A stretch of DNA of 64,000 bases from Mayamaea pseudoterrestris (Eukaryota): the NCBI GenBank assembly GCA_027923505.1, contig BROI01000001.1, positions 1,302,001 through 1,366,000 of the forward strand, written 5' to 3'. The notes beneath the pieces are model-generated. The model had not been told where the DNA came from and ran no database searches. It saw only the letters and a program-made list of their open reading frames with translations. Within the stretch, counting starts at the first letter, position 1; each line of letters starts with the position of its first letter. The translations under genes were made by a program, and so were the position numbers. Of this stretch, positions 1 to 64,000 are shown in pieces.

Positions 1-14
1 ATCAGCTGAACGTC

Positions 15-1169
15 TTGTCGGCCCTGCAGGGACGCGGCGGTCTCGTCGTCAATCCGCAATTGCAGCAGCAGCAGCAAATGCAGCAGCTTCAACAGTTGCA
101 GCAGCAGCAGCAGCCGCAAATGTTGCATGGATTCGCCTTTCAGCAAATGCTCCAGCAGCAAAACCAGTACAGCAGTCTCATGGCGCTGGCGGCGGCGCAG
201 CAACGTAACGGCGGAAGCAACGCTGCAGCAGCAGGTTTCGGCGTTGGAAATGCAAACAACAATAATGGTATTCCCATGCATCACCATCACCACCCGCAAC
301 TTGGCATGGCGGCAGCGCAGTCACACACCCAACATAACATGGCAGCCTTGTACGCACCATCGGCTTCCCTCGGACCATCGGCAAACTCGACGCGTCACAT
401 TGCTCCCATTACCATTGCCAACCATCCCACCGGACAGGGAGCGGCACTGCCGACACTGTTGGCGCAGCCCGACGACAATTTGAAACTCAGTAGCCAGCAA
501 GTATTTTTGCGTCACCAGATTGAAGCCTTTCGGGCCTGCGAGGATGACATTTTGACGCACACGCGCGGCCGCAACAAGCCCGTGGCCATTGGACAGGTGG
601 GCATACGCTGTCGGTTCTGCAGTCACTTGCAGGTGGCGCGGCGCCAAAAGGGATCCACCTACTTTCCGGCGAGTTTGAACGGATTGTATCAGGCGGCGCA
701 GAATATGGTGAGTACAAGCGAGACGTGAAAGTATAGTGTCGAAGGAGAATGCGCGCGCAAGTACTTAAGTTTGACGCAATCTCATCATGTTCACACTGCC
801 ACTACTACTCTTCACACACAGAACACGTCGCACATGTCATCCGGCATTTGCACCGAAATGCCCTTGGCGGTCAAGCAGGAGTTCCTTCGCTTGTCGACGA
901 CCAAGGAGCAGGCGTCGGCGGCGGGTCGACCGTACTGGGCCAACGCGGCGGCCGCCTTGGGACTGGTGGACACGGAGGATGGAATTCGCCACATTGACGA
1001 CGTGCGAGCGCGCATCACGGCCATGGGTGGTAGTGTGCCGGCGGTGAGTGTACCAACTTTAGCGGCGGCAGCAGTAAACGCTGGAAATAGTGCTGGTGCC
1101 GTTGGTGCAACCGCGACGACTGGTAGTGTGAATGGTGCTGGAACGGATGCGTCGTCGTCATCCATGTGA
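15..1169 (+). CDS. PolyQ protein with a diatom-type Cys/His domain (RGRNKP..GQVGIRCxxC...YFP...YQAAQNM); 5' end probably outside the window; intron 708-821
   Basis: ORFs 15..728 and 771..1169 join in frame through GTGAGT (708) and CACAG (821), giving QAAQNM|NTSHMSSGICTEMP. The ORF track start at 15 is TTG, so the gene probably begins upstream. Confidence 0.8.
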
Positions 1170-1949
1170 AAAGGCACTTTGTGGAGCATTTATGCGAGGG
1201 GAATGTAAAACAGTGACGAGGGTATGCATGTGTGTTGCATGTACGGTAATGTTTCAATTGTTTGCACTGCAAAGTTGCACGATGAGATTGGCATTGCTTG
1301 AGACATAGTGCACGAGCAATGATTTCGTAATAGTCTAGCAGTAAAATAATCACTGTCATCGTAGCAGATAGCAGGGAGCTATGGGGGTTACCCATTTACA
1401 TCCGAGGTTTATCTCGCTAGTACAGAGGTATGGAGGAAGTCCTGGCAGAAGCATTGAAATTTTCGAATTTTAATAAAGCCCCAGGCAATATTGGATGTAA
1501 ATGTCATAAAGAATCCTGCCCCTAACATTGTTTTTTCTACGCGTGAAGCTACCGATCTTTTGTGTAGACATTCATTGCGTTTTGATTGGGTTTCTACCTC
1601 AAATTGTACAGTATGCGGCAGTGTTTTAATGCAACTTGTGTCGCTTGTGCTGTGTCTCTCTCGTGTGCCTCATTGAGTACGTTCTATTTTTGGCAGTGTC
1701 GTTTGACCCATGATTGTATTTCCTCGATGAGTTTTAGTATCGTGTGTTTCCTCTTTGTTGTATTTGTTGTACAGTTTCCATTTGACGAATCAACGGATAT
1801 CAATGTGTGTGTGCTCACATTAATTGTTTGTTGATGTAGAAGTTTCCCTCTTTGAGTCATCTGTTTGCATGTGTTGCGTGCTTTACGTTCTATGTTCTTG
1901 TAGTGCACCTTAAACAAGGATGTCAGAACAATTCTTGCTTGATTGCTCA

Positions 1950-4900
1950 AGCTATGGGCATCTAATAAAAAGCATGGCAGCTGCTGGCTGAGACTGGTGA
2001 CTAGTTGTCACCAATCACATTGCAGTCTACTCATGGACCAGCCAGGCAATGCATCTTGCAATGCACCTTGAATAAAGATGTCAGCGCCATTCCGGCTTGA
2101 CACACACATGGCTCAAGGTATGGGCGTTTGAATAGGATGGTAGCATAACATCTGCTGGCTGAGACTGGTGATAAAATGTCACCAATCACATTGCAGTCTA
2201 CCCAGGGACTAGCCCGGCAATGAATCTTGTAGCGCACCTGATATAAGGATGTTAGCACCATTCTGGCTTGATTGAGGCATGCACACATGGCTCAAGGTAG
2301 GGGCGTTTGAAAGGCATGGCAGCTGCTGGCTGAGACTGGTGACAAGTTATCACCAATCCCATTGCAGCCTACCAAGGGACCAGCCAGGCAAGACATCTTG
2401 TAGCGCACCTGAAATAAGGATGTTAGCACCATTCTGGCTTTCTATAGGGTTACACATGGCTCTAGGTTAGGGCGTATGAAAGGCATGGCAGCTGCTGGCT
2501 GAGACTGGTGACTAGGTATCACCAATCACATTCCAGTTTAGTGAGACACCAGCCAGTCAACTTATCTTGTAGTGCACCTGAAATAAGGAGGTTAGCACCA
2601 TTGTGGCTTAATTGGAGCATACACATGACTCTAAGTATGGGCATTTGAAAGGCATGGCAGCTGCTGGCTGAGGCTGGTGACGAGTTGTCACCAATCCCAT
2701 TGCAGTCTACCCTGGGACCAGCCAGGCAATGCATCATGTAGCTCACCTGCAATAAGGATGTTAGCACCATTCTGGCTTTCTTTAGGCATACACATGGCTC
2801 TAGGTAGGGTGTATGAAAGGCATGGCAGCTGCTGGCTGAGACCGGTGAATAGGTATCAAAAATCACATTCCAGTTGAGTGAGACACCAGCCAGTCAACTT
2901 ATCTTGTAGTGCACCTGAAATAAGGAGGTTAGCACCATTCTGGCTTATTTGGAGCATACACATGACTCTAAGTATGGGCATTTGAAAGGCATGGCAGCTG
3001 CTGGCTGAGGCTGGTGATGAGTTGTCACCAATCCCATTGCAGTCTACCCTGGGACCAGCCAGGCAATGCATCATGTAGCTCACCTGCAATAAGGATGTTA
3101 GCAGCATTCATGCTTGATTTGGGCGTGCACACATGGCTCTAAATATGGGCATTTGAAAGGCATGGCAGCTGCTGGCTGAGACTGGTGACTTGTTGTCACC
3201 AATGTCATTGCAGTCTATGAAAGGACTAGCCAGGCAATGCATCTTGCAGTGCACCTTACAGTAAATTAAGGATGTTAGCACCATTCTGGCTTGATTTGTG
3301 CATGCACACATGGCACTAGGTATGGGACTTTGAAATCATAACATCTTCTGGCTGAGACTGGTGATAAAATGCCACCGATCACATTGTAGTCTACCCAGGG
3401 ACTAGCCCGGCAAAGAATCTCATAGCGCACCTGATATAAGGATGTTAGCACCATTCTGGCTTGATTGAGGCATGCACACATGGCTCAAGGTAGGGGCGTT
3501 TGAAAGGCATGGCAGCTGCTGGCTGAGACTGGTGACTAGTTGTCACCAATGCCTTTGCAGCTGACCAAGGGACCAGCCAGGCAAGGCATCTTGTAGCGCA
3601 CCTGAAATAAGAATGTTAGCACCATTCTGGCTTGGTTTGGGCATGCACATGGCTCTAGGTATGGGTGTTTGAAAGGCATGGCAGCTCCTGGCTGAGACTG
3701 GTGTCAAGTTGTCAGCAACACATTGCAGTCTACGGAAGGACCAGCCAGACAATTCATCTTGTAGCGCACCTGATAAAATGAATGTTAGCAGCATTCTTGC
3801 TTGATTTCCGCATACACATGGCTCGACGTATGGGTGTTTGAAAGGCATGGCAGCTGCTGGCTGAGAATGGTGACACATTGTCACCCATCACATTGCAGTC
3901 TACCCATGGACAAGCCAGGCAATGCATCTTGCAATGCACCTTACAGTAAATTAAGAATGTTAGCACCATTCTGGCTTGATTTGCACATGCATACATGGCA
4001 CTAGGTATGGGCCTTTGAAATCATAACATCTGCTGGCTGAGACTGGTGATAAAATGTCACCCATCACATTGCAGTCTACCCAGGGACTAGCCCGGCAATG
4101 AATCTTGTAGCGCACCTGATATAAGGATGTTAGCACCATTCTGGCTTGATTGAGGCATGCACACATGGCTCAAGGTAGGGGCGTTTGAAAGGCATGGCAG
4201 CTGCTGGCCAAGACTGGTGACAAGGTGTCACCAATCCCATTGCAGTCTACCAAGGGACCAGCCAGGCGAGGCATCTTGTAGCGCACCTGAAATAAGGTTG
4301 TTAGCAGCATTTTTGGCTTGATGTTGGCAAACACATGGCTCTAGGTAGGGGTGTATGAAAGGCATGGGAGCTGCTGACTGAGACTGGTGATAAGTTGTCA
4401 CCAATCCCATTGCAGTCTACAAAGGGACCAGCCAGGCAATGCATCATGTAGCCCACCTGCAATAAGGATGTTTACAGCCTTCTGGCTTGATTTGGGCGTG
4501 CACACATGGCTCAATGGGCGTTAGAAAGGCATGGCAGCTGCTGGCTGAGACTGGTGACTTGCTGTCACCAGTCTCATTGCAGTCTATGAAAGGACCAGCC
4601 AGATGATGCATCTTGCAGTGCACCTTACAGTATATTTAGGATGTTAGCATCATTCTGGCTTGATTTGGGCTTACACATGGCTCTAAGTTTGGGTTTTTGA
4701 AAGGCATGGCAGCTGCTGCCTGAGACTGGTGACAAGTTATCACCAATTCCATTGCAGTCTACCAAGGAACCAGCACCTGAAATAAGAATGTTAGCACCAT
4801 TCTGGCTTGGTTTGGGCATGCACATGGCTCTAGGTATGGGTGTTTGAAAGGCATGGCAGCTGCTGACTGAGACTGGTGATAAGTTGTCACCAATCCCATT

Positions 4901-7900
4901 GCAGTCTACAAAGGGACCAGCCAGGCAATGCATCATGTAGCTCACCTGCAATAAGGATGTTTACAGCCTTCTGGCTTGATTTGGGCGTGCACACATGGCT
5001 CTAAATATGGGCATTTGAAAGGCATGGCAGCTGCTGGCTGAGACTGGTGACTTGTTGTCACCAATCTCATTGCAGTCTATGAAAGGACCAGCCAGGTAAT
5101 GCATCTTGCAGTGCACCTTACAGTAAATTAAAGGATGTTAGCACCATTCTGGCTTGATTTGCGCATGCACACATGGCACTAGGTATGGGCCTTTGAAAGG
5201 CATGGCAGCTGCTGGCTGAGACTGGTGACGAGTTGTCACCAATCCCATTGCAGTCTACCCTGGGACCAGCCAGGCAATGCATCAAGTCATGAAGTAGTTA
5301 CCTGCACCATGTGCAGCTGCTGATTGGCAGAGACCTGGGGAAGAAAGGCATGGCAGCTGCTGGATGAGACTGGTGTCAAGTTGTCAGCAATCACATTGCA
5401 GTCTACCCAGGGACTAGCACGGCAATGCATCATGTAGCTCACCTGCAATAAGGATGTTAGCAGCATTCTGGCTTGATTTGGGCGTGCACACATGGCTCAA
5501 TGGGCGTTAGAAAGGCATGGCAGCTGCTGGCTGAGACTGGTGACTTGTTGTCACCAATCTCATTGCAGTCTATCCATGGACCAGCCAGGCAATGCATCTT
5601 GTAGTGCTCCTAAAATAAGGATGTTAGCAGCATCCTGGCTTGATTTTGGCACACACATGGCTCTAGGTAGGGCGTTTGAAAGGCATGGCAGCTGCTGGCT
5701 GAGACTGGTGACACATTGTCACCAATCACATTGCAGTCTATCCATGGACCAGCCAGGCAATGCATCTTGTAGCACTCCTAAAATAAGGATGTTAGCACCA
5801 TTCTGGCTTAATTGGGGCGTGCAAATTACTCTAAGTATGGGCATTTGAAAGGCATGGCAGCTGCTGGCTGAGACTGGTGGCAAGTTATCGCCAATCCCAT
5901 TGCAGTATACCATGGGACCAGCCAGGCAAGGCATCTTGTAGCGCACCTGAAATAAGGATGTTAGCACCATTCTGGCTTGGTTTGGGCATGCAAATGGCTC
6001 TAGGTATGGGTGTTTGAAAGGCATGGCAGCTGCTGGTTAAAATTGGTGACTAGGTATTACCAATCACTTTCCAGTCTACCAAGAGACCAGCCAGGCAAGG
6101 CATCATTTAATGCACCTGAAATAAGAATGTTAGCACCATTCTGGCTTGATTGAGGCATGCACACATGGCTCAAGGTAGGGGCGTTTGAAAGGCATGGCAG
6201 CTGCTGGCTAAGACTGGTGACAAGTTATCACCAATCCCATTGCAGTCTACCAAGGGACCAGCCAGGCAATGCATCATGTACCTCACCTGCAATAAGGATG
6301 TTTACAGCCTTCTGGCTTGATTTGGGCGTGCACACATGGCTCAATGGGGTTAAAAAGGCATGGCAGCTGCTGGCTGAGACTGGTGACTTGTTGTCACCAA
6401 TCTCATTGCAGTCTATGAAAGGACCAGCCAGGTGATGCTTCATGCAGTGCACCTTACAGTAAATTAAGGATGTTAGCACCATTCTAGCTTGGTTTGGGCA
6501 TGCACATGGCTCTAGGTATGGGTGTTTGAAAGGCATGGCAGCTGCTGGATGAGACTGGTGTCAAGTTGTCAGCAATCACATTGCAGTCTACCCAGGGACT
6601 AGCACGGCAATGCATCATGTAGCTCACCTGCAATAAGGATGTTAGCAGCATTCTGGCTTGATTTGGGCGTGCACACATGGCTCAATGGGCGTTAGAAAGG
6701 CATGGCAGCTGCTGGCTGAGACTGGTGACTTGTTGTCACCAATCTCATTGCAGTCTATCCATGGACCAGCCAGGCAATGCATCTTGTAGTGCTCCTAAAA
6801 TAAGGATGTTAGCACCATTCTGGCTTAATTGGGGCGTACACATTACTCTAAGTATGGGCATTTGAAAGGCATGGCAGCTGCTGGCTGAGACTGGTGGCAA
6901 GTTATCGCCAATCCCATTGCAGTATACCATGGGACCAGCCAGGCAAGGCATCTTGTAGCGCACCTGAAATAAGGATGTTAGCACCATTCTGGCTTGGTTT
7001 GGGCATGCAAATGGCTCTAGGTATGGGTGTTTGAAAGGCATGGCAGCTGCTGGATGAGACTGGTTTCAAGTTGTCAGCAATCACATTGCAGTCTACTCAG
7101 GGACTAGCACGGCAATGCATCATGTAGCTCACCTGCAATAAGGATGTTTACAGCCTTCTGGCTTGATTTGGGCGTGCACACATGGCTCAATGGGGTTAGA
7201 AAGGCATGGCAGCTGCTGGCTGAGACTGGTGACTTGTTGTCACCAATCTCATTGCAGTCTATGAAAGGACCAGCCAGGTGATGCTTCTTGCAGTGCACCT
7301 TACAGTAAATTAAGGATGTTAGCACCATTCTGGCTTGGTTTGGGCATGCACATGGCTCTAGGTATGGGTGTTTGAAAGGCATGGCAGCTGCTGGATGAGA
7401 CTGGTGTCAAGTTGTCAGCAATCACATTGCAGTCTACCCAGGGACTAGCACGGCAATGCATCATGTAGCTCACCTGCAATAAGGATGTTAGCAGCATTCT
7501 GGCTTGATTTGGGCGTGCACACATGGCTCAATGGGCGTTAGAAAGGCATGGCAGCTGCTGGCTGAGACTGGTGACTTGTTGTCACCAATCTCATTGCAGT
7601 CTATCCATGGACCAGCCAGGCAATGCATCTTGCAGTGCACGTAACAGTAAATTAAGGATGTTAGCACCATTCTGGCTTGGTTTGGGCATGCACATGGCTC
7701 TAGGTATGGGTGTTTGAAAGGCATGGCAGCTGCTAGCTGAGAATGGTGACAAATTGTCACCCATCACATTGCAGTCTACCCTTGGACCAGCCAAGTAATG
7801 CATCTTGCAATGCACCTTACAGTAAATTAAGATTGTTAGCACCATTCTGGCTTGGTTTGGGCATGCAAATGGCTCTAGGTATGGGTGTTTGAAAGGCATG

Positions 7901-9230
7901 GCAGCTGCTGGGTGAGATTGGTGACTAGTTATTACCAATTACTTTCCAGTCTACCAAGGGACCAGCCAGGCAAGGCATCATTTAACGCACCTGAAATAAG
8001 GATGTTTGCACCATTCTGGCTTGATTTTGGCACACACATGGCTCTAGGTAGGGCGTTTGAAAGGCATGGCAGCTGCTGGCTGAGACTGGAGACAAGATGT
8101 CACCAATCATATTGCAGTCTACCCATGGACCAGCCAGGCAATGCATCTTGTAGCGCTCCTAAAATAAGGATGTTAGCACCATTCTGGCTCAATTTGGGGT
8201 GTACACATGGCTCTAAGTATGGGCATTTGAAAGGCATGGCAGCTGCTGGCTGAGACTGGTGGCAAGTAATTGCCAATCCCATTGCAGTATACCATAGGAC
8301 CAGCCAGGCAAGGCATCTTGTAGCGCACCTGAAATAAGGATGTTAGCACCATTCTGGCTTTTTTAGGCATACACATGGCTCTAGGAAGGGGTGTATGAAA
8401 GGCATGGCAGCTGCTGGCTGAGACTGGTGACTAGGTATCACCAATCACTTTCCAGTCTACCAAGGGACCAGCCAGGCAAGGCATCATTTAACGCACCTGA
8501 AATAAGGATGTTAGCACCATTCTGGCTTGATTTGGGCATTCACATGGCTCTAGGTTTGGGTGTTTGAAAGGCATGGCAGCTGCTGGCTGAGACTGGTGAC
8601 AAGTTATCACCCATCCCATTGCAGTCTACCAAGGGACCAGCCAGGCAATGCATCATGTAGCTCACCTGCAATAAGGATGTTTACAGCCTTCTGGCTTGAT
8701 TTGGGCAAGCACACATGGCTCAATGGGCGTTAGAAAGGCATGGCAGCTGCTGGCTGAGACTGGTGACTTGTTGTCACCAATCTCATTGCAGTCTATGAAA
8801 GAACCAGCCAGGTGATGCATCTTGCAGTGCACCTTGCAGTAAATTAAGGATGTTAGCACCATTCTGGCTTGATTTGCACATGCACACATGGCACTAGGTA
8901 TGGGCCTTTGAAATCATAACATCTGCTGGCTGAGACTGGTGATAAAATGTGTACCCAGGGACCAGCCAGGCAATGCATCTTGTAGTGCACCTGCAATAAG
9001 GATGTAAGCAGCATTCTGGCTTGATTGAGGCATGCACACATGGCTCAAGATAGGGGCATTTGAAAGGCATGGCAGCTGCTGGCTGAGACTGGTGACTAGG
9101 TATCACCAATCCCATTACAGTCTACCAATGGACCAGCCTGGCAAGGCATCTTGTAGCGCACCTGAAGTAAGGATCCTAGCACCATTCTTGTTTTTATGGG
9201 TCATGGACATGGCTCTGAGAATGTGTTGTT
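1950..9230. repeat. Tandem satellite array A, monomer about 168-175 bp, roughly 40 copies, degenerate copies at both edges
   Basis: The anchor GAAAGGCATGGCAGCTGCTGGCTGAGACTGGTGAC recurs at 2309, 2478, 2647, 2815, 2984, 3155 and onward. The many short ORFs here are just translations of the repeat. Confidence 0.97.
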
Positions 9231-10200
9231 GAACATCATGGTTGCTGCTGGCTGGAAATGGTCAGAAGTCCTCACCCATGTTGGTAGTGTCATGAGCCAA
9301 AATCCAGGCATTCCATCTTGTAGAGCACTCTTATCTTGAGGATTTTGCTAGTTTTCTCTGGTCATGGACATTGTCTGGGTATAAATTGTAAAAATTATGG
9401 CTGCTGCTGGCTGGCACTGGTCAGAAGTTCCCACCAATGAATTTGATGCATCATGAGGCACCAGTCAGGCAAAAAAATTATGTAGTACAGCCTTGTGCAC
9501 CACTTTGTTGGCAGCCAAGTACATTTTCAACAATGTGTTTTATGTGAGGTGTTGGAGTCATGGGCTGGCCAGCAGCTTTCTATATTTGCCGCCTGTTGGC
9601 AACAAATCTGTGTAATCTCTTGCCAGCCACTACACCTCCTAGCAAGCCTTGTGCACAACTTCTTTGTTGCCTCCTACAATCATCTCTACATGCTTGTTGC
9701 AAGTTTTTCCTTCACATTCCTTAGACATTCTGCTACCTGTTTATGCCTATGCACAGCTACTTAATGTGGCACTTGTCAGTGTGATGACTTACTGGGAAGT
9801 CAAATGTTTGGCCTATTTTGCAACCAACTGCATATATATTCATTCACACTACTTTGCATGTTTTGTTAGAGGATTACCACCTTTTCAATAACCTTAGCGC
9901 AAAGGTTGCTTACTCGTACACACATTTGCAGCATTGAATTCAACACATACTGTTATCGAAAGAGAAGTCTATTCAAACACAACCACAACCATAAACCGAG
10001 CCCCCAAGACAGAATTCAGTACACTGTATATACATTTGTTGCAGTCGACAAGTAGATAGCTAGGCAATCGTAGCGGCACCACCTCATCTTTCGAAAGCCG
10101 CACGTTTCGATCATGAGATGGAACAAAACGTTTGTCTCGACATATTTAACCAAAAACCTGCAGCTAGCACATTCCAATCCACTCAATTGCAGTCAACGCC

Positions 10201-11202
10201 ATGTTTCGCAAGCCGAAACGAACCGCCAAGACGGCTTTCCGTCGCAAGGACGATGAGGATGACGTCAATGAACCGACGAACGAATTCGCTTCAAGCAGAG
10301 CTCAAGACGACGACGACGACAATGATGAACCAGATACGACCGAGTTACTAGCCGAGGCCCGTCTGAATAGCAGCATTAACAAAAAGCTCAAGTCGACTGC
10401 ATCGTCATCCGCTTCAACGAGCGGACGAAAGGTGCTCCATACCTTTGACTCTTCCACAGCAACAGCAACTAGCGCGAAACCATCGGAAAAGGACTTGGCC
10501 GTCAGTACAACATCGCACCACTCTGTAGCTGCACTCTCCAATCCCGCTCCCGAGTCCATTGGCTTTGGCTCCGACGGAGTCTTTCGCGATTCGACACGCA
10601 ACAAGTTCCACGCCGGTCCTCTGAGGGCGGCCGCCAGCGTGCGCGTCACGGCCCGCTTCGACTACCAGCCGGACGTTTGCAAGGACTACAAGCAGACGGG
10701 GTTTTGCGGCTACGGCGATACCTGCATTTATTTGCATGATCGGGGCGATTCGCTGTCGGGCTGGCAGTTGGAGGAGCAGTGGCAGTTGCAGCAAAAGGCG
10801 AAGCAGCAGATGCAGCAACAGGAACTGGATGACTACATGAAGCAGCAGCAGCGTCATGGTGGAGCGAAAATGAATACTACTACTCACAGCAGCGACTTAC
10901 AACTCGACGACGGATTGCCCTTTGCCTGTCACTTGTGTCGAAGAGCCTTTGACGAACCGGTTGTGACCAATTGCGCACACTACTTTTGTCAGGCTTGCAT
11001 TTTGAGACATGTGCGCGAAACGTCGGAAGCTTGTCCGATTTGCAGCAAGGATACGCATGGCGTGTTCAATGAGCCGACCAAGCTATTGGCAAAGAAGCGC
11101 AAGTTACTGGGTGCTCATAAGGCCAAGGAGAATGGGTCGTGGAAGGCCTTTTATCAGTTGTTTCATGCGGAGCAGGAAGATGAAAACGACAATGATGAGT
11201 AG
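10201..11202 (+). CDS. CWC24: Pre-mRNA splicing factor Cwc24/RNF113 (CCCH zinc finger + RING)
   Basis: GPLRAAASVRVTARFDYQPDVCKDYKQTGFCGYGDTCIYLHDRGD and LPFACHLCRRAFDEPVVTNCAHYFCQAC...CPICSKDTHGVFN are the family signature motifs. Confidence 0.95.
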   Translation: MFRKPKRTAKTAFRRKDDEDDVNEPTNEFASSRAQDDDDDNDEPDTTELLAEARLNSSINKKLKSTASSSASTSGRKVLHTFDSSTATATSAKPSEKDLAVSTTSHHSVAALSNPAPESIGFGSDGVFRDSTRNKFHAGPLRAAASVRVTARFDYQPDVCKDYKQTGFCGYGDTCIYLHDRGDSLSGWQLEEQWQLQQKAKQQMQQQELDDYMKQQQRHGGAKMNTTTHSSDLQLDDGLPFACHLCRRAFDEPVVTNCAHYFCQACILRHVRETSEACPICSKDTHGVFNEPTKLLAKKRKLLGAHKAKENGSWKAFYQLFHAEQEDENDNDE

Positions 11203-11234
11203 GAGCAGGAAGACGAGAACGACAATGATGAGTA
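11169..11234 (+). repeat. 33 bp tandem duplication spanning the Cwc24 stop codon
   Basis: GGAGCAGGAAGA(T/C)GA(A/G)AACGACAATGATGAGTA occurs twice; the second genomic copy (~46920) has only one unit. Confidence 0.85.
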
Positions 11235-13488
11235 GGAGTAGAATGGGAGCGAGTGGTGCTTGGAAGAAGAAGTGGTCGCAATGGACGCTTTACTTGTTTC
11301 GCTTTACTTGTATCGCTTTTCATTGCTCCATCACAGGAGCGGCGACGGACATCCCTGGGATTACCTACGGTTACGTACGCGACTATTTTCCTCCTCTTGC
11401 GTTGGTAAGGCAAGGCCAACGCACGAGCCAAGTGAAGGTCGGGAATTGTTTTTTGATCAGTTAATGAGAGTCTTGAAAACAGTGCGTCCTTGTCGACGAG
11501 CACAAGTAATGGACTGGTGATTTTGGATGACGAAAGGACGCGATGTTGATAGTTCGAGTATAACAATGCTTCGCGAGCCAATGGGCAAGGGCCACTGACA
11601 AGCCGCAACTTTGTATCTGTCAAGTTTATCAGCTTGGATAGATGACGAGCAGTCTCATGCTTATGCACCCATCTACACGAATATCTATTGGCTTGTCAAT
11701 GTGCGACAACTTAGCGACAACTTGTGTCGTCCGAATGATACGTCGTCATCCAGGGCATCACGACATTACGTAATGAAGAAAAATGTATTTGACTAAAATA
11801 CCAAAATTAAACTACTATTGCGTGATCTCGTCCGTATTCGCATCACATTGAAAAAAGCAAGCCACGTTCGAGATATATTCAGCCGCACGCCCAACTGATG
11901 CGGCGTCGACAAGATGCGTGTCACCGTGAGCGCAATGTCAAAAAATCACAGAAATGGAAAAGGATGCGCTGTTATAGCAAAAATCGTAGTAGACCATACT
12001 TGTACAAAACGGCGGCGACAAGCAAGCCGCAAAAATCCACCACCGACAACCAAACCATCGCTCAGTCGATTTAGAATGTTTGTTGAGCGACTCGTCCCTC
12101 TCATTTCAGTCCAGCTGCACTAGCATTATCGCGTGTGAAGGCAATGCGAATGCGATGCTCGCAATGGCCTAGCAACTGCAGAGTCGCCGACTGCTGACAA
12201 GCCGCGACAAACCGTTAAAGGCTTGGCATTTGGTTGCTATCGGCCGTAGCCTCAAAGAGACTGAATGTGGTTGGGCTAGCAAAGTCTTGTAGCAACCCTG
12301 AGGATGCGTGGAGATCAGGGTACGTCATGGTGACGGCCTCGCTACCTTGTCAGATGAGCAATCGGTAGCCACAATGGCTTGCAGCTTGAGTGAATGGCTC
12401 GGACGAGCCCTGCAAACGTTGCATGAAAAATATGTAGACCGAACAAGAACCTGTTAAGCTCTGTTAGCAAGTCATGGGCCATGGCCAAGTGAGCAGTTAG
12501 TTCGGCTCGTTGCCCAATGGGCATGCCAAAAGAAGAAAAAAACTTGGGTTCCCACAATTCCCCTCGTGAATGCACGAGCCGGCCGTTGTCAGATCTTTTT
12601 TAGTCTCAAGGGAGGCCTCCGCAACGCAATCGACCATCAGTAGATCTTTTCGCGTTTCTGCTAGCAGAAGTGCCTTTTGAATAGCTGCAGCGTTCCAGTT
12701 CAGCCGACTAAAGACTGACGCGCTGGATGAAACTTGATGAGGCCTCATTTCGGCTGAAGCTTTGCCAAGCGTATCGATCACTTCGGCCATACCGAAAGCC
12801 GTCATCGATCTCTATGCACAGTAGCAAGTAAAAGTCCTTTAGAAAGTTGATTGCTTATTGCTAATAATGTCGACTCAAAGCTCATCGGTTGACGCTGCCT
12901 GACCGCGGGAAGTATTAATGGACATCAGCCTCCCAAACGACAACAAACGTCGTCCTTGACAATTGCCGGCGCAAGCAGGCGCTCGCTTGCTTGTTTGCAG
13001 GCGAGAGATGACATGGATATTCAGTGACCAGTGAGAGTTTCACTCCATTCCATCATTCGCAGCCTCCCTTTTAACGCGCCACTTTTAGAATCCTCGCAGA
13101 TACACCAAAACAAAAATTCGTAAGCTCCTGCCTTCCTTTATAAAACGTGCCAAGCCCGTCCTATAGCCTGTAATTGGAGCGACTACGGTCACTTGAGTGA
13201 GCGAATAGATGTTCCACAAGTATATTCGCGTCAATGACAAGACTCACAGCAACGATCACGCAAAAAAGGCAAGGTACTCGCGCGACGAGACAGTATTTTG
13301 AAGCAATTTCGTCTCTTGTCTTTATGGATGCACTTTTGTTGCAGCATGTTGTTGGTGAAAGACGTGACGCTTCCAGATAGTCGCGGCCAAGAACGCCATT
13401 GACTTAAAAGAATGAAAGAGCATCGCTCATCGCTTGCGAGCACGGCAATAAGCATTAAGCGTGCATGCACCAGCAGCAGCCGCAGCTG

Positions 13489-14736
13489 TCACTCTTGCTG
13501 TGGACCAACGCAATTATCTTGCTCTTTCAATCGTTGATACAATGCCAGCGCCTGACTCGCCATGGACAAGGCCACGGTTGGAATGGACTCTCGCTCCGCT
13601 TTCGACGTGACGGCATATTGATACAAGACTGGACTTCCTCCAGCAAACGGCGAATGCACCAGTCGACGTTTCTTCTGGCGCAATGGATCATGGTTTTCAC
13701 TGTCCGGCCGCTTGGCGCCGGCGGAAACCCACGACTTTGACGCCATGATGAATTCAATGTGCTGCAGCAGCTGCACTTGGATTGGCAACAATTTGGGCTC
13801 GTGGTTGCGCAGATAGTTGGCATATAGTCGTCGCTGATTGTGCGCCCAGCTGGCGAGATTGCGACCGTCGTGCGTCACGTGTGGATCAATGACAAAGTTG
13901 CCATGTGTTTGAAAGTGCAATTGCAAGCCTTGCAGCATGACGTTGAAGCGCTCCTCGTCGCTTCTAATGTCTATCAGCGAGCTATTTGGATCAAGATTGA
14001 CACCAATGGATTGCAGTCGATCAATGCGCGCTTCGGAGAGCATGGACGAAACATATCTTTGACGCTGATGTTTCAACCAATCCTGCAGACTGTGATTCTC
14101 GCACATGTAGCCCGTCGACACATTGAAGGAATTGAATCGTCTACGAAAGTCTACTAGTCCATTGAACATACTGCACCATTGCACATCATCAATGGCATCG
14201 TTCTGTCCCTGCGCTCCCGTCGGATCCAGTTCGAACCCAATCTCCTGCAGCTTTTGAATGCGACACGGCAGCAACGCGGGCGACCGGCCGCGAATGCCGT
14301 TCAAATAATGCTTGCGGTTGTTGCGGACCCACTCGTAGAGGTTCTTGTTGTTCCAGCGATAGCCGCGCGGCACGTTGAGCGAGCCATGGTGGCGTTGTTG
14401 AAAATCCAGCAAGCCTAGCAGCATGCCCATCCAGCGAGCGTCCGAGTCGGTCGTGTCTTCGGGTGTTGCTGTTGCTGTTGTTGCTGCGGCTGGTCGGGGA
14501 AGGACATCCAACCTATTTGAAAATGACTTTTCCTTTATCTCAATGTTAGAAGGACTGCTTGATTTTGGTGTTTGACCGTCAGTAACCTTCGTCTCTGTTG
14601 CTGCTTCGCCATTCGGTTGCTCGCCCTGATCTGAAGCGGCAGCTACTGCAGCAGGTGGAGGTGCGTTCCCATCACTATTGACAGGAGCTACAGGCTCTTC
14701 CCCATCCTGCCTTGCTTCCGTCGAGCTAGTAGACAT
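13489..14736 (-). CDS. Helicase-associated (HA) repeat protein, three repeats
   Basis: Repeats of the form W..M..GL.DF..R....NV.....L..W...QR..Y...L...RI..LQ.IG. The likely ATG (MSTSSTE) is at 14736, just after a CAG acceptor conserved in both copies; the ORF is open to 14805. Confidence 0.85.
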   Translation of the reverse strand: MSTSSTEARQDGEEPVAPVNSDGNAPPPAAVAAASDQGEQPNGEAATETKVTDGQTPKSSSPSNIEIKEKSFSNRLDVLPRPAAATTATATPEDTTDSDARWMGMLLGLLDFQQRHHGSLNVPRGYRWNNKNLYEWVRNNRKHYLNGIRGRSPALLPCRIQKLQEIGFELDPTGAQGQNDAIDDVQWCSMFNGLVDFRRRFNSFNVSTGYMCENHSLQDWLKHQRQRYVSSMLSEARIDRLQSIGVNLDPNSSLIDIRSDEERFNVMLQGLQLHFQTHGNFVIDPHVTHDGRNLASWAHNQRRLYANYLRNHEPKLLPIQVQLLQHIEFIMASKSWVSAGAKRPDSENHDPLRQKKRRLVHSPFAGGSPVLYQYAVTSKAERESIPTVALSMASQALALYQRLKEQDNCVGPQQE

Positions 14737-14779
14737 ACTCCTGGAGGATGCAGGTGAAAAAGTAGCTAGAACGTAATTC

Positions 14780-15035
14780 GCTTGAACGTTGTGAATGGTA
14801 GGCAAGTTACTCTACGGAAGGATGGCGACGCGACGGTCATGTGGTCGCTGACCGTATCAAATGTCTGGGCGGGAACGCTGCGCCCTTTCTGGTGCGATTC
14901 CAATATTGCCCTTCGGGGAAATGACACTTTTTAAAGGCAACAGGGACGCTCAATCTTGCATTGCCCGCCCATGTCGTTCGACTCCGACCCCCCGTCATTG
15001 ACACTTACCTCGAGTGACACGATCGAACATCCGCG
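14780..15035 (-). other. Highly conserved, putatively structured non-coding element in a candidate 5'-UTR intron (15008..14741) of the HA gene
   Basis: 251/256 identical to 50444..50699 with no indels, while the flanks diverge. Nested inverted repeats are present, and a GAG|GTAAGT donor lies at 15008. Confidence 0.55.
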
Positions 15036-16044
15036 CGCAACGAACATGTTCAACATGAGAGAATTGCTGCAGAAAATAAGTACAAATATCCGTATTTGCA
15101 AGCTTACACCAAGCACCAGAGCTAACTTAAACTACTGGGGCATAGAATGAGCGTATTGCTGGCCGCAACTATCGCTAGACGTTGCTCTTTCGAAAAGTAA
15201 AGCAACTGCAAGCTACATTACCGCAGGTGTGAGCCTTGCGCTTGTGAAATAACTGCGCAGAGTAGCGCCTTTGCCTACGAGCTACTCTATAATATATGGT
15301 AGATAGGGCAACAGGTTTATGTATGTAGGCATGCGGTTAGTCACTCGTGAAGGTGTTGCATACAGCATGGTTCTCGACCTCGACTTGGTCGCGTCGCATT
15401 TGTGACTGGAACAAAGCAGGCGACTGAAACAGCTGCTGGTACCTGAGTTGCCATAGCATTGATTCGTTGTCGTTGATGCCAGCACTCATTGCATCGTTTC
15501 ATCAGCAGGTAAGCGATGTCAATAAGAATTCGGAGGATTGCACAAAGCGGTGCTTCTCTCCTGCTCCAGTCGTCACTGCTATTCAACTACGTAGTAAACT
15601 TCTTGGCTACTGCTCCATTTTAGAAAGGCGAAGGACCTGCCGCGCGAAGAATGAGCAGGCGGCGTTTAATGTTTCATTTGGAAGATGAGTGAAAGACTTT
15701 CGCAGAGATCTATTGCCGGCAGTTGAAGTTAGCATCAAGTTCCGGTTACATTTTCCGATATTGAATATTGCTTCACGACCATTGACGTTTCTAGAATATC
15801 AACATGAGTCAAAACAAGAACACGCTGTCGTATGGACATCGATGATACGTTAAAATATCCTATGTAAATGACGATGACTGCTATCATGGTTCGGCCATGT
15901 AGTTTGCTTCCCGGCCGATGCAGGGAGGTTTGCCAAAAATGGAGGCGCGCTGAGTAAGCGCTCACATCACATATTGGCAAGAAGCTGCAATAAACGCAAA
16001 CTACGGACACACCATCTACTTAACTTAACAAGTCACTTACTCTG

Positions 16045-16401
16045 ATGCTCACTACTTCCTGTTCAATCGGCTCGCACTTGGACCTTCTCGTCGTCACTCG
16101 CGACTACGCACCTCGAAAGCCGATGCGGTCCAACGAATGTGCACCTAGCCCACCAAGACGAAAAAATTCGACGAGTAGACAAAGACCGCGAGCCCTTTCG
16201 TATCCAGAAGACAAACCTCCTCGACGACCTCAACGATCGTTCCACAAATTGCACCAGATTGCGCAGGATGGTGTCGGGCGGGGGCAAAACGATGATGGCG
16301 ACAAGGACACGGAGGCGACCGATACGAGCGACAGGAGTGATGGCCTTCAAGATTCCACGAGCTCAATCATTGCATCTGCCTGCGTCGTCCACGTGCCATG
16401 A
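16045..16401 (+). CDS. Small basic Pro/Arg-rich hypothetical protein (PRKPMRS, PPRRPQRS motifs)
   Basis: Start, stop and frame are conserved in the duplicate 51744..52097 (net 3 nt length difference) while the flanks carry many indels. Confidence 0.65.
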   Translation: MLTTSCSIGSHLDLLVVTRDYAPRKPMRSNECAPSPPRRKNSTSRQRPRALSYPEDKPPRRPQRSFHKLHQIAQDGVGRGQNDDGDKDTEATDTSDRSDGLQDSTSSIIASACVVHVP

Positions 16402-17224
16402 CATGTAACGATACTGCGTCAATTTTGAGTTTTGTATACTTTAAGAATTCTTATAGCAATTTGATTCTGCTAAAGCTATCGGAGAGTCATGACTACAATT
16501 GCTGTATCTGATGCTAAATCGACCATCCTTGTAACCTAGAAGTGTATATGCGTATTCAATCTAACTATTAGGAATATGAGCCCGAACATTCTCGAGCGAC
16601 CATCCATCGCCGTTCGCCGATCATCGCCACTTTTTTTGCATGATGACTGCCGCCACCTATGCATCAACTTCCATCTCATCTATCATCCACGTATATTGTG
16701 TTATTGCAGTGCTGTTAGACTTGGACTCTCTGATTCTGTGCCGTATAACTACCGGTATTCGTTTTCATGTTGCAGGTTGAAGGCAGTCTCGAAATCTCGA
16801 CGGCTCGAGAGTCTTGCTCCGTTCTATCATACAATTTTGACGTGGATCTTGACGCCTTGCCATGCGCGCATGGGTGTGTTTGACGCGGACTTAGAAAGAG
16901 ACAACAAATGGTGCAATATACGTAGTTGGCAAGATGTGGTGCATGGCGGCTGCTGTCTGCTAGCAAGGTGATGCTATTCACAATGTAAGCTCGCCCGGCT
17001 CGACAAAAGATCGCGCCGCCAGCCAAAAACACAGAAATGGCTTAACTAACAATCGTCAGTCAGTCTTATCGGTACCAAAATTCCGTCCTGCCTCCAAAAT
17101 TTAAACGCAGCACTCATTTCACAAGACTGCCGATTGCACATACACCTCCAAGCCTTCGGAGTCGTTGCATGTCGAGGGTTTCAAGTATTGAAACAATCCA
17201 CGGTGCATCTGCGATTACGTAACC

Positions 17225-20200
17225 ATGGGTCGAAGCAATCAATCGAACGAACCAGCAGCTGCAACAGCCGCTCTGGATCAACAATCCACTGCGCAGCAGC
17301 AGCCCCGAAAGAAAATGATGAAGTCGGTCGAGTGCAAGCTCGAGCATGGCAATCATGTCGTTGTAGGATCATTGGACGACGAAGACGACGAGACGGAACT
17401 GACTTGGCGATTAGACGCTAACAAGAGTCTGAGTGATTGGGCAGTGATTGTCACCACCAAGGAGACTGGAGCAGTGCAAGTCTACAATGTTCACAAAAAC
17501 TACTTGGCCGTCGGACCACGCAAGTCATTGTACTTTGCGCGCGAGTTTGGCGCGCATGCCAAGAGACTTCAGGAGCAGCAAGAGTTGATCAGACAGCAGG
17601 AACAACAAAAGTTACAGCAGCAACAAAAGACACTGAATGGAAATGCTAACGACAAGAAGGGGATTTTACCAAAGCAATTTGCTTTTCATTCGGGCATTGA
17701 ACCTTGCGAAATGATTACACGGACGCTTCGAAACGATCGCAGAGTGGTGGATGCTGTCGCGCCGTTGAGTCATCAGATGGTGACCAAGCTTGAGCTTGCG
17801 CAACTAGCCGCCGAAGCGTTTCCACAAGTGCTCGACTACATTTACTCGGGAGGCACGAAGCTGGAAGTGAATACACACAATGCGACTGCTCTGCATTACT
17901 TGGCCGACTTGTTTGAAATTAAACCGCTCCGTCGATTCATTCGCAGCTTTTGGCAGCAAGATTTGTGCGTCGAAAACCTTTGCTTGTACTACAAACACGC
18001 CAGCGTCGTTGGTGACGTTCCAGTGCTGCGGCAGGCGCAAGAGTTTTGTGCCCGGCATATTTTTGAAATCCCAGAGGACTATGTGGTGCAAGTTTTGACG
18101 ACGATTGATGCAACCTTTTTCTTTCACGTCATTTCGCATCATGCGGCCATTGGTGGGTCGGACCAACAAGATGACGACGAGCATGACGTCGCTGGCGAGG
18201 AGAAGTCAAGCAAGGCATTGCCGCAAAAGGATACTCGCGCCATTTCGTCCAAGCGACTTAGTCTCATTGTTGCTGTCTACTGCAACATTCATCGGCAGGA
18301 CTTGAACGGTCCGTCGTTTCTTCGGCTGGTCGGTCCGGACATTTTGCCAGAAATTGACTTGAAGGCGGCCAAAGTATTGCTCGAACTCGAGTACTACATT
18401 TGTCGCGACAAGGATAAGCTTACATCGCTCAAGAAGCGATGCATCAAGGTCATGAGCAAAAAGTGGGACCATGTGTGCGTCGATACGAAAGACTTTGACG
18501 TTGTCACGCTGCCAAGGTTGGGCGGTGAAGCACTTGAACGATTTGTTGCAATGAGCTTTACAAATGCCAAAGAGCGCTTATCAACGTTGGATCAAATTTT
18601 TCTCGAGTGGGACAAGGTGCAGGCAGAGTTGCAGCGACTGCGTTCCGAAGTGAGACAGCTTCGCGAGGAAAAGAAGAATTTTTACGGTGAAAACATTTTC
18701 GAAACATATGGCGGTGCCTTGCCAAACTCAACGAAACTGCACAACACGTCGTCGTTCATGCCGACGCATCTTTTAATGAAGGGTCGAGCTTTTACGGACG
18801 TGACTGGAACGTCAACGGCGTCAATGCAAACCAAATCTTCTGCTGCAAATCAGAGTGCTGGATCGATGAAGGGCAAGACGAATGGCTCGTCAAGTGGAAC
18901 CATCAAGCAAACATCATCCTTTATTCACGAAAAAGAAACGCAACAATCTGAGCAAGCCCGAGCAGCGCATTCAAAGCTGCCTCTCAATGAAGATGAAGAT
19001 ACAACGAGACAATTAAAAGGGAGCTCTGTGTTCAGCGGCCACCCGCCAAGCGCAGCCTCATTGTCTGAATATGCCGACTTTGTTCTAAAAAGTATGCCTG
19101 CGCGCGTAGAAGCGATTGAAATGGCAAGAAATCGCCAAAAGGTTGCTCTTTCTGCGTATGAGGAGGCGGTGGCAAAATTGAAGCAGTCTTCAGATGCCCG
19201 CGCAGCTATTGAAGCCCATTCGAGCATGGCAGAATCGTATGCCCAAGCGTCAGTTGATAGTGAAGCGATTCCTGACTGGACAGCGAGCTTTTCTATGGCA
19301 GACTCTGGAGTCCATGCGCCAGTTGCGAGTCAAGCCTCGCCAGAACGTTCGACAAAGGTAAAGATGCTTGCTTCGCTAAACGCAGCGCGCATGGCAACAC
19401 CTGAGCGTTCAACATCTCGGTCGTTGCCGTCAGTATCAGAGTTCCATCCTCATTCGGATCCAGCTCCAAAAGATCCACTGCTAGAATCACCAATAGCATC
19501 TGATTTTACGTCTTATAACGGTTCCATGCCTTCGAATTGCTCAGAAAGAAGAGCCAACAATGTGGAGAGCTTCGGATTTGATCAAACGATTGATGAACTT
19601 GCTCCGCCAATAGCATCGCTCGATGCAGTTTCGGAACAACGAATGTCAAGCCGACAGCGATCGGATCATTTCGAAAGAGCTAGCGCTGCACTTCATGACT
19701 ACGAAGCCAACAGCTTTTCGCACGAGAACAAACACGATTCGCGCAACAATCCTAATCGTAATCTGATGGTGCCCAAGGCTGCTATGGACAGCCCTCACAG
19801 TAGTCGAACAACTCGAGTCAAAAACACGCAAAAGACGGCAGAACCCATGACGCCACCTCCCCAAGCTCGGCTTGTCACGCCGCCATCTCGTCCAGTATCC
19901 ACAGGACGCATGCCGACGGAATCATTTTCGCAAGATTATGCAATGGCGGGCGCACAAAATGTCGTAGAGACACCCTCTCGAACGTCAACCCCATCGAGGC
20001 CTCAGGAGATTCTCAAGGATGCTGCTACTACCGCCAAATCTCTTTTTTCATTCACTAAGAACTACATTAAAACGTCGGCGTCACACTTCACAAACACTCC
20101 GTACGACGACGATGACCATGTTGAGACGGACCAAACGGCGGACAGCTACCTTGGTGGTAGCAATGGCCCAGTTCATGCGAATCACCAGCAATCGTCCACG

Positions 20201-20437
20201 CAACGCGCACCTCCTACAAACGCGACGGACGCCGACGAATTTTCGTCATCGCCCGTGTCGGTGGCAGTGTTTGACGCGGCTCCCTCCGATGAGGCAATGA
20301 CGTTTGACGTTGGATCACTGGTGCAGGCAGCCTACAAGTCTGGACCAGACCGTCGGAAACTACCAGCTTCCAAGTATCAAATGTCAATGGTATCGGCAAC
20401 GACGGCGTCGTCTGTGGCATCCACGTCGAGTTGGTAA
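17225..20437 (+). CDS. BTB/POZ-domain protein (1070 aa) with coiled coil and long Ser-rich tail
   Basis: LSDWAVIV...YNVHKNYLAVGPRKSLYF...AFPQVLDYIYS...ALHYLADLFEI is a BTB fold pattern; intact paralog at 52913..56116. Confidence 0.9.
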   Translation: MGRSNQSNEPAAATAALDQQSTAQQQPRKKMMKSVECKLEHGNHVVVGSLDDEDDETELTWRLDANKSLSDWAVIVTTKETGAVQVYNVHKNYLAVGPRKSLYFAREFGAHAKRLQEQQELIRQQEQQKLQQQQKTLNGNANDKKGILPKQFAFHSGIEPCEMITRTLRNDRRVVDAVAPLSHQMVTKLELAQLAAEAFPQVLDYIYSGGTKLEVNTHNATALHYLADLFEIKPLRRFIRSFWQQDLCVENLCLYYKHASVVGDVPVLRQAQEFCARHIFEIPEDYVVQVLTTIDATFFFHVISHHAAIGGSDQQDDDEHDVAGEEKSSKALPQKDTRAISSKRLSLIVAVYCNIHRQDLNGPSFLRLVGPDILPEIDLKAAKVLLELEYYICRDKDKLTSLKKRCIKVMSKKWDHVCVDTKDFDVVTLPRLGGEALERFVAMSFTNAKERLSTLDQIFLEWDKVQAELQRLRSEVRQLREEKKNFYGENIFETYGGALPNSTKLHNTSSFMPTHLLMKGRAFTDVTGTSTASMQTKSSAANQSAGSMKGKTNGSSSGTIKQTSSFIHEKETQQSEQARAAHSKLPLNEDEDTTRQLKGSSVFSGHPPSAASLSEYADFVLKSMPARVEAIEMARNRQKVALSAYEEAVAKLKQSSDARAAIEAHSSMAESYAQASVDSEAIPDWTASFSMADSGVHAPVASQASPERSTKVKMLASLNAARMATPERSTSRSLPSVSEFHPHSDPAPKDPLLESPIASDFTSYNGSMPSNCSERRANNVESFGFDQTIDELAPPIASLDAVSEQRMSSRQRSDHFERASAALHDYEANSFSHENKHDSRNNPNRNLMVPKAAMDSPHSSRTTRVKNTQKTAEPMTPPPQARLVTPPSRPVSTGRMPTESFSQDYAMAGAQNVVETPSRTSTPSRPQEILKDAATTAKSLFSFTKNYIKTSASHFTNTPYDDDDHVETDQTADSYLGGSNGPVHANHQQSSTQRAPPTNATDADEFSSSPVSVAVFDAAPSDEAMTFDVGSLVQAAYKSGPDRRKLPASKYQMSMVSATTASSVASTSSW

Positions 20438-21154
20438 TTGTGCGAATAATATAGATGTATAGCTTAATGTTGCACTATCAATCATTAGTCATGCTATACG
20501 CATTCGTAGCTGGCACCGCACGAGTTCGATGCGTCTCGCTCGCATGACGGACAAAGACAGTCATAGTTCTCAATCAAAAATTTTAATCTGCCATGATATA
20601 CATTTACTTGTGTTTAATATATGCTTGTTGTTTAAGAGACAGTTGGTCACCCAAGCTGCTAGCTTACTTTTTATGCTCATGGCTGGCGTTTTTCCTTCCT
20701 TGTTGGTTAACATTCCTCGACGTCATTGCAGTCGTCCGTTATTACCTTGTAACAAGTATTCTGACTGCTGTCGCTTTTCGGCGCAAGTACTTGATGTGCC
20801 GCTGATACATTGCCTTGGTTCGTCTTGGCAGTCCAAAGAAGCACCAACCCAATGCACAACAAGGCCGCCATGAGCACGCGATTGAATCCGGGCGAATGTC
20901 CATATTCCAGCAGCCAGTCGACAAAGAGGGAGGCCAAAGAGACGCCGCAGAAGCTTCCAATTCCGAAGCGGCATTCCAGCTGCCAAATCAACGAGTCGAA
21001 CTGATTGTTATGATGGTTGCTTGCATCGTTGCCGGTCGTCGGTGTCATCAATTTCATGAAACTGCGCAAGAGTCTCTTGAGAAGAATGAGAACCGTGCAC
21101 GGAACCAAGGAGGTTGTCAAGGCCCACGCGAAGCTCGTGGCAATCATGAACGAC

Positions 21155-21527
21155 TGTTAGAAAGTACGGTTGTACAATACCAAATAAAGACTCTGCAATT
21201 GCTAACGATACTCGATATTATGACCTTATTCTGCTGCAAACTACCATCGCTCCTCTCGCATCTTCAAGAGGTATCCTCTTCTGCAACTTGCCTCAAGTTG
21301 CACTCAATATAGAGCATAAAGTAGCCATTCGGGCTGACGTTTGCACTTAACCACGTAAGCTTGTAGACTGACGCAAGCTCTTCTTGCAATTCAAGTTGAA
21401 TCGCACCTTGTTGCTTTCTTTGGACCGTTTTGGCTTCTTGCGGGTTACCTCAGTCCACTCATCGTTAGCTAACTCATCCTCATCCTTAAGTCGGTCCGAG
21501 CACCGTGAAGACTTGCTATTCACAACA
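21155..21527 (-). repeat. 3' LTR (373 bp)
   Basis: Plus strand TGTTAGAAAG...TTCACAACA; matches 26582..26954. Confidence 0.97.
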
Positions 21528-24500
21528 CCCTCCTTGCTCGTATCGACGACCTTTCTGAAACCATTATAGATGAACGCAGCATGCCTCGTATGCGTCTCCT
21601 CCTTGCAATTCTTTGACGTTATATCAGCAGGGTTCTCTTCCGACTTGATGTACTCAAATTTGATCCGTTTCTCCGCCGTCAGCTCCGTCAGGAACCGATG
21701 CCTAATGTCAATGTGTTTCGTCCTTTGTCCCACTTGATTATTATCTGCCAAGAATATCGCACCAGTGTTATCCGCATGGATGATAGCTGGGCTTGGAGGA
21801 TCCTTGCCAATGATTTCCTTTAACAAGTTCGTCTCGAAGATGATTTCTTTTGCTTCTTCCGCTTGACCAACGTACTCGGCTTCAGTACTTGAAAGGGCAA
21901 CGCTTCCTTGTTTCTTCGACTGCCAACTAACCAAGCAGTTGCCTCCGACCGTTGTCAAGTTGCTATTGATGCTGCGCCGATCGTTCTTATCGGACGCCCA
22001 ATCAGTGTCGGTGTATCCTTCCGGGCGCAAGTTCTCTGGCGTCCTCAACTTCAATGGCTTGGCGTTATGCTTTAGATATCCCATCAAGCGTGCCAACGCC
22101 TTCCAATGCTCCTTTCCAGGATTCGCCAAGTGCGATGACAAGTCTCTAACCGCGTTGCTGCAATCTGGGTAGACCTTCCTCACAGCGAAGAGCACTTTGC
22201 CGATATGCTTTCGATACGCCGCCACGTTGATGATGCTTCCTTCGTTCTTCATCAAGACGCTCCCTCCTGCCGCTGGGGTTGGATAGAACTTGAGCTCCCT
22301 CCTGATATCCTTTTCGAACGCCGCTATCATCTCGTCGGTATACTGTTTCATCGAGCACTCGAAGTACACGCCGTGCTCGTCCGATTTCAACTCGTAGTCC
22401 ACGCCAAGGAATCGTTCCAACGGACCCAAGTCCTTGATCTCGACGTGCTGCTTGATCCAAGCTTTCAACTTGTCCGTCTCGCTTGTGTAGCCCGAGTTGA
22501 TAACGTCGTCAACGTAAACCGTCACGATCAAGACCAGTTCGCCGTCGACATGCTTTAGAAAGACGCACGGATCCGTCTTCGACTGCACCAAGTTCATGTG
22601 CTTCGCATCCTTGAGCAGCTTGATAAAGTACTGCTGCCACAGCCTCGACGCGTTCACTTGTCCATACTGGGTCATCGACAGACGAATGCAGTGTGTCGTG
22701 CGATTGAATGTCCTTCCTTGCGACGCGCAATAGTCTTCGTAAAGGACTGGCGCCTCGATGTACAGCTCCGTCTCCGCTGGCGCTTGCAAGAATGCCGCGC
22801 ATACATCGAACACTTCCGCCACTTTCCACATCTCCGTTCGCTTTGCATTGACTCGCTTGCCTGCATCCAACTGCTTCTTCTTGTATAGCGACACACCAAG
22901 ATGAGTGCGGATTGATTGATCGACGGGCGTCGACGCAAAACTCTCTTCAAAATCAATTCCTGGCACCATTTCGTATCCAAGCACGGTGTTGCTTACACGC
23001 GCTTCAATCTCCTTTGTGATCGGATTCATCTTGTACGTAAAGACGTTCTTCGTTCCAAGTGTCTTTCGATTGGGAGGACGAGGGACTTCAGTCCACGCTT
23101 TGCCATCAAACTTGCCATACTCAATGAACGTAGGTTGCTCCCAAGTGGCTCGATTCTGCTCATTGTACGCCTCCCTCCAGTTCTTCGGGACAGGCGGTGG
23201 CGACTTGCCTGAAACCACAGCAAAGACTAGATCTGCAAGGTTAACTGGATCCTCATGGTCACTTGTGATGGATCCTCCCTCCTCGATTGCAATCACGGGC
23301 GCGCCAGCCGTGCCATCCTCGCCGCTAACGTCGCCAACTCCGATAGGTGCGCCACCATGTGAAAGTTGTTCTCCAGCTTCGATCTCCTCCGTTAAATCAA
23401 CCACAGCTCCACGATCAATCACCTCGTTTAGTACGCGACCTTGCATCAACTGCTGTCCATGGTCAACTTCGATATCAGCAGCTGAATCCCTCCTCAAGGG
23501 AGCACCACGAGAACGAGTCATGATCGGTGAGCGCAGCGGCACATTGCGCGGCGGGCGAGGGCCAGTGCGCGCCGGCGCAGTCGTGCCATCATCCTCCACT
23601 TTTCCATCCGGAGGCATTCCACCATGACCAAAGCTCCCCAACGATTCATCGTCAGACTCTTCAAAGAAACCTTCTTCATTTCCATCATCGTCGTCTTCTG
23701 TACCCTTTTTAACGAAAGGATAGACCCACCGAACATCTTTTGTGGCAATCACTTTGCGTGTGGATCGCTTGTAAACCAAGCACGTTCCTGCAGCGTGGCG
23801 TGGAGCGTGTCCCACATAAAAGCATTCTTCCGCCTTGGGGACAAAATGGCGTTGATTCACCATGGGGATCTTGTAATAACCACGCGCTCCAAAGGGAAGC
23901 AGATTCTTTGCTCGCACAGGCACAGTCTCTTTGAAAGGGGTGTAAGCGTCGGTATATCCAAGGCGCGGAATCAAATTGTCCTTTACCGTCGCCAGCTCGA
24001 GGCAATTTCCCCACAACGCCATCGTCTCAGCGTGGGTCAACTGATTCTCCTCAGCCATCATACTTGCGTGTCCCTTGTTGCGGATTGTTGGAAACGCTCT
24101 CTCCACACGGCCGTTCTGCATTGGCGTGTGAGGCGCCGTCTGCTCTATCTTGATTCCTCGAACCAAGCATGGCTCGACAAGCAGCTCCCATTCTGGTGCG
24201 TTGTCGCAACGAAGAAAACGACAACGGAACTCCTTCGCCTTTAACCAATCAATCAACGCAACAATCTGCTCGGTAAACTCGTTCTTCTGAGCGCCAAAGT
24301 AGCTCCACTTGCGACGAGTTGCATCATCGACGATCAAGCACCAGTAACGATTCTTGCCGAGAGACTCTTTATACGGACCGCTCAAGTCGAGAAACAAACG
24401 CTCTCCAGGATGCTTTGCCTCTATCTCCGTCTTCTTCTTCACGTTCTGCGACTTAGCTTTCGCCTTCTCGCAAGCAACGCAAAAGTCCAACGTTCCGACA

Positions 24501-26542
24501 AGCTTCCAACCAAATTGTTTCGCCATGAGCTTTAAGTGCGACATACCAACGTGTCCCAAGCGACAGTGCGCCTCGTTGATATCAATTCGACGCATTGGCG
24601 GCGCCGAATCATCCGTCCCTTTATCAAGCGCAACACCAGCAGCTTCTCCAAGCGAAAGAGACAACGTGCGCTGCTGCGTCTGCTCGTCGCGCGAAGCTTC
24701 CAAGTAAAAGAGCTTTCCATCGGGGTCACGTTCAAAGTTTATTCCACGCTCCCTTCCCTTCGGTGTTGTCCAAGCGACTCGAATACGCTCCTTGCTAACC
24801 GACTTGACGAAGCATCCTTTATCCAAGAGCTTGCTCAAACTGATAATATTGCGAGGAAACTGCGCCATGATCGGTACCTCCGTCAAGACAAAACGAGTAC
24901 CATCTTTCGTCACAAGCGGCAAGTCTCCCATCTGAGTTGCCACGCAGCGAGTTCCATCGGCAATGATCAAGGTACGGTTGCAAGCTCTCAAGTTCACCAT
25001 CGCGTCAGCGCAATGGACTCCGTGCGTTCCGCTGCCCGAGTCCAGCATGTACTTGTTGTCGTAAGCTTCGTCGCGATCCGAGACTGCAAAAACCAAGTGC
25101 TTCTCCTCTTTGTCGACCTGCGATCCATTGGTAAGTGAATTGTTATTATCGATGCTCTCGTTCGGGCGCAACAAGACAGGCATCTCACTCGAATCATCGC
25201 TGTCATATCCACTCAGATTGCGAGGAACCAAGCTCGGAATTGATGATCCGCTTTCAGTGCTTTCGTCGTCCCAATTCGTGTCGCACGGGACCGAATCGCC
25301 ATCTTCGCTATCATTGAAGAAAGACCAGTCATCATCGTCTTCCTCAATCTCCATGGTCGAGCGCTGGTTGCTAATCCATTCGAGCACACCCATTGGCTCT
25401 CCATACGGGGCTGACGTCAGATGCACCTCCGTCGGCAACTCACACGATTCCTCTGACGTCACTGGCACCTCCATCGACTGCTCCTCCATGACGGCCATCA
25501 ACCAAGGATCCTCGTCTTCCGAGTCTTCCGCATTAGAGCGACTGCCTTGACTGCTGTTGCTCTTCTTCTTCGGGCACTTGCTAGCGTAATGACCCTTCTC
25601 ACCGCAAACGAAACAGGTAACTGTCTTCTTCTTGTCGCCGTTTCCTTTGCTGCCGCCGCCGCCATTGTTCTTCGCGTTGCCGCCTTTCTCACCCTTGTCA
25701 TCCTTCTTCTTGTCAGGACAATCGCGCTTGACATGACCAAACTTGTTACACTTGAAGCAGCGTTTCAATGGTGGCTTGCCAGGCCAAGTAGCTAAAGCCA
25801 AGTCGTCGCCTTTCTTGCCTCCCTTGCCGCCTGGGTTTCCGCTCACTTTCCACTCCTCGACAATCAACTCCTTAAAGTCCTTCAAGGTAAACGTTTCCTT
25901 CATAACGTTGCCGCGATGAGCCGAGCAGAAAGGCGCCCAAGCTGTCGAGCGCTGGAGACACTGGAAGATGGTCGACTTCTTCTGATTTTCGTCGTTCATG
26001 TACTTGGGGTCAACATCTCCCAAGCGAGTGTTGGCAAGCTCAAGATCCGCCAACCAATCATGCGCCGTTGTGTAATTCCCCGGGACACAGTCAGAGTACT
26101 CTTTCTGGAGCTGCGGGAGATCCGATATCATGTTGCCAGCCTCGAACTCTTCCTTCAGGAGCTCCCACATGGCAAACGCGGTAGTCTGCGCGCTAACTCG
26201 ACGCATCAGGGCATGATTCTCAATGCTATTGACGATAGCAGCTTGAGCTTTGGCGTTCATCTCATGGAGACGCAACTCTTGGGTAGTCGCTTCGCGAGTG
26301 GTTTTCGTCCCAGTGCTTCTCCCGTTCGAATCCTTCTCCTCCTCCTCAATTTCCATCATGAGGTACTCATCAGGACTCAACAACTTGTGCTTCGCCAACT
26401 TAGACAAGTCCTTGTTCACCGCACCGAGCGCTCCCAACCCTTCAATCAACGCGAGGATCTGCGGCTTCCAGTCCTTCCACGTCTCCTTCAACCCATTCCA
26501 CGGGACTTTGCGTAGGTTCTTGGCTTCCATGGTGCTTGGCAT
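21347..26542 (-). CDS. Copia Gag-Pol polyprotein (1731 aa)
   Basis: Two CCHC knuckles (CFKCNKFGHVKRDC, CFVCGEKGHYASKC), protease LDSG, HCRLGH..CVAC, integrase DLSGP/CDN/VER, RT FDVCAAFL and YVDD, RNase H TDTDWASD/EAEY/DN. Confidence 0.97.
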   Translation of the reverse strand: MPSTMEAKNLRKVPWNGLKETWKDWKPQILALIEGLGALGAVNKDLSKLAKHKLLSPDEYLMMEIEEEEKDSNGRSTGTKTTREATTQELRLHEMNAKAQAAIVNSIENHALMRRVSAQTTAFAMWELLKEEFEAGNMISDLPQLQKEYSDCVPGNYTTAHDWLADLELANTRLGDVDPKYMNDENQKKSTIFQCLQRSTAWAPFCSAHRGNVMKETFTLKDFKELIVEEWKVSGNPGGKGGKKGDDLALATWPGKPPLKRCFKCNKFGHVKRDCPDKKKDDKGEKGGNAKNNGGGGSKGNGDKKKTVTCFVCGEKGHYASKCPKKKSNSSQGSRSNAEDSEDEDPWLMAVMEEQSMEVPVTSEESCELPTEVHLTSAPYGEPMGVLEWISNQRSTMEIEEDDDDWSFFNDSEDGDSVPCDTNWDDESTESGSSIPSLVPRNLSGYDSDDSSEMPVLLRPNESIDNNNSLTNGSQVDKEEKHLVFAVSDRDEAYDNKYMLDSGSGTHGVHCADAMVNLRACNRTLIIADGTRCVATQMGDLPLVTKDGTRFVLTEVPIMAQFPRNIISLSKLLDKGCFVKSVSKERIRVAWTTPKGRERGINFERDPDGKLFYLEASRDEQTQQRTLSLSLGEAAGVALDKGTDDSAPPMRRIDINEAHCRLGHVGMSHLKLMAKQFGWKLVGTLDFCVACEKAKAKSQNVKKKTEIEAKHPGERLFLDLSGPYKESLGKNRYWCLIVDDATRRKWSYFGAQKNEFTEQIVALIDWLKAKEFRCRFLRCDNAPEWELLVEPCLVRGIKIEQTAPHTPMQNGRVERAFPTIRNKGHASMMAEENQLTHAETMALWGNCLELATVKDNLIPRLGYTDAYTPFKETVPVRAKNLLPFGARGYYKIPMVNQRHFVPKAEECFYVGHAPRHAAGTCLVYKRSTRKVIATKDVRWVYPFVKKGTEDDDDGNEEGFFEESDDESLGSFGHGGMPPDGKVEDDGTTAPARTGPRPPRNVPLRSPIMTRSRGAPLRRDSAADIEVDHGQQLMQGRVLNEVIDRGAVVDLTEEIEAGEQLSHGGAPIGVGDVSGEDGTAGAPVIAIEEGGSITSDHEDPVNLADLVFAVVSGKSPPPVPKNWREAYNEQNRATWEQPTFIEYGKFDGKAWTEVPRPPNRKTLGTKNVFTYKMNPITKEIEARVSNTVLGYEMVPGIDFEESFASTPVDQSIRTHLGVSLYKKKQLDAGKRVNAKRTEMWKVAEVFDVCAAFLQAPAETELYIEAPVLYEDYCASQGRTFNRTTHCIRLSMTQYGQVNASRLWQQYFIKLLKDAKHMNLVQSKTDPCVFLKHVDGELVLIVTVYVDDVINSGYTSETDKLKAWIKQHVEIKDLGPLERFLGVDYELKSDEHGVYFECSMKQYTDEMIAAFEKDIRRELKFYPTPAAGGSVLMKNEGSIINVAAYRKHIGKVLFAVRKVYPDCSNAVRDLSSHLANPGKEHWKALARLMGYLKHNAKPLKLRTPENLRPEGYTDTDWASDKNDRRSINSNLTTVGGNCLVSWQSKKQGSVALSSTEAEYVGQAEEAKEIIFETNLLKEIIGKDPPSPAIIHADNTGAIFLADNNQVGQRTKHIDIRHRFLTELTAEKRIKFEYIKSEENPADITSKNCKEETHTRHAAFIYNGFRKVVDTSKEGVVNSKSSRCSDRLKDEDELANDEWTEVTRKKPKRSKESNKVRFNLNCKKSLRQSTSLRG

Positions 26543-26581
26543 CTTGTCTTGAATCCTTTCTAAGTCGATCGTTTTAAAACG

Positions 26582-26954
26582 TGTTAGAAAGTACGGTTGT
26601 ACAATACCAAATAAAGACTCTGCAATTGCTAACGATACTCGATATTATGACCTTATTCTGCTGCAAACTACCATCGCTCCTCTCGCATCTTCAAGAGGTA
26701 TCCTCTTCTGCAACTTGCCTCAAGTTGCACTCAATATAGAGCATAAAGTAGCCATTCGGGCTGACGTTTGCACTTAACCACGTAAGCTTGTAGACTGACG
26801 CAAGCTCTTCTTGCAATTCAAGTTGAATCGCACCTTGTTGCTTTCTTTGGACCGTTTTGGCTTCTTGCGGGTTACCTCAGTCCACTCATCGTTAGCTAAC
26901 TCATCCTCATCCTTAAGTCGGTCCGAGCACCGTGAAGACTTGCTATTCACAACA
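26582..26954 (-). repeat. 5' LTR (373 bp)
   Basis: Matches 21155..21527 base for base on visual comparison. Confidence 0.97.
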
Positions 26955-27501
26955 AACGACATGGTCGGAACGTTGGCATCGCTTTCGTCGTCCGTCTCGT
27001 CAGACACCTTTCGCTGCTGCATGGTCCACGCATGAGCCGTCAGGACGATGCACTCGACCAAGAATCCAATCAAGACGCCGAGAAGCAACGAGACGGTGCA
27101 AAAGCTTGATTGCAGCTTCATGCTGGTCTGAGCGATGCGTCGTTGCTGCGAGTCGTCCGTGGTCGATGCGGCCTGCGGCAATGTTGGCTTCAAAAGGGGT
27201 TCCTCCATCATGGTGCTATTGTAGAGCGTCCGAGTAAATTCTTTGGAAGAAGTAAGTGTTTTGGCATGCATGCATGTTTGCTTTCGACCATGCCTTTTTC
27301 GTCCACGAAAAGTCTTGTAAAGAGGCGCATTCGTCCATGATGATGTTCAAATTCGTCGAGAGAAAAATCTCGTGGTGTCGTAGCGGTGTTCACCACATTC
27401 GATGTGTCGCGGCCTTGTAGCATAGCTATACATTCGGTGATAATAATAATCCTTGCAGTTACTTGGTATTGCACATATGTAATTATAATACAAGCCTTTG
27501 C

Positions 27502-28127
27502 TCACGTGGTACATTTTGTCGAGATCCATAGCAAGTACACACAGCTAAGCAACCATGACGCCCCTGCCACCGCGAAGAAACCATTCTTCGATTGCGCCAA
27601 TACTCCCCCGACCGAGGCCTGGAAAATAAAGTTTGCCACGGCAGGGGACGCTCCAAACAAGCTTCCTCCCCATACCAATGATTTATACGTTGGAGTAGGA
27701 AATGATGCGTCAAAAGAGGGTTCAATGCGCAGCTCATTGACAATGAGCGCGACAAACTTTGGCGCCTTGAACAGAATCAAGCCAAACGCAAGGAGCATCA
27801 TCCAACATATCAAGTATGACATGCAATCATCTTTATCCTCATTGTCATTGTCGCGCGTAGTTTCGTTCTTCAACAGCATTGAGCTGCAGCCATTCGGTGG
27901 CGAAGTAACAATCAGGGCGGTAAAGCCAACGACGCATGCCCATAAGAATCCAATGGCAATTCCAACGAACAGAAAATGACGAAATACGCCGCTTTCAGCT
28001 TGATGACATCGTCGTTCGAAAGGTTGTCTTGCACAGCATGACGAGTAGGCGGCTGTAAAGGATCGAGCTGTAAATGGTCGTTGTCGCTGCTGCTGAGCAC
28101 TTCGGAATGCTCATCAGGATCATCCAT
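27502..28127 (-). pseudogene. Paralog of the neighbouring membrane protein, with a single 1 nt frameshift at an A4 run (27973-27976)
   Basis: Adding one base joins MDDPDEH...AAYFVI to FLFVGIAIGFLWACVVGFT...MLLKNE..., giving a 208 aa ORF that resembles LLLGVLIGFLVECIVLT and FGIGSFCGVSLA of the neighbour. Confidence 0.6.
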
Positions 28128-29009
28128 GACACTTTTGCACAACGCAGACAATAAATACCATAACGTTTCACAGAGGAAACAAAGAATGTGGCAAGGCAAT
28201 GGCGTTGCTTTTCGCTGGAGGCTGTTCTTGGAAGCAACGACGAGTTGATGATGTCGTATCACAAATGTCTTATCGGTACTCAAATAGCGCGCCATGACTA
28301 CGCACGAGTAGATTCTCATTAACCATACTTCATCACCGGAAGGTATACCGGTACTCTCCTATACTCTTATAATACAAGAAGTGTATCATGTTTGACCATC
28401 AACATTCTCTCATTACTATCTCCTTCTGCTCGCAATGTAGGATGCAGACTTTTATATACAAACTGGCATTGCTAAATGCGGTCGAAGCAACACGTTTTTG
28501 ACTACACGTTTCACGTGCTGTATCGTAGCTCGGAACCGAGTTCGATTTGACGGCTAAAATGAACAGATTAGCACTATTCGATCGAAAAGCAATCACTGAG
28601 TAATGAATGAGTAGGTGCGGCTCGTCCGACGATTGGGAGGGTCAATTCAACTGGACGCGCCAACGCTGGGCAGATGGAGCCTTGCGCTTGTGATAAGAGA
28701 AAAGTGGCTAATGAAATTGATAGCTTATAGTGTTTTCGAGCAGCAAAGTCTAGTGCTGGATGCGAATTGAGGGATGAGCATGCGAAGAAGGTTACTCGCT
28801 CCATGTAGGAGCCATCCGTTTCGAATTACGACTTCACGTCATGTCTATATCATTGTCATCTCTAGTATACTCAAGGAATCCAGCATGAAGCAAGATCGGC
28901 TATAATTAGCTGGTATTCTCTTGTAAGTGTGATTGTCGTATCCTCCAATGTCGGTTCTCTTAGCCATCGTAACGTAAAAAGCAACGGATCGTCCACACAT
29001 TCACAATCT

Positions 29010-29411
29010 CTAATCGTTCTTCTTTTCAGTCGGCAACCCCAGCATGAGCTGCTCCTTGTTGACGGCACACTGCCTTTTGCATTCCGGCAAACATTCCATT
29101 CTCGACTTTTGCTCCGCGCCCTTTGGCTTGGTGCATTCGTACATGCACTGTGAAAGACAGCCTTCAAACTTGGGGTCCTTTTTTGTGCCTGCCAATTTGG
29201 CGTCCACCGACTTGGCGGAAACTGGTAGCGAAAGAAGCAGCAGGGATGATGCAGAAGCAATAGTGGATGCGAAGAATGCTGCACGTGATTGAGGTTGCTG
29301 CTGCTGTAAAGCGGGCTTTCCGTAATGTTGTGACGAAGACGATGATGGAGTCAAGGCTTCCGACGAAAGGATTGTTAAGCATGCGAGGAGAAGCAGCCGG
29401 AAAGTCTTCAT
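29010..29411 (-). CDS. Small plastid-targeted, probably thylakoid-lumen protein with two CxxxCxxxC motifs
   Basis: Signal peptide ending SEA-LTP (ASAFAP-like), Ser-rich transit region, SRAAFF plus hydrophobic stretch ending PVSA, then CLSQCMYEC and CLPECKRQC; conserved copy at 58132..58533. Confidence 0.8.
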   Translation of the reverse strand: MKTFRLLLLACLTILSSEALTPSSSSSQHYGKPALQQQQPQSRAAFFASTIASASSLLLLSLPVSAKSVDAKLAGTKKDPKFEGCLSQCMYECTKPKGAEQKSRMECLPECKRQCAVNKEQLMLGLPTEKKND

Positions 29412-30583
29412 TTTGTTACTTGTATATAAATGGGTATTGCTATGGGACTCTTGCTTGCAAAGTCACGTTGATTGGAAGACGAGAGACGACGACCGGAGTT
29501 GGCAAGTGTCATGGTGATTTGCGGCGCGCCATGCGGCCACTGACGTTTCTAAATGTCGCAGCAGTTATTATTTGGTAACGCTGCGACCTTCGCCGACCAA
29601 CGTCTCGCACCACGATGTTTCGGCCTTCTCAGCTCGTCCTTATTTCAAGCTGCCGACAAGCTTTTCAAATATAAGAATCGACTCTATAACGAACGGGCAA
29701 TACGCTAAAAAGCTTGCCTTTTCAACGGGTGTTTTTGTGGGAGTGCTGCAGCGAAAGGGATGCAGAATTACTGTAGCCAATCGAAATTAAAGAAGAGGCA
29801 GTCGAAAAAGAGCTTGGGTCGTGTATACTCCAGGACGAGCCACGCGAAAGGCGTTACTTGGAGTGTGCCGTGATGCCAGCTTACATAAGTAGACACAGTT
29901 TCTATTCACTGGTTCGGCAAAATTGATTGCCGTCGACCACCTCATTGGCCGATGCTGCTTCATTGGTAATCATGCATTCTGCGGCTGATGGTTGTTATCG
30001 ACCCATCGGACATCATCTAACAAGCATATGTCGGCGTTCTTTATGGCCTTGCTCGTCAAAGTCTGCGCCCAGTACCGACTTTCTTGTTGGCTGTAGTTGC
30101 AATGGAGTATTGCTTCGCCATTCTTTGAATATTCAGAAGAGCGCGTCGATTGTTCCAGGCGTCATCATCGGGCGTCACTGTTCACGTTTCCCGGACGGAA
30201 GCGGGAATCTACAGAACTCACTGGATGCTTTCGCGAAAAAGATTCGGTAGTATAAAAATTGGAGTAGTACGTGGCGAGCAAGTGTGACTCACATGAGCTC
30301 GGAGAAGTTATCGGCAGCTTTTCGATATCAAATCATTGAGTATTTCGTTGCCGGTTGAGAAATAGCACGAGGGAGAAGAACATGACGCGCAGTGTTCTAC
30401 TATACCCATGGTCTGATGCGTCGATTGACACATACATTGCCCAATTACATCTTCCCGCTTCCAGCGCGCCTATCGTAGGAAGTTCGGCATATTCGCCGTG
30501 TTCGAAGGAGTAGTCATATTTCACTCTTGTTTCCATTTCTTCGTCCGCAAACGATCCTTCACTTCCAAACGACACGAAGAACC

Positions 30584-31507
30584 ATGCGCACCTCAGCTTC
30601 GAAGAGAGGCAGCAAACGCACCAAGCGAGTCAAAAGCGTCAAGAGGCGCACGACGGACTTGGAGAAGGTCCATCATGACTACAAGGATTGGTCTGACACA
30701 AAGACGCTCAAAAGAAACGCCAAGAGCGAGCTCAAGACGAAGATTTCTGCGAGAAACACCTTTCCAATCGCCTTGTATCGCATGCTCGAATCGGCGGAGA
30801 AGAAGGGACAAGAGGATGCTATATCCTGGCAGCCTCATGGGCGCGCCTTTGTCATTCATGATCGCGACAAGTTCGCCAAGGTTTTGGCCAAACACTTTAA
30901 AACAAGCAGGCTGCAGTCATTCATCCGCAACCTGAACCTTTGGAACTGGACTAGAATCTCGTCCGGTCGGGACAAGGGCGCCTACTACCACCCACAGTTT
31001 CTCCGAGGCAAGCGGGAGCTACTCGAGCTGATTCGCCGGATTCCCAAAAAGGGAGTCGGGGTCCGTCTCCAGCCAAACCCTGAGGATGAGCCAGACTTTT
31101 GGCACGGACTTCCATGGGTCATTGACGGCGAAACTAAACGCAAGGCCAGCCGATCCAAGCGTCTTGCTGCGGCATCGCCTGTCGTATCTATGGAAGCTAC
31201 TCCAAGCGAGGAAGAAGTCGAGGAAGAGGATACTGCCCAAGACGTTGAGATTGACGAGATTCCAAGCGCAGCAGCCATTGCAGCCGATGACGTACCTGCC
31301 GACGTCGACGACGAGCCTCTCGTCGTACCTTCCTCCTGCTCTTGGATCTTTGGTGGTTCCTTTTTCGAGACGACAGTCACGGAGACGCCCTCCGGGCCAA
31401 CTCTGTTGGATTCCATTGTTCCAGCGGATATCAGCGTCGACAATAGTGCCGACATTGATGACATCGACTTTGACCAGGAGCTGTCCGAGTTATTCATGGA
31501 CATTTAA
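30584..31507 (+). CDS. Heat shock factor (HSF-type DNA-binding domain) transcription factor; start uncertain
   Basis: FPIALYRMLE..ISWQPHGRAFVIHD..F..L.KHFK.S.LQSFIRNLNLW.W.RI..GRDKGAYYHPQFLRG...RR, followed by an acidic C-terminus. Confidence 0.93.
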   Translation: MRTSASKRGSKRTKRVKSVKRRTTDLEKVHHDYKDWSDTKTLKRNAKSELKTKISARNTFPIALYRMLESAEKKGQEDAISWQPHGRAFVIHDRDKFAKVLAKHFKTSRLQSFIRNLNLWNWTRISSGRDKGAYYHPQFLRGKRELLELIRRIPKKGVGVRLQPNPEDEPDFWHGLPWVIDGETKRKASRSKRLAAASPVVSMEATPSEEEVEEEDTAQDVEIDEIPSAAAIAADDVPADVDDEPLVVPSSCSWIFGGSFFETTVTETPSGPTLLDSIVPADISVDNSADIDDIDFDQELSELFMDI

Positions 31508-31959
31508 TCAAGCGTGCAAACCTTGGATGCAACAGCTTTACAAGCTACGGAAGCTAAATAGCAAGATCGACTATGGGAAATTTTGAAACTCGCTGGGCTA
31601 GTTTAGTTAATAAGCGCAGGCGAATAGTCTATATCATCTTTTACGATTCGTGCAGCTGCTGCAGTCTGCGTGCGCGCTAGAAGTAGCAGTTAATCGTAGG
31701 TTATTTTTGCATAGAGTTTCCATGTACAGTTAAAAGTCCGTCGAACGACAAAGTTGCTGCTGGAGTAACCAACAAACGTCGATGTTGCTTGCAGGAAACG
31801 GATGTCGCACCGATAACCGTTGCGATGACGAGAATTCCCGTCCCCCTCCTCTCCATCAAACATCAAACCGTCGGCAGATTTGATAACCATCAATAAACTG
31901 CAATCATCGCTTCGACCCATCAACTACTACGGTAGTATTCGAAAGTATTGAAACCAAGC

Positions 31960-32874
31960 ATGGTGACTGTAACAATACCGAAGAATATGAATAGTCAAGC
32001 AGCAAACGACTGGATGTCGCCGCAACCACACGGCTGGTTTCCTCAATCGACTCCATTCGTCATGACAGGCATAATCTTGATGCATTCCATGTATCGAATA
32101 CTCTACTATATTTACGAGAATCCCAGCATTGCTGCGTATCTCTCCATACCGTCTCCTTCTTCCGACTACTGCAACAATTCCGAAAAGTGCGGACGACCCG
32201 ATCTCTTTGCCTTTCAGTGCGTCAGCGCCGCGACGTTTTGGACGATTGGAATACTGTCGCTACGTACTTGGTACGCGAGAAATGGCGCACGCAGCAGCAT
32301 GCAAGTCTCGACGCCGGAGCACCGCATCTACTCTGGACTGCCCGTGACGGAAACCATTGCATCCATCAACATGAGCTACCAATTATGGGACTTTTACGTG
32401 TCGCTCTCCATCCCCGAGCACTGCACCATCATCATGATGACGCACCACTTTGTGGCTGCCATTGTCTGCTGGAGCGTCTTGACGTCGCGCACGCTTGGAT
32501 GTCACGCCGTCTTTTTCCTTGGCATGTCGGAAGTGAGTAGCATGTGGCTCGTGTTGCTCGACATGAGCAAGTACTTTTCGCCGTCGCAACATTCTTTGGC
32601 GCATGTTGTTGTGGAACACGTTGCGGGGCCACTCTTTGTCGTCACGTTCATATACTACCGCGTCATTTTATGGTGGCGCGTGAGCTACCAGTTTTGGAAC
32701 GATGTGCAGAGTGTGAAAACTACCGGACAATCCGAACGGCTGCGACCAGGCCGCACCTGGGTGTTGCATCTACTGCTCTCGCTAATGATTCCCATGGGAA
32801 TATTGCAGCTTTACTGGTTGACAATCATTGCGCAGGAAGTGCAGGGAGTGCTCTCAAAAGAAGACATGGCGTAA
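31960..32874 (+). CDS. TLC (TRAM/LAG1/CLN8) domain membrane protein
   Basis: YQLWD, MMTHHFVA, FFLGMSEVSS and FIYYRV motifs with several TM helices; copy at 61065..61979. Confidence 0.88.
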   Translation: MVTVTIPKNMNSQAANDWMSPQPHGWFPQSTPFVMTGIILMHSMYRILYYIYENPSIAAYLSIPSPSSDYCNNSEKCGRPDLFAFQCVSAATFWTIGILSLRTWYARNGARSSMQVSTPEHRIYSGLPVTETIASINMSYQLWDFYVSLSIPEHCTIIMMTHHFVAAIVCWSVLTSRTLGCHAVFFLGMSEVSSMWLVLLDMSKYFSPSQHSLAHVVVEHVAGPLFVVTFIYYRVILWWRVSYQFWNDVQSVKTTGQSERLRPGRTWVLHLLLSLMIPMGILQLYWLTIIAQEVQGVLSKEDMA

Positions 32875-33146
32875 GGGTATGTCGGAAGCATTTTATCGCC
32901 ATTCATGGGTATCAGCTACTTCAGGCTCATCTGCAAGACTAGACATCTGTTCGACCGTTTATTAGATGTATATTTGGTGCTACGACTATTCACCTACGGT
33001 AGCCGCTACCGCAAGAAGCAGCAGGTTAACAAGTTTGCGTCGATACTTTTCAGAAACGGTGTGACGCAGTTGGCGAGGTTGCCGATCCTCCGCGCCATCG
33101 ACTTGTGTTCTTCCGCAGACAAAAGCAGCATCAAATCATCGAAAAC

Positions 33147-34455
33147 ATGATGCTTGCCAATCGTTCCTTCGCTCGTTACGTTGAAAAACTCTTCCAAAAT
33201 CGATCATATACAGCAACGAGTGTACATCATGACCGCATTGTGGTAGCTGTAGGCGGCAATGCCCTTCAGCGCCGCGGCGAGCGCCTGACGATTGAAAACA
33301 TGCTCAAGGCGGCTGCCGAAATGGCACCCACCATTGCCGCACTCGCCGCGGAGCATGAGGTGGTCTTGACGCATGGAAACGGACCGCAAGTGGGAGAGTT
33401 GGCGCTGGAGCGATCGGCGGCATCGTACGTATATGCGTCGTGTGTGTCGTTGAATTCCGTGTGATGATTTTATGACCCTGCTTATATCGCACTCAATGAT
33501 GTAATGTCTCTTCTTTATAAACTGCTGTATCTTATCAGATTCGACGTCCTCGGCGCAGAAAGCATGGGCCAGATTGGCTACGTTTTGGCGCAGGCGCTGG
33601 CGAGCGTCGGTTGCCAAACCGTTCCAATCTTGACGCAGGTGGTTGTGGATCAATACTCCGAAGCCTTTCGCAATCCAACCAAATACGTTGGTCCCGTCTA
33701 CGGCGCCAAGGAGGCAATGGCTTTATCCGAGTCACTGGGATGGACGGTTCGAGCCGATGGTGAGTACTGGAGACGAGTGGTTCCTTCGCCTCCGCCGCTG
33801 GAAATCTTGCAGGTGCAGGCCGTCACGTGCCTACTGGAGCATGCGCCGAATTTGCTTCCCATTGCCTGCGGCGGAGGCGGTGTGCCGGTCATGCGAGTGC
33901 CGTCGCGACCGGAAACCTTGCTGGGAGTGGAAGCTGTCATTGATAAAGACATGTGTGGAAGCAAACTGGCGATTGAGATTGAAGCGGATGGCTACATTAT
34001 TTTGACGGATGGAGGAGGTATATTCAAGGTAAGTGCTGTAACGTACAGGTTCCACTCGCTGTTGTCTACTATTTCGAAAACCGGTTCTTAACGCTCTCTT
34101 TGTTCTCATCGTTGGTTTCTCATCGCAGAACTTTGGCAAACCAGACGCTGCTGAAATGAAGGAGGTGACTCCGGAATACTTGCTTGGTACCAAGGCTGGC
34201 AAGGGCTTTCCAGGAAGCATGGGACCAAAGATTGAAGCGGCAATCATGTTTGTTGAGCAATCCAGGAATCCTGACAAGGTATGGGCAGCCATTGGTGACT
34301 TGAAGGATGCCGCAAAGATTATCAAGCGCGAAAAAGGAACAATTATCAAACGAGACGTCAAGGACAATGTGATTTGGTGGGACAAACCACTTGCGTCGTC
34401 AACGTCACCTCCAATGCCTCCCAAGCTGTCCAAGGAGCCGCCAAAGTATGGATAG
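33147..34455 (+). CDS. Carbamate kinase with mitochondrial-type presequence; introns 33425-33538 and 34029-34128
   Basis: IVVAVGGNAL, THGNGPQVG, NPTKYVGP, WRRVVPSP, CGGGGVPV, GVEAVIDKD, GSMGPKIEAA; both GT-AG introns restore the frame. Confidence 0.95.
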
Positions 34456-34584
34456 TTGCGTTAATTATTTGGTCTGGGTTTGCTACATGGTTTTTTTTGC
34501 GGACAAGTCGCAATGATATATTGGTACATCATTTTGAATGCGATACATCAATTATATAAATCGCCTGCATGTTTACAATTCTCG

Positions 34585-36225
34585 CTAGTAGTCGTACTCG
34601 TCATCGTCGTCAAGATTGCTGCTGCCATTACCAAACAAGCCAGCGACGCAGTCGCCATTGTCCTCCGCCAGCTCCGTCGTTTTGACGGCGCACTCTCGAT
34701 CGCGTCGAGACACCACAACCACATTGGCGCTTTCGTTTTCGTCGTTGCCGTTGCTACCAACTTCGTTGATTGGTTTTTGATGTCGATAGTACCACGAAAG
34801 TTGTTCCGACTCGACCACGTGCTGTTGCTCCACGTGTATCTCCTGCAGCGCCGTCAGCATTGCCCGCAGCTCCAATATATTCTTGGCCTTGCAAAGATTT
34901 TCACGAACATGTGAATGCGACTGCAAGTCGTCGTGCAGTATGCGATGCAAATGCATGCGAATGCACTTGAATCCACTTCCTTGGCCACCAAGTTGTGGTG
35001 GATGAATTTCGCACAGGTCGAGATACTCGCGCGCCAGTGACACGCGGGAGCGGCGAGGTGCTGCCGCAACGTCTGGTGTGAGCGGCGCTTCAAAGAGCGC
35101 CGGATACTCTAAAATGGCTTCGCTCGACATGACGGCGTCGCAATTTGTATACGCGAGACAATCAATGGCATTCTGTCTCGACGCAATGGATCCATTCGCA
35201 ACGATTGGAACGTAGTCACCCAACTCTTGGACGACGGTTCTAATTGCCTCCATGTCGCATGGTCCAACGTGGTGACCCTTGTGATGCCGCGTCCGTCCGT
35301 GAATAATAAGCATGTGCGCCTTTCCCTCGTGGACCAAACGTCGATAGAGCGCGAGACTGGCGGGTAAATCACTCTGCGGTGCGTCGTCGTCTGTCACAGT
35401 AACAGTAGCAGGATTGTCATTGACTGACTCGTCATCGTCAGTGTCTTCATGTGGCTCGTTGCTGACAGTCGTTGCGGCAATTACCTTTCGCTTCCTATGC
35501 CGCGGCAGCAACCGCACCTTTACCGATACTGGAATTTGCAAACGATCCGTCAGCAGTTTAACGAGTCGCACCAAATCATCCGGCTGCTCGAGCAAAAAGG
35601 CGCCATATTTTCCTCGCTTGGCAATGTTCTGCGGACATCCGCAGTTCAAGTCAATGCCGTGCACGAGTCCAGTGTCTTGCAGTAAGAGTGCGGCCTGCAA
35701 GACAAACTGCGGCGCGTGACCTGATCCACACAGTTGCGCAATCAAGGGGCGATCGTAGCAGTCTGGTTGCTGTTGCTGATTTTTACTATTGTCGCTACTT
35801 TCACTATCATTTCCTTGAATTACTGCTTCAAGTTGCTGTATTTTCCGTGGCAAGAATTTGCTTCGATAGTCGGCCGACTCGACGAGTAGCCTCGAGTGAA
35901 TCATTGGCGTGACGGCAATCTGACAGCCGTACTTGCGACAAAGCAGTCGAAAGGGCAAATCGGACTGATCCACCATGGGGGCGAGCATGAATATTGGTGG
36001 TAAAAGATTTGATTGTAGTAATGACGAAGAAGTACATGATGTTTCGGTGCTGCCGCCGTTGCATTCGTATTTTTGGACAAGCTTCCGAAGCCATTGCCGA
36101 TCCACCGGTAATCGAGTAGCTGCCCCTGCGCTTAAAGCTTCATCGCTAGTAGTAGCCGGAGCAGTCATGTTGATCATGCCGATCGAATGTGGAAAGTAGC
36201 CTTCGTCGAAGAGCTGCAATGGCAT
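34585..36225 (-). CDS. DUS1: tRNA-dihydrouridine synthase (DUS1-like); true start may be slightly downstream
   Basis: LAPMVDQSDLPFRLLCRKYG, DRPLIAQLCG, IDLNCGCPQNIAKRGKYGAFL, PVSVKVR, HGRT, VANG, VMSSEAILEYPALF. Confidence 0.92.
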   Translation of the reverse strand: MPLQLFDEGYFPHSIGMINMTAPATTSDEALSAGAATRLPVDRQWLRKLVQKYECNGGSTETSCTSSSLLQSNLLPPIFMLAPMVDQSDLPFRLLCRKYGCQIAVTPMIHSRLLVESADYRSKFLPRKIQQLEAVIQGNDSESSDNSKNQQQQPDCYDRPLIAQLCGSGHAPQFVLQAALLLQDTGLVHGIDLNCGCPQNIAKRGKYGAFLLEQPDDLVRLVKLLTDRLQIPVSVKVRLLPRHRKRKVIAATTVSNEPHEDTDDDESVNDNPATVTVTDDDAPQSDLPASLALYRRLVHEGKAHMLIIHGRTRHHKGHHVGPCDMEAIRTVVQELGDYVPIVANGSIASRQNAIDCLAYTNCDAVMSSEAILEYPALFEAPLTPDVAAAPRRSRVSLAREYLDLCEIHPPQLGGQGSGFKCIRMHLHRILHDDLQSHSHVRENLCKAKNILELRAMLTALQEIHVEQQHVVESEQLSWYYRHQKPINEVGSNGNDENESANVVVVSRRDRECAVKTTELAEDNGDCVAGLFGNGSSNLDDDDEYDY

Positions 36226-36503
36226 GTTGATGAATGGCTGTCACGCTTCAAAGTGTCGCATTAATGTCGTACCATCACTGAAAGAATCGTTACGGTCGGC
36301 CGGCGTGCGCGCTCGCCAATGCGAGGACGTGCCTCGACAAACCACGCATCGTCACCGTGGGTGGAGGCGACAAGCAAGCGTATTTGACCATGGCTACTGC
36401 TGCGAGCGACAAGAGTCTCGTCTATTGAATCGTACATAGCGACGGACTATATATATAGACAGACTGCCGCTGCTGGTGGTGCCGCTAATACTACAATCTC
36501 CTC

Positions 36504-38009
36504 ATGTCGTCCTCCAATAGCAAGGGCCTCTCGCGAAGATCAGCCGCATCATCGCAGGCGGCATCGGCCAGCAAAAGGTCGTCATTGAGCGACAATATCA
36601 GCTACAATAACAATCATCAAAATTCGAATACGCTCTGCTGCTTGAACTGCTACAATTATCGATCCGAGGTCTTGGAGTACGATTACTCGCGAGTGAATGA
36701 CGCTACATCGTCGTCGCAACCCTTTCCGCGGATTCGCAGTCGCGGCGAGTACTACATTGACTCGTACAATGACCAGCCATGGAGCTGGACCTTTGGGACT
36801 CATGAAAGTGTACGTTTAGTGAATTTTACAGCGAATGGATGGAGCAAGAGTGTCACTCTCTTTGGCGTGTAGAGGCGAGGCAATTGCTGCGTTTGCAGGA
36901 GGTGCTGCCGCTGCATTGCCGTCGCAGCGCTGCTTTTAGCTTTTCTCATTTACCTTTCCAAACTCTACATACTTACCAAAAATCCTCTTCTTCATCTATT
37001 TTCAGAACGGAATTTGGTGCAACTCATCCGACCAAGCTGGCAGCATTATGAGCGCCATGGTTTGGTTGCTCATGATGTACTCGGCCATGACGGTCACCTC
37101 CCTGACCGTCACGGAAGGCATTCCCGTTCCACTCGGCCTAATGTACAATTGCCTCGTGACCATGTCACTCGCTTGTCACGCCAAGACTTCCTTAACGGAC
37201 CCTGGTTCCGTGCCGCACCAAGCCATTCCCAGTGAGCGGCAACGCATGGCGCGCGACTCACACAGCATGTGCGGACAGTGCCAAACCTTTAAACCACCAG
37301 GCTCGCATCACTGCCGCATTTGCAATCGATGTATTGGACGCATGGATCATCACTGTCCGTGGATGAACAACTGCGTCGGTGTCGCCAACTTGAAACACTT
37401 TTTACTATTCTTGAGCTACACGTGGACGTGCGCCACCTACTCGCTGGTGCTGTTTGGATGGAACTACTTTTTCTGCGCCGACGAGGATTGCACCTTTCAT
37501 CCGTTGGTGGTGCACTTGGTGCGCATCATGACGCTGCTGGCGCTCGGGGCGTTTCTGTTCACGAGCAGCATGCTGATGAACGTGTTGTATGGCGTACTGA
37601 CTGGCATTGGAACGATTGATCGACTCAAGAAAAAGGCGACCAATACAATGAGTCAAAGTGAGGAGGAGCCGATTCAGTTGATTGATGTGAGTATATGTTG
37701 TAGTAGCAGTGAGAATGAATGATTCTAACAAAGTGTCTGCGTCGTCACATCTTGCTGAGACTCACCTCATTTACACCTGTATTTTGCTAAATTACGCAGA
37801 TTTTTGGAATTGCACCAATATATACATGGTTTCTTCCAATCGATCCAATATTCGAAGACTTTGATCGAGTCATGGGTTACACCATGCCGCAACGATTGGA
37901 TCGGGAGCGACAGTTTTGCGAAGGACAACGGTCCATGCCGCCGGATCTTGACCACTCGCCGTCGCTGGATCACATGCCAAAGTGCGTCAATGACTTACTG
38001 CCAGTGTAG
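36504..38009 (+). CDS. DHHC palmitoyltransferase; introns 36810-37005 and 37687-37799
   Basis: TDPG, CxxCxxxKPPGSHHCRICNRCIGRMDHHCPWMNNCVG; GT-AG junctions give a continuous frame ending at TAG 38007-38009. Confidence 0.93.
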
Positions 38010-39391
38010 CGAGCGCTGTAAGGAACGTGACGGCTGACGCAATTATAGGCTACAAGGCGACTTGTCGCGATGCATGGAGCAGGGTCTGCATGGTTCGCAG
38101 GCCTTTTCGATATGGATATACAGTAAATGTACTAGACACGACAAGTTATCGTCTGCTTCACTACGCACTTTAATCTTGCACCAGCCATGCGTACGTTGTA
38201 AACATTACTGCTGCAATGAAAGTCAAGGTGGAGTCGTTATTTACTCCTCACCGACCCTCTTCACATGCATCGCACCTTGCTCAAGCAGTTGCATACACCA
38301 GTTACCCCGTTGGATTATTCATCGATGCATGTAGTTGACAGTCATGATGCGTTGCTTGCTTGCTTGTTGACATTATTTAGCAACGAAACGCAACACCTTC
38401 TTGTTGCTTCCCAATCAAAATGTAGTTTTTTGCTCATCAGCAACCTACTGGTCGCTCTCACGCGTTGTCTGTTATCAACAAAAAGGCCGTAAGGCTAGAC
38501 AGCAATGGTTAACTTTAAGGAATAACGCAAGTTGGTCCAGCGACGGCAAGTTTCTCGTGCAAGTCGACGACCATAATTGAAAAATCTTCGTATGCTACAG
38601 TTTCTGCAATGCGCTCTACAGGCCACGTCGGTCGCTCGATTGCGAAATTGAGGGGAAGTCATTGTTCACGCAGAATGCGTGTTGCTTTTTCTATTGCTCG
38701 AAAGTGAATCCTGTTCATCAAGATTTCCAACGACCGACGAAAAGGCGACCGGCGACCGACGACCGACGAAAGCAACTTGAAGAACAAGCGATGTCAAGCT
38801 TCAAACGCCGCATGCGATATGCGATCCAAGAGACCAGCCGGAACTAGCAGATCCTTGGTGACATGAGATAGTGACATGAAAGACGAGTTGCCAACCCTCA
38901 AAGATTCAATGTGTACATGTGTATCGACGAATGTAATGTAACTATTGGCTATTTGGAGAACAGCTCTTGCATTTGCATTTGGCTTGAGCAGTCGCAAAAA
39001 CCAAATCTTGCAAATAAAGGAAGCAATGCCATGCGTATCAAACAGTTTTTAAGTCCTCACCACCATTCACCGAGTGTCTGAATATTAATGTCGATTGGTT
39101 TTGTCGTTTTGTCATGGTCTATTGTCGAACGTCGAAATTCGAAATTCGAAATTGCAACCGGTGCGATTCGAAAGAGCCACATAAATAGGCCCAACTCGAG
39201 ACGATGACTCATCAAGACATTTATTGTCATTATGAATCATTGCCCTATGTCAGTTTGCGTTCGCAGAAAAGCCCTTCAACGTTTCAAAGTGACTGGCCTC
39301 GTTCCATGCGCGATTCCACGATTAGCCCCTCGACGACAGCTTCACATATTATTCCCATCCAACCAGATACTGCGCTGCTCAATTAACCATC

Positions 39392-39745
39392 ATGCGCGTC
39401 CTCATCACATCTCTTCTACTGCTACTTGCCTCCAGCGCATCGGCGCAATATACTTGCAAAAAGATTGTCGAGCCAGTCGTTTTGAGCAAGGTGCAACTCA
39501 CTGCTTCCTACGTGGCCAAGCCACTCGATCCACCCAACTTTGTCTGTCAAACCTCCAAGGGAGTCTGCATGAAGGACAAGGTCGTACTATGTCACATGCA
39601 GGGTGAACCCGTCACTCTATGCATTCCGGAAACGGCAGTGGAGGCACACATGAAGCAGCACAAGGATGACTTTTGCGGGTGCTGCGGACCGACGGAAAAG
39701 ACCATTCCGTCCTACTGCAAGGGCAAGGCCAAGTCGGCCTTTTAA
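39392..39745 (+). CDS. Small secreted Cys-rich protein with a KVVLCH...TLCI...AVEAH..H..D.CG.C motif
   Basis: Signal peptide MRVLITSLLLLLASSASA followed by 8 Cys in about 100 aa. Confidence 0.8.
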   Translation: MRVLITSLLLLLASSASAQYTCKKIVEPVVLSKVQLTASYVAKPLDPPNFVCQTSKGVCMKDKVVLCHMQGEPVTLCIPETAVEAHMKQHKDDFCGCCGPTEKTIPSYCKGKAKSAF

Positions 39746-40202
39746 TAGCATTGGCAACGACTAGTATTTACATGTAACAAGGAGCTTTACTTTAGGAGGA
39801 TTCGATTATATATACAACACTTTAAGTGTACTTCCGTCAGTAGCTTGTAGTTCCCGAAAGAGATTCCAACGACTATGCGAGTGAATGGTACTTGAACGAC
39901 CTGCATTGTCATCACAAATAGTAGCGTCCCTTGTATAGAAAACCTTTCGAGAATCGATGGAGGTTGCTGCTGCAAGTCGGCGGAAAGTTGTCGGTGGGCT
40001 ACATTGATTCGCCTGCCTGCAGCCGCGCTTGAATTAGTAGATGATCAAGAGCATTTAAACGGATGCAAAGGACAGTATTTACAAATAAAAGACATGATAC
40101 GAACGATGAGTTAACCGACTCGAGCAGGTTGCGCGACGGTAACTGGTCGAGCGCTTGCTTGCTTGACGTGGTTGAGTGGTTTATTGATACTCGTTCGCTC
40201 TC

Positions 40203-41192
40203 TCATCCTTCATCCTGTCCGTCGCGAGACGACAGTATTTCACTATCGGATTGGAGTGAGTCTGGCAAGTCTGCCGCATTTGCGTCTGCTTGCTGCTGCT
40301 GCTGCTGCTGCAATGGACGCGACAGTGATTGCTGCTGCTGGTGTTGTTGCAGCAGTTGTTGATGCTGCTGCAAGCTTTGCTGCTGCAGCTGAGCCTGTTG
40401 CTGCAGCTGCGCTTGCACAAGGGCGAGTGCATTGGCGTCGAAATGAAAACTTTGCGGCATGAATTGACCAAAGCTGCCTGGCATTCCGGTATTGTAGGCT
40501 GCAGCGGCAAAAAGTTGCTGCTGCGGAAGGCTGCTACTCAACACATGGTGCTGCTGTCCGTTAAAGTGCGAGTCCATGTTCAATGGACTGTGCTGCAGCA
40601 GCAGCTGCTGCTGTTGCTGAAGTAATTGTTGCTGCTGCTCCAGCTGCGCATGGGATTGTCGCGCGGAATGAGTTGCAAGCGAATTGCGCTCGTCTGCTTG
40701 CTGCTGCTGCTCCGGTTGGCTACCATTCATATCCGGCTGCACTGACTGCTGCTGTTGCGGTGAAGCCGGGCCATGACTCGAAGACGTCTCATGCTGCTGC
40801 TGCTGCTGCTGTAACAAAAGTCGATTCTGCTGCGTCAATACATCTACTTGCGCACGCAGTAGGGCAACCTGTCGTTCCAATTCCGCCTTGTCTTGCACAA
40901 GCGCCGCATTCTGCGTCTGCAAATCTTTCAGTAGCGCCTTGCCTCGCTGTCGCGACTTTAACGCATGCATGCGATTGGCCTCGCGGCGGGCGGCGACGCG
41001 ATCCTCCACGGATGAAAGGTCCGCGTCGGAGGAGGAACGCTTGCGATCGTTGGTGGCAATGGAGCTAGTCGTGGTGCCTTCGTCGGGCGGCTTGGGGAGA
41101 ATGTCAGCGTTGATTAACAACTCATCCTTTGCTTCGTCAGCTCTTTCGCTGGTACTTCCAAGAGCTAATGACATGCTCAATTCTAAGGTCAT
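40203..41192 (-). CDS. bZIP transcription factor with polyQ tail
   Basis: Basic region RREANRMHALKSRQRGK followed by a leucine heptad repeat; start may be the Met at 41174. Confidence 0.9.
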   Translation of the reverse strand: MTLELSMSLALGSTSERADEAKDELLINADILPKPPDEGTTTSSIATNDRKRSSSDADLSSVEDRVAARREANRMHALKSRQRGKALLKDLQTQNAALVQDKAELERQVALLRAQVDVLTQQNRLLLQQQQQQHETSSSHGPASPQQQQSVQPDMNGSQPEQQQQADERNSLATHSARQSHAQLEQQQQLLQQQQQLLLQHSPLNMDSHFNGQQHHVLSSSLPQQQLFAAAAYNTGMPGSFGQFMPQSFHFDANALALVQAQLQQQAQLQQQSLQQHQQLLQQHQQQQSLSRPLQQQQQQQADANAADLPDSLQSDSEILSSRDGQDEG

Positions 41193-41525
41193 AATAGAGA
41201 GCGACGGATTGTGTAAGAGGATATTGTAGAAGAAGGAAAACTAAAAGAGTCAAAAAAGTCCATTCATGCCAAGGCAAGCAACATTCGTACTTTGACTTCT
41301 TCAGTGCAAATTGTTTCAAGCACAGCAATAGATCTAAAACTCTTTTGATGCTGCTCTCGTTAGCCTCTGTCGACTTGGAAGATACGTTTCGTCGCAGCGG
41401 CCAAGGTGCGAGAGCATCAGCGGTCGTGTTTCGTCATGGTGGGTTCGCCGCAACGTTGCGCAGCGCTCCGATGACATCCGGCTCGTCGTAGCGGTTATCA
41501 TTATGCGGTCCCATCAGTACCGGTA

Positions 41526-43507
41526 GTAGAACTGGAGACTAGAGGGGCTAGTGATAAATGCTTTGCACTTTCTACATCATATAGCAATGCCTGTCAACTG
41601 CCAGCTATCAATTTATACCTCTCTAACCATTGAAGTTGGTTATGGCAGCTAGCTACCGTGGACAAGCCTGGGGCCACGAAATTCTGGCAGTCCCTGTCAC
41701 AGAACTTGGAGACTAGATGGCTTAGCGAGGAATGCATTGCACTTTCTACAACATGAAACAATGCCTGTCAACTGCCAGCTATCAATTGAAACCTCTCTAG
41801 CTAGTGAAGTGGGTTATGGCAGCCAGCTACTGTGGACTAGCCTGGGGCCACAAAATTCTGGCAGTCCCTGTCATAGATCTTGGAGACATTATGGGCTAGT
41901 GATGAATGCATTGCACTTTCTACATCATGAGACAATGACTGTGCACTGCCAGCTATCAATTGATACCTCTTTGGCCGCTGGAGTGGGTTATGGCAGCCAG
42001 CAACTGTGGACAAGCCTGGGGCCACAAAATTCTGGCAGTCCCTGTCGCAGAACTTGAGGCCTAGATGGCCTAGTGAGGAATGCATTGCACTTTCTACATC
42101 ATGAAACAATGCCCATCAACTGCCAGCTATCAATTGATACCTCTCTGGCTGCTGGAGTGGGTTATGGCAGCCAGCTACTGAGGCACGGGCCCATGGAAAA
42201 ACAAATCAACTGCCAGCTATCAATTGATACCTCTCATGCCACTGGAGTGGGTGATGGCAGCCAGCTACTATGGACAAGTCTGGGGCCACGAAATTCTGGC
42301 AGTCCCTGTCACAGAACTTGAGGACTAGATGGCCTATTGAGGAATGCATTGCACTTTCTACATCACCAAACAATGCCTGTTAACTGCCAACTATCAATTG
42401 ACACCTCTCTGGCCATTGGAGTGGTTATGGCAGCCAGCTACTGTGGACAAGCCTGGGGCCACGAAATTCTGGCAGTCCCTGTTCCAGAACTTGAGGACTA
42501 GATGGCCTAGTGAGGAATGCATAGCACTTTCTACATCATGAAACAATGCCTTTTAACCGCCAGCTACCAATTTATACCTCTTTGGCCGCTGGAGTGGGAA
42601 ATGGCAGCCAGCTACAGTGGACAAGCCTGGGGCCGCAAATTTCAGGTAGTCCCTGTCACAAAACTTGGAGACTACATGGGCTAGTGATGATTGCATTACA
42701 CTTTTGACATCATGGAACAATGCCTGTCAACTGCCAGCTATCAATTCATACCTATCTGGCTGTTGGAGTGGGTTATGGCAACCAGCTACTGTGGACAAGC
42801 CTGGGGACAACAATATTCTGGCAGCTCCTGTCACAGAACTTGGAGACTACATGGGCTGGTGATAAATGCATTACACAATTGACATCATGAAACAATGCCT
42901 GTCAACTGTTAGCTATCAATTCATACCTATCTGGCTGTCGGAGTGGTTCATGGCAGCCAGCAACTGTGGACAAGCGTTGGGCCACAAAATTTTGGCAGTC
43001 CCTGTCACAGAACTTGGAGACAAGATGGGCTAGTGATGAATGCAATGCACTTTTTACATCATGAAACAATGTCTGTCAACTGCCAGCTATCACTTTATAC
43101 CTCTCTTGCTGGTAAAGTGGGTTATGGCAGCCAGCTACTGTGGACAAGCCGCACCCACTGGGGCCACGAATTTTGGGCAGTCCCTGTTGCAGAACTTGGA
43201 AACTAGATGGGCTAGTGAGGAATGCATTGCACTTTTTACATCATGAAACAAAACCTGTCAACTGCCAGCTATCAATTGATTGCTCTCTAGCTAGCGGAGT
43301 GGGTTATGGCAGCCAGCTACTGTGAACAAGCCTGGGGCCACGAAATTCTGGCAGTCCCTGGAGACTAGATGGGCTAGTGAGGAATGCATTGCACTTTCTA
43401 CATCATGACACAAGTCCTGTCAACTGCCAGCTATCAATTGATTGCTCTCTAGCTAGCGGAGTGGGTTATGGCAGCCAGCTACTGTGGACAAGCCTGGGGC
43501 CACAAAG
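41526..43507. repeat. Tandem satellite array B, 174 bp monomer, about 11 copies with internal rearrangements
   Basis: Anchor AGAACTTG at 41701, 41875 (variant) and 42049; partial units near 42180-42210 and 43360. Confidence 0.96.
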
Positions 43508-43720
43508 TTCAGTCTTGTTCCAAGAGTCGTAACAACCTCGGCCATGGCACATGTTGAAATTTGAATAAGCTCAAACCACATCCAATGCTGCGATACATTC
43601 ACTTTTGCATCCATACTGTACGCTAATAACAGATTGAGAGATAGATCATTCAAAACATGTATATCTATAATAACGTTGTGCGACTACTAGCCACCGTCTC
43701 GCACATGAGGTAGAAAGTGG

Positions 43721-45152
43721 CTAATAAAACTGCCACCAGTTTGTCGTCCATTGCTGCGACAATGAGCATTTCCATACATACATCATTTCTCCGTACTTAG
43801 GATTATGCTGGACACCGGCACATCCGTCTTGTATTGTCACGGGATGCAGCTCAAAGCGGTCATTCCAAGATGGACTGCCATTCTCCGCGGAATATTGCTG
43901 GCGATGATTGCTAGAGTCACAAAGGTCAACATACAGTGGTTCCTCCAAAATGTTTTCCGGAATGGTCAAGCAAAGATTTGAGTTGGTGTCTCTCACTTGA
44001 AAGACACTGTCCGACATGTAGTTGAACTTCCACTGCGTCACCATGCCGTCAACGGCGCAATTGGTCATGTAGACGCGGTGACCAGCCGTGCAAGCCACGC
44101 CGCTTGAATCGCAACGCATGCACCTGATTGTAAAGCGTAATTGGAAGGAATTGATAAGCGCTGGTCAATGCCACCCGGGGAAACGCTCAACGACTCCTAG
44201 TCAAAAAATATCACTCCACTTACCATTGGCGTTCAATTTCTTCACCCTGCCACTTGTATCCATCCTCCCAAAAGATTTTCAAGCCAAACTCATCGCCTCC
44301 ACTTCTTCCATCCTGATCATTGTTGTTTTCGGGGGGAATGCTTCTTAACATGTACGGATCAATGCAGTAGTCAGTGTCCGCCGCCGTGTCAATGCCGTCG
44401 CAACCAGGCACCGACTCGCCGGCGTTGCGAAAGTAGCAGGCCAATCCGGATTCGCAGTCGCCACTATCATCGCAGTCACCTTGGCAGATACCGAGTGGAA
44501 ATGCGGAACTTGGGTTGTTGTTATTGCCAATGTACTCAATGTCAGGAGCAGAAATTGGAATGCAGTAGTCACTCTCGGTAAGTTCGTCTCCTCCACTGCA
44601 GCCAGGAACAGCCTCGCCCACATTGCGCTGGTAGCAGAACAAACCAGAGGCACAGTCGGAATCATCATCACAGTCACCTTGGCAATTGCCAAGGGGAAAG
44701 ACGTTGGCAGGACTTCCATTGTCGCCCATGATTTGCAGCCGAGGCATGGTTGTCCTCGTGCCCGAGGTAGTCGAGGATGATACATCTGCAGCTGCGGCAT
44801 AAGCTCCCGACGATGAGTCATCGTGGCAAGAATCTGGATTACATGCTCCACAAGCATCCGGATAAGCGTTGGCTACCTCGCGACAAGCATTTTTGTTGGA
44901 CATTGTCTGCGCTAGTGTATCTCGGTGCTTTCCACAAGTGGAGCTGCCGGCTTGTGCGTTCCAAACGTCAGTGTCGCAGCTGGGGCAAGTGCAGTAGGTT
45001 CGTGACTGTAAATGGCGCTGTCTGGATGCAATGTTACTCGGCGCTTGGTCGGCTGTCTTCGAATTCGACGACGAAAGAAAAGCCATTGTGCAAAGGACTG
45101 CCGAGGCGATTAATAGGACGGCCACAGCAAGAGACGTAGGCTTCTTCATCAT
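43721..45152 (-). CDS. Secreted or surface protein with two frustulin-like acidic Cys-rich (CQGDCD) repeats and a C-terminal ricin-B-like domain; intron 44124-44223
   Basis: N-terminal hydrophobic segment; FPLG.CQGDCD...DC..GL.CY.R..GE.VPGC.G...DYC twice; splicing joins ERQW-CMRC. Confidence 0.85.
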
Positions 45153-45950
45153 GATAAAACAGTGGGAGAGTAGAAGATTTTTGCTTGATCCTTGGCCAAC
45201 CGAATGGAAGACTTGCAACGAATGAAGGGATGAGTTTGTGACAATGAGCAAGGTGCAGCGGAAGCGGCGAAAGAAAATGTGCGACTAATTCGTGAGTGCC
45301 GTACCTCGACGCCGAAAAGCCGGGCGAGGCAAATTGTGGCAGAGCCGAGCTATTTCGTTAAGTAATCTTGTTGCCGAACCTTCCGTTGCATCGGCCGGCT
45401 CGACATGTTCCTATCTCACCGACTTTGAACGGGTATCGCGACAAGTCAGCCAAAGATTCGAAATCTTGCCTGGCGCAACGTGAGTCGGCGGTCCAACTTG
45501 TTTAAGTAGTTGAACGCAAGCTTTTGCTTAGGAAGCTCGCCGAAGCTGCGTAGACCCATTTGCGCGGCGAGAAGGCGACAGATGGAATGGCTTCCTCCGC
45601 GAAAGAGTTAGCTATGGATGCACAGGCACTCGCTGTGGCGCTGTGGCCTGGCCGCAGCCACAGTGGCCATGATTTGACCGGCAAGAGACATCGATAAAAA
45701 ACGTTGCCAAGATCATTTCATAAATCTAGGTTGGTAGTACAGCAGTGACTTTACTATGGCCTTATTAGAATAGGCGTACGACATACTGACACGCGTAACA
45801 TTAGTAAAAGTTCCAAGCATTCGTCGTCCATTTGCGCGACGTTTCGCACTTCCAAACGTAGACTGTTTCGCCATATTTGGGGTGATGAGTATCTCCAACA
45901 CATCCGTCGCTGGCCCAGACGGGGTTGAGTTCAAAGTGGCTGCCCCAAGC

Positions 45951-46948
45951 GGCCGAAACGAACCGCCAAGACGGCTCTTCGTCGCAAGGACGATGATGAC
46001 GTCAATGAAGCGGACAAACGAATTCGCTTCAAGCAGAGGTACATCGATGACGACGATGGGATCCGATACGACTGAGTTACTAGCCGAAGTCCGTCTGAAT
46101 AGTAGCAGCAATAACAACAAGAAGCCCGGAGTCGACTGCATCGTCATCCGCTTCAACGAGCGGAAGAAAGGTCTCCATACCTTTGACTCAGCAGCACACG
46201 GCAACCATCGCGAAGCCATCGAAAAGGACTGGCCGTCAGTACAACATCTCACCATTCTGTAGCTGCACTATCCAATCCTGCTCCCGAATCAGTTACTTGG
46301 TCATCAAGACGGTATACCTTGCAATCTGACGCGCAACAAGTTCCACGTCGGTCCATTGAGGGCGGTCGCCAGTACGTGTTGCGGCGCGTCACGGCCCGCT
46401 TCGACTATCAGCCGGACGTTTTGCAAGGACTACAAGCAGACGGGGTTTGCGGGCCACGGCTTGATACCTGCATCTACTTGCACGATCGGGGTGATTCACT
46501 GTCGGGGTGGCAGTTGGAGGAGCAGTGGCAGTTGCAGCAAAAGCGAAACAGCAGCTGCAGCAACAGGAACTGGATGACTACATGAAGCAGCAGCATGTGG
46601 AATAGTAAAACGAATACTACTACTCCCGCAGCAGCGACTTACAACTTGACGATGGATTGCCCTTTGCCTGTCACTTGTGTCGAAGTGCCTTTGACGAACC
46701 TGGTTGTTACCAATTGCGCACACTACTTTTGTCGAGGCATTTTGCATTTTGAGACATGTTCAAGAAACCTCGGAAGCTTGTCCGATTTGCAGCGCGATAC
46801 GCATGGCGTGTTCAACGAGCCGGACCAAGATAATTGGCGAGAAGAAGCGCAAGCTACTGGGTGCTCAAAAGGCAAAGGAGAATGGTTCATGGAAGGCCTT
46901 TACCAGTTGTTTCCTGCGGACGAGACGGAGAACGACAATGACGAGTAG
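45951..46948 (+). pseudogene. Frameshifted, 5'-clipped copy of Cwc24/RNF113 (pseudogene or sequencing errors)
   Basis: Motif fragments (VTARFDYQPD, CKDYKQTGF, DTCIYLHDRGD, VVTNCAHYFC) are scattered over three frames; the ATG is missing. Confidence 0.75.
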
Positions 46949-49144
46949 GAGTATAATGAGAATGGGAGCAAGCGGTGCTTGGAAGAAGAAGTGGTCGCGA
47001 TGGACCACGATAATTGTCAACAACGACGTGCGACCTTTTTGCTTTGGACGACACCTCGGATCATCTTCAGTACTACACGCGACTATCTTCCTCCTTTGCA
47101 TTGAAAAAGGCCAACGCACGACCCAAGTTAAGGTTGGGAAATGTTTCCACCCAGTCAATGAAAAAAGCCTTTTGGAAGCAATTCGTCCCTTGTCAGGGAT
47201 CACATGTATATACTTGAGACTGGTGATATCTGGATGACGGCACATTCTGCATCCTTTTCCCTGATCCGGTTAATGCTGGTGCCTTTACTAGACGCGACGA
47301 TATACGCTTCGCGAGCCATTGCCAGCGGCGACAACTTGTTGGTGTCTCCGATGATCCATCGTCAGTTAATGCAATGCCCAATAGATTTACATTCCGACTA
47401 ACAGTAAACAGAATTACGAAAACTGTATGTAACTTCCAAAATTAAAAAAACTACGCTATAGCCTGCTCTCATCCGTATTCACATCACAATATAAAAAGAG
47501 CAAGCTGCTTTCGAGAAGTATTCAGCCGCCCAACTGATGCGGCGCATTCATCGTCGACAAGATGCTTGTAAACGGTTCGTGAGCGCAATGTCAAAGTCAC
47601 AGAAATGCAAAAGGGTGCGCTGTAATAGCAAAAATTGCAGTAGACCATACTTGTCCAGAACGAGACAAGCAAGACGCAAAAAATTCAACACCAACAACCA
47701 TCGCTGATGTGACATGAACTTTGTTGTGCGGCTCGTGCCTTGCGTCTCAGTCCAACTGTAGTAGCATTATCGCATGCGAAGGCAACGCGAATGCGATGCT
47801 CGCAATGGGCTAGCAACTGCAGAGTCGCCAACTGTTGATAAGCCGAGCCAAACCGTTAAACGCTTGTCGTTCGCTTGCCATCGCTCTTGGGACACAAAAG
47901 TTTGAATGTAATTGAGCTAGCAAGAGTAGGAGCAAGCCCTGGATGATTCGGATAGAATAGGGTACTTAATGTGGGCCGCCTCGCTACCTTGTCCAATGAG
48001 CTACGTGGGTAGCCACATGGTGGGCTTGCATCTTGAGTATAGTGCTCGGACGAGCCCTGCAAAACCTTGCATGAAATGTATCTAGCCTGAGAGGACTTCA
48101 TGATACTTGTCTTGAGCATGTAAGCTGGCCACGGGCGAGTGGTGAGCAGTAAGCTCGGCTTGCTTGCTTAATGGGCCTTGCATGGTCAAAGAAATATCAT
48201 TGGTTTCCACTATTCCATTCAGAATGAACGTGCCGGTCGTTGTCAGAGCAACACCTTGTTGAGTCTCAAGGGAGGCCTCTGCAACGAAAACCGACTATCG
48301 GTGTTCCTTTCTCGTTTCTGGTATCAGAAGTGCCAATGGACAGGCTGCTGCGTTCCAGTTCCGGCCGACTGGTAACGACAGACGCGCTGGATGGACACTT
48401 GCCGAAGTCTCCTTCTGGTTAACGATTTTGACCACGCCTGAGAGCTGTACATGCACAATCGCAAGTAAAGTAAAGACCCTTGAGAATGCTGATTGCCGAA
48501 TGCTGATTGCTAATAATGTCGACTCAAAGCTCATCGGTTGACGCTGCCTGACCGCGGAAAGGATGAATGGTCATCACCTTAAAAACGACAGCAAACGTCT
48601 TCCTTGACAATTGCCGACACCAGCAGGCGCTCGTCTAAGCTTGCTTGCAAGCAGGCGACAGTCGACATGTAAATTCAGTGGTCAGTGAGAGCCTTTATTC
48701 ATCCTATCAGTCGCAGTCTTCCGTTTGGCGCGCCACTTCCTTATAAAAAATCCCCCGCAGATACATTAAAAACGCAGTTCAAACGTGCCCAGCCCATCAT
48801 ATAGTCTGTGATTGGATCAAAATGGTCACGTGAGCGAGCGAATAGGCGTTTCTCGTGTATTCGCGCCAATGACGAGACTCACCGAGCAAGATTCACAGTG
48901 GGAACGTTCACGCACGAAAGCAAGGTAATCGCGCGACGCGACAAAATGTTGAAGCAATCTCATTATCTTGGCTCTACGGATGACCGCTTGCTGCAACTTG
49001 GTTTGGATCATGTTGTACGCAAAAGACGTGACTTTCCAGAGAGTCGCGGCCATGAAAGCCATTGACTTGAAGAGAAAAAGATCATCGCTTGCGAGCCAAA
49101 AAATCAGCATTTAGCATGCACTAGCAGCCGTAGCAGCAGCAGCC

Positions 49145-50401
49145 ACTCTTGCTGTTGTCCATCTTGACCGACGCAATCATCTTGCTCTTTCAACTGTTGA
49201 TACAACGCCAGCGCCTGACTCGCCATGGACAAGGCAACGGTTGGAATGGACTCTCGCTCCGCCCTTGTCGTGACGGAATATTGATACAAGACTGGATTTC
49301 CACCAGCAAACGGCGAATGCACCAGTCGACGTTTCTTCTGGCGCAATGGATCATGGTTTTCACTGTCCGGCCGCTTGACGGCGGCGGAAACCCACGGACT
49401 TTGACGCCATGATGAATTCAATGTGCTGCAGCTGCTGCAATCTGGTTTGGCAACAATTTTGGCTCGTGGTTGCGCAGAAGCAATTGGCATATAGGCATCG
49501 CTGATTGTGCGCCCAGCTGGCGAGGTTGCGACCGTCGTGCGTCACGTGCGGATCAATGACAAAAGTTGCCGTGTGTTTGAAAGTGCAACGGTAAGCCGTG
49601 CAGCATGACGTTGAAGCGCTCCCTCGTCGCTTCTAATGTCAATCAGCGAGACTATTTGGATCAAGATTGACACCAATGGATTGTAACCTATCGATTCTTG
49701 CTTCGGAAAGCATGGAGGAAACATATCTTTGACGCTGATGTTTCAACCAATCCTGCAGACTGTGATTCTCGCAAATGTAGCCCGTCGGCACATTGAAGGA
49801 ACCGTAGCGCCTACGAAAGTCTACTAGTCCATTGAACATGCTGCACCATTGCACATCATCAATGGCATCGTTCTGTCCCTGCGCTCCCCGTCGGATCCAG
49901 TTCGAAACCAATCTCCTGCAGCTTTTGGATGCGACACGGCAGCAACGCGGGCGACCGGCCGCGAATGCCGCAAATAATGCTTGCGGTTGTTGCGGACCCA
50001 CTCGTACAAGTTCTTGTTGTTCCAGCGGTAGCCGCGTGGAACGTTGAGCGAGCCGTGGTGGCGTTGTTGAAGAGTCGAGCAAGCCCAGCAGCATGCCCAT
50101 CCAGCGCGCGTCAGAGTCTGTCGTGTCTTCGGGTAGTTGCTGTTTGTGCAGCTGCAGTTGCTGTTGCAGCTGCTGGTCGGGGAAGGATTTGCAAAGTATT
50201 TGAAAGTGATTTTTCCTTTATCTCAATGTTAGAAGGACTTCTCGATTTCAGTGCTTGACTGTCTGTAACGTTTGTCTCTGTTGCTTCGCCATTCAATTGC
50301 TCGTCGTGATCTAACGCTGCAGCTACAGCTACTACTGGAGGTGCGTTCCCTTCACCATTGACAGCAGCAGTAGGCTCTGCTTCCGTCGAGCTAGTAGACA
50401 T
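49145..50401 (-). pseudogene. Frameshifted copy of the HA-repeat gene (pseudogene or sequencing errors)
   Basis: Homologous peptides are split among ORFs 49104..49490, 49360..49545, 49639..50100, 49824..50009 and 50111..50428. Confidence 0.75.
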
Positions 50402-50443
50402 ACTCCTGGCCGATGCTCTGCTTATCAAGCTAAAAGAAATTCG

Positions 50444-50699
50444 GCTTGAACGTTGTGAATGGTAGGCAAGTTACTCTACGGAAGGATGGCGACGCGACGG
50501 TCATGTGGTCGCTGACCGCATCAAATGTCTGGGCGGGAACGCTGCGCCCTTTCTGGTGCGATTCCAATATTGCCCTTCGGGGAATTGACACTTTTGAAAG
50601 GCAACAAGGACGCTCAATCTTGCATTGCCCGCCCATGTCGTTCGACTCCGACTCCCCGTCATTGACACTTACCTCGAGTGACACGATCGAACATCCGCG
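50444..50699 (-). other. Second copy of the conserved structured element
   Basis: 5 substitutions relative to 14780..15035. Confidence 0.55.
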
Positions 50700-51743
50700 A
50701 GACGCAAAAAAGGTTCAACATGATGTGAGAATGGCTTCACAGTACAAATATCCGAATAAGCATGCTCGCACCAAGCATTAGAGCTAATGTAAACTAATAC
50801 TGTGTAGAACGAGGGTATTGCTGGCCGAGACTACCGCAAGGCGTGGCTGTTTCGACGAAGGCTACTGCAAACTACCGCAGGAGAGAGCCTTGCGCTTGTG
50901 GGGAACCACGCAGTAGCTAGCGCTTGGTTTGCCTGCGAGCTACTCTATATAAGTGTAGATAGAGCAAAACATATATGTATGTAATAGGCATGATGCGGTA
51001 AGACACTCGTGCAGCTGTTGTATTGCACGAATCTCAAACTCGACTTACAGTTAGTGCCTCGCATTTGATCAAAGCAGGCAACCAAAACAGCTGGTAAAAC
51101 CTGCGTTGCCATGCACTGGTTTATTGACATCGATGCCAGCACTCATTGCATCATATGACTCATCAGCAGGTACGCATTGGCAAGAAGAATTTCGGAGCAT
51201 TGAGCAAAGCGGTGTTTCTCTCCGTCTCATGCCCGATCTGCCATGACTCGACACTACTGTATTATTCAACGTCAATTAACTTCTTGGCTACTGCTCTATT
51301 CTAGAAAGAGGCGAAACAAACCTGCCGCGCAAAGAATGAGCAGGCGGCGGCGTTTAATGTTTCATTTGGAACAAAAATGAAGCTCCCTCACTGGTAGTAG
51401 TGGAGATCTATTGCCGGCAGTTGAAGTTGGCACCAAGTTCCGGTTACACTTTCCGAGATCGAATATTGCTTCACGACCATTGACGTTTCTAGAATATCAA
51501 AATGAGTCAATTTAGGAATATAAACGTAGATGATAAAATTAAAAACCCTATGTAAATGAAGATGACTGCTATCATGGTTCGGCTTTGCAGTTTGCTTCCC
51601 CGCCGATGCAGGGAGGTTTGCCAATAATGAAGGCAGGCTGAGTAAGCGCACACATCACATATTGGCAAGCTGCACTAAATGCAAAGCAACGACACAAAAA
51701 CTGCTTTATACCATCTACATACTCTGACAAGTCACTCACTCTG

Positions 51744-52097
51744 ATGCTCAGAAACTCCTGTTCAATCGGCTCGCACTTGGACCTTCTCGTCGTCACTCGC
51801 GACTACGCACCTCGCAAGCCGATGAGGTCCAACGAATGTGCACCTAGCCCGCCAAGACGGAAAGAATCGATTACACAAAGACCGCGAGCCCTTTCGTATC
51901 CAGAAGACAAACCTCCTCGACGACCTCAACGTTCCTTTCATGGATTGCATCAGATTGCGCAGGATGGTGTCGGGCGCGGGCAAAATGATAACGGCGACAA
52001 GGATACAGAGCCGACCGATACGAGCGACAGGAGTGACGGCCTTCAAGATTCCACTAGCTCATTCATTGCATCCACCTGCGTCGGCCACGTGCCATGA
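51744..52097 (+). CDS. Small Pro/Arg-rich hypothetical protein, copy 2
   Basis: Paralog of 16045..16401. Confidence 0.65.
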   Translation: MLRNSCSIGSHLDLLVVTRDYAPRKPMRSNECAPSPPRRKESITQRPRALSYPEDKPPRRPQRSFHGLHQIAQDGVGRGQNDNGDKDTEPTDTSDRSDGLQDSTSSFIASTCVGHVP

Positions 52098-52912
52098 CAT
52101 GTAACGCCACATATCATGTCATGACACGACACTGCGTCGAGTTTTAAGTTTTGAAGTTTTGAATACTTTAAAAATTCTTAAAGCATTTTGCTCAGCTAAA
52201 GCTAGTGGATGGACATGACTACAATAGCTTTATCTGTTGCTAGATCGACCGCCCCTATGTTGCTGCGTACTTAGTCGAACTTTTAGGAATATGAGCCCCA
52301 ACATTCTCAAGCGACAAGCGGCCATCCTTCGCCACATCGCCGCTCGCCACCCTTACGTTATGATGACTGCCAACACCTCTGCATCAGCTTCCAGCCTTGA
52401 ATATTGCGCTATTGCAGTGCTGTTAGACTTTGACACTTGGATGCTGTACAGAATAATTAATCTTTTTCATATTGCAGGTTGCAGGCTTGCAGGCAGTCAC
52501 GCTCCGTTCCAACATTGAAAATTGGCGTGGACCTTGACGCCATGCCATGCGCATGGGCGTGTATATGTCGAGGATCTAGAAAGAAACAACAAAGGTACAA
52601 ACAAAGTTGGCTAGTTGTGATGCATGGCGGTGGCGGTGGCAGCGCTGCTGTCTGCCGTCTGCTAATGCGAATGAGCTTTTCACAATATGAGCTCGCCCGG
52701 CTCGACAAGGCCAAAAACACAGAAAACGTCTAATTACCAAACGTCACTCAGTCTGATCGGTACCAAAATTCTGTCGCGCCTCCAAAATTTAAACGCAGCA
52801 CTCATCTCACAAGACTGCCGATTGCACATACACCTCCAAGCCTTCGGAGTCGTTGCATGTCGAGGGTTTCAAGTATTGAAATAATCCACGGTGCATCTGC
52901 GATTACGTAACC

Positions 52913-55900
52913 ATGGGTCGAAGCAATCAATCGAACGAAACAGCAGCAGCCGCTCTGGATCAATCATTCACTGCGCAGCAGCAGCCGAGAAAGAAAATGA
53001 TGAAGTCGGTCGAGTGCAAGCTCGAGCATGGCAACCATGTCGTTGTAGGATCATTGGACGACGAAGACGACGAAACGGAACTGACTTGGCGATTAGACGC
53101 CAACAAGAGTCTCAGTGATTGGGCAGTGATTGTCACCACCAAGGAGACTGGAGCAGTCCAAGTCTACAATGTTCACAAAAACTACTTGGCCGTCGGACCA
53201 CGCAAGTCATTGTACTTTGCGCGCGAGTTTGGCGCGCATGCCAAGAGACTACAGGAGCAGCAAGAGTTGATCAGACAGCAGGAACAACAAAAGTTGCAGC
53301 AACAACAGAAGAAACTGAATGGAATTGCTAATGACAAGAAGGGGATTCTGCCAAAACAATTTGCCTTTCACTCGGGCATTGAACCTTGCGAAATGATTAC
53401 ACGGACGCTTCGAAACGATCGCAAAGTGGTTGATGCTGTCGCGCCGCTGAGTCATCAGATGGTTACCAAGCTTGAGCTTGCGCAACTGGCCGCCGAAGCG
53501 TTTCCGCAAGTGCTCGACTATATTTACTCGGGAGGCACGAAACTGGAAGTCAATACACACAATGCGACTGCGCTGCATTACTTGGCTGATTTGTTTGAAA
53601 TTAAACCGCTCCGGCGATTCATTCGCAGCTTTTGGCAGCAAGATTTGTGCGTCGAGAACCTTTGCTTGTACTACAAACACGCCAGCGTCATAGGTGACGT
53701 TCCAGTGTTGCGGCAGGCGCAGGAGTTTTGCGCCCGGCATATATTTGAAATTCCCGAGGACTATGTGGTGCAAGTCTTGACGGCGATTGATGCAACGTTT
53801 TTCTTTCACGTCATTTCGCATCACGCAGCCATTGGTGGGTCGGACCAAAAGGACGACGACGAGCATGATGTCGCTGGCGAGGAGAAGTCAAGCAAGGCGT
53901 TGCCACAAAAGGATACACGCGCCATTTCGTCCAAGCGACTTAGTCTCATTGTTGCCGTCTACTGCAACATTCATCGGCAGGACTTGAATGGTGCGTCGTT
54001 TCTTCGATTGGTCGGTCCGGACATTTTGCCAGAGATTGACTTGAAGGCGGCCAAAGTATTGCTCGAACTCGAATACTACATTTGTCGTGACAAGGATAAG
54101 CTTACGTCGCTCAAGAAGCGATGCATCAAGGTCATGAGCAAAAAGTGGGACCATGTGTGCGTCGATACGAAAGACTTTGACGTTGTTACGCTGCCAAGGT
54201 TGGGCGGTGAAGCACTTGAACGATTTGTTGCAATGAGCTTTACAAATGCCAAGGAGCGCTTATCAACGTTGGACCAAATCTTTCTCGAGTGGGACAAGGT
54301 GCAGGCAGAGCTGCAGCGACTGCGTTCCGAAGTGAGACAACTGCGCGAGGAAAAGAAGAATTTTTACGGTGAAAATATTTTCGAAACGTACGGCGGTGCC
54401 TTGCCGAAGTCAACGAAACTAAACGAAACGTCTTCGTTCATGCCGACGCATCTTTCAATGAAGGGTCGAGCATTTACGGACGTGACTGGAACGTCAACTG
54501 CGTCAATGCAATCCAAAGCTTCTGCTGCAAAACAGGGTCCCGGATCGATGAACGGTATGACGAATGGCTCATCGAGTGGAACCATCAAGCAAACACCATC
54601 TTTTATTCACGAAAAAGAGGCGCAACATTCTGAGCAAGCCCGAGCAGCGCATTCAAAGCTGCCTCTCAATGAAGATGAAGATACAACGAGTCGGTTTAAA
54701 GGGAGCTCTGTGTTCAGCGGCCATCCGCCAAGCGCAGCCTCATTGTCTGAATATGCCGACTTTGTTTTGAAAAGTATGCCAGCGCGCGTAGAAGCGATTG
54801 AAATGGCAAGAAATCGCCAAAAGGTTGCACTTTCTGCGTATGAGGAGGCGGTGGCAAAATTGAAGCAGTCTTCGGATGCTCGCGCAGCCATTGAAGCCCA
54901 TTCGAGCATGGCAGAATCATACGCCCAAGCGTCAGTCGATAGTCAAGCCATTCCTGAGTGGACGGCGAGCTTCTCCATGGCAGACTCTGGAGTCCATGCG
55001 CCGATTGCGAGTCAAGCCTCGCCAGAACGTTCGACAAAGGTAAAGATGCTTGCTTCGCTAAACGCAGCGCGCTTGGCAACACCTGAGCGCTCAACATCCC
55101 GCTCGATGCCGTCAGTGTCGGAGTCCCATCCTCATTCGGATCGAGCTCCGAAAGATCCACTGCTAGAATCACCAATCGCATCTGATTTTACGTCTTATAA
55201 TGGTTCCATGCCTTCGAATTGCTCGGAAAGAAGAGCCAACAATGTGGATAGCTTTAGATTTGATAAAACGAACGATGAACTCGCTCCGCCAATCGCATCG
55301 CTTGATGCAGTTTCGGAACAACGAATGTCAAGCCGACAGCAATCAGATAGTTTCGAAAGAGCTAGCTCTGCACTCCATGACTACGAAGCCAACAGCTTTT
55401 CGCACGAGAACAAATACGATTCGGGCAACAAACCTAATCGTAATCTGGTGGTGCCCAAGGCTGCTTTGGACAGCCCTCACAGTAGTCGAACAACTCGAGT
55501 CAAAAACACGCAAAAGACGGCAGAACGCATGACGCCACCACCCCAAGCTTGTCTTGTCACGCCGCCATCTCGTCCTGTGTCCACAGGACGCATGCCGACG
55601 GAATCATTCTCACAAGATTATACAATGGCGGGCGCACAAAATGTCGTGGAGACACCCTCGCGAACGGCTACCCCATCGAGGCCGCAGGAGATTCTCAAGG
55701 ATGCTGCTACTACCGCCAAATCTCTGTTTTCATTCACCAAGAACTACATTAAAACGTCGGCGTCGCACTTTACAAACACTCCGTACGACGACGATGACCA
55801 TGTCGAGACGGACCAAACTACAGACAGCTACCTTGGTGGTAGCAATGGCCCCATTCATGCGAGCCAGCAACGGTCCACGCAAGGCCCACATCCTGCAACC

Positions 55901-56116
55901 GATACGGATACCGATGACTTTTCGTCATCACCAGTGTCGGTGGCAGTGTTTGACGCGGCTCCCTCCGATGAGGCAATGACGTTTGACGTTGGCTCACTGG
56001 TGCAGGCAGCCTACAAGTCTGGTCCAGACCGTCGGAAACTACCAGCCTCCAAGTATCAAATGTCAATGGTATCGGCAACGACGGCGTCGTCCGTGGCATC
56101 CACGTCGAGTTGGTGA
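52913..56116 (+). CDS. BTB/POZ-domain protein, copy 2 (1067 aa)
   Basis: Intact paralog of 17225..20437 with many silent changes. Confidence 0.9.
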   Translation: MGRSNQSNETAAAALDQSFTAQQQPRKKMMKSVECKLEHGNHVVVGSLDDEDDETELTWRLDANKSLSDWAVIVTTKETGAVQVYNVHKNYLAVGPRKSLYFAREFGAHAKRLQEQQELIRQQEQQKLQQQQKKLNGIANDKKGILPKQFAFHSGIEPCEMITRTLRNDRKVVDAVAPLSHQMVTKLELAQLAAEAFPQVLDYIYSGGTKLEVNTHNATALHYLADLFEIKPLRRFIRSFWQQDLCVENLCLYYKHASVIGDVPVLRQAQEFCARHIFEIPEDYVVQVLTAIDATFFFHVISHHAAIGGSDQKDDDEHDVAGEEKSSKALPQKDTRAISSKRLSLIVAVYCNIHRQDLNGASFLRLVGPDILPEIDLKAAKVLLELEYYICRDKDKLTSLKKRCIKVMSKKWDHVCVDTKDFDVVTLPRLGGEALERFVAMSFTNAKERLSTLDQIFLEWDKVQAELQRLRSEVRQLREEKKNFYGENIFETYGGALPKSTKLNETSSFMPTHLSMKGRAFTDVTGTSTASMQSKASAAKQGPGSMNGMTNGSSSGTIKQTPSFIHEKEAQHSEQARAAHSKLPLNEDEDTTSRFKGSSVFSGHPPSAASLSEYADFVLKSMPARVEAIEMARNRQKVALSAYEEAVAKLKQSSDARAAIEAHSSMAESYAQASVDSQAIPEWTASFSMADSGVHAPIASQASPERSTKVKMLASLNAARLATPERSTSRSMPSVSESHPHSDRAPKDPLLESPIASDFTSYNGSMPSNCSERRANNVDSFRFDKTNDELAPPIASLDAVSEQRMSSRQQSDSFERASSALHDYEANSFSHENKYDSGNKPNRNLVVPKAALDSPHSSRTTRVKNTQKTAERMTPPPQACLVTPPSRPVSTGRMPTESFSQDYTMAGAQNVVETPSRTATPSRPQEILKDAATTAKSLFSFTKNYIKTSASHFTNTPYDDDDHVETDQTTDSYLGGSNGPIHASQQRSTQGPHPATDTDTDDFSSSPVSVAVFDAAPSDEAMTFDVGSLVQAAYKSGPDRRKLPASKYQMSMVSATTASSVASTSSW

Positions 56117-56148
56117 TTGTGCGAATGAATGTAGATGTATAGCTTAAT

Positions 56149-56282
56149 GTTGCACTATCGAGCAATCGTCTCTCAATATAGCATGATGTATGGAAGATAC
56201 AAGGTTTGGTATAGCGTAAGGTTGCATTATTGAGCATTCGTCTCTCAATCTAGCATGATATATGGAAGATACAAGGTTTGGT
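56149..56282. repeat. 72 bp tandem duplication specific to copy 2
   Basis: GTTGCA(C/T)TAT(C/T)GAGCA(A/T)TCGTCTCTCAAT...GGAAGATACAAGGTTTGGT starts at 56149 and at 56221. Confidence 0.85.
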
Positions 56283-56524
56283 TTAACAACATGAATACTT
56301 TGGACGCATTCGGAACTGGCGCCGCATGAGTTCAATGCCTCTTGCTCGCATGACGGAGAAGCTACAAAGACCGTCACAGTAATCAATTAATAGGGCAACA
56401 GTCTGCCATGAACTACATTAACTTGAGTTTAATCTACGCGTATGCGCTTGTTTTTGCAGACGGTTGCTCACCCATGTTGCGCTCATGGCTAGCGTTTTTC
56501 CTTCCCCGTCAATGGACACTTCGG

Positions 56525-57217
56525 TTAACATTCCTCAACATCATTGCATTCGTCCGTCATGACCTTGTAACAAGTACTCTTACTGCTGTCGCTTCCCGGT
56601 GCAAGTACTTGATGCGCCGCTGACACATTGCCTTGATTCGTCTTGGCCGTCCAAAGAAGCACCAACCCAATGCACAACAAGGCTGCCATGAGCACGCGAT
56701 TGAATCCGGGCGAATGGCCATATTCCATCAGCCAGTCGACAAAGAGGGACGCCAAGGAGACGCCGCAGAAGCTTCCAATTCCGAAGCGACACTCCAGCTG
56801 CCAAATCAATGAGTCGAATTGACACATACTGTTGTTGCTTCCATCGTTGTTGCCGGCCGGTGCCATCAATCTCATGAAACTGCGCAAAAGCTTCTTGAGA
56901 AGAATGAGAACCGTGCACGGCACCAAGGAGGTGGTCAAGGCCCACGCGAAGCTCGTTGCAATCATGAACGACAAGGTCGGAACGTTTGCATCGCTTTCGT
57001 CGTTCGCCTCGTCAGACACTTTTCGCTGCATGGTCCACGCATGAGCCGTCAGGACGATGCACTCGACCAAGAATCCAATCAAGACGCCGAGAAGTAACGA
57101 GACGGTGCAAAAGCTTGAATGCAGCTTCATGGCGTCTTGAGCGTTGCGTCGTTCCTGCGAGTTTGCAGCGGTCGATGCCTGCGACAATGTTGGCTTCAAA
57201 AGGGGTTCCTCCATCAT
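56525..57217 (-). CDS. Uncharacterised multi-pass membrane protein (intact copy, empty copia site)
   Basis: MMEEPLL start, about four hydrophobic segments, single AACGAC at the insertion-equivalent site (~56968). Confidence 0.85.
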   Translation of the reverse strand: MMEEPLLKPTLSQASTAANSQERRNAQDAMKLHSSFCTVSLLLGVLIGFLVECIVLTAHAWTMQRKVSDEANDESDANVPTLSFMIATSFAWALTTSLVPCTVLILLKKLLRSFMRLMAPAGNNDGSNNSMCQFDSLIWQLECRFGIGSFCGVSLASLFVDWLMEYGHSPGFNRVLMAALLCIGLVLLWTAKTNQGNVSAAHQVLAPGSDSSKSTCYKVMTDECNDVEEC

Positions 57218-58131
57218 GGTGGTGCGATTGTAATGGAGCGTCCGAGTAAATCTTTGCATAAAATGAGTGTGAAGCAGGATGCATGTTTGCTTTTGACAAT
57301 GCCTTTTTCGTCCACGAAAAGTCTTGTAAGGAGGCGCGTTCGTCCATGATGATGTTCAAATTCGTCGAAAGAAAAATCTCATAGTGTCGTAGCGGTGTTC
57401 ACCACATTCGATGTTTTGCTACCCTAGTGTACCGGTAGCTACAGGCTTGTCCGCCGAGCTCTTTCTTTAACATAGCAGCAGGGACATGAAACGTAAGCGG
57501 CATCCAATGGCAATTGGAACAAGCCGGCGTCTTAAAGCGAATCCATCGATGCTACATGGATTGCTGCAGCCAAGGCGACACATGTTCAAAAGCTACATGA
57601 CCTTGCTGCAGCGTACATGGGCGAGCTCGGACCCCTTCTCGACACGAAGACTGGTATACCGTCATTGATCTCTATTGGTCTACACTAGGGCGATGCAATG
57701 GTTGGTTCGCAGTTCGTACGGCCGTACGACAAGATGGATGACGATGCATATTTGAAGCGCCACATTATAATCAACGCTGGGCAGACGGAGCCTTGCGAGT
57801 TGTAGAGGGAATCAGTTATTGAGCTTGATAGAGTCAGTGTAATTGAGCGAAGCAAGCTGGTGCTGGATGCGAAGCGAGAAATTGCAGTATCTAGAAGGTT
57901 TACTCGCTCAATTTACGAAGCATCAGTTACGAATTACGACGCCACGTACAATGTTTCTTTTTCATACTTACTTTCTAAGTCTACTGAGTGATCCGGCACA
58001 AGTCAAATCAGCTTTAGTCGACGGATATTTTTCTGCAAGCATGATTGTGGTTTCTTCCATTGTCGTTTTGTCGTTTCTCCCATGCCTTTAACAGAGCAAC
58101 GGATCGTTCATTCAACACAATCTCTAGTCAG

Positions 58132-58533
58132 CTAATCAGTCTTCTTCTCGGTCGGCAGCCCCAGCATGAGCTGCTCCTTGTTGACGGCACACTGCCTTTT
58201 GCATTCCGGCAAGCATTCCATTCTCGACTTTTGTTCCACGCCCTTTGGCTTGGTGCATTCGTACATGCACTGTGAAAGACAGCCTTCAAACTTGGGGTCC
58301 TTCTTTGTGCCTGCCAGTTTGGCATCCACCGACTTGGCGGAAACTGGTAGCGAAAGAAGCAGTAGGGATGATGCAGATGCAATAGTGGATGTGAAGAATG
58401 CTGCACGTGATTGGGGTCGCTGCTGCTGTAAAGCGGGCTTTCCGTAATGTCGTGACGAAGACGATGATGGAGTCAAGGCGTCCGACGAAAGGATTGTCAA
58501 GCATGCGAGGAGAAGCAACTTAAAAGTCTTCAT
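58132..58533 (-). CDS. Plastid/lumen Cys-rich protein, copy 2
   Basis: Paralog of 29010..29411. Confidence 0.8.
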   Translation of the reverse strand: MKTFKLLLLACLTILSSDALTPSSSSSRHYGKPALQQQRPQSRAAFFTSTIASASSLLLLSLPVSAKSVDAKLAGTKKDPKFEGCLSQCMYECTKPKGVEQKSRMECLPECKRQCAVNKEQLMLGLPTEKKTD

Positions 58534-59705
58534 TTCGTAACTTGTATATGAATGGATATTGCTATTGGACAGTTGCTTGTAGAGTCACGTTGATTGGAAG
58601 GCGAGAGACGACGACCGGATTTGGCAACTGTCATGGTGATATGCGGCGCGCCATGCGACCACTGACGTTTCTGAATGTCGCAGTGGCTATTTTGTTGTAA
58701 CGCTGCGACTTTCACCCACCAACGTCTCGCACCTTGTTTCGGCCTTCACGCTCGTCGATCTTTCAAGCTGCCGACCAGCTTTTCAAGCATAAGAATCGAC
58801 TCTATAACGGAACGGGCAGTACGCTATAAAGCTTGCCTTTTCGACGGATGTTTTTGTGGGAGTGCTGCACCGAAAGGGATGCAGAAATACCGTCGCTTAT
58901 CGAAACCCAAGAGGAGGCAGTCGAAAAATGATTGGGTCGTGTATACTCCAGGAAGAGCCACGCGAAAGGCGCTCCATGGAGCGTGCCGTGATGCCAGCGT
59001 ACATAAGTAGACACAGCTTCCATTCACTGGTTCGGCAAAAATTGTTTGCTATCGACCACCTCATTGGCCGATGCAATGCTTCATTGGTAATCATGCATTC
59101 TGCGGCTGATGGTTGTTATATCGACCCATTGGACATCATCTGACAAGCATATATCGGTCTTCATAATAGCCTTGCTCATTATAGTCTGCGCCCAGTACCG
59201 ACTTTCTTGTTGGCTGTAGTTTCGTTGGAGTATTGCTTCGCCATTCTTTAAATATTCAGAAGAGCGCGTCGATTGTTCCAGGCGTCATCATCGGGCGTCA
59301 CTGTTCACGATTCCCGGACGGAAGCGGGAATCTACAGAACTCACTGGATGCTTTCGTGAAACAGATTCGGTACTATAGATTTTTGAGTAGTACGTGGCGA
59401 GCAAGTGTGACTCACATGAGCTCGGAGAAGATATCGGCAGCTTTTCGATATCAAATCATTGAGTTTTTCGTTGCCGGTTGAGAAATAGCACGAGGGAGAA
59501 GAACATGACGCGCCTTGCTCCACTATACCCATGGTCTGATGCGTCGATTGACACATACATTGCCCAATTACATCTTCCGGCTTCCAGCGCGCCTATGGTA
59601 GGAAGTTCGGCATATTCGGCGTCCTCGAAGGAGGAGTCATATTTCACTCTTGTTTCCATTTCTCGTCCGCAAACGATCCTTCACTTTCAAACGACGCGAA
59701 GAACC

Positions 59706-60620
59706 ATGCGCACCTCAGCTTCGAAACGAGGCAGCAAACGCATTAAGCGAGTCAAGAGGCGCACTACGCACCTGGAGAAGGTCCATCATGACTACAAGGA
59801 TTGGTCTGACGCAAAGACGCCCAAAAGACACGCCAAGAATGCGCCCAAGACGAAGATTTCTGCGAGAAACACCTTTCCAATCGCCTTGTATCGCATGCTC
59901 GAATCGGCGGAGAAGAAAGGACAAGAGGATGCTATATCCTGGCAGCCTCATGGGCGAGCCTTTGTCATTCACGATCGCGACAAGTTCACTAAGGTTTTGG
60001 CCAAACACTTTAAGACAAGCAGGCTGCAGTCATTCATCCGCAATTTGAACCTTTGGAACTGGACTAGAATCTCGTCCGGTCGGGACAAGGGCGCCTACTA
60101 CCACCCACAGTTTCTTCGCGGCAAGCGGGAGCTACTCGAGCTGATTCGTCGGGTGCCCAAAAAGGGAGTCGGGGTTCGACTCCAGCCAAACCCTGAGGAC
60201 GAGCCAGACTTTTGGCAGGGACTTCCTTGGGTCATTGACGGCGAAACTAAATGCAAGGCCAACCGATCCAAGCGTCTTGCTGCGGCATCGCCTGTCGTGT
60301 CTACAGAAGCTACTCCAAGCGAGGACGAAGTCGAGGAAGAGGATACTGTCCAAGACGTTGAGATTGACGAGATTCCAAGCGCGGCAGCCATTGCAGCCGA
60401 TGACGTACCTGTCGATGTCGACGACGAACCTCCCGTCGTACCTTCCTCCTGCTCTTGGATATTTGGTGGGTCCTTCTTTGAGACGACAGTCACGGAGACG
60501 CCCTCCGGGCCAAGTCTTTTGGATTCGATTATTCCAGCGGATGTCAGCGTCGACAGTAGTGCCGACATTGATGACATCGACTTTGACCAGGAGCTGTCCG
60601 AGTTATTCATGGACATTTAA
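59706..60620 (+). CDS. HSF transcription factor, copy 2
   Basis: Paralog of 30584..31507 with an in-frame 9 nt deletion. Confidence 0.92.
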   Translation: MRTSASKRGSKRIKRVKRRTTHLEKVHHDYKDWSDAKTPKRHAKNAPKTKISARNTFPIALYRMLESAEKKGQEDAISWQPHGRAFVIHDRDKFTKVLAKHFKTSRLQSFIRNLNLWNWTRISSGRDKGAYYHPQFLRGKRELLELIRRVPKKGVGVRLQPNPEDEPDFWQGLPWVIDGETKCKANRSKRLAAASPVVSTEATPSEDEVEEEDTVQDVEIDEIPSAAAIAADDVPVDVDDEPPVVPSSCSWIFGGSFFETTVTETPSGPSLLDSIIPADVSVDSSADIDDIDFDQELSELFMDI

Positions 60621-61064
60621 TCCAGCGCGCAAACTGGAATGCAGCAGCTATACAAGCTACGGAAGCTAAATAGCAAGATCAACTATGGGAAATTTTGAAA
60701 ATCGCTGGGCTAGTTTAAGTAATAAGCGCAGGCGAATAGTCTACATCATCTTTTACGTTTCGTGCAGCAGCTGCAGTCGGCGTGCGCGCTAGAAGTAAGT
60801 AGCAGCTAAGCGTAGGTTTTCATGCATGAAGATTCCATGTGCAGTTAAAAGTCCGTCGTACGACGAAGTTGCTGCTGGAGTAACAAAACGTCGTTGTTGC
60901 TTGCAGGAAGTGGATGTCGCACTGATAACCGTTGCGATGATCAAAATTTCTGTTTCACCATCGAATCGTCGGCAAATTTTTTGACAACCAGCATCAATCA
61001 TCAATAAGCTACCCTCGTCGCTGGAACCATTGACTGCTAACTTTCGAAAGCATCGAGCGCAAGC

Positions 61065-61979
61065 ATGGTGACTGTATCAATACCGAAGAATATGAATAGC
61101 CATGCAGCAAACGACTGGATGTCGCCGAAACCACTCGGCTTGTTTCCTCAATCGAATCCATTCGTCATGACAGGCATATTCTTGATGCATTCCGTGTATC
61201 GAATACTCTACTATAGCTACGAGAATCCCAGCATTGCTGCGTATCTCTCCATACCGTCTCCGTCTTCCGATTACTGCAACAATTCCGAAAAGTGCGGACG
61301 ACCCGATCTCTTTGCCTTTCAGTGCGTCAGCGCCACGACGTTTTGGACGATTGGAATACTTTCGCTACGTACTTGGTACGCGAGAAATGGTGCGCGCAGC
61401 AAGATGCAAGTGTCGACGCCGGAGCGCCGCATCTACTCTGGACTGCCCGTGACGGAAACCATTGCCTCCATCAACTTGAGCTACCAAATATGGGACTTTT
61501 ACGTGTCGCTCTCCATCCCCGAGCACTGCACGTTCATCATGATGACGCACCACTTTGTGGCTGCCATTGTTTGCTGGAGTGTTTTGATTTCGCGGACGCT
61601 TGGTTGTCACGCCGTCTTTTTCCTGGGCATGTCGGAAGTGAGTAGCATGTGGTTGGTGCTGCTCGATATGAGCAAGTACTTTGCGCCGTCGCAACATTCC
61701 GTGGCGCACATGGTTGTGGAACACTTGGCGGGGCCACTCTTTGTCGTCACGTTTATCTACTACCGCGTCATTTTATGGTGGCGCGTGAGCTACCAGTTTT
61801 GGAACGATGTGCAGAGTGTGAAACGTACCGGCCAAGCCGAACGGCTACGACCAGGCCGGACCTGGGTGTTGCATCTGCTGCTCTCGCTAATGATTCCCAT
61901 GGGAATATTGCAGCTTTACTGGTTGACAATCATTGCGCAGGAAGTGCAGGGCGTGCTTTCAAAGGAGGAAATGGCGTAA
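61065..61979 (+). CDS. TLC domain protein, copy 2
   Basis: Paralog of 31960..32874. Confidence 0.88.
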   Translation: MVTVSIPKNMNSHAANDWMSPKPLGLFPQSNPFVMTGIFLMHSVYRILYYSYENPSIAAYLSIPSPSSDYCNNSEKCGRPDLFAFQCVSATTFWTIGILSLRTWYARNGARSKMQVSTPERRIYSGLPVTETIASINLSYQIWDFYVSLSIPEHCTFIMMTHHFVAAIVCWSVLISRTLGCHAVFFLGMSEVSSMWLVLLDMSKYFAPSQHSVAHMVVEHLAGPLFVVTFIYYRVILWWRVSYQFWNDVQSVKRTGQAERLRPGRTWVLHLLLSLMIPMGILQLYWLTIIAQEVQGVLSKEEMA

Positions 61980-62263
61980 GAGTATGCTGCAGCAGCATTT
62001 TATTGCCATTCGTGTGAGGCCAACCAGCTACTTTAGGCTCATCTGCACGACCAGATTCTGATCGATAGGATACTACTGTATACATAGTTGTATGTTTGGT
62101 GCCATTCACTAAGCAGCTACCGCAAAAGGCAGCATCAGTTAGCAAAGTTCATTTTTTAGATCTTTTTGAGAAACGGTGTGACGCAGTTGGCGAGGCTGCC
62201 GATCCTCGTCCGCCATCAACTTGTTCTTCCGCAGACAAAAGCAGCATCAAATCCTCGAAAAAC

Positions 62264-63575
62264 ATGATGCTTGCCAGTCATTCCTTCACTCGTCACGCTC
62301 GAAACCTCTTATTACATCGATCATATACAGCAACGAGTATATATCATGACCGCATTGTGGTTGCCGTCGGCGGCAATGCTTTGCAACGTCGCGGCGAGCG
62401 TTTGACGATTGAAAACATGCTCAAGGCGGCGGCCGAAATGGCTCCCACCATTGCGTCACTCGCATCCGAGCATGAGGTTGTCTTGACGCATGGAAATGGA
62501 CCGCAAGTGGGAGAGTTGGCGCTGGAGCGGTCGGCGGCATCGTACGTATGTGTCATGTCGTTGATTCGATGAGTGTATGTTCTGTGTAACGATATTATGT
62601 CACTGCTATCGCACTCAACGATGTAACGGCATCTTATGTATATACTCTATAATATCAGATTCGACGTCCTCGGAGCCGAAAGCATGGGACAGATTGGCTA
62701 CGTGCTTGCGCAGGCGCTGGCGAGCGTCGGTTGCCAAACCGTTCCAATCTTGACGCAGGTGGTCGTGGATCAATACTCGGACGCCTTTCGCAATCCAACG
62801 AAATACGTTGGTCCCGTCTACGGCGCCAAGGAGGCAATGGCTTTATCCGAGTCACTGGGATGGACGGTTCGAGCCGATGGTGAGTACTGGAGACGAGTGG
62901 TTCCTTCGCCTCCGCCGCTGGAAATCTTGCAGGTGCAGGCCGTCACGTGCCTACTGGAGCATGCGCCGAATTTGCTTCCCATTGCCTGCGGCGGAGGCGG
63001 TGTGCCGGTCATGCGAGTGCCGTCGCGACCGGAAACCTTGCTGGGAGTGGAAGCTGTCATTGATAAAGACATGTGTGGAAGCAAACTGGCGATTGAGATT
63101 GAAGCGGATGGCTACATTATTTTGACGGATGGAGGAGGTATATTCAAGGTAAGTGCTGTAACGTACAGGTTCCACTCGCTGTTGTCTACTATTTCGAAAA
63201 CCGGTTCTTAACGCTCTCTTTGTTCTCATCGTTGGTTTCTCATCGCAGAACTTTGGCAAACCAGACGCTGCTGAAATGAAGGAGGTGACTCCGGAATACT
63301 TGCTTGGTACCAAGGCTGGCAAGGGCTTTCCAGGAAGCATGGGGCCAAAGATTGAAGCGGCAATCATGTTTGTTGAGCAATCCAGGAATCCTGACAAGGT
63401 ATGGGCGGCCATTGGTGACTTGAAGGATGCCGCAAAGATTATCAAGCGCGAAGAAGGTACAGTCATCAAGCGAGACGTCAAGGACAATGTGATTTGGTGG
63501 GACAAACCACTGGCGTCGTCAACGTCACCTCCAATGCCTCCCAAGCTGTCCAAGGAGCCACCAAAGTATGGATAG
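62264..63575 (+). CDS. Carbamate kinase, copy 2; introns 62542-62658 and 63149-63248
   Basis: Same motifs and splice sites as copy 1. Confidence 0.94.
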
Positions 63576-63707
63576 TTGCGACTGAACTCTTGGTCTGGGC
63601 TTGCTACAAGGGTTTTGGTTGCGGACACATGTCGCAAAATGCTGGCACATAATTTTGAGCTATTCAACAATGTAAAGTTAACAGCGCCTGCAGTTTTTAA
63701 TGTATCG

Positions 63708-64000
63708 CTAGTAGTCATACTCATCGTCGTCACCAAGATTGTTGCTGCCGTTACCAAACAAGCCAGCGACGCAGTCGCCATTGTCCTCTGCCAGCTCCGT
63801 TGTTTTGACGGCACACTCTCGATCACGTCGAGACACCACGATTACATTAGCGCTGTCAATTTCATCGTTGCTGCCAACTTCACTGATTGGCTTTTGATGT
63901 CGATAGTACCACGAAAGTTGTTCCGACTCGACAGTGTGCTGTTGCGCCACGTGTATCTTTTGCAGCGCCGCTAGCATTGCCCGCAGCTCCATTATATTCC
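63708..64000 (-). CDS. DUS1: 3' end of DUS1-like gene, copy 2 (partial)
   Basis: ELRAML..LQ.IHV.QQH.VESEQLSWYYRHQKP...DDEYDY matches copy 1. Confidence 0.88.
   Translation of the reverse strand, partial: NIMELRAMLAALQKIHVAQQHTVESEQLSWYYRHQKPISEVGSNDEIDSANVIVVSRRDRECAVKTTELAEDNGDCVAGLFGNGSNNLGDDDEYDY

Follow-up and report, generated by a model that had tools for sequence, protein, structure and literature searches.

Ultraconserved non-coding elements are found in animal splicing-factor genes at sites of unproductive splicing, where they are kept between distant species. Gene conversion typically leaves tracts on a length scale of about 256 bp. For diatoms, we know of almost no regulation at the RNA level that has been characterized. 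Among eukaryotes, fungi and green algae carry TPP riboswitches (RF00059) within introns, whereas a 3′ UTR position has been predicted for diatoms (PMC4260697; PMC9544697). In land plants, a preprint describes the DEAD element, a conserved pre-mRNA structure that controls an alternative splice site in DEAD-box helicase genes, namely DRH1 and its paralog (bioRxiv 10.64898/2026.01.23.701338).

The element analyzed here is a 256-bp block that occurs twice in a stretch of 64,000 nucleotides from contig BROI01000001.1 of the diatom Mayamaea pseudoterrestris (hereafter the window) and that had been put forward in a first-pass annotation as a candidate structured RNA. The window contains a direct segmental duplication of ~25 kb (10212-34882 versus 45952-63999), whose copies A and B align in five pieces at 79-89% identity in a self-comparison. 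In agreement with the first-pass annotation, the block lies at the 5′ end of an HA-domain gene on the sense strand of that gene (Table 1). The 415-residue open reading frame of the HA gene is 100% identical to a database protein of 465 residues (P0001), an entry labelled hypothetical protein from M. pseudoterrestris; the closest non-self protein in the protein collections is 55% identical. Other HA paralogs of this genome are represented by the database proteins P0005 and P0006. Within 399 codons, the two copies of the gene differ at 25 first, 20 second and 62 third codon positions, and these differences show that the HA gene is under coding constraint in both copies.

Table 1. Features of the conserved block and its surroundings. 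Positions refer to the window; a slash marks the splice site in donor and acceptor motifs and separates the two arms of a helix.
Feature	Position	Strand	Remarks
HA-domain gene, main exon	13489..14740	-	ATG 14736; three HA repeats; Pfam PF03457, E = 2.2e-34
Conserved block, copy A, 256 bp	14780..15035	-	98% identical to copy B, 0 indels
Conserved block, copy B	50444..50699	-	Sole other copy in the window (blastn with word size 7, nhmmer)
Candidate long intron, 268 nt	14741..15008	-	Donor D1 GAG/GTAAGT, acceptor CCAG/GAGTATG; read from sequence
Public-model intron, 112 nt	14741..14852	-	Donor D2 ACG/GTCAGC, same acceptor as the D1 intron
Public-model exon 1, coding part	14853..14998	-	50-residue basic N-terminal extension, start codon ATG 14998
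Upstream ORF, 11 codons (MFDRVTRGKCQ, then stop)	14995..15030	-	Read from sequence; identical in both copies
Predicted nested-stem core	14866..14971	-	Closing helix UGGGCGGG/CCCGCCCA and inner helices; MFE, centroid and consensus folds
Predicted hairpin ACGGUCA/UGACCGU	14833..14855	-	5′ arm contains donor D2; MFE, centroid and consensus folds
ACUUGCCU	14800..14807	-	Predicted partner of donor D1 (AG/GUAAGU); consensus columns 26-33 with 229-236
Zero-difference tract, 543 bp	33681..34223	+	Amino-acid-kinase gene (PF00696): all of the 99-nt intron 34030-34128 and parts of two exons

Some further elements of the window deserve mention. A plus-strand ORF of 125 residues (16024-16401), without Pfam match and with 9, 7 and 20 differences between the duplicates by codon position, is probably a coding exon of a gene that shares an intergenic region of ~1 kb with the HA gene. 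Copy A alone carries a Ty1/Copia-type LTR retrotransposon (21155-26954) with two LTRs of 373 bp each (21155-21527 and 26582-26954) that are 100% identical, and with a single intact ORF of 1765 residues that comprises a zinc knuckle and RVT_2; we call this insertion recent. A few kb ahead of each copy of the duplication lies a satellite array, one built from ~43 copies of a 169-bp unit (1968-9188) and the other from ~11 copies of a 174-bp unit (41528-43510), and the two units do not match each other in self-BLAST.

An ungapped alignment of the two block copies contains five substitutions in 256 positions (14989 G>A, 14943 C>T, 14932 A>C, 14921 T>A and 14855 A>G on the minus strand), which reproduces the initially described number of substitutions and absence of indels. 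The block had also been described as better conserved than its flanks, and this was borne out by sliding windows of 100 columns, in which identity amounts to 0.97-0.99 inside the block versus 0.63-0.82 in the adjoining sequence on the gene side and 0.71-0.81 upstream. The non-coding DNA flanking the block is 55-80% identical between the copies and contains indels. Four-fold sites differ at 26 of 160 positions in the HA gene and at 78 of 496 in the BTB gene, i.e., at 16% in both cases, and in the amino-acid-kinase gene, a neutral intron (33425-33538) has accumulated ~19 substitutions (about 17%) and five indel events. At a divergence of 16%, the probability of finding five or fewer differences in 256 positions is P = 1e-13. 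Only four segments with six or fewer differences per 256 exist among 17,817 aligned columns; two of these fall into the BTB coding region and one into the kinase gene, and the fourth is the block, their sole non-coding member. Its divergence of 2.0% is lower even than that of the first and second codon positions of the HA gene taken together (45/798 = 5.6%; P = 0.004). The island of near-identity is real and far beyond chance. Additional 100-column windows with no more than two differences are present at 27016-27122 and 30103-30390; these stretches lack a clear ORF with a third-position pattern and may be further conserved non-coding patches or short exons.

The quality of the assembly bears on how closely these numbers can be read. 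As assembled, the HA gene of copy B (49100-50401, minus strand) has its frame broken by about ten indels. Short-read contigs from run X2 carry 24 of 24 copy-B substitutions and none of the seven indel columns in the region corresponding to 13640-14103, and two of two substitutions and none of three indel columns for 14171-14337. As the contigs are free of the indels and the codon pattern is that of coding DNA, the frameshifts are probably consensus errors. The HA gene of copy B is thus probably an intact, unannotated paralog, and it appears to have been missed by the annotation because of the assembly indels. By eye, four of the five substitutions in the block lie in or beside short homopolymers, and since copy B is error-prone, some of them may be errors and the true identity of the block higher still.

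By all tests run, the block is non-coding, as had been proposed. Six-frame ORFs revealed that copy A has no reading frame free of stops across the block; copy B has two such frames, but these have a stop at the matching site in copy A, so that the copies share no frame that is open throughout. Most substitutions are non-synonymous: depending on which of the six frames is considered, three to five of the five alter a residue or a stop. Pfam yielded no match. A HMMER search with the 94-residue frame of copy B against 1.84 billion representatives yielded one match, a zinc-finger repeat protein of 1908 aa (P0014), which we rejected as chance similarity because five weak repeats add up to the score, the ligand pattern of the finger is missing from the query and the frame has a stop in copy A. 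A protein homolog of the block was accordingly not found in these searches.

A long intron in the 5′ UTR had been proposed, with a GAG/GTAAGT donor at 15008 and a CCAG acceptor four bases ahead of the probable start codon. All of these signals are present: the acceptor ends at 14741, four bases ahead of ATG 14736, a start codon used in relatives as well, and the span between the two sites is 268 nt in copy A and 267 nt in copy B. The contigs of four sequencing runs (X2-X5) are DNA-like and free of joints, and they therefore bear on neither splicing nor expression. The public gene model uses a different donor, the one at 14852. Joining 14998-14853 to 14740 onward reproduces the database protein exactly, and 14853/14740 is the only GT..AG junction that gives this protein with canonical ends; the public model places its start codon and its 112-nt intron inside the block. 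According to PMC9724779, the gene models of the species were made by funannotate using RNA-seq; poly(A) RNA-seq libraries, both control and copper-exposed, are described there. Because a model fed with RNA-seq has an exon inside the block, the block is probably transcribed on the minus strand, and we regard the public model as a hint of transcription rather than as proof of a coding frame. Under either reading, the public gene model at this site, with its 50-residue extension and its weak donor, deserves checking. The stop of the upstream ORF (TGA) and the start of the annotated extension (ATG) share bases (ATGA, 14995-14998), a layout that is seen in termination-reinitiation coupling.

Our preferred reading, which we hold tentatively and at a probability of roughly 0.4, is that the block is a sequence-constrained 5′ leader module of the HA gene with two alternative donors and that it sets the choice of donor and start codon. 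The block would begin with the final 27 nt of a short first exon and continue with the first 228 nt of a long 5′-UTR intron; under the public model, it would consist of exon 1 and the first 73 nt of the 112-nt intron. Two donors combined with one acceptor would lead to two kinds of mRNA. Use of the strong donor at 15008 would remove all upstream ATGs but one, and the 415-residue protein would then be made from ATG 14736, whereas use of the weak donor at 14852 would retain ATG 14998 and lead to the 465-residue form. Which of them is chosen would depend on the sequence that separates the donors, including a U1-like stretch with the capacity to mask the strong donor. If the paralogs have been kept near-identical for this purpose, the whole sequence would matter, beyond a few stems, and occasional gene conversion may help to keep the two blocks alike. 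That the block is transcribed, that each donor is used and that there is a regulatory effect at all is our inference.

Several observations support the leader reading: the five differences in 256 positions compared with 16% at four-fold sites and about 17% plus indels in the neutral intron, the two GT donors with a common acceptor four nt before the ATG, the folding bias toward the minus strand and the burial of the strong donor in copy A (see below), the relatives without a counterpart of the extension, the exon that the public model places inside the block, and the fact that the flanks are poor substrates for conversion and that the adjacent coding DNA shows none. It is weakened by fold statistics that are weak, differ between the copies and come without covariation, by the lower divergence of the block compared with codon positions 1 and 2 of its own gene, which is unusual for the regulator of a gene, by evident conversion 19 kb away in the same duplication, and by the outcome of the searches described below, in which no homolog was found.

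Fold statistics were judged against dinucleotide shuffles. On the minus strand, the whole block of copy A folds at -86.2 kcal/mol (z = -1.37), and 21 of 200 shuffles are as good; for copy B, z is -1.41, with 29 of 300 shuffles as good. A structured RNA had been expected to fold better than its shuffles, and the whole block is essentially no better. For a 116-nt core, z decreases to -2.3 in copy A and -3.3 in copy B. This core was chosen after the fold had been seen, and it therefore matters that the best 116-nt window of the shuffles themselves equals it in 48 of 150 cases for copy A and in four of 150 for copy B; after this control for window selection, the core is not significant in copy A and marginal in copy B. 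The MFE and centroid folds, like the consensus of the two sequences, do contain the stems that had been named. Taken alone, the hairpin at 14833..14855 has a z of -1.5 (22 of 300 shuffles as good). The energy gap between the strands (minus minus plus) is -13.9 kcal/mol in copy A, where none of 150 shuffles is as extreme, and -8.5 kcal/mol in copy B (about 1.8 sd); for the plus strand of copy A, the fold is worse than in shuffles (z = +1.57).

The predicted partner of the strong donor, ACUUGCCU, differs by one base from what we take to be the donor-binding end of U1 snRNA. Opening D1 is predicted to cost 10.0 kcal/mol in copy A versus 5.4 +/- 1.9 in shuffles (6/170) and 7.5 kcal/mol versus 5.0 +/- 1.9 in copy B (19/170), while the corresponding values for the weak donor D2 are 7.6 versus 5.8 +/- 1.9 kcal/mol (7/45). 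A control donor elsewhere is not buried (33/40 shuffles). Compensatory double changes occur in none of the 73 consensus pairs, a count that stems from only two sequences differing at five sites. Three of the five substitutions had been thought to keep or improve pairing on the minus strand; in the consensus fold, two do keep a pair by a one-sided change, whereas the other three fall into unpaired columns, and two pairing "improvements" in copy B are mismatches in copy A. With three changes in 110 (P = 8e-6 at 16%), the unpaired columns are conserved like the paired ones. Pairing alone can therefore not explain the conservation. The results of folding are suggestive, but the copies disagree and no single result is decisive; the fold statistics lend no support to a multi-stem or riboswitch reading in particular.

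These folds can also be developed into a bolder model, to which we give only a slim chance. The block might be a self-contained RNA switch, in which the U1-like decoy ACUUGCCU (14807-14800) and the GC-rich nested core would cover the donor at 15008. A factor or a small molecule would open or close the fold, splicing would shift to the weak donor at 14852, and the HA-domain protein would thereby acquire another start codon and another N-terminus. If true, a regulatory RNA that occludes a splice site would be described for the first time in diatoms, and outside vitamin metabolism.

The main rival explanation of the near-identity, somewhat unlikely in our judgment, is interlocus gene conversion: the block would be a patch that was copied fairly recently, and its near-identity would be silent on function. 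Gene conversion calls for a divergence far below that of neutral sites, and this is what the block displays (5/256 versus 16%). The same duplication contains a zero-difference tract (33681-34223) that covers an entire intron of the kinase gene, for which the probability of 0 differences in 99 positions at 17% is P = 1e-8, while the other intron of the kinase gene mentioned above (33425-33538) is heavily diverged between the copies. Judging from this sequence pattern, gene conversion or an equivalent homogenisation has acted at 33681-34223, and the fully identical intron 34030-34128 illustrates that an identical intron need not be functional. The equal conservation of loops and stems, block edges that match no obvious feature and a block length typical of conversion tracts fit the same explanation, as does the position of four of the five differences at homopolymers of copy B, with which the tract would possibly be near-perfect. 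However, conversion also needs enough flanking homology to recombine, and the flanks of the block are only 55-80% identical and interrupted by indels, whereas the kinase tract is embedded in coding DNA that is about 95% identical, a different setting. Better substrates adjoin the block, namely the HA and BTB coding sequences (90-97% identical), and these are without conversion signal: divergence at third positions is evenly spread over the BTB gene (chi-square p = 0.36; 1204 of 2000 permutations match its longest identical run) and nearly so over the HA gene (p = 0.17; 63 of 2000 permutations), so that the better-matched coding DNA beside the block shows no conversion. Conversion confined to the worst local substrate is possible but not favoured, unless the block had already been kept similar. 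Should the block nevertheless be a conversion patch, near-identity of non-coding DNA between paralogs in this duplication would by itself be no evidence of function, as exemplified by the intron 34030-34128.

The remaining explanations carry less weight. It is quite improbable that the block is a true coding first exon, from which a basic extension of 50 residues, possibly an organelle-targeting peptide, would be translated starting at ATG 14998. The exact reproduction of the 465-residue database protein by the public-model junction would be explained, the extension frame is open in both copies, and the peptide contains about 10 basic residues and one acidic residue in a count by eye. On the other hand, all five substitutions fall within 14998-14853 and every one of them is non-synonymous in the extension frame, the block starts 37 nt before the ATG and continues for 73 nt beyond the donor of the model, and next to the GTAAGT and GTACGT donors of the introns checked, this donor (GTCAGC) is a weak one. 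A search of 5.8 billion proteins with the extension returned only the protein itself in the size range of 255-814 residues and nothing among shorter proteins; no counterpart of the extension is present in ten aligned relatives (37-52% identity), eight of which start at their own methionine. We are similarly doubtful about an independent structured ncRNA gene (~250 nt, intron-hosted or stand-alone) or a riboswitch-like ligand sensor, for which the strand-specific folding of copy A, the core z-score of copy B and the abundance of G-U pairs in the helices would speak. Here, the lack of covariation, the conservation of loops on a par with stems and the whole-block z of about -1.4 argue in the opposite direction, and so do the family searches. 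The element had resisted matching by eye to TPP riboswitches, spliceosomal snRNAs, SRP, RNase P/MRP or telomerase, and the Rfam scan likewise named no family: the best values for the two block copies were E = 3.1 to 7.4 (11-17 bits versus cut-offs of 38-72 bits), hence none below E = 3, and no match at gathering score was obtained in the entire window. ARAGORN detected no tRNA-like gene in the block, nor were C/D boxes or permutations of a telomere template found in it, ACA triplets being uninformative. By exact or close matching in collections without a close relative, a 24-mer of the block had no match in metagenome contigs, a 23-mer had none in viral contigs and a gapped stem pattern had none in prokaryote genomes, and of 163 pattern matches obtained with the HA-protein alignment in metagenome contigs, none was confirmed. 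Among the indexed windows of other genomes, no other copy of the block was retrieved, either by sequence or by relatives. With this scope, the empty searches do not argue that homologs are absent. Finally, the identity could be an artefact of assembly or polishing, given that copy B is imperfectly polished and that none of its seven indel columns at 13640-14103 is seen in the run X2 contigs. This is extremely improbable: one X2 contig joins a flank of copy-B type (12 copy-B letters, 14745-14774) directly to the block, the same contig stops at 15035, where the copies diverge again, and polishing is unable to make identity out of about 30% divergence.

How, then, does the putative leader module compare with described systems? 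With interlocus gene-conversion tracts it shares the appearance of an island of near-identity of a few hundred bases between paralogs, for which the kinase gene provides an example 19 kb away; what sets it apart is that the DNA on either side aligns poorly and that the neighbours with a better match are without conversion. Like the TPP riboswitches, the block is a non-coding UTR or intron element that could couple folding to splicing, but it has no Rfam match, its host is not a vitamin gene, and no ligand pocket can be inferred. The DEAD element resembles the block in being a cis element in a gene and its closest paralog, situated at an alternative splice site and with proposed RNA pairing. 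Its structure is described as conserved across land plants and experimentally proven, whereas the block is known from two near-identical copies without covariation and belongs to an HA-repeat gene, not to a helicase core. The conservation of the ultraconserved elements of animals spans distant species, and that of the block has been seen solely in two paralogs from a single genome; like these elements, however, the block is conserved above coding DNA and lies near candidate alternative splice sites with upstream starts and stops. If it is a real cis-regulatory leader, it would represent a compact diatom case of constraint at the sequence level on the choice of splice donor and start codon.
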